Assembly: GCF_963921235.1 (NCBI RefSeq)
Contig: NC_086097.1
Coordinates: 134,790,001-134,854,000, forward strand
Source: Mobula hypostoma
Lineage: Eukaryota
Direction: 5' to 3'
DNA: 64,000 nt
The notes below the pieces were generated by a model. That model saw nothing but the letters and a program-made list of their open reading frames with translations. It ran no database searches and had not been told where the DNA came from. Each line of letters opens with the position of its first letter. Position 1 is the first letter of the stretch. This document shows positions 1 through 64,000 of this stretch, piece by piece. A program made the position numbers and the translations under genes.

Positions 1-1135
1 CTGTGAATACCTTCCCAATATAAACTTAATTTAGGGAAATCCCAAAAAATATGGAAATGATTTGCCTCCTTGGAGCCACACCTTCTCCAACACGCCACGT
101 TTGTATCTTTATATTCTTCCTGGTATGGGGTCTTGAAGTATCTTATAATATTTTTCCAACAATGTTCTCTCCAAATCAAAGAGTTAGTCGAAGACCACTG
201 GAAGCTGCATATTTTCCCCCAAGCCTCCTCTGAAAGTACCAACCCCACTTCTTTCTCCCACTTCTCTTTAATATACAATGTGTTTTCATTTTTGGCATGA
301 GAGAGGGCATTATGTAATTGAGAAATTGATTTACTTGGTATTGAACTGTAAGCCGAATTCAGAATCTTGAAAAATTCTAATTCTACTGTTGGTAAGTACA
401 ACTCTGTTGATATCTACAACTCTGGTTAACATGATGTTGTACTTGAAGGCACCTAAAAAAAGTCATTGTATTTGGCCATGTTTGTCCTGCAAGGACTGAA
501 AACTTTGTAATACACTTTTATGTGTGAATGAGAGGTAAGTTGTAAGACCTTTCTTTATCCACATTTCAAATCTTTTATCTCTTCTGCTGGGAAGAAATTC
601 GGTAATTTTTAATGTGAGATTTATCCAGCTGTTTTTAAACTTTTCCAATTGGGCCATCAATCCTTTGTCAGCTATTGAGGCCTGTAGAGGAAAACTGTCA
701 ATCAATCCAAATTCTATTTCCTTCCATCTAGCCTTATATTCCCTATTACACCAATATAACAGAGGGGTTATCTGTGAAGCATAAAAATAATTTCTCAAAC
801 AAGGAAGTGCCAAACCTCCTCCTTCCTTTCCTAACTGTAAGGTGTTAAATCGGATCCTAGGTTTATTTCCTTGCGGGAAATCCATTTGTCCCATTCCCTG
901 AATTGATTATCATCCACCTCCACAGTTAAAGTCCGGAAAAGGTAAAGTAACCAAGGGAGAATATTCATTTTTATGGTATTTATCCTTGAATTTAAACTTT
1001 AAAAGGGGATAAGATTCTACCTATGTATATCTGCTTTTATCTCGGAAACTAATGGCCCATAATTTACCTGTGACAATATTGAAAGATCTTTTGGTAGGGT
1101 TATTCCTAAATATTTTAGTAATTTAGCTTCCCACT
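1..1135 (-). mobile_element. Degraded L1/Tx1-clade LINE ORF2 fragment (C-terminal to the RT core)
   Basis: Minus-strand peptides KYLGITLPKDLSILSQVNYGPLVSEIKADIHR and KPRIRFNTLQLGKEGGGLALPCLRNYFYA are typical of L1/Tx1 post-RT regions; broken by stops and frameshifts. Confidence 0.7.
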
Positions 1136-1594
1136 TAGACTTTGAAGTCTTAAGAACATCTGTCTCTATAGTCTCTTCGCGATCTGCTCTGGCACTCTGG
1201 TTCCCATCCCCCTGCAACTCTAGTTTAATAGAACTAGATAGAATTTTACACTGAGTTTGAAAGGGTCACAGTTCAAGGAGTTGGTGGAGGCAAGTGAAAA
1301 CAAAGTACATAGAACATTACAGCGCACAATACTGGGGCAATCTTCTCCCTTGCATTCCCTGATTTCCAACTGTTTACTAGTGGCCATTCCTTCAGCTGTC
1401 CAAGTCCGACCACCGGAAATCTCTGCCTTCTTGAAGATTTTCCTGACTAACCTACATATTGGCCTTTTCATCTAAAAGCATCTTATATAGCTTGACATCA
1501 GAGTTAGTCTGTCAATGCTGTCATGCAACTTGAAACAGCTTTACTTCATGGAAGGTGGTATCTACATGCAAACTTTACAGAGGAAGTGACCAAC

Positions 1595-1674
1595 TTGTTT
1601 CACTGTCTGAACTGCATGAAGCCAAAACAAAATCCTGCCCTTGTCATCTGAGGCACCATGACCATAAAGTTTAC
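1595..1674 (-). pseudogene. CNDP-family (M20A dipeptidase) pseudogene exon: (G)KLYGHGASDDKGRILFWLHAVQTVKQ
   Basis: AG acceptor at 1676-1675 and a probable GTTGGT donor at 1594. Matches the CNDP1/2 exon GKLYGRGxxDxKGPV but is 80 nt against a recalled 89 nt, and GRG has become GHG. Confidence 0.8.
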
Positions 1675-2770
1675 CTTGGAGAATTTCAGAAAGAAAAACA
1701 ATATTAAAAGGCAGGAAATTTAATTTCACTCCATAGCCCAATTAAAAACACCAGTGGAAGGAAAAATACAAATATAAAACACCAAATGTATGGAGCAAAA
1801 ATCAAGCTGTTTGAGTAACTCAGTCAGGCAGCAATGGACAGTTGACCTTCAGGTTGAGACCCTGTTTGGAAAGATGGAGCAATTTGGATAAAGGATCATG
1901 ACACAAAACATCATTTCCCTCCACAGATGCTGCCTGACTCAGTTCTTCAGACAGCTCTTCTGTCTCCAATGTTAAGGAGCAGCTTTACAATACTAGGTCT
2001 GTCACTGTAATGTTGTCTGACATGATTTCATACAAATCAATACACTAAACCACCAAGTGATGCTCTGAGATGATTTGGCCGATCAGAGATTAGTAAGCAG
2101 CAATCCATGAGGGTGTGGGCTTTTAGAAACACCTTGGAAGATGCATATTAGGACAGTTAAAATGCTGGTGAGAGAAGGTTTTAAAGAAGGCAGAAGGTTG
2201 TAGTGAAGGTGTAACAGAATGGAAGGTGGAGTAATTGAATTTGGGATGCAGAAGAGCTGGAAGCACCCAGTTATCTCAGAGCAATAATGTACACAAGAGT
2301 CAAAATTTTGTTGTGTTTTGGATGGGTGCATTGATCCACCTTTTGGGACAGACGTTCATGCGTTTCCATTAACATACATCAAGCTTTGATGTTCAGTTAG
2401 AGGGGTTTGTTGTGTAATTCCCTGCTGGACATTCCCCTTGCCCCTCACCTTCCTCTCCCCCAACCCCGTCCCCTCCTGCTATATGTCCCTGATTGGAACA
2501 TTTGTAGGGTTGGAAGAGGTAGGCTTGGATGAGCCTTAACTGGATACAAAGGGGTGAGAATTCTTGCATCAAGGTGTTGGACATCCAGGCTTTACTGAAA
2601 GATCATTGACAGTCATGCCGTGAATTAGATGATCAAGACAATGAAGGAATTTGGTTATATTTGTTCAAAAATAAAGAAGAAATGATCATAAACAGGACAA
2701 TATACAGAGTGCAGGAGGCCAGTAGCCAGTGGACTGTAGAAGTCAGTGTGCACACAAACCCAACACTGAC

Positions 2771-2912
2771 CATCCTGTTCAGACAAGACATAAGGGTCTG
2801 TTGCAGGTTGAACATCGATGTGTCCATAAACACAGACAGTTGTTTTATTTGGATCTGTTCCCAGTTCATCCAGAATCACTGGTGGTATGGGAATTGTTCT
2901 TCCATTGGGAAG
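2771..2912 (-). pseudogene. CNDP-family pseudogene exon: LPNGRTIPIPPVILDELGTDPNKTTVCVYGHIDVQPATDPYVLSEQDG
   Basis: AG acceptor and GTCAGT donor; contains the metal-binding YGHxDVQPA motif; 142 nt, lacking 7 codons including the conserved DGW. Confidence 0.9.
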
Positions 2913-3788
2913 CTATGGAAAGGATGGAAAAAAAGTCACCAGCAACAGTTAAAAAAAAAATTAACCGAATAGATTATCAAAAGGCAAAGTCAGCTTTTAA
3001 GTTTTGACTGGAATACTGCTTTTTTTTTCAACTACTTACTGAGCCCAAAATCAATCTTCACCTGTCATAACAATGACGTATTTCTTATTGAACATTGTCT
3101 TATTTAATGTCACGGACATGCTTACGTAAACACTTAAAAATCAAAAGGCTGGAAACACAATGCCTAGTTGTTGTCACAACAAATGAACAATGGAGGGAAA
3201 TGCCATTTGGTGCATCTGGTCTAGACTTGCATTGATGCATTCTTACTCCAACTTTCCAGCTTTTCTCCTTTATACACTCCCTAGATCAACCCACCTGAAA
3301 CACAGCTTGTCCATTTATTTCAAACATTTCATACTACGTTCCTGTGTTGTGTTCTGCATTGATCCCAGTCCAAACAGTTTTTGATCTCAGCATGTTGAGG
3401 AAGTATTTTTCTTTTATTCACTGACAATCCCAGTGTTAATTGCCTGTCTGGGATTGCTTTGGAATGGAATATCAGAGGCTCAGTCAGAGGCAATCACATG
3501 GCTGTAGGTCCAGAAATCCACGAGCCCAGTCCCACCCAGAGCAGCATTCCAACTGCAGTAAGATTCCCACCCAGACCGGAGCAGGTAAGGATGGGAGATT
3601 TTCTTCCCCCGAGTTGTAAGTTACTGTTACTGGCTTTTCAAACAATCCACATCTTCACACAGCCCTCTCAGGAGTGAGCTCTGAGAGAATGTGGGGAGCG
3701 GGGCACAGTAGGTCGCATCCTGCACTGACATGTAGCACTTTGGAGCTGGAGAAGCAACTCTCCTGGGTTACCTGTGGTGTAACCTTCC

Positions 3789-3924
3789 CTCCTCAGTGCC
3801 CACATCTGTTAGCTCGATGGATCCTCCCAGCCGTTTCATCGCCTTCCCACCAACGCAGACCATCCTTGCCACTCTTTACTGGGATGCCTGACTTACTCTG
3901 GATCACTACCCACTCCTTCAGATG
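3789..3924 (-). pseudogene. CNDP-family pseudogene exon: HLKEWVVIQSKSGIPVK / VARMVCVGGKAMKRLGGSIELTDVGTEE
   Basis: Aligns to CNDP2 [48 protein letters not shown] across a frameshift (136 nt against 144 nt); the donor reads GGAAGG instead of GT. Confidence 0.85.
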
Positions 3925-4179
3925 CTGCAAGGTGAAATTTTGCACCGTGAGCAAGTTATAGTTGAGGGAACCGGAGTAAAACTAAACTCAGCCTGTGGAC
4001 AGACAACAACCTGACCCTGAGGTGTGGCTGTGCCCTGTCAGCATGGGTTGTGGATTCAGTTCAAACCTCAGTGTGGGCTCTACCACTGCCCTCGTTCTCT
4101 GTCCTGACTCCACTGCCACGTCGCCTCCCGGCATCAGCTCCCTTTTCTCCTCTTGCAGCTCGTCGCTTCATGGAGCTCC

Positions 4180-4268
4180 CTGCACAGCACACAGTGGCGA
4201 TGATTTATTGATTCACTTGAAGATCAGTCCAACACACGCCAAGCTGGTAGTTTCTTCTTGTATCAGCA
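4180..4268 (-). pseudogene. Probable remnant of the first coding exon of the CNDP pseudogene
   Basis: TTACAG acceptor at 4270-4269; from 4242 it reads LACVGLIFK*INK, with the same spacing as CNDP2 MAALTTLFKYIDE (start codon now TTG, internal TGA, no intact donor). Confidence 0.45.
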
Positions 4269-4493
4269 CTGTAAGTAGAATGATCTTAAGCACACTATAG
4301 TCAGAGATTCAGAAAATCAGAAGCCTAGTGGGAGAGACTAGGGCCAAGGTGCCTTAGAATAAAGGGGCACCCCTTTAGAATCACAATCATTGGCGTATGT
4401 CGTGAAATCTGTGGATTTGCAGCAGTCATATTGTGCAACACAAAAATATACTATACAATAACAAAAAATATATATTTACATAAAAATTAAAGA

Positions 4494-6164
4494 CAGTGCC
4501 TTTAAAAAGCATTCATCACCCACCCCCCCCCGCCCGCTCCCCGTGGGAAGTTTTCAAGTTTTATTGTTTTACAACATTGAATCACAGTGGATTTAACTTA
4601 TGTCTTTTTGACACTGATCAACAGAAAATGACTCTTTTGTGTCGAAGTGAAAACAGATCTTTACAAAGTGATCTAAATTAATTACAAATATAAAATACAA
4701 AATAATTGATTACATAAGTATTCACCCACACCCCCCCCCCTTTCATGTGACACACCAAATCATCACCAGTGAAGCCATTTGGTTTTAGAAGTCACATAAT
4801 TAGTTAAATGGAGATCGGTTTTTGGAGACCTGTGTGCAGTCAAGGTGTTTCAGTTGATTGTAGTAAAAATACACCTGTATCTGGAAGGTCCAACTGCTGG
4901 TGAATCAGTGTCCTGGCAAAAACTACACCACGAAGACAAAAGAACACTCCAAGCAACTCCACAAAAAGATTATTGAAAAGCACAAGTCAGGAGATGGATA
5001 CAAGAAAATTTCCAAGTCACTGAATATCCCTTGGAGTACAGTTCAGTCAATCATCAAGAAATGGGAAGAATATGGCACAGTTGTAAATCTGCCTAGAGCA
5101 GGCCATCCTCAAAAACTGAGTGACCGTACAAGGGGACTAGTGAGGGAGGTCACCAAGAGACCTGTGACAACTCTGGAGGAGTTACAAGCTTCAGTGGCTG
5201 AGATGGGAGAGACTGTGCAGACAACAACTGTTGCCCGGGTGCTTCACCAGTCACAGCTTGGTGGGAGAGTGGCAAAGAGAAAGCCACTATTGAAAGAAAA
5301 CTCACATGAAATCTCAGTGGGAGTTTGTCAGAAGGCATATTGAGGATTGTAAAGTCAGCTGGAAGAAGGTTCTATGATGTCATGAAACCAAAGTTGAGTT
5401 TTTGGGCCATCAGACTAAATGCTATGTTTGACGTAAGCCAAACACCACACATCATCAAAAACACACCATCCCTACCATGAAGCATGATGGTGGCTGTATC
5501 ATGCTGTGGGGATGCTTCACTGCAGCAGGCCCTGATAGACTTGTGAAGGTAGAGGGTAAAACAAATGCAGCAAAATACAGGGAAAACCTGATGCAGTCTA
5601 CAAGAGAACTGTGACTGGGAGAAGATTTGTTTTCCAGCAAGACAAAGACCCCAAGCATAAAGCCAAAGCTACAAAGGAATGGCTTAAAAACAACAAAGTT
5701 AATGCCCTGGAGAGGCCAAGTCAGAGTCCAGACCTCAATCCAATTGAGAATTTGTTGCTGGACTAGAAAATGGCTGTTCACTCAAAATCCCCTTGCAATC
5801 TGACGGAACAAGCAGTTTTGTAAAGAAGAATGGGGAAAAATTTCAGTATCCTGATGTGCAAGGCTGATAGAGACCTATCCACACAGACTCAAGGCTGTAA
5901 TTGCTGCCAAGGTGCATCTACTAAATAATGACTTGAAGGGGGTGAGTAATTATAGAAAATTATAGTAATTATGCGATCAATTAGTTTGTGTTTTATATTT
6001 GTAATTAATTTAGATCACTTTGTACAGATCTGTTTTCACTTTGACATGAATCTTTTTCTGTTGATCAGTGCCAAAAAAGCCAAATTAAATCCACTGTGAT
6101 TCAATGTTGTAAAACAACAAAACATGAAATCTTCCAAGGGGGTGAATACTTTTTCCAGGCAGTA
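4494..6164 (+). mobile_element. Tc1-family DNA transposon, full length, defective transposase, long IR/DR-type TIRs
   Basis: Begins CAGTGCC; about 220-bp inverted repeats at 4494-4727 and 5938-6164. Transposase remnants at about 4930-5930: paired-like HTH (GYKKISKSLNIPWSTVQSIIKKW), [18 protein letters not shown]; start codon is ACG, with stops and frameshifts. Confidence 0.92.
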
Positions 6165-6620
6165 TGAGTAGTGCAAAATGAGAGAAGTGGAGGGGAAGAA
6201 GCTGTTCCTGAAACATTGAGTGTGTCTTCAGGCTCCCGTACCTCCTCTCTGATGATAGAAATAAGAAGAGAGCATTCCTGAATGATGGGGTTCCTTAATG
6301 ATGGATGCTGCCTTTTTGAGGCATCAACTTTTGAAGATATCCTCTATGCTGGGGAGGCTTCTGCCCATGATAGAGCGTGTTGAGGTTGCAACCCTCTGCA
6401 GCTTTTACCAATCCTGTGCAATGGTCCCTCCACACGAGATGGTGGTGCAACCAGTTAGAATGCTCTCCATGGTACATCTGCAGAAATTTGCTCATTTTTG
6501 GAGACATACCAAATCTCCTCAAACTTCTAATGAAATACAGTGGCTGGCATACTTTCTTCATAATTGCATCAATGTGTTGGGACAAGGATAGATCTTCACG
6601 GATGCTGACACCTAGGTACT
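6165..6620 (-). mobile_element. Rex1/Babar-type LINE 3' fragment; its tail continues at about 4385-4493, on the other side of the Tc1
   Basis: SQHIDAIMKKVCQPLYFIRSLRRFGMSPK resembles the Rex1 RT C-terminal region. Confidence 0.7.
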
Positions 6621-6807
6621 TGTGATGAGGAGGAATTTCTTCAGCCAGAGAGCGGGGAATCTGTGGAATTCAATGCTACAGAGGACAATGGAGGACAAGC
6701 CTCGGGTATATTTAAGGCAGAGTATGATAGATTCCTCATGAAAACACATACGGCAATGCAAGGAAGTTTGTGAACCCTGCAGAATTTTCACTAATCCTAC
6801 ATATCCT

Positions 6808-9561
6808 ATATTCAATATTCAGGAGGGATAGACATGAAGGAAGGGGAGGTGGGGTGGCGTTGCTGGTTAAAAAAGAGATTAACGCAATAGAAAGGAAGGA
6901 CATAAGCTGGGAAGATGTGGAATTGATATGGGTAGAGCTGCGTAACACTAAGGGGCAGAAGACGCTGGTGGGAGTTGTGTACAGGCCACCTAACAGTAGT
7001 AGTGAGGTCGGAGATGGTATTAAACAGGAAATTAGAAATGTGTGCAATAAAGGAACAGCAGTTATAATGGGTGACTTCAATCTACATGTAGACTGGGTGA
7101 ACCAAATTGGTAAAGGTGCTGAGGAAGAGGATTTCTTGGAATGTATGCGGGATGGTTTTTTGAACCAACATGTCGAGGAACCAACTAGACAGCAGGCTAT
7201 TCTGGACTGGGTTTTGAGCAATGAGGAAGGGTTAATTAGCGATCTTGTCGTGAGAGGTCCCTTGGGTAAGAGTGACCATAATATGGTGGAATTCTTCATT
7301 AAGATGGAGAGTGACATAGTTAATTCAGAAACAAAGGTTCTGAACTTAAAGAGGGGTAACTTTGAAGGTATGAGACGTGAATTAGCTAAGATAGACTGGC
7401 AAATGACACTTAAAGGGTTGACGGTGGATATGCAATGGCAAGCATTTAAAGGTTGCATGGATGAACTACAACAATCGTTCATCCCAGTTTGGCAAAAGAA
7501 TAAATCAAGGAAGGTAGTGCACCCGTGGCTGACAAGAGAAATTAGGGATAGTATCAATACCAAAGAAGTAGCATACAAATTAGCCAGAGAAAGTGGTTCA
7601 CCTGAGGACTGGGAGAAATTCAGAGTTCAGCAGAGGAGGACAAAGGGCTTAATTAGGAAGGGGAAAAACGATTTTGAGAGAAAACTGGCAGAGAACATAA
7701 AAACGGACTGTAAAAGCTTTTATAGATATGTAAAAAGGAAAAGACTGGTGAAGACAAATGTAGGTCCCCTGCAGACAGAAACAGGTGAATTGATTATGGG
7801 GAGCAAGGACATGGCAGACCAATTGAATAACTACTTTGGTTCTGTCTTCACTAAGGAGGACATAAATAATCTTCCAGAAATAGTAAGGGACAGAGGGTCC
7901 AGTGAGATGGAGGAACTGAGTGAAATACATGTTAGTAGGGAAGTGGTGTTAGGTAAATTGAAGGGATTGAAGGCAGATAAATCCCCAGGGCCAGATGGTC
8001 TGCATCCTAGAGTGCTTAAGGAAGTAGCCCAAGAAATAGTGGATGCATTAGTGATAATTTTTCAAAACTCGTTAGATTCTGGACTAGTTCCTGAGGATTG
8101 GAGGGTGGCTAATGTAACCCCACTTTTTAAAAAAGGAGGGAGAGAGAAACCGGGGAATTATAGGCCAGTTAGCCTAACGTCGGTGGTGGGGAAACTGCTG
8201 GAGTCAGTTATCAAGGATGTGATAACAGCACATTTGGAAAGCGGTGAAATGATCGGACAAAGTCAGCATGGATTTGTGAAAGGAAAATCATGTCTGACGA
8301 ATCTCATAGAATTTTTTGAGGATGTAACTAGTAGAGTGGATAGGGGAGAACCAGTGGATGTGGTATATTTGGATTTTCAAAAGGCTTTTGACAAGGTCCC
8401 ACACAGGAGATTAGTGTGCAAACTTAAAGCACACGGTATTGGGGGTAAGGTATTGGTGTGGGTGGAGAATTGGTTAGCAGACAGGAAGCAAAGAGTGGGA
8501 ATAAACGGGACCTTTTCAGAATGGCAGGCGGTGACTAGTGGGGTACCGCAAGGCTCAGTGCTGGGACCCCAGTTGTTTACAATATATATTAATGACTTGG
8601 ATGAGGGAATTAAATGCAGCATCTCCAAGTTTGCGGATGACACGAAGCTGGGTGGCAGTGTTAGCAGTGAGGAGGATGCTAAGAGGATGCAGGGTGACTT
8701 GGATAGGTTGGGTGAGTGGGCAAACTCATGGCAGATGCAATTTAATGTGGATAAATGTGAAGTTATCCACTTTGGTGGCAAAAATAGGAAAACAGATTAT
8801 TATCTGAATGGTGGCCGATTAGGAAAAGGGGAGGTGCAACGAGACCTGGGTGTCATTATACACCAGTCATTGAAAGTGGGCATGCAGGTACAGCAGGCGG
8901 TGAAAAAGGCGAACGGTATGCTGGCATTTATAGCGAGAGGATTCGAGTACAGGAGCAGGGAGGTACTACTGCAGTTGTACAAGGCCTTGGTGAGACCACC
9001 CCTGGAGTATTGTGTGCAGTTTTGGTCCCCTAATCTGAGGAAAGACAACTTTGCCATAGAGGGAGTACAAAGAAGGTTCACCAGATTGATTCCTGGGATG
9101 GCAGGTCTTTCATATGAAGAAAGACTGGATGAACTGGGCTTGTACTCGTTGGAATTTAGAAGATTGAGGGGGGATCTGATTGAAACGTATAAGATCCTAA
9201 AGGGATTGGACAGGCTAGATGCGGGAAGATTGTTCCCGATGTTGGGGAGTTCCAGAACGAGGGGTCACAGTTTGAGGATAGAGGGGATGCCTTTTAGGAC
9301 CGAGATTAGGAAAAACTTCTTCACACAGAGAGTGGTGAATCTGTGGAATTCTCTGCCACAGAAAACGGTTGAGGCCAGTTCATTGGCTATGTTTAAGAGG
9401 GAGTTAGATATGGCCCTTGTGGCTACGGGGGTCAGGGGGTATGGAGGGAAGGCTGGGTTCTGAGTTGGATGATCAGCCATGATCATAATAAATGCCGGTG
9501 CAGGCTCGAAGGGCCGAATGGCCTACTCCTGCACCTATTTTCTATGTTTCTATGTTTCTAT
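6808..9561 (+). mobile_element. Young CR1 LINE, 5'-truncated within the endonuclease, ORF2 uninterrupted
   Basis: Open frame to 9463 with APE motifs (VYRPP, GDFN, LDWV, SDH) and RT motifs ([30 protein letters not shown]); 3' UTR ends in a (TTTCTATG)n tail. Confidence 0.96.
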
Positions 9562-10315
9562 AAACATGACCCAGAATGTTGTCAGGTCTTCACGCAAGTC
9601 CTAAAACTAGACAGAGAACCCAATTAAATAAATAACACAAAAAACTGTAAACACCACTGTAACTGGCCAACCTACTTCACAATCCCCTTCCCACGTTTGC
9701 CCTTCACCACGAGGAAGAGCGGGGACAGATGGTGCATGCAGTTACACAACATGCCTTGGAATAGCTTAACTGTTTCTTCATCGTCACTGGGTTAAAACTA
9801 TGAAGCTTCCTCTGCAGTAGTAACCCTGAGCCTCCAATTGCATTTCACTGTAATTCTCTGTCCCACTCAGACCTCTCAATTTTTGCCCTCCTACAGTTTA
9901 AGCAAAGCCCATACATAAGTGAGGAATACCTCACCTTCCCACCATGCAGCAGAACTCAACAATTAATTCCCCAATTTTAGATAACTATCCTTTCTGGTTC
10001 GTCCTCTCCCAGGCATTCTCCCTCATCAGGCAGAAGATCTGAAAGCTTAAAAGCACATACGGCTAGAGTCAAGGACGGCTTCTATTCCAGTTATCAGAGT
10101 CCTGACCTCATATGTGCTAAAAGATGGGCTCCTGTTCTCCAACGTACTTCATCACTGCCCTTGCACTTTGTCTGGCTATATTGCACTTACCCGGTAACTG
10201 TAACACTATATTCTGCATAACAACAGGAATTCTGCAGATGCTGGAAATTCAAGCAACATACATCAAAGTTGCTGGTGAACGCAGCAGGCCAAGCAGCATC
10301 TATAGGAAGAGGCGC

Positions 10316-10351
10316 AGTCGACGTTTCAGGCCGAGACCCTTCGTCAGGACT
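10316..10351 (-). ncRNA. Minimal type I hammerhead ribozyme motif
   Basis: Reverse complement reads AGTC-CTGACGA-AGGGTCTCGGCCT-GAAA-CGTC/GACT. Confidence 0.75.
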
Positions 10352-10373
10352 AACTGAAGTCCCTCCTTCAGTT

Positions 10374-10409
10374 AGTCCTGACGAAGGGTCTCGGCCTGAA
10401 ACGTCGACT
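10374..10409 (+). ncRNA. Minimal type I hammerhead ribozyme motif
   Basis: Core CUGACGA 10378-10384, short stem II, GAAA 10398-10401, palindromic ACGU in place of stem III, GUC cleavage triplet ending at 10405, stem I AGUC/GACU. Confidence 0.78.
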
Positions 10410-10984
10410 GTGCCTCTTCCTATAGATGCTGCTTGGCCTGCTGCGTTCACCAGCAACTTTGATGTATGTTACTATATTCTGCATTCTGATTTTCCTTTAC
10501 GACCTCAATATATGGAATGATCTGTCCGGATGGCATACAAACAAACGCTTTTCACTGCATCATGATACATGTGACAACAGTAAACCAATACATTGCATCA
10601 GAACTGCATGATTTTGAAGAAAGGTAAACAACCTGTAAAGCCACCTGCTTCTCTCATCCCGGCTGCTGCCTGACCGGCTGGGGATTTCCAGCTCCTACAG
10701 TACACCGTATCTCATGGTTCCAACATTCTTTTATTTGTACTCGCCTGTTTTTACACGTCTCCCCAGTTTACAGCCCCTATAAACTGTCACTGTGTTATTT
10801 TTTTCAGTTATATAAAGAGCGAAAGGGAGGTGAGAGTTTATATCGGACCACTGAAAAAATGATACTGATGAGGTAGCAATGGGGGACAAAGAAATGGCAG
10901 ACGAACTGGGAAATATTGTATATCAGTCATTCAAGACAGTTACATTGAGCAAACACCAGGTGGTGATGAATCTGTAAAATCCGG

Positions 10985-11350
10985 ATTAGATTAGATTGGA
11001 TTATGAGGACACGCAGTCTTCTTTTATTGTCATTTAGAAATGCATACACTAAGAAATGATACAATGTTCCTCCAGTGTGATATCACAGAAACACAAGACA
11101 GACCAGGACTGAAAAACTGACAAAAACCACATAATTATAACATATAGTTACAACAGTGCAAGCAATACCGTAATTTGATAGAGAACAGACCATGGGCACG
11201 TTTAAGAAAAAAGTCTCAAAGTCTCTTGAAAGTCCCATTATCTCACGCAGATGGTAGAAGGAAGAAAACTCTTCCTGCCATGAGCTTCCAGCGCTGCAAA
11301 CTTGCCAATGCAGCAGCCTGGAAGCACCTGACCACAGTCCGACTCTGATT
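10985..11350 (-). mobile_element. 3' end of a LINE-related element with an (AATCT)n tail
   Basis: (ATTAG)n microsatellite followed by TTTATT (AATAAA on the minus strand); family not determined. Confidence 0.4.
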
Positions 11351-11519
11351 CATGGCAAATGCTTAACTAACAAAGAAGCTCATTTATCTAACATGGATTA
11401 GAATTGAGTACTGATCTACCCTAGCATCAAAAGCTCTGAAACCCAACTTGAAATGTCCTAATGCCGATAATCATGTTGTATATCATTCAGTTTTTCAGAA
11501 GTAATTGGCATAAGCAATA

Positions 11520-11870
11520 ATCATCCCATTCGGATGCATCAAGGGTTGGTATGGTAACTGCTCTGCCCAAGCCCACAAGAAATTGCATCAACTTGTCAGC
11601 CCAATTAATCCTGAAAACCAGCCTCCCCTTCATGGACTCCATCTGTACTTCATGCAGCCTTGAGAAGCAACCAGTGTAATCAGGACCCCACCCACCAGTT
11701 CATTCTCTCTTTCCCCCCTCCCCTCAGTTGAATACGTACCACCAGACTCAAGGACAGCTTCTTTTCCACTGTTTTAAGACTCTTGGATAAGCTTCTTAAA
11801 ATGATAAAGATGAACTCTTGATCTCTCAATCTTTCAATCCACCCTGGCATGACCCTTACACTTTCTTGTA
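11520..11870 (+). mobile_element. Old Rex1/Babar-type fragment
   Basis: Degenerate GCI..WYGN and II.DP.HP motifs shared with the copies at 19.7-20.6 kb and 30-31.7 kb. Confidence 0.5.
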
Positions 11871-12005
11871 TCTGGTATATATTTTTTTTATTGTTTCATG
11901 TATCCAGATAATGGAAAATCTTTGCTTTGTATGTCATCTATACTTCATCAGATCAGTGTATGTGGTAGTACAAGGGAACACCATAACAAAATGCAGAATA
12001 AAATA

Positions 12006-12347
12006 TTCCTGTTCTGACATGGCCTCCTCTTATGCCACGATGAGGCCGCTCTTAGAGTGGAGCAGCAACACTTTGCATTCCGTCTGGATAGCCTCCTACC
12101 TGATAGCATGATTTTTCCTTCCATTTAAAAAAAACTCCCTCTCACCATCTTCTATTCTCCACTCTAGCCTCTACCTTTGCTCACCTGCCTATCACCTCCC
12201 ATTGGGGCCCCTTCTCCTTCCTTTTTCCCTTTGGTTCACTCTCTTCTCCTATCAGATTCCTTCATCTCCAGCCCTTTACTATTCCTACCCACCTGGCTTC
12301 ACCCATCACCTTAGCTATCCTTCTTCCCTTCCCACAACCTTTTATTT
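12006..12347 (+). mobile_element. Old PLE, GIY-YIG C-terminus and 3' UTR (5' half; continues at 17866)
   Basis: Degenerate match to 16065-16180 (EQHLIFRLGSLQPDGM) followed by a pyrimidine-rich UTR. Confidence 0.7.
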
Positions 12348-13006
12348 TAGAAACATAGAAAATAGGTGCAGGAGTAGGCCATTCGGCCCTTCGAGCCTGC
12401 ACCACCATTCAGTATGATCATGGCTGATCATCCAACTCAGAACCCTGTACCTGCCTTCTCTCCATAGCCCCTGATCCCTTTAGCCACAAGGGCCATGTCT
12501 AACTCCCTCTTAAATATAGCCAATGAACTGGCCACAACTGTTTCTTGTGGCAGAGAATTCCACAGATTCGCCGCTCTCTGCGTAAAGAAGTTTTTCCTCA
12601 TCTCGGTCCTAAAAGGCTTCCCCTTTATCCTTAAACTGTGACCCCTCATTCTAGACTTCCCCAACATCGGGAACAATCTTCCTGCATCTACCCTGTCCAG
12701 TCCCTTTAGGATTTTATATGTTTCAATAAGATCCCCCCTCAATCTTCTAAATTCCAGCGAGTATAAGCCTAGTCGATCCAGTCTTTCATCCTATGAAAGT
12801 CCTGCCATCCCAGGAATCAATCTGGGGAACCTTACTTGTACTCCCTCTATGGCAAGAATGTCTTTCCTCAGATTAGGGGACCAAAACTGCACACAATACT
12901 CTAGACGCAAACAACAGGAATTCTGCAGATGCTGGAAATTCAAGCAACACACATCAAAGTTGCTGGCGAACGCAGCAGGCCAAGCAGCATCTATAGGAAG
13001 AGGCGC

Positions 13007-13042
13007 AGTCGACATTTCAGGCCGAGACCCTTCGTCAGGACT
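13007..13042 (-). ncRNA. Hammerhead motif in the PLE 3' UTR (left arm)
   Basis: AGTC-CTGACGA-AGGGTCTCGGCCT-GAAA-TGTC/GACT on the minus strand. Confidence 0.65.
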
Positions 13043-13334
13043 AACTGAAGGAAGAGTGAGTAAGGGATTTGAAAGCTGGAGGGGGAGGGGGAGATGCAAA
13101 ATGATAGGAGAAGACAGGAGGGGGAGGGATAGAGCCGAGAGCTGGACAGGTGATAGGCAAAAGGGGATACGAGAGGATCATGGGACAGGAGGTCCGGGAC
13201 GAAAGACGGGGGGGGGTGACCCAGAGGATGGGCAAGAGGTATATTCAGAGGGACAGAGGGAGAAAAAGGAGAGTGAGAGAAAGAATGTGTGCATAAAAAT
13301 GAGTAACAGATGGGGTACGAGGGGGAGGTGGGGC

Positions 13335-14745
13335 CTAGCGGAAGTTAGAGAAGTCAATGTTCATGCCATCAGGTTGGAGGCTACCCAAACGGAATATAAG
13401 GTGTTGTTCCTCCAACCTGAGTGTGGCTTCATCTTTACAGTAGAGGAGGCCGTGGATAGACATGTCAGAATGGGAATGGGATGTGGAATTAAAATGTGTG
13501 GCCACTGGGAGATCCTGCTTTCTCTGGCGGACAAAGCGTAGATGTTCAGCAAAGCGGTCTCCCAGTCTGCGTCGGGTCTCACCAATATATAAAAGGCCAC
13601 ATTGGGAGCACCGGACGCAGTATATCACCCCAGTCGACTCACAGGTGAAGTGATGCCTCACCTGGAAGGACTGTTTTGGGCCCTGAATGTTGGTAAGGGA
13701 GGAAGTGTAAGGGCATGTGTAGCACTTGTTCCGCTTACACGGATAAGTGCCAGGAGGGAGATCAGTGGGGAGGGATGGGGGGGACGAATGGACAAGGGAG
13801 TTGTGTAGGGAGCGATCCCTGCGGAATGCAGAGAGGGGGGGGAGGGAAAGATGTGCTTAGTGGTGGGATCCCGTTGGAGGTGGCGGAAGTTACGGAGAAT
13901 AATATGTTGGACCCGGAGGCTGGTGGGGTGGTAGGTGAGGACCAGGGGAACCCTATTCCTAGTGGGGTGGTGGGAGGATGGAGTGAGAGCAGATGTACGT
14001 GAAATGGGGGAGATGCGTTTAAGAGCAGAGTTGATAGTGGAGGAAGGGAAGCCCCTTTCTTTAAAAAATGAAGATATCTCCCTCGTCCTAGAATGAAAAG
14101 CCTCATCCTGAGAGCAGATGTGGCGGAGACGGAGGAATTGCGAGAAGGGGATGGCGTTTTTGCAAGAGACAGGGTGAGAAGAGGAATAGTCCAGATAGCT
14201 GTGAGAGTCAGTAGGCTTATAGTAGACATCAGTGGATAAGCTGTCTCCAGAGACAGAGACAGAAAGATCTAGAAAGGGGAGGGAGGTGTCAGAAATGGAC
14301 CAGGTAAACTTGAGGGCAGGGTGAAAGTTGGAGGCAAAGTTAATAAAGTCAACGAGTTCTGCATGCGTGCAGGAAGCAGCGCCAATGCAGTCGTCGATGT
14401 AGCGAAGGAAAAGTGGGGGACAGATACCAGAATAGGCACGGAACATAGATTGTTCCACAAACCCAACAAAAAGGCAGGCTTAGCTAGGACCCATACGGGT
14501 GCCCATAGCTACACCTTTAGTTTGGAGGAAATGGGAGGAGCAAAAGGAGAAATTATTAAGAGTAAGGACTAATTCCGCTAGACGGAGCAGAGTGGTGGTA
14601 GAGGGGAACTGATTAGGTCTGGAATCCAAAAAGAAGCGTAGAGCTTTGAGACCTTCCTGATGGGGGATGGAAGTATATAAGGACTGGACATCCATGGTGA
14701 AAATAAAGCGGTGGGGGCCAGGGAACTTAAAATCATCGAAAAGTT
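13335..14745 (-). pseudogene. Inverted copy of the PLE coding region
   Basis: Same peptides as the right arm, the same frameshift near 13838 and an extra TAA (14482-14484 region) replacing TAT. Confidence 0.9.
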
Positions 14746-16199
14746 CAATCCCTTCCGACCTATGTTCGTGACACTTCTCACGCTCTTAAACTTTTCGATG
14801 ATTTTAAGTTCCCTGGCCCCCACCGCTTTATTTTCACCATGGATGTCCAGTCCTTATATACTTCCATCCCCCATCAGGAAGGTCTCAAAGCTCTACGCTT
14901 CTTTTTGGATTCCAGACCTAATCAGTTCCCCTCTACCACCACTCTGCTCCGTCTAGCGGAATTAGTCCTTACTCTTAATAATTTCTCCTTTTGCTCCTCC
15001 CATTTCCTCCAAACTAAAGGTGTAGCTATGGGCACCCGTATGGGTCCTAGCTATGCCTGCCTTTTTGTTGGGTTTGTGGAACAATCTATGTTCCGTGCCT
15101 ATTCTGGTATCTGTCCCCCACTTTTCCTTCGCTACATCGACGACTGCATTGGCGCTGCTTCCTGCACGCATGCAGAACTCGTTGACTTTATTAACTTTGC
15201 CTCCAACTTTCACCCTGCCCTCAAGTTTACCTGGTCCATTTCCAACACCACCCTCCCCTTTCTAGATCTTTCTGTCTCTGTCTCTGGAGACAGCTTATCC
15301 ACTGATGTCTACTATAAGCCTACTGACTCTCACAGCTATCTGGACTATTCCTCTTCTCACCCTGTCTCTTGCAAAAACGCCATCCCCTTCTCGCAATTCC
15401 TCCGTCTCCGCCGCATCTGCTCTCAGGATGAGGCTTTTCATTCTAGGACGAGGGAGATGTCTTCATTTTTTAAAGAAAGGGGCTTCCCTTCCTCCACTAT
15501 CAACTCTGCTCTTAAACGCATCACCCCCATTTCATGTACATCTGCTCTCACTCCATCCTCCCACCACCCCACTAGGAATAGGGTTCCCCTGGTCCTCACC
15601 TACCACCCCACCAGCCTCCGGGTCCAACATATTATTCTCCGTAACTTCCGCCACCTCCAACGGGATCCCACCACTAAGCACATCTTTCCCTCCCCCCTCT
15701 CTCTGCATTCCGCAGGGATCGCTCCCTACACAACTCCCTTGTCCATTCGTCCCCCCCATCCCTCCCCACTGATCTCCCTCCTGGCACTTATCCGTGTAAG
15801 CGGAACAAGTGCTACACATGCCCTTACACTTCCTCCCTTACCACCATTCAGGGCCCCAAACAGTCCTTCCAGGTGAGGCATCACTTCACCTGTGAGTCGA
15901 CTGGGGTGATATACTGCGTCCGGTGCTCCCGATGTGGCCTTTTATATATTGGTGAGACCCGACGCAGACTGGGAGACCGCTTTGCTGAACATCTACGCTC
16001 TGTCCGCCAGAGAAAGCAGGATCTCCCAGTGGCCACACATTTTAATTCCACATCCCATTCCCATTCTGACATGTCTATCCACGGCCTCCTCTACTGTAAG
16101 GATGAAGCCACACTCAGGTTGGAGGAACAACACCTTATATTCCGTCTGGGTAGCCTCCAACCTGATGGCATGAACATTGACTTCTCCGACTTCCGCTAG
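14743..16199 (+). pseudogene. PLE RT-linker-GIY-YIG coding region, 5'-truncated, with one -1 frameshift near 15695
   Basis: The RT frame (ORF 14839-15876) switches in a C-rich tract to LSAFRRDRSLHNSLVHSS...CKRNKCYTC...VIYCVRCSRCGLLYIGET, which stays open to TAG at 16199. Confidence 0.9.
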
Positions 16200-16500
16200 G
16201 CCCCACCTCCCCCTCGTACCCCATCTGTTACTCATTTTTATGCACACATTCTTTCTCTCACTCTCCTTTTTCTCCCTCTGTCCCTCTGAATATACCTCTT
16301 GCCCATCCTCTGGGTCACCCCCCCCCCCCGCCGCCGTCTTTCGTCCCGGACCTCCTGTCCCATGATCCTCTCGTATCCCCTTTTGCCTATCACCTGTCCA
16401 GCTCTTGGCTCTATCCCTCCCCCTCCTGTCTTCTCCTATCATTTTGCATCTCCCCCTCCCCCTCCAGCTTTCAAATCCCTTACTCACTCTTCCTTCAGTT

Positions 16501-16536
16501 AGTCCTGACGAAGGGTCTCGGCCTGAAATGTCGACT
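16501..16536 (+). ncRNA. Hammerhead motif in the PLE 3' UTR (right arm)
   Basis: AGTC-CTGACGA-AGGGTCTCGGCCT-GAAA-TGTC/GACT, about 300 nt after the GIY-YIG stop codon. Confidence 0.65.
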
Positions 16537-17865
16537 GCGCCTCTTCCTACAGATGCTGCTTGGCCTGCTGCGTTCACCAGCAACTTTGATGTGTGTTGCA
16601 CAATACTCTAGGTGTGGTCTCACCAAGGCCTTGTACAACTGCAGTAATATCTCCCTGCTCCTGTACTCGAATCCTCTTGCTATGAATGCCAACATACCGC
16701 CTGCCTTTTTCACCGCCTGCTGTACCTGCATGCCCACTTTCAATGACTGCTGTACAATGACACCCAGGTCTCGTTGCACTTCCCCTTTTCTTAATCGGCC
16801 ACCATTCAGATAATAATCTGTTTTCCTGTTCTTGCCACCAAAGTGGATAACCTTAGTTATCCACATTAAATTTCATCTGCCATGAATTTGCCCACTCACC
16901 TAACCTATCCAAGTCACCCTGCATCCTCTTAGCATCCTCCTCACAGCTGACACTGCCGCCTAGCTTGGTGTCATCAGCAAACTTGAAGATGCTGCATTTA
17001 ATTCCCTAGTCTAAGTCATTAATATATATTGTAAACAACTGAGGTCCCAGCACTGAGCCTTGCGGTACCCCACTAGTCACTGCCTGCCATTCTGAAAAGG
17101 TCCCGTTTATTCCCACTCTTTGCTTCCTGTCTGCCAACCAATTCTCTATCCACATCAATACAATACCCCCAATACCGTGTGCTTTAAGTTTGCACACTAA
17201 TCTCCTGTGTGGGACCTTGTCAAAAGCCTTTTGAAGATCCAAACATACCACATCCACTGGTTCTCCCCTATCCACTCTACTAGTTACATCCTCAAAAGAT
17301 TCTATAAGATTTTTCAGACATGATTTTCCTTTCACAAATCCATGCTGACTTTGTCTGATGAGTTCATCACTTTCCAAATGTGCTGTTATCACATTTTTGA
17401 TAACTGACTCTAGCATTTTCCCCACCTCTGATGTTAGGCTAACCGGTCTATAATTCCCTGGTTTCTCTCTCCCTCCTTTTTTAAAAAGTGGGGTTACATT
17501 AGCCACCCTCCAATCCTCAGGAACTAGTCCAGAATCTAAAGAGTTTTGAAAAATTATCACTAATGCATCCACTATTTCTTGGGCTACTTCCTTAAGCACT
17601 CTGGGATGCAGACCATCTGGCCCTGGGGATTTATCTGCCTTTAATCCCTTCAATTTACCTAACACCACTTTCCTACTAACATGTATTTCCCTCAGTTCCT
17701 CCATCTCCCTGGACCCTCTGTCCCCTACTATTTCCAGAAGATTATTTATGTCCTCCTTAGTGAAGACAGAACCAAAGTAGTTATTCAATTGGTCTGCCAT
17801 GTCCTTGTTCCCCATGATCAATTCACCTGTTTCTGACTGTAAGGGACCTACATTTGTCTTAACCA

Positions 17866-18030
17866 TTTTGGCATCGTTTCCTTTCTTTTCCAGTCCTGAA
17901 GAAGGGTCTCAGCCAGAAACATCGACTGCTTGTTCTTTTCCATGGATGCTGCCTGACCTGCTGAGTTCCTCCAGCATTTTGTGTATGTTGCTTTGGATTT
18001 CCAGAATCTGCTGAATTTCTTAGTATTTAC
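17866..18030 (+). mobile_element. Old PLE 3' end (second half of 12006-12347) with a hammerhead-like motif at 17892-17927
   Basis: AGTC-CTGAAGA-AGGGTCTCAGCCA-GAAACATC-GACT followed by the GATGCTGCC...CCAGCATTTTGTGT terminus. Confidence 0.75.
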
Positions 18031-19679
18031 AATTAAAATGCAGTGCAGGCAGACAAGAAGATGCAAGGGCATGACAAGGAATATTGAGAGGTCAAGAATC
18101 CATATTATACTAGGGGACCATTCAATCGTCTTACAACAGCAAAATAGAAACTGTCTTTGAGCTGGTGGTACAACAGTGTATTCAGCTATTCATTTTTTCC
18201 CCCTTCTGTACTACCTCAATATGATATGTACAGATGACACGACAATGAAAGCTTTTTACTGCATCCTGGTATATGTAACAATAATAAACCAACTGGCAAG
18301 GCCAGGATTTATTGCTACACCTATTGAGGGTGCATTCTGGTGAAGATGCTCCCACAGTGACGATGAGGAATCAAGGATAGATTTCCAAGTGAGTATGAGG
18401 TACATTTGGGAAGAGAACCCACTTTTGTGTTTGGCATTTGTTGTGGTCGTCATTAATTTGGAAGGTGAAGTTTAAGTGAGTAATTGCATTTTACTCGCAT
18501 TTTGTAGGTGGTTAAGACTACGCGCACTAAAGACGTCAAAGGTGGTGGAACAGTCAAGTAGATGGTGTTGAGGAGTTCGAATAGCTTTAGATTCGCTGTC
18601 ATTGAAGCAAGTAGAGAATATTCCATCACTCTCCTGACCTCAAAGCCCTTGGGATGTCCCCTGGGTCACCAGTGTCTCTCATTTACACAGTATTTGTCTG
18701 GCTGGTCTAGTTGTGCTTCTGATCAATGGTGATCCTCCAGTAATATGGATGATCAGGGTCTGAGTAATGGGGATCCACACATCTGCTGCAGATATTCATT
18801 ACCTGTCTCCTTTGTGGCACAACCGCTAGAGTGCTATCTGGGTCTCGCTGCCAGAGGGCAAGGGCTGCTCTATTTGCTAAAGTGTCAGAATGAATTGAAC
18901 AGTGACACCAGTAAACATACCCACTTTGGACCTGGTGATGGAAGGCCAGTCATCGATGAAGCAACTATAGAATTTTGGGCCCAGGATTTTGCCCTGAGGA
19001 GCTCCTACAGACATGGTCTGGGAGCTGGAGTGAGTCACACCATCGTCCTTGATGTGGAATGTCATTCCAACCACTGGAGTGTCTTCTTTTTGATGGCACA
19101 TTAAGATTCAAATGTATCACCTGTGTGTCAAAATGTACAGTCAAATGTGTCATCTGTGGTAGCAACCAACAGACCTAAGTGTGTGCTGGGGACCTCTACT
19201 TTTAGAAGTGTCAGCACACATTCTGGTGCCAATGATGCTCAGTAGAAGAATACAGACCACAATAAGCAAAAAAAAACTGCAAACAGTGAAACAGGAACAA
19301 CCTTCTTCAATAAAACGCACCTACAATATAAAGCTTTACATTTCTTGATTCCAGCGTCACTAGCACCCTTTGCATTTTGACTAAGATGTGATAAGGTTGA
19401 GAGGTAAGTGGTCCTGATAAAACCCACATAGTATTGACGTGCAGGTTATAACTAAGTGGTGCTCAATAACACTATTGATGACTACTTCCGTTATTTTGCT
19501 GGTGGCTGAGTGCAGATTGATTAGACAGTAATTAGCTGGATCTGATTTGTCCTGCTTTTAGTGAACAGGATACACCAGGAAAATTAGTCAAGCAGCATAG
19601 AAACTGGCCCTTCAGTACAACTCATTCACGCCAACTAAGAAAGACACCTGAGCTAGTCCCAATTCCCTCCAACTCTTTT

Positions 19680-20660
19680 CTTACCAAAGAGCTGATTATT
19701 GATTACAGGAGCAGGAGGTCCATGAGCCAGTCCTCATCAGGGGATCAGAGGTGGAGAGGGTCAGCAACTTTAAATTCCTTGGTGACATCATTTCAGAGGA
19801 TCTATTCTGGGTCCAGCACGTAAATGCCATTACAAAGATGGCTTGGCAGCATCTCTAGCTTTAGAAGTTTGCAAAGATTTGGCATGTCATCTCAAACTTG
19901 ATAAACTTCTATAAATGTGTGGTGGAGGATTCTGACTGGTTGCATCACAGCCTGTTATGGAAACACCAATGCCCTTGTACAGAAAAATCCACTAAAAGTA
20001 GAGGGTAGAGCTGAATTCATCATGGATAACACCCTCTCCATCATTGAGCACATCTACACAGAGCACTGTCACAGGAAAGCAGCATCCATCATCAAGGACC
20101 CCCTTCACCCCCTTCTAGGCCATGTTCTCTTCTTGCTGCAGCCATCAGGAAGCAGGCACAGGAGTCCTGAGACTCAAAACCATCAGGTTCAGGAAGTTCC
20201 AAACAAGGGAAAATCTGAGCAACACACACAAAATGCTGAAGGGACTCTGGAGTTCTGCTGAAGGGTTTCGGCCCAAAACTTCAACTGTACTTCTTTTTTC
20301 ATAGATGCTGCCTGGCCTGCTGATTTCCTCCATTGTGTGATGTTCATAAAGTTATTACCCCTCATCATCAGGCTCTTGAAGTTATCCCTGCTGGTTCATA
20401 GATTATGATAACTGTGCACCCTAACACTACACAGTTCCCACAACCTATGGACTCACTTTCAAGAACTCATACCATGTTCTCAATGTTTATTGCTTATTTA
20501 TTTCTTTGTTTTTGTTTCTTTTTGTATTTGCACATTGGTTGTTTGTTCATCTTGTGTGTAGTTTTTCATTGATTCTATTGTGTCTTTGTATTTACTGTGA
20601 ATGCCCACAAGAAAATGTCATGTGACATGATGTACGTTAGTAATAAATTTACTTTTGACT
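19680..20660 (+). mobile_element. Rex1/Babar-type LINE 3' part with a nested degenerate palindromic mini-PLE (about 20200-20341)
   Basis: TKELIIDYR, NFKFLG, ILTGCITACYGN, RKAASIIKDP; the nested insert is flanked by GTTCAGGAAGTT and GTTCATAAAGTT. Confidence 0.75.
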
Positions 20661-21759
20661 TTCCATTGTACATATCTTAATGCCTTTCTAATGTAATGTT
20701 ATTGTACCAGTCTAAAGCATCTCCTCCGACTGATCATTCCATATCCCAAGCACCTTCCGTGTGTCAAAAGATGCCCCTCAGGTTCTACTAGATCTCCCTT
20801 TTCTCACCTAAAACCTAAATCATTTCATTCTTAATCCATCCCTGAGATAAAGACTGTGCATTCATTCTGTCTATGGCCCTTATGATTTTATACACTTCTA
20901 TAAGATCATGTCCTATTGTTTAGATGCCAGTGCTGTTGTTTTACAAGAACATCTTGGCCAGCGATCTAACTGGAGTAGGTTTTCTGTACTGCATCTGGGT
21001 ATTAGCCTAACCCCATAACCTTGGCTGTGTCCAGTGGTTTTCAGTTTCTTTTTTAAAAATCACATTGGAGTAAATCCAAATGGCTGTATACTGACTTTTA
21101 CAGAGATTGCAGAAGGAAGCTGAGATGAATCATCCACATGGCAAATCACAGAATAATGATTCAGCTCCATCTTGAACACTCACTTACTTGGCCCCGCCAA
21201 TGTGATGGCATTGAAGCACCCTCTTCCTCCTGTTAAGCTGCTCAATTGTCCTCCAATATCAATGAATAACAGTCGAAGACTGCAGAGTTGTAATCTGGTT
21301 GAAGATTAGCTTTATCAAAACATACAGTGAAATGCATCATTTTGTGTCTTAGGAATGTGGGAGGAAATCCATGCCGCCATGGGGAGAACACACAAACTCC
21401 TTACAGCCAGCGGTGGGAATTGAACCCTGAACAGTGATTGCCAGCACTGTTAAGCAATCGCACTGAGCTCTGTTATGTGTTTTTTTTTAAGCACATAAAT
21501 ACATCTGTTGATGCTTCACCAAGGTGAGTTCACCTATATAGGACCTTACCTTCAACACAGTCATCTTGATAATCGATATATTTCAGCACCTGATCAAGAG
21601 GCGATGGTTGTGTCACCAAGAGGAAAGACAAATTGAAAACTGCAAGTGCGAACTGTAAGGTTACTTTGCAAAATTAGGATGTTTAGTAAATACGGTATGA
21701 CCAAGAAATGAGAAGAAATACTGTAGATTATATTTATTCAGTAACACAAACAACTGCAT

Positions 21760-22440
21760 TCATTGAAAATAATGGTTGGAGTTGATACCCTTGTTATTTA
21801 CATAAATGACTTCTATGAGAAGGCTGAGTCAGTAAGTTTGTGGCTGACACAAGATTTGGAGTTGTTGTTGATAGTGAATAAGTTTATCAGGGATTGTAAA
21901 GGGATCTTGGTCAGTTAGGTAAGTGGGTTGTGGAGTGGCAAACAGATTTCACTGCAGATAAGAGTGAAGTAATCTACTTTCTAAAGTCAAACCAGTGTAG
22001 GACTTAAACTATGAACAATAGGGCACTAGGGAATGTAAGGGAACAGATCCACTTAAAGAGTAGAAGTGCATAGTTCATTAAAGGTGGCTTCACAGGTAGT
22101 AGAGAAATGAAAAAGGCATTAAACACACTGATCTTCATTAACCAGGGCACTGACTTTTGGAATTGGGGTATTATGTTGCAGTTGTACAAGTCGTTAGTGA
22201 CACTGCACCTGGGAGTACAGCATACCGTTCTGGTCATCCTTTTACAGGAAGGACAAAGTTAAGCTAGGAAAAGTGCTGAGCAGATTTATTGGGCTGTTGC
22301 CAGGAATAGAGAGCCTGAGTTATATAGACAGCTTTTGTTAGGCTAGGTCTTTATTCCTTGGAATATAGGGCAATCTGATAAAAGCATTTAAGATTAGGGA
22401 CTGGTTGGGCCAAAGGGCCTGTACCCATGCTATATTGCTC
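21760..22440 (+). mobile_element. Old CR1 RT and 3' fragment
   Basis: Degenerate SKFxxDT, LQLYKSLV and 3' tail similarity to the 6808-9561 copy. Confidence 0.65.
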
Positions 22441-22599
22441 AGCAAATCAATGTGTGCCTTGTATCTGAAATATTAGCAGTTTCTCTTTATCACAATAAGA
22501 ATATTTCCAAATATTTGTAGTAAGGAAGTCATTCTGCCCAAGCATGTAAAACTCCTGCTTTAAACTACAAACATTGAAATAGGGTGTGAAGGAAAATAA

Positions 22600-23703
22600 C
22601 AGAAACATAGAAAACCTACAGCACAATGCTGTGCCGAACATGTACTTACTTTAGAAATTACCTAGGGTTACCCATAGCCCTCTATTTTTCTAAGCTCCAT
22701 GTACCTATCCAAGAGTCCCTTTAAAGACCCTATTGTATCCACCTCCACCACCATCGCCAGCAGCCCATTCCACACACTCACCACTCGCTGTGTAAAAATC
22801 TTACTCCTGACATCTCCTCTGTACCTACTTCCAGGCAGCTTAAAACTGTGCCCTCTCGTGTTAGCCATTTCAGCCCTGGGTAAAAACCTATCCATACAAT
22901 CAATGCCTCTCATCATCTTATACACCTCTATCAGGTCACCTCTCATCCTCCACCACTCCAAGGAGAAAAGGCCAAGTTCACTAACCCATTTCAGGCAACA
23001 TCCTTGTAAATCTCCTCTGCACCCTTTCTATAGTTTCCCCATCCTTCCTGTTGTGAGGTAACCAGAACTGAGCACAGTACTCCAAGTGGGGTCTGACCAG
23101 GGTCCTATATAGCTGTAACATTACCTCTCGGCTCTTGAACTCAATCCCACCATTCATGAAGGCCTGTATACACTGCCTTCTTAACAGTCAACCTGCGTAG
23201 CAGCTTTGAGTGTCCTATATACCCAGACCGCAAGATCCCTCTGATCCTCCACACTGCCAAGATTCTTACCATTAATGCTATATTCTGCCATATTTGACCT
23301 ACCAAAATGAACCACCTCACACTTATCTGGGTTGAACTCCATCTGCCACTTCTCAGCCCATTTTTGCATCCTTTTGATATTCCGCTGCAACCTCTGACAG
23401 CCCTCCACCCTATCCACAACACCCCCAACCTTTGTGTCATCAGCAAATTTACTAACTTCTTTATCCAGGTCATTAATAAAAATCACGAAGGGAAGGGGTC
23501 CTAGAACAGATCCCCGAGGCACACCACTGGTCACCGACCTCCATGCAGAATATGATCCATCTACAACCACTTCTGTGGTTCTGTGGTTAAACCAATTCTG
23601 GATCCACAAAGCAAGGTTGCCTTGGATCCCATGCCTCCTTACTTTCTCAATAAGCTTTGCATGAGGTACCTTATCAAATGCCTTGCTGAAATCCATATAC
23701 ACA
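22600..23703 (-). mobile_element. CR1 LINE, 5'-truncated
   Basis: [46 protein letters not shown] tail near 22600. Confidence 0.9.
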
Positions 23704-26700
23704 TAACCTTATTGCCTCAGTCATTTGTTGAAATGGAATAACTACTAATTTACTAGAAGACATCAATTTATTTCTAGTTCATCTGCTTGAGCTAGTGCAG
23801 TGAAGTAGAAAAGTGCAGCTTTGCATTACATTTCATCCCCAAATTTCTAAGCAACTGGAGGAAAGTTTAGGCGTTATTCATTTCTGTGAATGACAATGTA
23901 CTCAAATGAATACAATGAACAGACTTGCCATGATCACAAGCTAAACTTTTAGCAGAATATATCAAGCTGAATTATTAGTATCTCACTGTTCCCTACAGAT
24001 CTGGCTTTCTCCACTACATTTGGAAGTCCTTGTTTTCTAATCTCCAATTCTCAAAGACAAAATGACTCATTGTTGGCCCACATCTAAGTGCTCAAACTTT
24101 TACACCAAGTAGTGTTATAATAGTCAGAACATTGCCAAAAAAATTAACCAGAGGAAGGTTTTGTATTAAAAGGGCTGCGGGCACAGCCATGAAAAGGTTT
24201 GCAAAGACAGGGAAAGAACTGGTTTCTAGTAGCCCATGTTACCTCTAATTCAGGATGTTCCAAAGACCTTTACAACCAATAAACTATTTTTGAAGAGTAA
24301 CTATTGCTGTCCTTTATAGTCAGTATTTGTACACAGCAAAATCCCACAGGGTGCAGGAAAAATTCTTTGCTCTTTTATACCTACCATTGAGGACAATCAG
24401 GGCTGTGCTTTCACCAACACTGTAGTAGTCCCTCAGTACAGCAATGAAATGTCATTCAAGAACTTTGTCTTCCAAGTCTCTGGAGTAGGACTCAAAATCT
24501 TCTTATTCAGAAATATAATAATACAACTATATACTTGAGTGATTCAGATTTATACTCTAGTATGATACATTCCATCACCATCTGTGCTGAACAAAGACAT
24601 ATTTGGCTCAGTACTTATTTTGAAAACTGCACCTTAAATAGGCAGAAATATAATTAAAATGAGGTTACTTCCAGTTCCATTTGGTGGCACTGGATTTCAC
24701 TGTAAATTGGAAAAGGTCGTCAAGGGGCACACTTTTTTTTTGCTGTGTGAAAGGTGCAGAGCACAATTACCTGCAAACTCTTACTGCACATTGAATGTGG
24801 GTCAAAATTATACTTAACTTCCTTTGAGATGCTGCATCCCAATGATTGCTAATATTCTCGTTTAATTCTTCCTGCTAAATAACAGCACTGGTTCTGACAA
24901 AGGGTCTTCGTATGAAACATTAACCGCTTCTCTCCATAGAAGCTGCCTGACCTGCAGAATCTTGTGTTTATGATTGTGAGCTAATGTGCTTTCATTTCCT
25001 CAAATCCTATCCCCTTCCCTGCTCATTGTGTCCAATTGACCTATGATATATAAATGATCACACTCTTTTACAGTTGTAGAGCAGTCACATTATTGACTCA
25101 GTAATGCAGGTGTCTAGCTAAGTGCTCTTGAAGCATGTGTTTGAAGATATTTACATCCAAATTAAAATCCAACCATGGAAGAGGAATTAAAATTGAATTA
25201 ACCATGCTTTGAAATAAAAACTTGGTATCAGTTTTGTGGTCACCATTACTAATCGGATTGTTGTAAAATATTGTTGTTCACAAATTGGAGAGAGCAGTGT
25301 CTGTCCTCCCCCACCCAGCCTGACTTGTTTACAACACTAGACCCACAGTAATACATCACTAATTACTTTCTGATGTGATAAGACTGAAAATGTTGCCGCA
25401 AGTTTAAATTGCCTCAGAATTCACCCACTGTTGTAATCTTTCACAGTATTATCTGGAGATTTGCATTTTTGTGGATAGAAATATGCAGACAACTTCCCAA
25501 GGTCACCAAAACTAGCCTTTTGGGCACGCTCCAATGCAGGTGCCAGTAAGCTCTGGAACTTCCCTTGTCTCAGCCTCTGCCAGAGCCTTCCTTAAAACTA
25601 ATGACTTCGACCAATCTTTTACTCACGTGCCACAAAGTTTTAAGATGTCAAATTTTGTTCCCATGTGTCTCTTAGCTCCCACAAATAATAGTCACTGGGA
25701 GATAACTCTTTATAAACTTTTACAATGCTGTAGTGCCTTTCAAAAAATATTCAGGATGAACCAATGAAACTTGAAGCAGTGACTCTTGTGGTGCACTAGT
25801 TAAATTCAACACAGGAAGCTCCCACCAATAATATTTCGTAATTCCAATTTTTTTTGTGACCTTGACAGATAAGTATTTCCCAAAACACCAGTTGTCATTC
25901 CCCAGCTCTTCCAACAGAACCACTGAATGATTGAAGAAGACGGAGCTTCAGTTTAAGGCTTCACCCACACAGGATTGAACTGGAGTCAACACTAGTCTCT
26001 ATACAATACAGGGTTCAGCCTGACCGGGCATTACATTGACATCCATGCTTGGGCAGCCAATTCACCAGTAAATTAGCTGGGAATAAAATAAATGAGGAAC
26101 TGGATGGCCTAATTCCATTTCTATGCAGTCAAACAATCTGGATTATCAACTGTGGATTTAAGTCTTGCTATTCCCAATTGTTTCTGTAGTGCCAACTTTC
26201 TAACTCGTCACTATGCTATATCTTTATTCTCACTGCCACCCCCATTCATTATTGAAGCTGCATCTGTATTATCCTCATCTCCCTGGCATGTGTTAAGTGA
26301 CTATTATGTAGCATATAATAGATGTTCAAATTTAAACTGAAAACTACAATTAAAAACAACTGAAAATAAACACAATTTGATTATGGTTTATAAATTACAA
26401 GGACTGATTACACAAACAACTGTAGCATTGCTTAGAATTTATAAAACTTACAGGAAGATTTCACCTAAGTTTACAGTACATTAAAAGGAAAATAAAAGGT
26501 TTATTTCATATTTTATAGCTTTGGGACATGGTCTTATATTTAAAAGATGGATTTTTCAAAAAGTGATGTTAAGAAAGACTTGATCCAATCAGATGTCAGG
26601 ACAAATTTCAGGAGATAATTAACCTCGACCTGTTACTGTGAAAAAAATGGAAGAGCCTGTGCCAAAAGGTCCTAACAACTACTATATTGCTGAAAGTTTG

Positions 26701-27389
26701 CAGCAGGCCTTATGGAATGCCTATAAACATCATAGGATACCTCAGCCTCAGCTCACAGCTGGAATTTCCAGTGCTAGATATAAGGAAATATGTAGCCTTC
26801 ATTTTATGAGAATTTGAGAAACCTTCTCATAAATGTAAAGTTCTTCTGAGCGAGGTCCAAGGAAACACCATCAGATAAACATTCACCATTCCCATCACAA
26901 AGCACCCCCAATAGGGATTCCTAAGAGCTTGAAGGAGAAAGGATTCAAAATATGAATGGAACCAATGCAGAATTTAACATATCCTAATTGTTCCAACATC
27001 AAGGGCATCTTCAAGGTGCTTCAAAGGGGTGACATCCATCACAAAAGCCCCTCATCATTCAGAACACCAAATTTCACATCAATGACATCAGAGATAATAA
27101 ATCTGACTCTGATACAAACCTGATTCAAGGATTAATGATTTTGAAATAAATTCCAGAAAAAGGCAATTTGGTTTTAAGACCTTTGTACCTGAACTAATGG
27201 ATTCACTCTTGGTCAGTGCTTAAGTGACTGTGAAGATCTGAAAGCAATGAGAAGTGGAAAAAGGCACAACTTGTACCATGAAAGATACTTAACAGTTGAG
27301 TTTTGTGGAGCATCAGCAGACATGAAACTTACGCCGATTATCAAATGTCATTAACATTTATTAGCTATAGTCTCCCAAGATATCAGAAT

Positions 27390-28185
27390 TTATTTATTTA
27401 TTTTGAGAACAGGCCTTTCCAATCCTTCGAGCTGCACCATTCAGTTACCCTCGATTTAACCCAACTAATCATTGGATGATTTACAATGGTCTGCCTCTAG
27501 AGATGCTGTTCATTTTGTATGCAGTTCATTATGTACGAACTTCACTTCCAGTCTGTTAACTTTTTTTAAAAACATCAATTTCCCGTGCGGGATAATTAGG
27601 ATTTTGACTTGGAGCAAACATGGTAGAAAGAATCCATCGCCATCCATTCTTTATTTGCCCTTGAAACAGTAATATTTGTGAGTCTTAAGCTTTCTTAATA
27701 TTGCTAAACATTTAGTAGATGTACTTTGAAGGTAGTATTATGTTTATCATTCATTGCTATTAAACTATTTTTGCACCACAAGTTTGCTCTAGTCCACAGC
27801 ATAACTATAGAATGTTCTTGGTGTGTATTACCTTGCTCAATACTGATAATGAGAATAATCGATAATATTAGTATATTCAGGTGTGCAACGATTCGGTACT
27901 GAATCTTAATTTTCTGCAGTTTCACAAAGTTTTCTTTATTAAAAACCCTGAAGAAGCTTCTGGCTTGGGTGATTATTTTTGAGGTGGTGTTTAACTTCCT
28001 GTATGCAACGCACTGCGAGGGAAGTAGATACAATAACCAATTAACCTACTAACTGGCACTTCTTTAGACCATAGGCAGAAACCGGAGAAAACCCACATTT
28101 TCCATGACGCTTTATAGATGATGTCAGAATTGAACTCCGAGCTGTAATACCGTGGCACTAACCACTATGCTACCATGGCGCCCCA
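27390..28185 (-). mobile_element. V-SINE split by a 541-bp insertion (27488-28028)
   Basis: 27390-27487 plus 28029-28185 are colinear with the SINE at 57770-58005; TACAAT is duplicated at 27482-27487 and 28029-28034. Confidence 0.55.
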
Positions 28186-28906
28186 ACCTCCAAAAGCACT
28201 CTTCTTCGCCGTGAATCAACAGCCTCACCATTCAAAACACTTCCAACTGAAGTACTTGGAATGTACATGACAACAAGAATTTAACTTTTTCTTTTGCAAA
28301 ACAAGATAGGTATACAGAAAAGTAAGAAAGATACATGATCATTGCCTGCCATTACAGATCATTACAGTCAATGAAGACACACACACACTTGATGTCTACA
28401 TTAATATGTACATTTTCATAGTTTCTCATATTTCTCTTATTGCTAAGATGATTGGGCACCCACAGGCTGAATGGAATAAAAATAATATCAAGGCGACTTG
28501 TGAAGTTACAATGACTGGTACTATTTAAATAGCAGATGAACTACAAAAGCCAAGAACACAAAGTGAATAAGAGGATTAATAGGTTTGTTACTAATACGAC
28601 AGCATCCAGAATCTTGTGCACAACATGGCTGGTCCCCAAAAAGTGGGGAAAGATGGTGCCAAGGCAAATGTGCTGGTGTAGTTGCCATTTGTTGTAACTG
28701 AGACAGAGCGAATTGGCCATTTGGATAATTGATTTTCCAATGATTTGGAACAGATACATGAAAAAGAATGAAATTAACTTTAAGTAGCAGGTCAAACTGA
28801 CCATGGATAAACTGCTTTGCAATAGGGTTTAACAAAGAAAGGATCCCTTGTGTGCAAGTCAAGTTTTGTGGAATGCCTTTATTGGCTACCCTATATCCTA
28901 AACCAT

Positions 28907-29010
28907 CAGTTAGTCCTGACGAAGGGTCTCGGCCTGAAACGTCGACTGCGCCTCTTCCTATAGATGCTGCTTGGCCTGCTGCGTTCACCAGCAACTTTGA
29001 TGTATGTTGT
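28907..29010 (+). mobile_element. 104-bp solo PLE 3' end consisting of a hammerhead motif (28912-28947) plus terminus
   Basis: 13-bp TSD TATCCTAAACCAT at 28894-28906 and 29011-29023; near-identical to 10369-10470. Confidence 0.9.
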
Positions 29011-29974
29011 TATCCTAAACCATTTCTAGTTTTCAAAAATCAAACAACTTCTGCTAAATTTAAGACAAGTGTCGATCAGTTTCATGAGTGGATATTAAAA
29101 ATACTCAAAAATTATTAAGCAGGAAGGGCACTTAGAGGTGGCATAGACTCAATGGCCCAAATGGCCCCATTTGGTGTCAGAAATACATAGATAATTCAAC
29201 TGTACTGACGTTGAAGGCATCATAAGTTGATGATTGAAAACGCAACATTTACTGTTTATGCCAAAAAGAGAAGACTTGCATTAGATAGAAATGTTATAAA
29301 GTATATTCAATTTAGTTGAAACTTTGCCATTGATTTCACTGCAGGATTTGATATTGGTTTCAGGATCAGTAAACAAAAATACCTGTTGCAAAACCTGCAA
29401 ACCAAATCAAACCTACCATCCTTTCTTAATTAAACTTCCTGAAAACAGAAAAGAATTTCTGGTTTTCAGTGACATTTTGTAGCTTGGCATTGTTGGGGAC
29501 CAATCTTCGTCATGGATATTTAATACAAGGATCTCAATCTCAAACATCAGAGCAAAAAAATTAAACTGGTGCATGAAGTCTTCAGCAGGATTATGGATTT
29601 GAGGTGTGCTAACAAGCACCTTCCAATCAGCAGTATAGAGCACAAAAAACTTAAATTCTGTATCACCATTTCATATACGGCCAAAGGGAATATATTACTA
29701 CAATGGCCAACATCTACAGTAAGTTCCCAGCCAGATGGGCCCTCAACTGGGTGATTAAATGTCGATCCAGACAGTCCACTGGGTCACAGTAAAACAAGAA
29801 ATTCAATTCTCTATTTGACTATATCAGTGGAAGTGAGATTGTGATCACCATTGTCTGGAGCTGCTCTGTGCCATACAATCACTGTTAGCTCCCATAACTT
29901 GCAGTTGCAAACACCGGTTGAAAGAAAAGGCTGTATGTATTTTTCCAAACAGTTTCAAGTGGAAATGCCAAGTA

Positions 29975-31677
29975 ATCCATTCCATTTTGCCTACTGGCAC
30001 AAAAGGTCCACAGCAGATGCCATTTCACTGGCTCTTCACTCAACCCTGCAACATCTGAACAGCCAGGATGCACAAATCAGGATGCTTTTTATCAACTACA
30101 GCTCGGTATTCATTCCACCGAGATGCAGCACAGAGCGTCACAGAGTCATTCCTGCCTGTGGCCATCAAACTTTACAACTCCTCCCTTGGAGGGTCAGACA
30201 CCCTGAGCCAATAGGCTGGTCCTGGACTTATTTCATAATTTACTGGTATAACTTACATATAATATTTAACTATTTATGGTTCTATTACTATTTATTATTT
30301 ATGGTGCAACTGTAACAAAAACCAATTTCCCCCGGGATCAATAAAGTATGACTATGACTATCATCCCCTCAAAACTAATCAGTAAGCTTCAAGACCTTGG
30401 TCTCAAAACCTCCTTGTGCAACTGGATCCTCAACTTCACTTGCAGACAGCAATCTCAGATTGGCAACATCTCCTCCACAATCACCATCAGTACAGATGCA
30501 CAGCCCCAAGGCCATATTTAAGTTTGCTGATGACACCACTGTTGTAGGCCAAATCTATGGTGGAGAGGAATCAGCATACAGGAGGGATATTGAAAATCTG
30601 GCCGAATGGTGCCACAACAAACTCTTACTCATTGTCAGCAAGACCAAGAAGCTACACACACATGCTGGAGGAACTCAGCAGGCCAGGCAGCAACTATGGC
30701 AAAAGGTACAGTTGACGTTTTGGCCCAAAATGTCAACTGTACTTTTTTCTATAGATGCTGCTTGGCCTGCTGAGTTACTCCAGCACTTGTGTGTGTTGCT
30801 CACATTTTCAGCATCTACAGATTTTCTGTTTGTGATTTGAAGTCTAAGGAGCTCATGATTGACTTCAATGAGCCTGACCTCATTGGAGGATCAGAGGTGG
30901 AGTGGGTCAGCAACTTTAAATTCCTTGGTATTATCATTTCAGAGGACCTGTCCTGGGCCCAGCACTTTAGAGCAATTATGAAGAACTATGACAGTGCCCC
31001 TATTTCCTTAGAAGTTTGCAAAGGTTCAGCATGGCATCAAAAACTTTGACAAACTTCTACAGATGTGTGGTGGAGTGTGTATTGACTGGCTGTATCACAG
31101 CCTGGTATGGAAAAACCAGTGCCCTTGAATGGAAATCCCTACAAAAAATAGTGGATATGGCCAAGACCATCACGGGTAAGGTGCTCCACACCATTGAGCA
31201 CATCTACACGGAGTGGTGTCACAGAAAAGCAGCGTCCATCATGAGGGACTCCCACCAAGGTCATACTCTCTTCTCGCTGACACCATCAAGGTGGTGGTAC
31301 AGGAGCCTCAGGACTCACTACCATCAAATTCAGGAAGTTATTACTCCTCAAACATCAGGTTCTTGAACCAAAGGAGATAACTTCACTTGCCCCATCACTG
31401 AATTGCTCCGACAACCCATGGACTCACTTTCAAGGACCTTTCATCTCATGTTCTTGATATTCATTGCTTATTTATTATTTCTTTTTGTTTCCCACTTTCT
31501 TTTTGTACTTGCTCAGTTTATTGTCTTTTGCACATGGGTGTATGCCCAGTTGCTGCAATCTTTCATTGGTTCTATTATGGTTATTGGATTTATTGAGTAA
31601 GCCCACTAGAAAATGAATCTCAGGGTTGTATATGGTGACATATGTACTTTGATAATAAATTTACTTTGACCTTTGAA
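29975..31677 (+). mobile_element. Rex1/Babar-type LINE with two nested inserts
   Basis: [51 protein letters not shown]; nested LINE 3' end at about 30112-30360 with an (ATGACT)n tail and a mini-PLE at 30654-30840. Confidence 0.85.
30654..30840. mobile_element. Older palindromic mini-PLE
   Basis: Imperfect palindrome centred near 30723; degenerate 13-bp TSD AGACCAAGAAGCT (30641-30653) and AGTCTAAGGAGCT (30841-30853). Confidence 0.75.
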
Positions 31678-31829
31678 CACCAATCTGGTTGTTTTATCAG
31701 AAATTATATTTCCACCATTTTGTACAAGAAAATTAAATCATTAAGAGCCATAGTTTACTTTTAAAACATTATTAAGGTGCTAAATAACCACATCTATTTG
31801 GATCAGCATTTAGAACTTGGCTGCCCTTT

Positions 31830-32032
31830 GGACTGAGAGGGAGGAAGAAGAGAGGGGAAGCAGAAAGCACAAGTGCAGTAGAATGGGAACAGTGAGGTAG
31901 ATTGAGAGGCAGAGAGAGGAAAAGAGAAGGGAAAGTTTGAAAGGTAGAAAGGACCTGAGAACATAAACAGAATAGCTGGGAAGAGAAAAAGGAAGGAGAG
32001 AGGAAAAAACAAGTATGGAAGAAATGAAAGAA
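31830..32032. repeat. Purine-rich (A/G) low-complexity tract in the probable FAM91A1 3' UTR
   Basis: Almost entirely A/G on the plus strand, about 60 nt downstream of the stop codon. Confidence 0.6.
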
Positions 32033-32091
32033 ACAGCACTACCGTCTGACACTTCCTTATTAAGATGTACAGTACAACTATGGAAACGTGT

Positions 32092-32265
32092 TTAATTAGT
32101 TTGGTCCATGTGCAAATTTGCAATATGTACAGGTAAGGGTGACCGTCTAACCCATTCAGATAGAACACCATCTCTGAAGATCAGGCTCTTGGCTGGAAGA
32201 GGAACTCCCGCATCAATGGACGATGTCTGAGGAAATAAAGTTGTCCCATCTGATTCACCGGTTTC
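32092..32265 (-). CDS. FAM91A1: FAM91A1 terminal coding exon (ETGESDG...GVPLPAKSLIFRDGVLSEWVRRSPLPVHIANLHMDQTN*)
   Basis: AG acceptor, phase 0, 174 nt, TAA at 32094-32092; matches the FAM91A1 C-terminus GVPLPAKNLIFKDGVLSEW. Confidence 0.93.
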   Translation of the reverse strand, partial: ETGESDGTTLFPQTSSIDAGVPLPAKSLIFRDGVLSEWVRRSPLPVHIANLHMDQTN

Positions 32266-33229
32266 CTAAACACATAACAACAGCAGTTATGTGGAACATT
32301 CCACAGAAATACAACACCACAGATACACCCATTATATTCTGATTCCTCATCTACCTCATCTGCGACTTTTGTGAAATTTACACCGAGTTTGGTTCAGGAG
32401 TTTGTTTGCCATGGAGATGGGGGTGGGAGGAGAGAAGAGGCAGAAATAATTCATATTTCACTCCAGCAAGGGCATATTTTTAAGGGGGAGCTGGAAAAAC
32501 ACATGTGGAGGAACAGATTATAGTCAGATGGTGGGAGGAGGCAGCCAGTGTAGAGCACAAACAGTACAATGTTTAAGTTTGGCCAAATTACTTGTTTCAA
32601 GGCAATTTTGGAACTTCTGAACAATTGATTTGATAGGCATTGAGGTGCTGGATGTTAATGCTGAGACAATTGGTTAATGTCATACTCCCAGGCCAGCTGC
32701 ATCGCTGTTAGCTCCCAACACACTCCATTCCATACTTTGGGTCCCATTTCAATTAAAAACTTATGCATCATCTCCCCACAGCCATTCCAGCTATGAATCC
32801 AACATTGGCGAGTGGTAATTTGGAGCAACAAACTTCTGGAGAAACTCAGTGTGTAGAGGAGAATCTGTGCAATGAAAAGAATTATTGACATTTCGGGTCA
32901 AAATCCTACATCACCACAAATGTCAACAATTCCTTTTCTCCTACGAGAAGAATACTTTCCCCCTCACTCAATCAGCAGAGTTTTTCCAGCAGATTGTTTG
33001 CTGCTCCAGACTACAGCATTTGCAGTCTCTTGTGTCTCAATGGTTGAATTTAGTCTGCCAAATCCAAAATTTGTTATTGTTATAGCCAAGAGTAGATTTT
33101 CAGTCTGGATTTGAACCATATCTCAAAGGAAATAGAGTTCTGTCTAATTCTTCTTTATATCCCAATAACACGTGTTAAAAAATATCAAACAGCTCTGTAA
33201 ACATTTGAATGCAAGCAGCTAATTTATAC

Positions 33230-33299
33230 CTGGAATGACTGTACAAAGCTGAGGACTTGCAGAGATAACTTCCTACTGGAATGCAAGAGTTTCTGAAGG
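33230..33299 (-). CDS. FAM91A1: FAM91A1 exon (LQKLLHSSRKLSLQVLSFVQSFQ)
   Basis: 70 nt, AG/GT, phase 2 to 0. Confidence 0.94.
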
Positions 33300-35097
33300 C
33301 TGTGGAAAAATGATAATCATTATTGGTTTATTTTTGTCACATACCAAGATACAATGACAACACAGTATATTAAGAATCTGCACAGGCAAGATAAAAAGAG
33401 CAAATATATCTACTTATAGCACCAACTTCCATAAGGACAAAGGGTCTAAATTGTTATGGAAGATTAATGAACAATTTGGAGCAGGCAACTAGAATGGGGG
33501 TTTTTCAATGCTTTTACAAGTTTTAAACTCTGCCACCACATCAAATAGATACCAGAATTATATTATGACCTGTAAACTTAATCCAAGCCCTGTACTCCAT
33601 AAGCAACAGTTCCAACTCCGTGCCCCGCCCCCCACTTTTGATATTTTGAGCTATCCTTACAAACTGAACTGCTTTAACTCATCCAAGAATGTCAGATTTG
33701 CATCATCTAAATCCTCTATCTGCAGCAACTTGTCCAAAGGTAAGCGAGTACCAAGTAATAACATTTAAAACCATTGTAGAACAGTAGCATGGGTCACCCG
33801 GAGGCCTAATGGTCTGTAATTCTAGAACCAATAATGTTGCCTAAGTATTTCAACTGACCCTTACCAACAATTTACATATAACTTTGGGTTTAAGTTTTCA
33901 GCACATGATCCCAGTATTGATCAATATTTCAACATTAGGGGTATCCCACTATCTCTTTCTCATGCATGCTCTCAGCACAACACCACAGCTTAAATTATTG
34001 GCTCATACTAGGTTGAAAGGGTTATTGAGTTTCCTGTCTTTTGTTTAATGGTGAAGAGAATGTCAAGCTGCAATGTTCATTTAAGGATGTGGCTCAAACT
34101 TGCTTCTTATTTTAAGTTCATAGGGATGATTTTAGGGGCACTGTGGAGAATTAGAGGACAGAGATGTGGGGAGTTAGAAGTAGGATCAATAAATGAAGAG
34201 TCAAAGGCAGAACCTGGAGTCTGCACTCCATGGTAGACGGCCAGTGATCCCTGTGAACAGATGTCAGGTCAGAAGGCACTGAGATAGAGAACCGCGACCC
34301 ACGTGGTCAATGACCAAAGTTGACAGGCTCAATGGACGAGGGTGGAGAAACTTGCATGTTGGGGAGTCCCAGGATTGGAGGTCCACATCAGCAGGAGGAG
34401 TGAGGGCCAGGAAATCCCCACCCTCTCGTTGGTGAGTCCTGGGGTTGGGGGTCCATCTGCAACCAGAGCTCGAAGCCCCATAATATGTGGGTGAGAGAGT
34501 GAGTGAGAGACACACAGAGAGAAAAGGGGCTTATTTGCTGTTATTTTGTTGCATTTATAATGTGTTGTTGTTGCTTGTGTTGTTTTGCTGAACATGGTGG
34601 GAATGTGTGCTGACACTTGTGGGCTGTCCCAGAACATCCTCACATTATGTTGGTCATTAATGCAAATGATACATTTCACTATGTTTCGATGTATGAATGA
34701 TAAATAAATAAATGTAAAATAAGTGAATCTGAAGTACACACAAAAAATGGCAGGTATACATTTGGATTACTATTGGTAAAAATCTCCCATTGTTTGTCAG
34801 GTTACGAACAGAGTTATTCAATGTGATAGGATTAACTTTATACAAGCATGAGTTTTGAGAAATAACAGCAGTGTGATCACTCGAGTCCAGTATGATGTTC
34901 TCTAAAGAGTGGTTTATTGGTGGGTCCTCACGTAGTTGTAGAGGCCAATACAGGCTCCAATTATTCCACTGCAGTGTGGGGAAGCACAAGTGGTGGCTGT
35001 GGTGAGTGGCTGGGTATTCTGGTTGTTCAGTTTCCCCTTTCACAGCTGCAGCTTGGTCTCTTGTAGCACAGTTCCCTTTTGAACAGATTTCCTCCAG

Positions 35098-35375
35098 GTG
35101 CAGCACAGCTTTTAGCACAACACTCTTACAGCTTGGGGTATCAGAGTTCAGAGTTCAATTCCAGTGCCGCCTGGAAGTAGTTTGTATATCCTTCCCATGA
35201 GTGCGAGGGTTTCCTCCATGTTTTTCCGTTTCCTCCCACAGTTCAAAGACGTACTGGTTAGTGGGTTAATTTGGCATGCTAAATTGTCCCATGACCAGAC
35301 TAGAATTGAATAGGTGGATTATTGGGTGGTGTGGCACATTGGGTCACAAGGGCCTATTCCGTGCTGTATCTCTAA
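35098..35375 (+). mobile_element. V-SINE (tRNA-derived head, V-domain core)
   Basis: B-box-like GAGTTCAATTCC and V-domain GGGTTTCCTCC...TTTCCTCCCACAGTTCAAAGAC. Confidence 0.75.
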
Positions 35376-35529
35376 AAAGTATCTTCCCAGTTTTTAGATG
35401 TCATGGTGAATTTCATCAAGCTGATTTTGATGTTATCTTTGAAGCATATTTTTTTTTGCCCACCAGGGGCTCACTCAACTTCCTACAACTGGAAGTAAAG
35501 GATCTGTTTGTGAGACGTGAGTAATGTGT

Positions 35530-37850
35530 CTGGATAACATGACCTATCCATCAGAGTTGGTATTGTTTTATCATGGTGGAGATGCTTTTCATGTTGGCCT
35601 TCTCTAGTACACTGGTGTTAATGCAGCTGCCCTTCCGGCTAATCTTCAAAATCTTTCCTTGGGATCTTCGGTGTTATGGTTCCAGGGCTTTCAGATGCCT
35701 ATGACAGGTGATCCATACAGTAAGCAGGAACTACAAATCAAAAGTTTTGTTTGCACCTGTAGATCGCGGTCTTCAAAGACTTTTCCGTAACCTTGAATAG
35801 ATTCCACTCGCACTACTTGGGTGTTAGCTGATGTCAGACTTCATATCTGGCTTTGAGGAGAGAATCCCCAAGATAGGGAAAGTGGTCTATATTTTCAAGG
35901 ATGATATCGTCAGCTTTTACGGAAGGCTGGTTGGGTCACGGCTGACATATGACCTGTGTCTATATTCAAGCCAAGACCCAGGACCCTATATGCCTTAGCA
36001 AAGGCATTCAGGATACATTAGAGGTCTTCAGAGTGTGCTGCAATGGTTATCATCCATAAACCAAAACTCCATGATGGCAGTGGTGCTGGCCTTGTTCTTG
36101 GTCGTGCACCAGTTGAGATCGAAAAGCTTGTGTTTATTCTATACACGATTGGGATTCTGTGTGGCAGGTCTTGGCCAATGAGATGAAGGATGGCAGCAAT
36201 AAAGATGGCAAATAGGGAAGGGACAATGATGCAGCCCCATTTAACTCCTGTCTTAACAATGAAGAGCTCTGATTCAGCACTGCTATGCTGAGTACTGTGG
36301 CTGACATACCATCACAGGGTAGCCTCAGAATTTGTAACTACTGGTGAGGACAGCCATGTCTTAATAGCATACACCGAAGTTTGGCAGTCTACTGTATCAA
36401 ATGTCTTTGTCAAATCTACCAAAGCCAAGTACCTTTGTTCAATGCATTTTTCCTGTAATTGGTGTGCTATGAAGGTCATTGCTGTGGTACTGCTACATGA
36501 TGGAAAGAAAACTGTGATTCAGAGAATGCGGAAGGGTTGACAAAGATACATACAAGCACCCTGCCTGCTGTTGACAGGAGGGAGATGCCTCTGCAATTGC
36601 CACAATCAGCCTTGACTTCCTTCTTGAATATGGTCTCTATTAGAGCATCCCTGAGCCTGAGATTAGTTCCTTTTCCTAGAGCGTCAGGAGAACGTGTATG
36701 CGGTGTAGATGTGCTGGTCCACCTTCCTTGAGGAACTCTGCTGGGATCCTGTCAGAACCAGCAGCTATGTTGCTTTTCAGACTCCTGATGGCATCATGAA
36801 CCTCTTTCGTACTAGGAGGCTCCCCCATGATTTTTCTCACAGGTCTCTGGAGAATTTGGTTAGTAACCTCCAGTTCAGCAGAGCTGTCATGGTAAAGAAG
36901 TTCTTGAAAGTGCACTCTCCATCAATCATTGATGTCTTTCCAATCCTTTAACAAGTTCTTCCAGTTCTTTGAACTCAAGGGGTTGAATTTGCTGTAACCT
37001 GGACCATAGGCTGCTTTGGTGCCACTAAAGAAGACTTCATGTCACCACAGTCTGGCAGTCACTGGATTTCCAGGGCTTTCTCAGTCCAGCAAAAGCTCTT
37101 TACCTCCCACTCTCTGTGCTGGACGTTTGCCTTGAATCTAGGGCAAGCTTCTCTTTTGGCCTTGTTGACAACATTATTCTGCCAGGCACAAAAGGCTTTC
37201 CTTTTCTTGGAAATAAGTTCTTCTATTTCCACATAGTTATCATTAAACCAATCCTGATGTTTTCTGGACGTGTACCCAAGCATATTTTTGCAGGTATTAA
37301 GGGTAGTGGATTTAATTTAAGCAGACCACAAAGTTCTTTGGTATCTTCTGGATCTGGAGGTTTTCACCATACGAGGCCTAAAAGTGCTCTTTCATGAGTG
37401 TCAAGCAGGCTGTTGAGTTTTAATCTCAGTATGGTCTGCTTCTTATGAATCTTTCTCTATTTCATGAGTTTGATGGACATAGTCGAGGAGACTAGGCTCT
37501 GATCTGTTTAGCAATCATTTGTGCCAATCATGGGCCCTGTGATATTCACATCACAGCCATCCCTAGCTTAAACAATGATATAGTCAATGAGATGCTGCCA
37601 AGATGACTTGAATTTGTTTTGTTTTCTGGTTGAAGAGAGTGCTCGTTATGATAAGATTGTGCTCAGCACATATGGTGAGAAGTAGTATTTCATTTATGTT
37701 GATGTTGCCAAAGCCTTAATTTCCAATGGTGCACTTCCAAAGGTTGAAGTCCTGAGTGACCCTGGCATTGAATTCCCTGAACACAGTTCTCTTATTCTCC
37801 CTGGGGATGTTTAAGGGTGTCATATTTGGGCAAGCATAGAATGCCTCTTC
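35530..37850 (-). mobile_element. Degraded RTE-clade LINE (endonuclease and RT)
   Basis: LGYTSRKHQDWFNDN, PPSTKEVHDAIRSLKSNIAAGSDRIPAEF and a GVKxGCII.P.LF remnant. Confidence 0.8.
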
Positions 37851-38345
37851 CCACAAAAGTCTCTCTAAAAAGTGGCTTTTTACACTTTTGAGAATTACTG
37901 TGTAGATAGTACATCTTAAATGCTTATCTTAAAAGTGAGAGTGCATTTGTGGGCACATGCATGCAAGTGACAAAGCACCTGAAATAATGCACTTATAGAA
38001 TTGTACCACATTTAATGGAAATGAAGAAATATGAGATTCTCCTCCTTGCAGCTGAGGGAAAAAAAAAGTCCTGCATTTCTATGATGCCTTTCACAGACAC
38101 AGGACACCATCATAAGACTTAGCCTGCAGTCCATACAATATATCAGAGATGCAATCACAACCAATTTTCAGAAATGTGGAAGTCAATTTGCACAGTCAAA
38201 CTCCCATAAACAGAAATATAATGCAAGGAAAGGGCTGAGCCCATTAAGAGCCAGGACATGCACAACTGCTTCTGTTTGTACTGTGTCATTCAATGTGACA
38301 TAAAGAAATAAAATGGAAAACAATCTATGGAGAAAAAAAAAATAC

Positions 38346-38469
38346 CTCTCCTTCCCACACAATCCATGAGCAGCAATTTTCTGACACACTTTTCTGTTCA
38401 GTTCTGAAACAAAGAGTGGGATTCCAAAGCACAGCTCCAGGGGAATCCAATCCTGCTCTGTCGTCGAGG
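38346..38469 (-). CDS. FAM91A1: FAM91A1 exon (STTEQDWIPLELCFGIPLFVSELNRKVCQKIAAHGLCGKE)
   Basis: 124 nt, AG/GT, phase 1 to 2. Confidence 0.95.
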
Positions 38470-38834
38470 CTAGAAAATTACAACATTATTAATCTCACCA
38501 CAATATTCTCCTCTCATTTTAGGGCAGCATTTATGGATAACAGGAGTAATCTACTGTTGCTGGCCTTTTAGGCCATGGGCCTTTCTACATTTGACACATT
38601 CAACAACTTGTAGACATTCCATGCCTTTTCACAAAATGAAACAACACACAGATTTCTATGAGGGCAAGAACAAAATTTGACAGGGAGTCATTAGGATAAC
38701 TCATTGAAACCTTCATCAAAGGGATCGATTTGGGAGGAGGATTGCAAAATGAAGCTGATACAGGGGTTTAATGATTCCATGTTAAGGCAACTATGTGTTC
38801 CCCAACTAGAAGAGAGCACATCTACCTTCCTGGA

Positions 38835-39290
38835 GTGTCACAGCAAAGCAGCATCCATCATCAGGGATCCTCACTGGTGCCATCAAGGAGGTAGTACAGG
38901 ATCCTTAGGACTCTCAGAACCAGGTTCATGAACAATTATTACCTCTCAATCAACAGGCTCTTGAACCAGAGGGGACAACTTCACTAAACTTCAGTTGCCC
39001 AAAACTGTTCCCACAACCTGTGGACTTACTTTCAAGGACTTGTTATCTCATGTTCTCAATATTTATTGTTAATTTACTTACTACTACTATTTCTTGTTTT
39101 TTCTTTTGTATTTGCATTTTTTTTTTGTCTTTTGCACACTGGCTGTCCACCCTGTAGGATGCAGTCTTTCATTGATTCTATTATGGATATTGGATTTACT
39201 GAATATGCCTGCAAGAAAACAAACCTCAGGGCTGTATATGGTGACATATATATATATACTCTAATAATAAATTTTCTTTGAACTTTGAAT
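38835..39290 (+). mobile_element. Rex1/Babar-type 3' fragment
   Basis: KAASIIRDPH and a 3' UTR similar to 31220-31677. Confidence 0.7.
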
Positions 39291-39619
39291 CCAGATCAAG
39301 TTTCTTTTAAACTTTATTCTTGTTTGGGTGGGGATGATCGCTGGTACAGAAGGGCACTATTTATTGCTCAGTGACAAATGCTAGAGTAAGTGGTTGTCAG
39401 CCACCTTCTTAAATCACTACAGTCTGCACCAATGGATAGATTTCAGGATTTTTAACCAAAGACCATGAAGGCATGACAATATGTTAAAGACAGAAGCAAA
39501 GTAATTGTGCCTCCAGGACATAATGCCCTTGTTCTTTCAATTGCTCATGTTTGTGTGCTTAGAAATTATTTGATTGCAAATGTTGGCAGAAAATTAGCAT
39601 TACTAAGGTTTGTCTTTAC

Positions 39620-39724
39620 CTTCAAAAGTTCTTTTGACTGCAGAATCAGACACGGGCTCATCTGTTACCAACTCAAATGATTCTGTGCTGCCTTGTACAG
39701 AACCAGATGAGGATTCAAACTCTT
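39620..39724 (-). CDS. FAM91A1: FAM91A1 exon (EFESSSGSVQGSTESFELVTDEPVSDSAVKRTFE)
   Basis: 105 nt, AG/GT, phase 1 to 1; GSTESFE is conserved. Confidence 0.9.
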
Positions 39725-40369
39725 CTGAAAAATAATCACATACATATTAGAAAATCTTATTTTTAAAATAAGGATTTTGATGGGGGGGGGCTTGCGAATG
39801 ATAATGCCTTGGAACATGAATGGTAGGTGGTTTAACTCTTGTAAATGGTCAATACCTGTTTGGCATGAGTGTTATTGCCACTTGTCAGCTCACGCCTGAA
39901 TGCCTCCAGAGTTGTGTTGCATGAAGATGTTGATTGTTTTCATCCAGAAGTTTGAAATTTATTTTTAAATTATTTTTGGGATGTGAATGCTGTTGGCAAG
40001 AACAGCATTTATGTGCCGTTGAGGTGATGGTGGCAGTGGTGAGGCATCATGACATTGTGCAGTTAAGAGCAACCAGAGTTACTTTACATGACTGACCTCC
40101 AATCACAAATCTAGCAGCTAATAAACCCCTCAATCTGCAAACAGCTGTAATATTGCAATTCTAAATCATGACAGGATGTTTAAGAGGTGAAGGATTACTT
40201 AGCTTAGATAGAAACCACACATATGCTCATATTTCTGTTATTTGTGACAAGCTCCTTGTGATGTGACAAAAATGAACTGAAGTTCCTACTACCCCATGAG
40301 CCTCTGTATTCGGCACATCATTCTGTGCAATTTCTGTTATGTTTAACAGGATCTACTGTTAACCATATC

Positions 40370-41570
40370 ATTCCATTTCTCACCCCCCAACTCTCTGCTC
40401 CACTCTCTCATACAATTATCCCTCCCCACTGACCTCCCTCACGGCACTTATCCCTGCAAGTATCACACCACATTCAGAACATTGTGAGTAGCTTTGGTAC
40501 CCGTATCTTAAGAAACATATACTGGCATTGAAGAGGTCCAGAAGTGCTGAAGAATGATCCCAGAATGAAAGCATAACCTATGAGCATTTGATGGCTCCCA
40601 GTCTGTACTCAATGGAGTTTAGGAATCTCATTGAAACCTTCTAAATATTGAAAAACTAGATAAGATGGATTATGTGGAGAGGATGTTTCCTATAGTGGGG
40701 GAGTCTAGGACCAAACGGACAGACTCAGAATAGAAGCAAGTCTCTTTAGAACAAATGAGGAGGAACTTCTTTAGCCGGAGGTGGTGAATCTTTGGAATTC
40801 ATTGCCACGGACAGCTGTGGAAGCCAAATTAATGGGCATATTTAAAGTAGAGGGTGATAGGACCATAAGACCATAAGACAAAGGAGCAGAAGTCGGCCAT
40901 TCGGCCCATCGAGTCTGCTCCGCCATTTTATCATGAGCTGATCCAGTCTCCCATTTAGTCCCACTCCCCTGCCTTCTCACCATAACCTTTGATGCCCTGG
41001 CTACTCAGATACCTATCAATCTCTGCCTTAAATACACCCAATGACTTGGCCTCCACTGCTGCCCGTGGCAACAAATTCCATAGATTCACCACCCTCTGAC
41101 TAAAAAAAAAATGCAGGTTCTTGATTATTAAGTTTCAACTATTACAGGGAGAAGGAAGGAGAATGGGGTTGAGGAGAAAATATATCAGCCATGATGGAAC
41201 AGTAGAGCATAGTTGATGGGCTGAATGGCCAAAATCTGCTCTTGCGTCTTATGGTTTTAAATGCTACAACTGTCCCTACACCTCTCCACCTATTGCCTCC
41301 CCGCCTCTTACATCATTAATCCTCCCCTACCCACAAACCTTCCCCTTCACCTGGTCTCAACCATCACCTGCCAGCTTATACTCTTCCCTGACTATCCCCA
41401 TTCCTTATTCTATCTTCGGTCTACTCCCTTCCGGTCATGATGAAGGGTCTCGGCCTGAAACGTTGACTCTTTATTTCCCTCCACAGATGCTGTCTGACCT
41501 GCTGCATCCCCCCCCAGCATTTTGTGTGTGCTACTCAGGATTTTGCAGCTCCCACAGAATCTCTTGTGTT
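40370..41570 (+). mobile_element. Old PLE fragment split by a CR1 (about 40470-41258) that itself holds an antisense CR1 3' end (about 40862-41110)
   Basis: The linker PTDLPHGTYPCK resumes as KCYNCPYTS at about 41259; degenerate hammerhead at 41433-41468. Confidence 0.75.
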
Positions 41571-43494
41571 TAGATAGATCTGAAGTGGCCTTGCAGTTGT
41601 AAATTTGAATGAATGAACAAGACAACTGGAAAAGACCTGTATCTGCACTCCATCATCAGTGATGGGGGGACTACAGGGTGAAAACACAGCTTGGGTGAAA
41701 ACATTTTGTGGTACCAAAATGTGCCAGCAGGACAAATAATTTTTAAGAGAAGTTCAACAAGGAAAGTAACACTTAAATTGTGACTTTTAAGGCTGCAAAA
41801 CTTTCATAAGTGCTTTCCAAGCAATGAAGCGTTTGTAGTTACTACTGCAATTTAGCAAAACTCAACAATCAATCAATACACAGCAAGGTAATATATAAAC
41901 TGTGTTGGGAATTTTGGAGAAGGAGAAATAATGCCTAGATAGCAGGGGTACATTCTGATCTTCTTTAAATAATCCACAGGATCGCAATATCCATTTCAAA
42001 AGACTGATGAGATCTGAGTTCAACATATCAAATGAAGTGCCTCTGACAGTGCAATTTTTTTGGAACAGGTCTTGAATCCATGGCCTGACTGAGAAAGGAG
42101 TGGTGTCCCTGAGTTATGCTGACACAAATGAGTGCATTTAACATAATAACGAGATTTGAGCAGATTTTAAGTGACCAAAGGGAAGCACAGATTAATGTAG
42201 TAGTACACTTAACAAGAACAGCAATCTAAGAGACAGACTGGCTTTTGTTCCATCTCGAAGAGGACCTAAAGTTGTACCTGCGGCTCATATGTTCTCTCAG
42301 CTCATGAGTCATAACCATAACACATGAATCAACTGTTTAGCTGTAGCCCTGGCTTTCAAAAGATCACATTAATTGCATTCAATGAAAGCACTGAAGAAAC
42401 TGTAAGATTATAATCTCATGATTAGGAAAATCAACTAATTTATGTGACATTAAAGCTTTTAGAAATTTTATAAATCTAGTTAATATCTTCTTCAGCACTA
42501 GCTGTGGAATCTGATCACAAAATACAATGTTAAACCAATATATAATCAATGACCCAACACAGAATTTATTGTAGACATGAGCCAACGGACTTCTGTTCCA
42601 CAAGAGCCTTCTCCAAATCTAATCCATAATAAATCAATACGTTCTTCAATATCTATCCTTCCCATTGTTATCTTGTTTATCCCTGAAAAACATCCAAGTT
42701 ATTCACATCAATTCTCATTCCCATAAATGCTTTACCCAGAGTACTTTTGAGTGCCTGAAAAGTATAGCAGCACAGAGCTGAGCTTGAAGGCACTTAATGG
42801 AATCAGTCAAGGTTTATCTTGTAGCAACTCAGTCCGAGGTCAGAGGTTCCAGCTCTACATTCCAGAAACTTAAACAACCCCAATGTAGGAGTGACAGAGT
42901 TTTGTATTTTTGCATGCGCTGTTTTTAGGATATGATCCCAAACCACACAGCAACCCCTGCACCCTACCATCTTCCCTCTCAGTTTAACATAAAAGATCTC
43001 ATGGCATTAATAATTAGAGTATTGCTCCAGAAATAAAGAATGAAATTTCCTATGAATGGCCTAATGTTAACTGCTCAGCTAAAATCTGATCTGGTTATCG
43101 CATCCATAAACTGGCTGTAATATTTCTTTCCTCACAACTATGACTATATTTTAAGATAATATGCTTGGTCATGAAGAATTTTGGAATTTCTCCTGAGGCC
43201 CTGTGGAGGTTAACCCTAAAGGAAAGCTAAACAATAACTTAGACTAAAAGAAATAGGGTATGTAAAGTCAGACAATATTTGGAGACTCACATGGAGCTGG
43301 ACAGAGGCCTCTTCCTTTCCATAAATCTGTGATGAAAAGTTCTACACTCTCCCCATTAGAATGCCCCTCATTATTGTGCTGTCTTATGACAATTTTGTGG
43401 CTCAAAATACCTCAGGATATTCACCATTTCTAAAACTGCTGGACAACTGCATTTTCCAAGTAGTTCTGGCTATGATGAGCTGAACTTTGTGTAC

Positions 43495-43647
43495 CTTTCT
43501 CTTCCAGGTCTTCACTGGGTCGTCTCCCACTGCTGCGCCGAGCTCGAGGATTCAGCATGTTTACAAACCCACAGAAATGGTCCAGATCCACTTTTGCCCT
43601 CAGTGCTTTCAAAGCTCGATGTGAGCACATGTTACTCTGGGAAAATT
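43495..43647 (-). CDS. FAM91A1: FAM91A1 exon (FSQSNMCSHRALKALRAKVDLDHFCGFVNMLNPRARRSSGRRPSEDLEEK)
   Basis: 153 nt, AG/GT, phase 1 to 1. Confidence 0.92.
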
Positions 43648-43729
43648 CTGCAATAATCCAAAGGAAAAGAGTTAAAAGAAAAGTTAATCAAAGTAACATA
43701 TATACAGTGGTTATGGAAAACCTTTCAGT

Positions 43730-43929
43730 AACGCACACAAAATGCTGGAGGAACTCAGCAGGCTAGGCAGCACCTGTGGAAAAGAGTAAACAGTCGACAT
43801 TCTGATGAAGGGTCTCAGCCCGAAACATCGACTGTTTACTCTTTTCTATAGATGCCGCTTGGCCAGCTGAGTTCCTCCAGCATTTTGTGTGTGTTGCTTG
43901 ATTTCCAGCATCTGCAGATTTTCTTGTCT
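43730..43929. mobile_element. Older palindromic mini-PLE with a hammerhead core at 43802-43833
   Basis: Arms about 43730-43800 and 43824-43895; CTGATGA-AGGGTCTCAGCCC-GAAACATC-GACT. Confidence 0.8.
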
Positions 43930-44812
43930 AAAGGAAATTTGAGACTATGCAAATTTTCCCAGAAATATTTAAAGCATTTTTCAAGACAGGAAAGTTAGTT
44001 ACAGACATGCAAACATCTTCCAGAAGTTATGGGTTAGGGTTAGCAGCAAATTAATTCAAAAGACAACCAGGCTTCATTCAACCTCCACACAGTAATAAAC
44101 AGATCATAAGAATGCACCTGCCCAATTACAGAAGGAGGCCACTTAAGATATTTGGCTTGGGATAAGACAAAACAAGCACTTCAATTGATCCTTGGAAAAT
44201 ATTTTATCAAACAATGTAACATCCATCGATTCCTTCCATTGAAATTAGCTACTTGATGTAGGACATTCTGATTCTCGACCACTGTAACTATACAGGGAAA
44301 GACAATAAATATATATTCTTGTTAATAAATTCTCATTGCAATTGTTCCTTTCTGAGTTAGGGAAAATTGGTCCACTGACAGTTCTTAGGAACTGAATCCT
44401 TGCCCAACCTAGGGACTGCCTATACATAGAACTGGAAACAAACCAACAATGCTCTTATGGTCTCCACACTGTTTGATACAGTCAGGACAAGCAGCAGCAG
44501 CTAAGGTACAAGTTAGTCCTTTATGCTCAGGGAAATTGTTGAAAAAGTAACCTCAGAGCATTGAAATCTTTATTTAAGACCAGCATTTGTAGTCCATCCT
44601 TAAATGCCCTCAAGGTGATGGAGGTAAGCCAACTTCTTGAACCATTCTATCACTTTAATGATTGGGAACTGACTGAAGAGGTAGTAATTAGCTAGAATGG
44701 AGGTTATGTTGCAACTTTATAAAACTCTGGTTAGGCCACATCTGGAGTATTGCAAACAGTTCTGTTTGCCCCATTGTAAGAAAGCTTTGGGCAATGCGCA
44801 GAAGAGGTTTAC

Positions 44813-47800
44813 ATAGAACGTAGAATAGTACAGCACAGTACAGGCCCTGCGGCCCACATTGTTGTGCCAACCCTCAAACCCTGCTTCCCATATAACCCCC
44901 CACCTTAAATTCCTCCATATACCTATCTAGCAGTCTCTTAAATTTCACTAGTGTATCTGCCTCCGCCACTGACTCAGGCAGTGTATTCCACGCACCAACC
45001 ACTCTCTGAGTAAAAAAACCTTCCTTTAATATCACCCTTGAACTTCCCACCCTTTACCTTAAAGCCATGTCCCCTTGTGTTCAGCAGTGGTGCCCTGGGA
45101 AAGAGGCGCTGGCTATCCACTCTATCTACTCCTCTTATTATCTTGTACACCTCTATCATGTCTCCTCTCATCCTCCTTCTATCCAAAGATTAAAGCCCTA
45201 GCTCCCTTAATCTCTGATCATAATCCATACTCTCTAAACCAGGCAGCATCCTGGTAAATCTCCTCTGCACCCTTTCCACTGTTTCCATATCCTTCCTATA
45301 GTGAGGCGACCAGAACTGGACACAGTACTCCAAGTGTAGCCTAACCAGAGTTTTATAGAGCTGCATCATTACCTCGCGACTCTTAAACTCTATCCCTCAA
45401 CTTATGAAAGCTAACACCCCATAAGCTTTCTTAGCTACCCTATCCACCTGTGAAGCAACTTTCAGGGATCTGTGGACATGTACCCCTAGATCCCTCTGCT
45501 CCTCCACACTACCAAGTATCCTGCCATTTACTTTGTACTCTGCCTTGGAGTTTATCCTTCCAAAGTGTACCACCTCACACTTCTCTGGGTTGAACTCCAT
45601 CTGCCAGTTCCCAGCCCACTTCTGCAACCTATCAATGTCTCTCTGCAATCTTCGACAATCCTCTACACTATCTACAACACCACCAACCTTTCTGTCGTCT
45701 GCAAACTTGCCAACCTACCCTTCTACCCCCACATCCAGGTCATTAATAAAAATCACGCAGAGGTCCCAGAACTGATCCTTGTGGGACACCACTAGTCACA
45801 ACCCTCCAATCCGAATGTACTCCCTCCACCATAACTCTCTGCCTTCTGCAGGCAAGCCAATTCTGAATCCACCCGGCCAAACTTCCCTGGATCCCATGCC
45901 TTCTGACTTTCTGAATAAGCCTACCCCATGGAACCTTGTCAAATACGTAAATAAAATCCATATAGATCACATCCACTGCACTACCCTCATCTATATGCCT
46001 GGTCACCTCCTCAAAGAACTCTATCAGGCTTGTTAGACACGCTCTGCCGTTCACAAAGCCATGCTGACTGTCCCTGATCAGACCATGATTCTCTCAATGC
46101 CCACAGATGCTATCTCTAAGAATCTTTTCCAACAGCTTTCCTACCACAGATGTAAGGCTCACTGGTCTATAATTACCCAGACTATCCCTACTACCTTTTT
46201 TAAACAAGGGAACAACATTCGCCTCCCTCCAATCCTCCGGTACCATTCCCGTGGACAACAAGGACATAAAGATCCTAGCCAGAGGCTCAGCAACCTCTTC
46301 CCTCGTCTCATGGAGTAGCCTGGGGAATATTCCGTCAGGCCCTGGGGACTGATCCATCCTAATATATTTTAATAACTCCAACACCTCCTCTCCCTTAATA
46401 TTAACATGCTCCAGAACATCAACCTCACTCATATTGTCCTCACCGTCATCAAGTTCCCTCTCATTGGTAAATACCAAACGGAAGTATTCATTGAGGACCT
46501 CGCTCACTTCCACAGCCTCCAGGCACATCTTCCCACCTTTATCTCTAATCGGTCCTAACTTCACTCCTGTCATCCTTTTCTTCTTCACGTAATTGAAGAA
46601 TGCCTTGGGGTTTTCCTTTACCCTACTCGCCAAGGCCTTCTCATGCCCCCTTCTTGCTCTTCTCAGCCCCTTCTTAAGCTCCTTTCTTGCTACCCTATAT
46701 TTCTCAATAGACCCATCTGATCCTTGCTTCCTAAACCTCATGTATGCTGCCTTCTTCCACCTGACTAGATTTTCCACCTCACTTGTTACCTATGGTTCCT
46801 TCACCCTACCATTCTTTATCTTCCTCACCAGGACAACTTCATCCCTAACGTCCTGCACGAGATCCTAAACATCGACCACATGTCCATAGTACATTTCCCT
46901 GCAAAAACATCATCCCAATTCGCACCCGCAAGTTCTAGCCTTATAGCCTCGTAATTTGCCCTTCCGCAATTAAAAATCTTCTTGTCCTCCCTGATTCTAT
47001 CCTTTGCCATGAAGGCCAGAGAGCGGTGGTCACTGTCCCCCAGATGCTCACCCACTGAGAGATCTGTGACCTGACCTGGTTCGTTACCTAATACTAGATC
47101 TAGTATGGCATTCCCCCTAGTCGGCCATGTCAACATACCGTGACAGGAATCCGTCCTGGACACACTTAACAAACTCTGCCCTGTCTAAACCCTTGGAACT
47201 TATCAGGTGCCAATCAATTTTAGGGAAGTTGAAGTCACCCATGATAACAACCCTGTTGTTTTCATACCTTTCCAAAATCTGCCTCCCAATCTGCTCCTCG
47301 GTATCTCTGCTGCTACCAGGGGGCCTATAGAGTAACTGCTCCCTTCCTGTTCCTGACTTCCACCCATACTGACTCAAAAGAGGATCCTGCTACATTACCC
47401 ACCTTTTCTATAGCTGTAATAGTATCCCTGACCAGTAATGCCACCCCTCCTCCCCTCCCCCCCACCATCCCTTTTGAAGCACTGAAATTCAGGAATATTG
47501 AGAATCTATTCCTGCCCTGGTGCCAGCCAAGTCTCTGTAATGTCCACTACATCATAATTCCATGTATGTATCCAAGCTCTCAGTTCATCACCTTTGTTCC
47601 TGATGCTTCTTGCATTGAAGAGCATGCACTTTGGCCCTTCTACCCTCCTACCTTTACACCCTTTATTCTGCTTCTCTTTCCCCAAAGCCTCTCTATATGT
47701 TAGATCTGGCTTTACTCCATGCACTTCTTTCACTGCTCTATCGCTGTGGATCCCATCCCCCTCGCAAATTAGTTTAAACCCTCCCGAACCATGCTAGCAA

Positions 47801-47816
47801 ACCTACCTGCAAGGAT
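44813..47816 (-). mobile_element. Near-full ORF2 CR1 LINE (defective), inserted into an older plus-strand CR1 fragment (44690-44812 and 47817-48295)
   Basis: [48 protein letters not shown] duplicated at 44807-44812 and 47817-47822. Confidence 0.9.
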
Positions 47817-48393
47817 GTTTACCATGATGCTGCCTGGTTTAGAAGGCATGTGCTATCACGAGAGGCTGGATAAACTTGAGTTGTTTTCTCTGGAGCGCCA
47901 GAGACTGCGGGGAGATCTTACAGAGGTTTACAAGATTATGAAAGGCATAGATGGTGGACAGAGAGTATCTGTTTCCCAGGATTGAAATGGCTAATGCCAG
48001 AGGGCATGTATCGAAGGTGAGAGAGGAGTAGGTTCAAGAGGGACATGAGGGGTAAGTTTTTTTTACTCAAGAGTCGAAGATGCCTGCAATGTGCTGTTTG
48101 TTATGGTGGTAGAGGCAAATACATTAGAGGCTTTTAAGAGATGTTTGTATAGGCACATAGATGGAGAGATAATGGACATGGTGTAGATAGGAGGGATTAA
48201 TGTTTAAGTGATTTTGATGAGCTTTTTCGTTGGTTCAGCACAACATATGGGCCGAATGGCCTGTTCTTGTGTTATATTCTTCTGTGCTCCATGTTAAAAC
48301 AGTCAACTCAGATTTGATTGGAAATTTGCTTGCACTTTCTCATAATGCCACTTTAATCAGGAAAGCTAATGAAAAATAGCTGTAAAAGCTCAC

Positions 48394-48466
48394 CTCCATT
48401 CATCTCCACTTCATCAAAGGGAAAAGGAACATACGTGGTTTCTCCCTCACCATGGATACCAAAACC
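48394..48466 (-). CDS. FAM91A1: FAM91A1 exon (GFGIHGEGETTYVPFPFDEVEMNG)
   Basis: 73 nt, AG/GT, phase 0 to 1. Confidence 0.93.
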
Positions 48467-49067
48467 CTTGAAACAACAATGCACTGGATTAATTTATTAA
48501 AATTACACTATTATTTATGCAACATTACTACCTTATTGCTGAACATCCAAATGATGTTATGGGAGGAAGGGGAGTGAAGTAGATCTTTGGTTACTGATGT
48601 CAAATATACAATACGTCTACTAGCCACTATTGTATTCACTCTCAGCTTCACTGTAGTCCATGGAGTTTAACACCAGCAACCAAAGATATTTCTGCCCCAC
48701 TGATTTACAACAATGGTTTCAAAAACATTTGCTTGGGATATGTTTATATAGTTTTATATTTCTTATTTCTAAAGCTGAACTCCAAGCAGTAATATTGCCC
48801 AAATCATCACAAACTTTCTCCAGGCCCCAAAGTTCAGATAACTTATTATGCTAAATTTTACAGATTTTTCAATATTTTCTAACACAGGCACATTTATCTG
48901 TAACACTGCCAGTAGCCATTCTAAAAATTTAATATTGCAAAAATTCATACTTTTATTATGTTAATTGTGGCTTTGTGATTGAACACACACGGGGGGAAAA
49001 AGAATTCTCCTGGCTAGATTATGTTTTCTAACAGCATGCGGTATGCTCAAAGGAACCCAGGTGCTAC

Positions 49068-49181
49068 CTGTACTAACACAGCAGAATGCGTTAGAGCGTC
49101 ATTCAGCATGCTGAGCACATTTGAAGTAAGAACAACTCCAGGATCGTGCCCCCAGGAGGTTATAAGCAGCCGGTCATAGCC
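49068..49181 (-). CDS. FAM91A1: FAM91A1 exon ([38 protein letters not shown])
   Basis: 114 nt, AG/GT, phase 0. Confidence 0.96.
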
Positions 49182-49307
49182 CTGAAAATAAAAGGGAGCA
49201 AGAACCTTACATTTTTAATCAATTCTAAGTGATGCTCAAATTGTACACAAATGAAAATATCCAGTTAATACATTAAAGTTATGAAAGTACATTTTCTCAA
49301 AAAATAC

Positions 49308-49442
49308 CTGAAAAACTTCAGGAAGTTTTCTTAGCCTTGTTCCTTTTGTAAGTAATAATGATGGAGGTCCTTGTCCAGTAATATGGTAGATGTACAGTTT
49401 AAACCAGATTGAACTAACTTCTGGGATTGCTGGTCCGATGTG
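49308..49442 (-). CDS. FAM91A1: FAM91A1 exon ([45 protein letters not shown])
   Basis: 135 nt, AG/GT, phase 0. Confidence 0.96.
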
Positions 49443-49559
49443 CTAAAACATTTAAAGGAAGAAATGTTACTTATTATAAGTCACATAAAATACGAAATGC
49501 TTCTGAATCTTTATCTGACCTTTTTCTTTCAAAGGCTAAATAAGCCAAGCACATTCATT

Positions 49560-52270
49560 TAGATTCATAGTTATAGAACAGTACAGAACAGAAACAGGCC
49601 CTTCAGCCCATCTATCTGCCTCGTCCCATCAACCGGCACCTGGACCATACCCCTCTCATTCGTGTACCTACCTAAATTTCTCTTCAATGTTGAAATCAAC
49701 ATTACATTCACCACATACTGGCAGCTCTTCTATAATCACACCACCCTCTGAGTGAAGCAGCTCCCCCCAGGTTCTCCACAAACATTCCAACTTTCTCCTT
49801 TAACACACACCCTCTAGTTGCAGTCTCACCCATTCTCAGTGGATAAAGCCTGCTTACATTTACCATCTCTACACTACTCATAAATTTATGTACTGTACCT
49901 CTATCAATTCTCCCCTCAATCTTCTACATTCTAGGGAATAAAGTCCAAACCTATTCAATGTTTCCCTATAACTCGGTCCTCAAGTCCCAGCAAAATCATT
50001 GTAAATTTTACCGGCACTCTTTCAATCTTATTAACAGTGCATCTTTCCTGTAGGTAGGTGACCAAGACTGAACATAATACTCCAAATTTGGCCTCAACAA
50101 CATCTTATACATTTTCAACATAACATCCCAACTCCTGTACTCAATACATTGATTAGTGAAGTCTAATGTGCCAAAAACTTTCTTTACGACCCTATGTACC
50201 CATGACACCACTTCCAATGAATTATGGATCTGTATTCCCAGATCCCTTTGTTCTACTATACTCCTCCCTGCCCTACCATTCACTGTATAAGACCTACCCT
50301 GGTTGGTCCTTCCAAAGTACAACACCTCACATTTGTCTGCAATAAATTCCAGTTGCCACTTTTCCAACTGATCCAGATTCCGCTGTCAGCTTTAGTGGTC
50401 TTTCTCGTTGTTCACTACACTCTCAATCTTGGGTGTCATTTGCAAATTTGCTGATCCAGTTTATCACATTATCATCCAGATCGATGATACAGATAACAAA
50501 CAACAAAGGACCGAGCACCAATCTCTACGACACACCACTAGTTACAGACCTCATCAGAGAGGGAACCATCTTCAACCACTCCGGCTTCTTCCACAAAGCC
50601 AATGTCTAATCCAGTTTACTACCTTATCCTGAATGCCAAGAGACAACCTTCTTGACCAATCACCCAAGTGGAACCTTTTCAAAGGCCTGGTTAAGGTCCA
50701 TGTGGACAACATCCACTGCCTTACCTTCATCAACTTTCCTGGTAACTTCCTCGAAAAACTCTATTAAGATTGGTTAGGCATGATTTACCATGCCATTTAC
50801 CATGATTAACCTGTCCCTGTCTATCCAAATACTTACATAAGCAGTCCCTTAGAATACCTTCCAATAACTTTCCCACAACTGATGTCAGGCTTGCCAGCCT
50901 ATAATTTCCTGGCTTGCTCTTTGAGCCTTTCTTAAATAATGGCACAACATTAGCTACTCTCCAATTCCCCCAACACCTCACTGTGGCCAAGGATGTTTTA
51001 AATATCTCTGCTAAGGCCCCTCTAATTTTTGCACTAGCCTCCCACAGGGTCCAAGGAAACACCATGTCAGGCCCTGGGGATTTATTCACCACAGTTTCCC
51101 TCAAGATACCAAACATCTCCTCCTCTATAATCTGTATAAGGTCCATGATCTCCCTGCTGCATTGTCTCACATCTATAGACTCTGCGTCTGTCTCCCGAGT
51201 AAATACAGATGCAGAAAATCGATTTAAGATCTTCCCCGTTTCTTTTGGCTCCACGCATAATTACACTCTGATCTTCCAGAGGACCAACTTTGTCGCTCAC
51301 TATCCCTTTGCTCTTAATGTATCTGTAGAAGCTCTTAGGATTCTCCTTCACCATGTCTGCTAGAGTAACTTCCATGTTTTCTTTTAGCCTTCCTGATTTT
51401 CTTAAGTATTCTCTTGTATTTCTTATACTCAAGTACGTAATTTGTTCCAGTCTACCTACAGCTGTTATGCACCTCCTTTTTCTTATCCAGGACCGCAACA
51501 CAGTATCTCTCAAAAGCCAAGGTACCCTAAACCTGTTAACCTTGCCTTTTATTCTGACAGGAACATACAAATTGTACTCTCAAAATTTCACTTTTAAGGA
51601 CTCCCATTTACAAACTGCACCTTTGCCAGAAAACCACTTGATCCAATCCACACTTGCCAAATCCTTTCTGATACCATCAAAATTAGCCTTCCTCCAATAT
51701 AGAATTTCAACCTGAGAAGCAGATCTATCCTTTTCCACAATTACCTTGAAACTTGTGGACTAATGGGTGGTCTATACTATCATCCCTTTAGTGTGGCCGT
51801 GCCTTTTTTATTCCTCAGTCTACCCACAAAGCCTCACTAAACGAGCACTCCAGCTGGTCCAGGCTGAGCACTGCCATGACATTTTCCCTGACTAATAAGA
51901 CCACTCCTCCCTCTTTAATCCCTCCCACTTTAACACATCTAAAATAACAGAACCCTGGAAGACTGACCTGCAAGCAAGTCTCACTAATGCCTACAATGTC
52001 ATAATTCCACATGCTGATGTATGCCCTAAGCCCACCTGCCTTTCCTACAATACTCCTTGTACCTTTCACACCGTGAAATATACGCAGCTCAGAACATTGG
52101 TCCCATCATGCTAGACCTTTCAATACCCAACTTTGTACATAGGCTTAACAATGTTTTTACCCACAACAATTCCTCTATCTGTTCTGGCGCTCTGGTTCCC
52201 ATCCCCCTGTAACTCCAGTTTAACTACCCCCCCCCCCCATCTCCGTGCAGCACAAGCAAACCTTCCGCTT
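49560..52270 (-). mobile_element. Older CR1 LINE, degraded
   Basis: YDIVGISET, KENPKSFYRYIK, WRVANVVPLFKKG, EQRDLG, RPNLEY remnants. Confidence 0.88.
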
Positions 52271-52559
52271 TGTAGTTCATTTGTTGTTTTTATTCTGCAC
52301 TTTTATCTTTGGAACAAGTTAATATATCACACAGCAAATGGAATGTCCAATAGGACTATCATATGGAACTAATTTTAACCCAAGTAAGATTGGCCATTAT
52401 ATCTAATCATACAAAGGCAATGAATTCATGACAAAGATTATGCATTTACAAGTAAACAAGTATTTCTGAAAACTGCAGCAAAACAGCAGCGTCAATGGAA
52501 TTTTCAGATATCCTCTTGTGAAGCTGAAATCTGAGCAGTGAACTGCTCAGATTTCAACT

Positions 52560-53330
52560 TCACATTCATTCAGTTTATTGTCATTTGCCCGCATACATGT
52601 ATACCGCCAAACGAAACAATGTTCCTCTGGAGCAAGGTGCACAACACAGTATAAATAACTCACATATACAAAACAAAGTAATATCACCACAAATAAATTA
52701 AAAAAATAAGATGCATATACAAGGCAAATTAAAAAGTAAGTAGTATAATACTAATGGTGCTTCATACATGATGAGACCTGGGTGGTGGCACAGAGTTCAG
52801 TACTCTTACAGCCTGGGGGAAGAAATCATTTCCCATACTAACAGTTCTTGTCCTAATGCTACGGTACCTCCTGCCTCATGGTAACAGGTCAAAGAGATTG
52901 TTGGATAGAAGGGAGGGTTCACTGACAATGCTAAGGGACTTATGTACATAGGAGTCCAGATAAATATCTCCAACGGGTGGAAGAGAAACCCCTATAATCT
53001 TTTCAGCAGTGCTCGCAAACCTTTGTAGACAGTTATGGTCAGATGCCTTGCAGTTCCCGGACCAGACACTGATGCAGCTGGTCAGGACACTCTCAATGGT
53101 GCTTCTATAAAAGCTGGTTAAAATGGAAAGCTGAGGGTAGTAGCCACAGTCATCTCAATCTTATCAGGAAGTAGATAAGCTGATGTGCTTTCTTGACTAA
53201 AGACATGCTGCTGAGGGGCCAGGTATGATTGTCAGTTACATACACTCCCAGAAACCTGGTGCTCCTAATTTTCTCCACGGAGGCGCTGTGTACATGCACT
53301 GAGGAGAGGTCAGCCTGCATCTTCAGTTTG
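52560..53330 (-). mobile_element. Old Rex1/Babar-type 3' fragment
   Basis: Minus-strand FYRSTIESVLTSCISVW remnant and a TTTATT 3' end. Confidence 0.6.
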
Positions 53331-54297
53331 TATAACTTTCAGAATGTAATATTTCAAAGTGCCTCTATTAACAGTTTAATATTTTAATTCAGCAAAAGCT
53401 ACTGACAGATTCCTTTTCACTAAGAACGTTGTGCTGGTACTCTTACACTGCAGAAAATTAAACCCTGATTTTCTGATAGCTAGAGTTAATTTCATGCTTT
53501 TTCAATCTGACAATTTCATGCTCATTCAATGACCAACCTAATGTTGCATACAAAATCCAAAACATATGCTATATCCAAATGAGAACTTTTCAAAGAAATT
53601 TTCTAAATATATTTAGGCAGGACAGCACAGAGAGAAAGGAAGCATTGTGGTGCTGGCATACGGTCTGTTAAATATCTGTTTTAACCAGTGAGGTTTCTTG
53701 AACTGAATTTTTTTCATCTGACTACAATCTATCAGGGACATTTCTCATCACAATCAAAGTTAACATACAATCAAATATCACTGCACATTTACAGACAAAT
53801 TATAAATTACAAATAGCTCAACCATATATTAGAACAACAAAACCAAGCATATCTTCCACACTCCCTCACTTAATTTCTGAACTCTTTGCTTCCATTTATT
53901 ATTAACATTTTATTGTGGCTGATTGCATCCTTTATGCAGCACAGAATCTCCTCTAGAGTAGCTAAATATGTGCACTGATGCAGAGAATTTATCCCCATTG
54001 AAGTTCATTTGGTATTATGAGCATTAATTATAGTCATGAGTTATGGAATATCAACAGGACAAGGAAAATATTAAAACCTCTGGTGTTTTGTACATTGTCT
54101 TCAACCAGACACCTGCAGTGTATAGATAAGACCACTAAAAATGATGTGCAATGAAGCAGTCACACAAAGCACTTTCTAGAACTTGCTTACGGCCAACATC
54201 TTCAGAATGGCACTTTGATTGCTGCAAACAAAAATACCCAGTTGGGGTTCATTACTTAAGCTGGATAAGAAGACTGTTCCTAAACCCTGCTGCTTAC

Positions 54298-54446
54298 CTG
54301 TGGTGTGCAGCTGCTTATTGGACGGATTTCATTGCTGAGTGGTGCCATCGAGACCAACAGGGTGTAATTCTTGTTCAGGACTCTGCTGCAGGTGGCAGGA
54401 TCCAATCCCAGTAAGCTCTCGCAACGTAACAAATCCAATGGAAAAC
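54298..54446 (-). CDS. FAM91A1: FAM91A1 exon ([49 protein letters not shown])
   Basis: 149 nt, AG/GT, phase 1 to 0. Confidence 0.97.
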
Positions 54447-55242
54447 CTACGAGGAAATCAAGCTCATTAGCAAGCAAAATTCTGTAACGGAAGCCAGTGT
54501 CCAGAAAATTGACTGCCTCATTTCCTAAATGAACACTTCAAAAATACTCCATTTGGGTGGAGTGAGAGGAACAGTAAAAGCACCTTAAGATTAGACACTA
54601 GAGGACTGCAAAATGTTTTTGTTTATAAATAATTTATAGTAGAAAAGTCATTCTGTTCAATTAGCACACTGGTTTTGGCAATCTACCAGTCCCTCATTTC
54701 ATTTAACCTTATCAACATGATTATTGCTTCTTACACATTTATTCTCATGTTTATCTAACTTCACATGATGTACTTCTGCACTTCATTGCTCAACTGTTGC
54801 AATGACTTCTGTATTTTCGCCATCCTCTGTCAATTTTCTGTAATATTTGTTAGTGAGAGTTACATATTTAGTCACAAATTCTGACCCTCCCTACGCGGGG
54901 CCATGCCATTTAATGAGTTTATCATTCTTGGTACCTCCTCTAAGTCACTACTCATTCATGCTCAATTTATCATTATTAGTTCTAGGTCCATAGTTGGAAG
55001 ATTCTCCTTTTCACACTATTTTTTTCCTGATACAAAATAAAATGAATCCCCAAGAATTAAGGCTTTCCTCTCTATTAAACTCAGTTTCTCTACTTTCAAA
55101 GTTTGTCTTAAAGTAAAGCATTATCAAATAAAATCCTATCTATATTAATTAAGATATAAATTACTATTTAACCACAATAAATTGACCTTTTTATATTTTT
55201 CAGCCTTCTTAACAATTGATTTCAACACAGAGTATATCCTAC

Positions 55243-55366
55243 CACCGCTTGGTTGTTCATCATCTGTGACTAGGTCTTTATTATGTCGCAGGAACAGTAT
55301 AGTGTTTCTCAGAGTTAGTGCATGATCAAAATATCTCTGTGCCTCTCCCTCGCCAGTGTTCTGAAC
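55243..55366 (-). CDS. FAM91A1: FAM91A1 exon ([41 protein letters not shown])
   Basis: 124 nt, AG/GT, phase 0 to 1. Confidence 0.96.
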
Positions 55367-57575
55367 CTTAAATATAAAACATTCCAATTATCATTTATAA
55401 ACAGCATCAAAAACAAATATTTGAATCAAAATGACTTAGTAAAGCTGTACAATTAGAAACCTTAATGTTCAAAGTAAAATTTAATATCAGAGTACATACA
55501 TGTCACCACATACAACCTTGAGATTCTTTTTCCTGCCGGCATACTTGATGAGAAATGTGCAATTTCTATATTTCTATGATATATTTGTGTTTAATAAATA
55601 ATTTTATTTTTCTGTTAATTACAGACAGGAAGTGGTTGCACAAGATTATGTAGATTATAAGATACTTGACGAATAATGCAAAGAGCTGATTTAAGAGCTG
55701 ATCTGTATACAGATTTAGGTCCATATATTAAACAAAGCTGAAATAAACAAGTAGAATTATTAAAGATGTGTGAAAATACCAGACAGTTATCACATTTCAG
55801 AGCAGTGAACACATCTCAAATATCTTGTTTGGCCTACATAACTTCAGGTCCACAGCAGTGTAATTGACTATTGTCGCATTAAATGCGTATGAGTGAATGT
55901 ATATGCGTATAAATGAGTGGCCCAGCAAGCCACTCAGTTCAAGGGTTTGGACAATAAATGGCAGCCCTGCCTGTGAAGCCAATATTTGTGAATGAATAAA
56001 AATCCAGTGGCCTCCATCATAAAGTTTCTGCTACAGCAAACCACAAATCCCAGGTCTTTACCATCTCAGACAACGGCAGTATGTAACCGAGAAACACCAT
56101 CAGCATGTACATTTCCTGTACCATGTTCCTTTCATGTCTTTCAGTTTGTACTTCACAAATATTCACCTGGTATGTACGAGAACCATTCAGTACAATAGTG
56201 TAATTGGTCACTGTTGTTTTTAGATAGTTGAGTGATAGAACTCGTGTTATTCAGATCTACTTACATCTATAGAAGCTCACTTTTTAATAACCTGACATTT
56301 CTTGTATATTGATTATCCTCTGATCATGGGCTCCCTCCTCCAATCAACATCAGGTCCTCCACTACTCTCATTTAGCACAACCCCTTGCTTCCATTGCTGA
56401 CTTGAGATACCAATATACAAGCTCTAGATTTCCCTCCCTCAACTCAATACCCACTATTTTGAAAAATTAACAAAATGCTCAAGTGACCACAGCTTTGTGG
56501 TTGCTTCAACATTTGAAGTTCTCCTCAGCTCTCTGCCATCTTTAATATTGTCTACAGCTATGAATTTCCTGTTCATATCTTCATTAGTGTGCATGAACAT
56601 GGAGATTTTATATTCTATTCACTTCATAATTATGCTATTAAGTTAATCACATTAAAATAACCTTTCCATAAAGTACAGAGTCACTGATCAAGTAATTCTA
56701 CAGCATGGGAGATGGCAATTCTCCAAATACTGGAGTCCTTCAAACTCTTATCAATTAGTTCTATTCTTTTTCCTTTCCTTGCCAGCACTGGTAAATATTC
56801 AATTATGTATCCAATTATCTTTTGAAAATTTTGAGTGAATCTGCTTCCACTATGTTCTCAGTTGCCACAAACCAGTTGTGCAAATGAATTTCCTCCTTTT
56901 TTTTTGTCACCTGTGTCCTCTAACCCATTGATCAGCGTGAAATGGTTCTCAGTACTTCTGATCAATTTTGATACTCTTAAGACAGTTTGGTGAGCCAGAT
57001 GCTGCTTGACCTTGTTCAGGCTCCATATATGCCCACTATTCAATCATGCTTTGTAGCCCCATCTGCCTAATCACGTTAGATGCTTCAAGAGACAGAATCT
57101 CACACCTCACTCCAAAGTCACCCAACTGGACTGATCAACAGTTTCCAATAATTAGATATTTTAAAGCAACTGAAATAAGCAGTTTAAAAAAAGGATGTAA
57201 CAGAATTTAAAACACATTTAACTTAATGCTGTTTACATTAGAAAACTAAATCATTTACCTCTCTATCCGATACAGTGATCGCATTAAAATAAATTGGACC
57301 TTGTTAGATATGCCAGTGATCCATGACACAATACTATGAAGTCAGATATAAAGTGTGGTTGAAGACAGTTGTGCTCTGCCTCTGGATGGAGTGCCAAGTC
57401 CAGCAGAAGAATGGAAGGATAAATGAGCTACCACACTACAGAACGCCAGGAGCACATTAATCTGTAAGGTGTACCTTGCCACCAACAGGCCTGTGCATTT
57501 TGTCCATTTTGAGCAGATAATGACCAAAGGGAAAACCACAAGGATAATTACTGTAACTTCTCCCTAATAACATAC

Positions 57576-57662
57576 CTTTTCAAGTTCTACAAGGAAGCTG
57601 TCTAGAGACTCATCTGATAATTTCCCAACTTCAAACATAGTCACAGCATGACTCTTTAGGTT
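57576..57662 (-). CDS. FAM91A1: FAM91A1 exon (NLKSHAVTMFEVGKLSDESLDSFLVELEK)
   Basis: 87 nt, AG/GT, phase 0. Confidence 0.96.
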
Positions 57663-57769
57663 CTGCAGAAAAAGCAACAAAACATTAATTAAACACAAGA
57701 AAAACACTAACAAATCATTACCAAAAATGTCAGATGTTTGCAATTATTCTCCGCAGAAAATGGTCCGAA

Positions 57770-58005
57770 TTTTATTTCGCGATACAACATGGAGTAGGCT
57801 CTTCCGGCCCCTCAAGCCTCGCAGCCTCAGCAAACCCCAACGTCAGTCACCTGTAACCTCATCAAGGTACAATTTACAATGAGCAATTAACCTACCAGCA
57901 CGTCTCTGGACTGCGGGAGGAAACCAGGGGATGCACAGAGGCTCCTTTCAGAATGGTACCGGAATTGAACTCAGAACTCTCCAAGCTATAATAGTGTTGC
58001 GCTAA
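57770..58005 (-). mobile_element. V-SINE
   Basis: Minus-strand B-box GAGTTCAATTCC and V-domain GGTTTCCTCCCGCAGTCCAGAGAC. Confidence 0.7.
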
Positions 58006-59097
58006 AATCTCTTAAGTAGTAATAATTTGCTCAAGCCATTTCATAGATATAACTGATAAAAAAGCAAAGTTTCACAACAACTTAAGCAACACCAGCATTT
58101 CACACTGAATCCACATAATGGGTCTGTTTCACTTTGATTTTAAATGGCAGCAACTTTGAAAGACTTAAAAACCTTAAGTCTTACATTTACACACAACCAT
58201 TCTACAGCATCCCAAATTACCTTACAGCCAAGAACTTGAGAAACACTTTTCCAATGCAGGAAATGAAGTAACCAATTTCTACGCAAGATTCCACAAATAG
58301 CAATGTGATAGTGAGCTAAACATGTTATAGAAACATAGGTTGGTTTGCTAATACTGTCTGAGAGACAGGGGATAAGTTTCCTGCTTTTCTTATTGCCACA
58401 AGTTCAATTCCTTTCACCTCAGGCAGGACTTTAGTTTAAAATATAGGGTGGTACATTAAATATTACTGCATTCTCAATTCTGCATAAGAGTGTCAGTTTT
58501 GATCTTTGCACTTGAGTGGAACGACACCAGAACCCTTTGAAAAGGAAAGAGTGCAGCCTCAAGAAGATGGTATCCATCACTGAGGACCCTCACAATAATT
58601 ACTATTACCAAGGAGGAGTTACAGAAGCTGTGAGACCCACACTCAATTCAGAAACAGGTTTCTTTTCCCCACCCCAAGCTTTTTTGTTGCACTATTTATT
58701 TTTGTAATTTACAGTAACTTCAACTTTGTACTATACTGCTGCTACAAAACCAATGTTATGGTGTCTAAATCAGTGATAATAATTCTGACTTTTGAATGCA
58801 TCCAACTGAACCAGAATTGAAACCAAGTCCACTCACCTTTACAAAATACTCCAGTCTGCAGGCTAGGCTCCTGACCTATATTTACCTCCACATAATCATC
58901 AGTAAAACAGATAATCTGGTCACTATGATATTGCTGTTTTCAAAAGCAGGGTTTAATCAAATTGATTACCAAGCTACCCATATTACATTAGCTATTTAAA
59001 AAATATTTCATTGGTCATCAAGGAAAAGGCAACCTTTCTCTCATCAACTAAAAAAATGGCAAGAGAGTGACACAAGTAGCATTTCAAGGAACTTTAC

Positions 59098-59210
59098 CGG
59101 TGAAAGATTTCCCATCATTAAAAACGCTGTGAGAGTTGAATCAAACAGGAATGCAATTCTTTTTGTGTGTCCACTGGGCAAGCTTAAACTGTTCACACTG
59201 GCAGAGTCAG
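59098..59210 (-). CDS. FAM91A1: FAM91A1 exon ([37 protein letters not shown])
   Basis: 113 nt, AG/GT, phase 1 to 0. Confidence 0.96.
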
Positions 59211-59518
59211 CTAGAAGTCAAAAACATCATCATCACTTAAAATGCACTAAAGTTATAAATACACAACCAAGCTGGAAAAACACCCAAATTATTTATGATT
59301 TACAAAAAGATGCCATCATATGACACTTCATTAAAATGAATTAAAAATCAGGAAAAAAATCAACAACTTTAAGATGAAATACTTGAAGGTTTGAATAAGC
59401 CTATAGATTAATGAGACATTGCTATAGCTTCAAAGTACAATTAGCTTCAGCATCAATCACGACATATCTTTGAGGAAAATTATCAAACATGAGTACTGTT
59501 TATATATCCCGCACTTAC

Positions 59519-59634
59519 CCACATCATCTTGACTAGTTGTATCAGTGTCTGTTGTTGATGTGGTGTCATGCACAGGACTCCGATTTTCCATCCCATCCCA
59601 TGATAGCAGCATTTTCTGAGGGTCCATTGCACAC
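59519..59634 (-). CDS. FAM91A1: FAM91A1 exon (CAMDPQKMLLSWDGMENRSPVHDTTSTTDTDTTSQDDV); the most 5' exon found in the window
   Basis: 116 nt, AG/GT, phase 2 to 1. Confidence 0.95.
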
Positions 59635-60468
59635 CTGTATGAAACAGCCAAGTATTACTGGCATCAGCCCAGGTTTGGAAAAAAGCACAAAACTGTACAA
59701 ATATGCACTTATTTTTGAAGAATGTTTTTTGATCCCACCCCATATAGGTGAAAAGAATTATGGTGTTAAACAGAACAGACGCTTACAGAGGTAAATTAGT
59801 TAATTTCAAATTAATTAATGTGTTTGCACCTTTCCTCTCCAACAGTAACAATTGGGTTTTGATAAAATGCCTTAAATATGATTATAAAGGTCAGTGGTTA
59901 AAACACAGACAAAATCAAAACTGTAACAGAATGTATAGAATTTAACACATTCTCAACTGAATTTTATATTCAATTACAGGAAAACTTGAGAAAAGGGTTG
60001 GTAAAGGAGAAAGGGAAAGAATAAGCCTCAGACGTCAAAATAAAAAAAAACTGTTTATAAAAAAGAATCTTTACAGCTTTGAAAATACACAGTTAGAAAC
60101 ACTAAATATATCAAGATAATTAACTCAGTTTCTTCAATTCATTTCTGTATCATTGGTTAATATTTATTTTCACCAGTCCTAATAGGACTGATCAAATGCT
60201 TTATGTGGTATCATAAACATGGTTGTAAGGAAATTCTCTTCAAACGGAAGCTTGATCTGACAAAATTACGGAATCACATGATAATGTGAGCTTGCTTTAA
60301 CAATACCTATGTACTTTCTTCAACAAATCCACTTTGGAAAATGGTCAAAATAAACTCCAAACAATAAAAGTAGTCATTTTAATTTAAAAAGAGCTGAAGC
60401 CAACAGCACAATGAAAAGAAAGCAAAATATCTAAGGAAAGTCTGGCTTATCTGTATCTCATTCAGTTA

Positions 60469-62078
60469 CAGTGGTATGCAAAAGTTTGGGCACCCTTGGT
60501 CAAAATTTCTGTTACTGTGAATAGCTAAGCGAGTAAAAGATGACCTGATTTCCAAAAGGCATAAAGTTAAAGATGACACATTTCTTTAATATTTTAAGCA
60601 AGATTACTTTTTTTATTTCCATCTTTTACAGTTTCAAAATAACAAAAAAGAAAAAGCAAAAGTTTGGGCACCCTGCATGGTCAGTACTTAGTAACACTCC
60701 CTTTGGCAAGTATTACAGCTTGTAAATGCTTTCTGTAGCCAGCTAAGAGTCCTACAATTCTTGTTTGGGGGATTTTCGCCCATTCTTCCTTGCAGAAGGC
60801 TTCTAGTTCTGTGAGATTCTTGGGCCGTCTTACATGCACTGCTCTTTTCAGGTCTTACCACAGATTTTTGATGATGTTTAGGTCGGGGGACTGCGAGGGC
60901 CATGGCAAAACCTTCAGCTTGCGCCTCTTGAGGTAGTCCATTGTGGATTTTGAGGTGTGTTTAGGATTATTATCCTGTTGTAGAAGCCATCCTCTTTTCA
61001 TCTTCAGCTTTTTTACAGACGGTGTGATGTTTGCTTCCAGAATTTGCTGGTATTTAATTGAATTCATTCTTCCCTCTACCAGTAAATGTTCCCCGTGCCA
61101 CTGGCTGCAACACAAGCCCAAAGCATGATCGATCCACCCCCATGCTTAACAGTTGGAGAGGGGTTCTTTTCATGAAATTCTGTACCCTTTTTCTCCAAAC
61201 ATACCTTTGCTCATTGTGGCCAAAAGGTACTAATTTAACTTGATCAGTCCACAGAACTTGTTTCCAAAATGCATCAGGCTTGTTTAGATGTTCCTTCGCA
61301 AACTTCTAACGCTGAGTTTTGTGGTGAGGATGCAGGAAAGGTTTTCTTCTGATGATTCTTCCACGAAGGTCATATTTGTGCAGGTGTCGCTGCACAGTAG
61401 AACAGTGCACCACCACTCCAGAGTCTGCTAAATCTTCCGGAAGGTCTTTTGCAGTCAAACGGGGGTTTCGATTTGCCTTTCCAGCAATCCTACAAGCAGT
61501 TCTCCTGGAAAGTTTTCTTGGTCTTCCAGACCTTAACTTGACCTCCACCGTTCCTGTTAACTGCCACTTCCTAATTACATTACAAACTGAGGAAATGGCT
61601 ACCTGAAAATGCTTTGCTATCTTCTTACAGCCTCCTCTTTGTGGGCATCATTTATTTTAATTTTCATAGTGTTAGGCAGCTGCTAAGAGGAGCCCATGGC
61701 TGCTGATTGTTGGGACAAGGTTTGAGGAGTCAGGGTATTTATAAAGCTTAGAAATTTGCATCACTTGGCCTTTCCTAACAATGACCGAACAAGCCATAGC
61801 CCTAACAAGCTAATTAAGGTCTGAGACCTTGGTAAAAGTTATCTAGGAGCTCAAATCTCTTGGGGTGCCCAAACTTTTGCATGGTGCTCTCTTCCTTTTT
61901 TTTTCCACTCTAAAATTGTACAAAACAAAAATAATACATTAATCTTGCTTAAAATGTTGAAAAGAATGTTTTATCTTTAACTGTATGACTTTTGGGGATC
62001 AGTTCATCTTCTACTCACTTAACTATTCACAGTAACAGAAATTTTGACCAGGGGTGCCCAAACTTTTGCATGCCACTG
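60469..62078 (-). mobile_element. Tc1-family DNA transposon, 1610 bp, defective transposase (60681-61697)
   Basis: TA TSD at 60467-60468 and 62079-62080; TIR CAGTGG(T/C)ATGCAAAAGTTTGGGCACCC with internal direct repeats; [24 protein letters not shown]. Confidence 0.95.
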
Positions 62079-63472
62079 TATGTCTAGTTGCATGGGTGTT
62101 TTCAAGAGCCAAGACAGGTTCCAACATCAATATTCAGTATACATGTGGCAACAGGACATTGCTGACTGCATGATGTTGATTTTTTGTGCAATTACAACAA
62201 CTGTGTACATAGCAACAGCCAACATAGCTTGTTAATAAATAGACTTGCATCTATCAGGAAAGATCAGAGGCCAGGGCTCTCTTCTCCATACGTGTGCAAT
62301 TTGATGAAGGGTCTCTTGATTTCTAATTATACGTGTAAGTGGGCCACCTGGTCTCTGGATCCTGCTCTACCAATCAGCAAACTCATGATTAATATTTTAC
62401 CAGACCACTTCCCTGTCCTTCCTCCATTTCCCTCCAGCATCCAGAAAGCAATCAACATCATCTCTGAATTAACTCCATGACTAGCACTCTACATCCCTCT
62501 GGGGTAAAGCATTCCAAAGACTCACCATCCTTGTGTGAAGAAATTTATCTTCATTTTAATCCAAAATGACTTACCCCTTTGACTTTTAACTCTAGTCTTA
62601 TTTCTGCAGAAACACCTATCCAATTGAGCCCTCTAAGTGTACATCCATTTCTTATTCTTCTGAATCCTATGGAGGCCTGGTCTCCAGCCATAAAAGACAC
62701 CATCTCCCTTCCTAACTGCTTCTGCACATGCATGTTGGTGGGATGTTTTCAACTGTGCTGGTGAGAGGACTCTTATCTAGGGATAATATAAATATGCATC
62801 TGGAGAACAGAAAACACAAAAGAAATATTTTAACTTAGTGGACATTGCCACTGCATGGATCTGTTCAGGAAAAAAAGGAATGGAAAATTGTCTTGATGAG
62901 ATGGGGAAAATTTTGGATTTAGTATAAACATCACATAGGCTCAGCTGAACAGTTATTAGAGCGTAAATTTTCTGACAGCCAAATTCTAAGAGACAAGTCA
63001 AAGAGGAACGATGGCAGATAGCAGAAAAGAGGGATTACAAAAGACACAACCTGCAGTTAACATGAGACAAAGGATAATGTTTAATTGAAAGCTACCATAA
63101 TTAAAGTGGCAAATGGTAGTGGCAGACCAGAGTACCTGCATTTTTTTTGGACCCAGAAGTCGAAAACTAAGAAGTGCATAAGGGAGAAAATGAATTTTAG
63201 AAATCTTACACGTGGTACAAAACAGCAAACCCTTCTATGGGTATACAAATAAGAAGCAGTTAAAAGTAAATATGGGGCTTCGACAGAGTAAGGCTGGTGA
63301 ATTACAGGAAGGAGATGGGGACCGAGCGGCATGATGCCATGACAACAAACCTTCACTCAAAGTCACCAAAACAGAAAAGCTGGCCACTGAGTTCAGGAAG
63401 GAGGTGGTGTACATGCTTCCGTTTACATCAACAGTGCTGAGGATGAGAGCTTCAAATTCCTGGAGTGAACAG

Positions 63473-63740
63473 ATTTATACACCCTGATTTGCCTCTGAGC
63501 AGGAGGTGTTTGCTATTGAGGCAAATCAGGGTAGATAAATCCCCGGGGCCTGACAAGGTGTTCCCTTGGACCCTGGAGGGAGGCAAGTGCAGAGATTGCC
63601 GGGGCCCTAGCAGAGATATTTAAAACATCCTTAGTGACAGGAGAAGTACCAGAGAACTGGAGGATAGCCAATGTTGTTCCACTGTTTAAAAAAGATTCTA
63701 AACATAAACCAGGAAATTACAGGCCAATGAGTCTGATATT
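63473..63740 (+). mobile_element. CR1 RT fragment with a fold-back at its 5' junction
   Basis: DKSPGPD, WRIANVVPLFKK, NYRPMSL; 23-bp inverted repeat at 63473-63495 and 63518-63540. Confidence 0.7.
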
Positions 63741-64000
63741 ATTGGAAAATGCAATTGCACACATTGTATTTTCTATGTATTACAGTATTTACTCAAATGC
63801 ACACACTGTATTCTCTACAATATTCTCTATGTAACCACTGTTAGCTTATTAGAAGGTATTCAGTATGTAGCCATGACTTTTGACCTGTTCACTATTAATT
63901 CATGAAGAAAACTAGAATGAAACCAAGTAGAAAGATAATGGTGGCAGGTAGGATGATGAAATATGTGGTAGCATGTCAATGCAAGACCAATTAAGAAATA

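What the first reader, a model, noticed from the sequence alone, without database searches (positions are those of the whole stretch)
12905..16598. 3.7-kb fold-back Neptune PLE with ribozymes at both ends: largest member of a size series of palindromic insertions
Seen: two 5'-truncated copies head to head. The 43-nt spacer continues the right-arm RT frame (QSLPTYVRDTSHAL), GTT microhomology lies at the junction, and one 13-bp TSD flanks the whole structure, so it was a single insertion. The arms differ at scattered sites (ISDTS/ISNTT, RLRH/RLRR, TAA/TAT), which argues against a read fold-back artefact. The same design recurs at 10219, 20200, 30654 and 43730. Knowledge: inverted 5' segments are known in PLEs. 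Inference: in this family, fold-back or two-ended priming is the usual integration outcome, seeding the genome with ribozyme-tipped hairpins. I cannot tell from the sequence whether this family is already described.
Basis: partly seen in the sequence, partly recalled or inferred. Interest (0 to 1): 0.8.

Follow-up and report, generated by a model that had tools for sequence, protein, structure and literature searches.

The report
Head-to-head Penelope retrotransposon insertion
This is one insertion of a very common jumping gene, laid down as two mirror-image partial copies, a layout already described for this kind of element; in this genome nearly all such mirror pairs have one long-ended and one short-ended arm, which likely means the element copies its RNA from both cut DNA strands at once.

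Summary
Real and mostly known. Window 12905-16598 is one insertion of a young, abundant Penelope-like element with Neptune-type motifs: two 5'-truncated, dead copies head to head, arms about 99% alike, one 13-bp TSD, inside a CR1-type LINE whose frame reads through once the insert is removed. Head-to-head copies with one TSD and a 30-40 nt 'tail' at one end are published PLE features. The genome survey adds numbers. Fold-backs are 12 of 37 insertions in 0.8 Mb of evenly spaced stretches, so about a third, not the usual outcome. 84 of 87 fold-backs pair one tailed arm with one tail-less arm. 79 of 87 have a TSD of 11 bp or more, mostly 13-15. Both cut sites share a mirror-image T preference, and the arms mostly share a source lineage. 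In this copy each arm holds sequence the other lacks, which a simple fold-back of one cDNA cannot make. Best model: two-ended target-primed reverse transcription from staggered nicks, starting at two fixed RNA sites. Larger fold-backs (to 6.1 kb) exist elsewhere. No spanning read was found; ribozyme activity is untested.

The parts
12892..12904 (+). Target-site duplication, left copy (13 bp)
12905..14745 (-). Left arm: 5'-truncated PLE copy (unit positions 1675-3515), tailed end; premature stop and frameshift
12905..12943 (-). 39-nt tail, present on this arm only; in tandem copies it is the start of the next unit's reading frame
13007..13042 (-). Minimal hammerhead motif, left arm (position 15.2 is U, family majority C)
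14743..14745 (+). GTT shared by both arms at the inversion junction
14746..14788 (+). 43-nt spacer, unique to the right arm, in the RT frame
14743..16598 (+). Right arm: 5'-truncated PLE copy (unit positions 1629-3479), tail-less end; RT remnant, frameshift near 15690-15700, Cys linker and GIY-YIG frame ending at 16199
16501..16536 (+). Minimal hammerhead motif, right arm (same U at 15.2); predicted cut after 16532
16599..16611 (+). Target-site duplication, right copy
12348..17865 (-). Host LINE of CR1 type (label recalled from its motifs), split by the insertion
10219..10470 (.). Small fold-back of the same family: tailed left arm, tail-less right arm, 14-bp TSD (10205-10218, 10471-10484)
28903..29010 (+). 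Single tail-less copy of the same family, 13-bp TSD
20200..20339 (.). Decayed fold-back of an older related family; TSD 11 of 14
30654..30836 (.). Decayed fold-back of an older related family; TSD 11 of 14
43727..43924 (.). Decayed fold-back of an older related family; no TSD found

Best explanation
The locus is a single, non-coding insertion of two head-to-head partial copies of a Penelope-like retrotransposon, likely made when the element's enzyme nicked both target strands about 14 bp apart and primed reverse transcription from both nicks. One cDNA likely started at the outer RNA site (giving the tailed arm) and the other about 35 nt further in (the tail-less arm), usually on RNA from the same source copy. 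Both stopped early, and their free ends were likely joined by end-joining repair, with or without microhomology. Shown: structure, TSD, one-tail pairing, mirror-image target preference, shared variants. Inferred: simultaneous priming, a dimer, the joining step.
For: One TSD, and the host frame reads through without the insert. 84 of 87 fold-backs have exactly one tailed arm, while single-orientation copies split 56 tailed, 50 tail-less, 6 other; independent choice predicts about half (p 1.4e-21). 79 of 87 have a TSD of 11 bp or more, 59 of 13-15 bp, against 2 of 300 random position pairs. Among 200 whole insertions, 87 are head to head, 112 single-orientation and 1 complex; none is a plain tail-to-tail pair. 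T is enriched 3, 7 and 8 nt beyond both cuts (62/46%, 67/57%, 54/57%; background 29%; n 64). The tail-less arm reaches further 5' in 26 of 67 two-arm cases, the tailed arm in 24, and 17 are within 10 nt. Arms share 99 non-majority variants against 20 expected (30 elements). A purified Poseidon protein cuts and extends both strands and starts at two RNA sites that bound the tail (PMC11167929).
Against: All genomic inference; no biochemistry on this family. In the Poseidon assay the start site did not differ between strands, which does not by itself predict pairing. The arms disagree at 36 of 536 family-polymorphic non-CpG site pairs: far below the 147 expected for random copies, but above the 5 or fewer expected from fresh mutation (my arithmetic). 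35 of the 36 lie in the last 600 nt, so some arms had different templates or were converted later. Three elements give 41 of the 99 shared variants and 7 of 30 share none. Two thirds of insertions are single-orientation, and only 8 of 25 of those in the evenly spaced sample have a long TSD. No public contig spanning the junction was listed.
Confidence: 0.62

Rival explanations
1. Copy-back: one tailed cDNA folds on its own 3' end, is copied back to the tail-less position and is resolved by the endonuclease; spacers and unequal arms come later from central deletions of an unstable palindrome.
For: Explains one-tail pairing and shared variants at once. Arm lengths correlate (rho 0.70, n 67, mixed sample). 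Craig et al. ascribe the tail to endonuclease resolution of an intermediate (PMC8557442).
Against: Asymmetry does not grow with arm divergence (rho -0.07, n 23), and L218 has 0 differences over 400 nt with a 2,380-nt longer tail-less arm. Discordance at linked family variants cannot come from copying one strand. Tail-less ends also occur alone with TSDs (20 of 49).
Confidence: 0.17
2. Self-priming on an antisense or palindromic template, as proposed for rotifer PLEs; the inverted structure exists before integration.
For: Proposed in PMC3846280 from palindromes at inverted junctions. A 23-nt hairpin overlaps the hammerhead's 5' side, and 58 of 144 fold-back arms end at unit 3360-3399.
Against: Single copies stop there too (29 of 98). 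Long fold-backs have unrelated junctions with no palindrome. It gives no reason for the mirror-image target preference.
Confidence: 0.12
3. Two-ended priming, but on two unrelated RNAs delivered by separate particles.
For: Some elements have clearly different 3' haplotypes in the two arms (L202, L204, L211). This copy differs at one such site.
Against: Discordance is a quarter of the random expectation overall and 1 of 94 upstream of unit 2900. Independent particles do not explain 84 of 87 pairing.
Confidence: 0.07
4. Assembly or read fold-back artefact, or two separate insertions.
For: No spanning contig listed in five public runs.
Against: Each arm has its own private changes (10 and 9), the flanks are not mirrored, there is one TSD, and the host frame is restored. 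The listings were cut and the runs may come from other individuals or species.
Confidence: 0.02

Closest known systems
Canonical EN+ Penelope-like elements, Neptune clade (PMC8557442)
   Same: [quoted passage not shown]
   Different: The passages read give no frequencies. Here one-tail pairing is 84 of 87, the TSD centres on 14 bp, and most fold-backs are two truncated arms with no full-length copy.
Adineta vaga Pen2a/Pen2 and D. virilis Penelope (PMC3846280, PMC2377424)
   Same: Head-to-head inverted ends inside one TSD (8-10 bp), tail on one inverted end, palindrome at the 5' side of the terminal repeat; called typical or most frequent.
   Different: A handful of copies, and explained by antisense self-priming. 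Here tens of thousands are estimated and the data favour two priming events.
Poseidon PAc of Anolis, in vitro (PMC11167929)
   Same: Both strands cut and extended; two RT start sites bounding the tail; hammerhead just upstream; predicted dimer.
   Different: Another clade. The main text read gives no account of inverted insertions or of pairing between start sites.
LINE-1 twin priming (recalled, not read here)
   Same: Both target ends prime reverse transcription and give an inversion inside one TSD.
   Different: In L1 the second primer starts internally, so the pieces do not overlap. Here both arms start at the 3' end and duplicate it.

Membership tests
EN+ Penelope-like element | Single ORF with RT and C-terminal GIY-YIG | tested here: met
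   1,043-codon open frame in 5 genomic copies; RVT_1 E 5e-5 and GIY-YIG E 0.0025, both under Pfam's cut-off in the full protein; GIY-YIG passes the cut-off in the window fragment.
EN+ Penelope-like element | CCHH motif, two Cys between GIY and YIG | tested here: met
   VIYCVRC..CGLLYIG, then AEH and ATHF.
EN+ Penelope-like element | Tandem or partial-tandem pseudo-LTRs and an optional 30-40 nt tail | tested here: met
   3,515-bp unit in tandems L031-L035; 3' ends fall in two groups, about 3470-3490 and 3512-3515.
EN+ Penelope-like element | Minimal hammerhead motif in the terminal repeat | tested here: met
   Core boxes and stems I and II match by pattern in both arms. Not found by Rfam; the lowest-energy fold is a competing hairpin.
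Hammerhead ribozyme | Self-cleavage | not testable with these tools
   Only 6 of 242 arm 5' ends lie at the predicted cut, so there is no genomic sign of cleaved templates.
Neptune clade | CX2-5CxxC linker upstream of a C-terminal GIY-YIG (absent in Penelope/Poseidon) | tested here: met
   CKRNKCYTC at residue 909; 97 of the 100 homologues with a matching EN motif, out of 120, also have it. Nematis shares the motif.
Neptune clade | RT phylogeny groups with named Neptune elements | not testable with these tools
   No labelled reference sequences were on hand; none of the 120 listed homologues bears a clade name. Neptune is itself paraphyletic in PMC8557442.
Naiad / Hydra | N-terminal EN (Naiad); no CCHH (Hydra) | tested here: not met
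   EN is C-terminal and CCHH is present.

The most novel reading that the evidence does not exclude
PLE integration is a coupled two-ended reaction: one particle, probably a dimer, cuts a dyad target with a 14-bp stagger and starts two cDNAs at two fixed sites of the same RNA, one tailed and one tail-less. Inverted ends and the one-sided tail of PLEs would then be a single product of one step, and single-orientation copies the cases where one cDNA failed.
Probability: 0.4. Interest if true: 0.65.

Novelty: new member of a known kind. Interest (0 to 1): 0.4.

Why it matters
How PLEs make their inverted ends and one-sided tail is an open question in the papers read. This family is young and has about 65,000 exact 3'-end matches, so it gives enough copies to turn a qualitative remark into rules: one tailed plus one tail-less arm, a 13-15 bp stagger, and a mirror-image target. 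These rules can be tested in the existing in vitro assay. The genome also keeps an estimated 52,000 (27,000-91,000) near-spacerless inverted repeats from this family, most about 200 bp and some several kb, which bears on genome stability and double-stranded RNA. The locus itself is a dead copy with no sign of function.

Tried and rejected
Rfam scan: no match in the window. Single-strand folding of the hammerhead and tail regions: no better than shuffles (z 0.31 and -0.30). Public runs: only short-word contigs, swamped by the repeat; no listed piece spans the centre junction in X1, X2, X3, X5 or X6, but the listings were cut, so this is no evidence either way. Hammerhead cleavage as the source of 5' ends: rejected, 6 of 242. 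Microhomology as the required joining route: rejected. Later deletion as the main source of arm asymmetry: not supported. My early impression that tailed singles lack TSDs and tail-less singles have them vanished in the larger set: 21 of 51 against 20 of 49. The position-ordered census gave 42 of 87 fold-backs but over-samples two-ended copies, so it is not used for frequency. A dimer prediction for the N-terminal region was not obtained, so the dimer rests on the Poseidon paper alone. Earlier scan notes: nothing found. Literature searches for twin priming in PLEs, for this family in cartilaginous fish and for newer mechanism papers found no matching account (listings only). The library lacks most subscription papers, including Arkhipova 2006, Pyatkov 2004 and Repbase reports, and I opened no supplements, so the family or the pairing rule may already be described.
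Full report
Observation. The window is G000:C1:134790001-134854000 in a 3.48-Gb genome. The closest named protein relative is from the bamboo shark Chiloscyllium punctatum at 72%, so the host is likely a cartilaginous fish. Bases 12905-14745 (-) and 14743-16598 (+) are two copies of one element, head to head. They differ at 19 of 1,798 shared bases and by a 9-nt indel. One 13-bp duplication flanks the whole (12892-12904, 16599-16611). With the insert and one duplicate removed, the surrounding LINE reads through as one frame. GTT is shared at the junction and the next 43 nt belong to the right arm alone. The left arm ends in a 39-nt tail that the right arm lacks. Each arm has its own private changes against the family majority (10 and 9), and both share two. 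That fits a real insertion that has aged, not a mirrored read. Public contigs neither confirm nor refute the junction.

What the element is. Full copies elsewhere have a 3,515-bp unit, often in partial tandems, with a 1,043-codon frame. [quoted passage not shown] No labelled tree could be built, so 'Neptune-type' rests on motifs. The family is young and abundant: 64,745 exact matches to a 30-nt 3' word, and the window's arms lie 0.6-0.7% from the majority sequence. Both arms start inside the RT and carry a frameshift, and the left has a stop, so the locus cannot code for the protein. A minimal hammerhead pattern is present in both arms, each with the same C-to-U change at position 15.2. Activity is untested, and such motifs cleaved poorly alone in PMC4209133.

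How common. In 80 evenly spaced 10-kb stretches from six large contigs I found 37 whole insertions at 84% identity or more; 6 cut by an edge were left out. Twelve are fold-backs (95% interval 18-50%), which scales to roughly 52,000 in the genome. The first 100 pattern matches on C1 fall into 87 insertions, 42 of them fold-backs, but that census favours two-ended copies; 29 of those 42 are under 300 bp. Pooling all loci, targeted and untargeted, gives 200 whole insertions: 112 single-orientation, 87 head to head, 1 complex. Seven fold-backs are longer than this one, up to 6,119 bp.

The rules. 3' ends fall in two groups, tail-less (about 3470-3490) and tailed (3512-3515). Singles use both about equally (50 and 56, with 6 other), yet 84 of 87 fold-backs have exactly one tailed arm, 1 has two and 2 have none. 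79 of 87 have a TSD of 11 bp or more, 59 of 13-15 bp; random position pairs give 2 of 300. In 64 fold-backs with exact 12-16 bp TSDs, T is enriched at 3, 7 and 8 nt beyond each cut, on both strands alike; 30 singles with such TSDs show the same trend. The target is therefore read as a dyad. Junctions vary: 12 of 28 overlap by 1-4 nt, 5 are blunt and 11 have inserts. Many arms stop at unit 3360-3399, in singles (29 of 98) and fold-backs (58 of 144), at a 23-nt hairpin upstream of the hammerhead cut rather than at the cut. This sets the common 200-bp size.

One template or two. In 30 fold-backs with 300 nt or more of overlap, the arms share 99 non-majority variants against 20 expected from other copies; three elements give 41 of them and seven give none. 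At 34 family-polymorphic non-CpG sites, 56 fold-backs with both arms at least 93% identical to the reference disagree at 36 of 536 pairs, against 147 for random copies. The split is 1 of 94 upstream of unit 2900 and 35 of 442 downstream. So the arms usually share a source, but not always in the last 600 nt. Two RNAs, two terminal repeats of one tandem transcript, or later conversion could each explain this; I cannot separate them.

Mechanism. In this copy the tailed arm has 39 nt the other lacks and the tail-less arm has 43 nt the other lacks, so neither can be a plain copy of the other. The same holds for 26 of 67 two-arm cases. Later central deletion could rescue a copy-back model, but asymmetry does not rise with age, and the pair with no differences is the most asymmetric. 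The simplest reading is priming from both staggered nicks, at two fixed RNA start sites, followed by end joining. A purified Poseidon protein does cut and extend both strands and starts at two sites that bound the tail (PMC11167929), though it showed no strand difference in start site. Coupling of the two starts and a dimer are inferred, not shown.

What is known. PMC3846280 calls inverted ends within one TSD, with a tail on one end, the typical Penelope structure and proposes antisense self-priming (passages). PMC2377424 says the inverted form is the most frequent in D. virilis (passages). PMC8557442 says the tail is often at one end only (passages and introduction). PMC4209133 notes paired hammerheads on opposite strands 100-700 bp apart (parts 1-2 of 4). 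Of PMC11167929 I read parts 1-2 of 4, the whole main text. Passages of bioRxiv 10.64898/2026.07.22.740005 report Neptune and Poseidon as widespread in vertebrates; PMC9977147 added nothing (passages). My searches found no two-ended priming account for PLEs and no description of this family, within a library that lacks key older papers and Repbase.

Verdict. The locus is an ordinary dead copy in a known layout, so it is a new member of a known kind. Its value lies in the family-wide pairing rule and the dyad target, which make an open mechanistic question testable. Interest 0.4.

Noticed in passing
window 7746-9552 vs 12348-12904 and 16599-17865: A second copy of the host LINE lies about 3 kb upstream in the opposite orientation, 90-94% alike; probably two separate insertions forming a long inverted pair around the region.
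   Followed up: partly
L035:5327-5375 (and L031, L033): The tail is the first dozen codons of the element's open frame. The tail-less end falls at an ATG in these copies, which reads GTG in the family majority; L034's first Met is codon 28.
   Followed up: partly
L212, L213, L215, L007, L011, L045, L200: Complex insertions with three or more pieces, internal inversions or jumps, often still inside one 13-15 bp TSD with one tailed end; suggests frequent template switching.
   Followed up: no
L216, L212: Long fold-backs whose arms share 10 and 19 rare variants with few private ones: either a diverged source copy or conversion between arms.
   Followed up: no
L122:288-373: A 'single' copy with a 12-nt inverted tail remnant next to the TSD; some singles may be fold-backs with a very short second arm.
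   Followed up: no
window 41434-41571, 17884-18020, 12018-12111, 40418-40460: Further old fragments of related PLE families, 70-88% alike, two with hammerhead-like ends.
   Followed up: no
window 4539-4720 / 5966-6142, 60467-60587 / 61960-62080, 50981-51104 / 63516-63640, 40780-40861 / 41012-41093: Other inverted repeat pairs, 82-91% complementary, not identified.
   Followed up: no
runs X5, X6 (organism B): Words of this family are at saturating depth in a second organism too, so the family is shared with a close relative.
   Followed up: no
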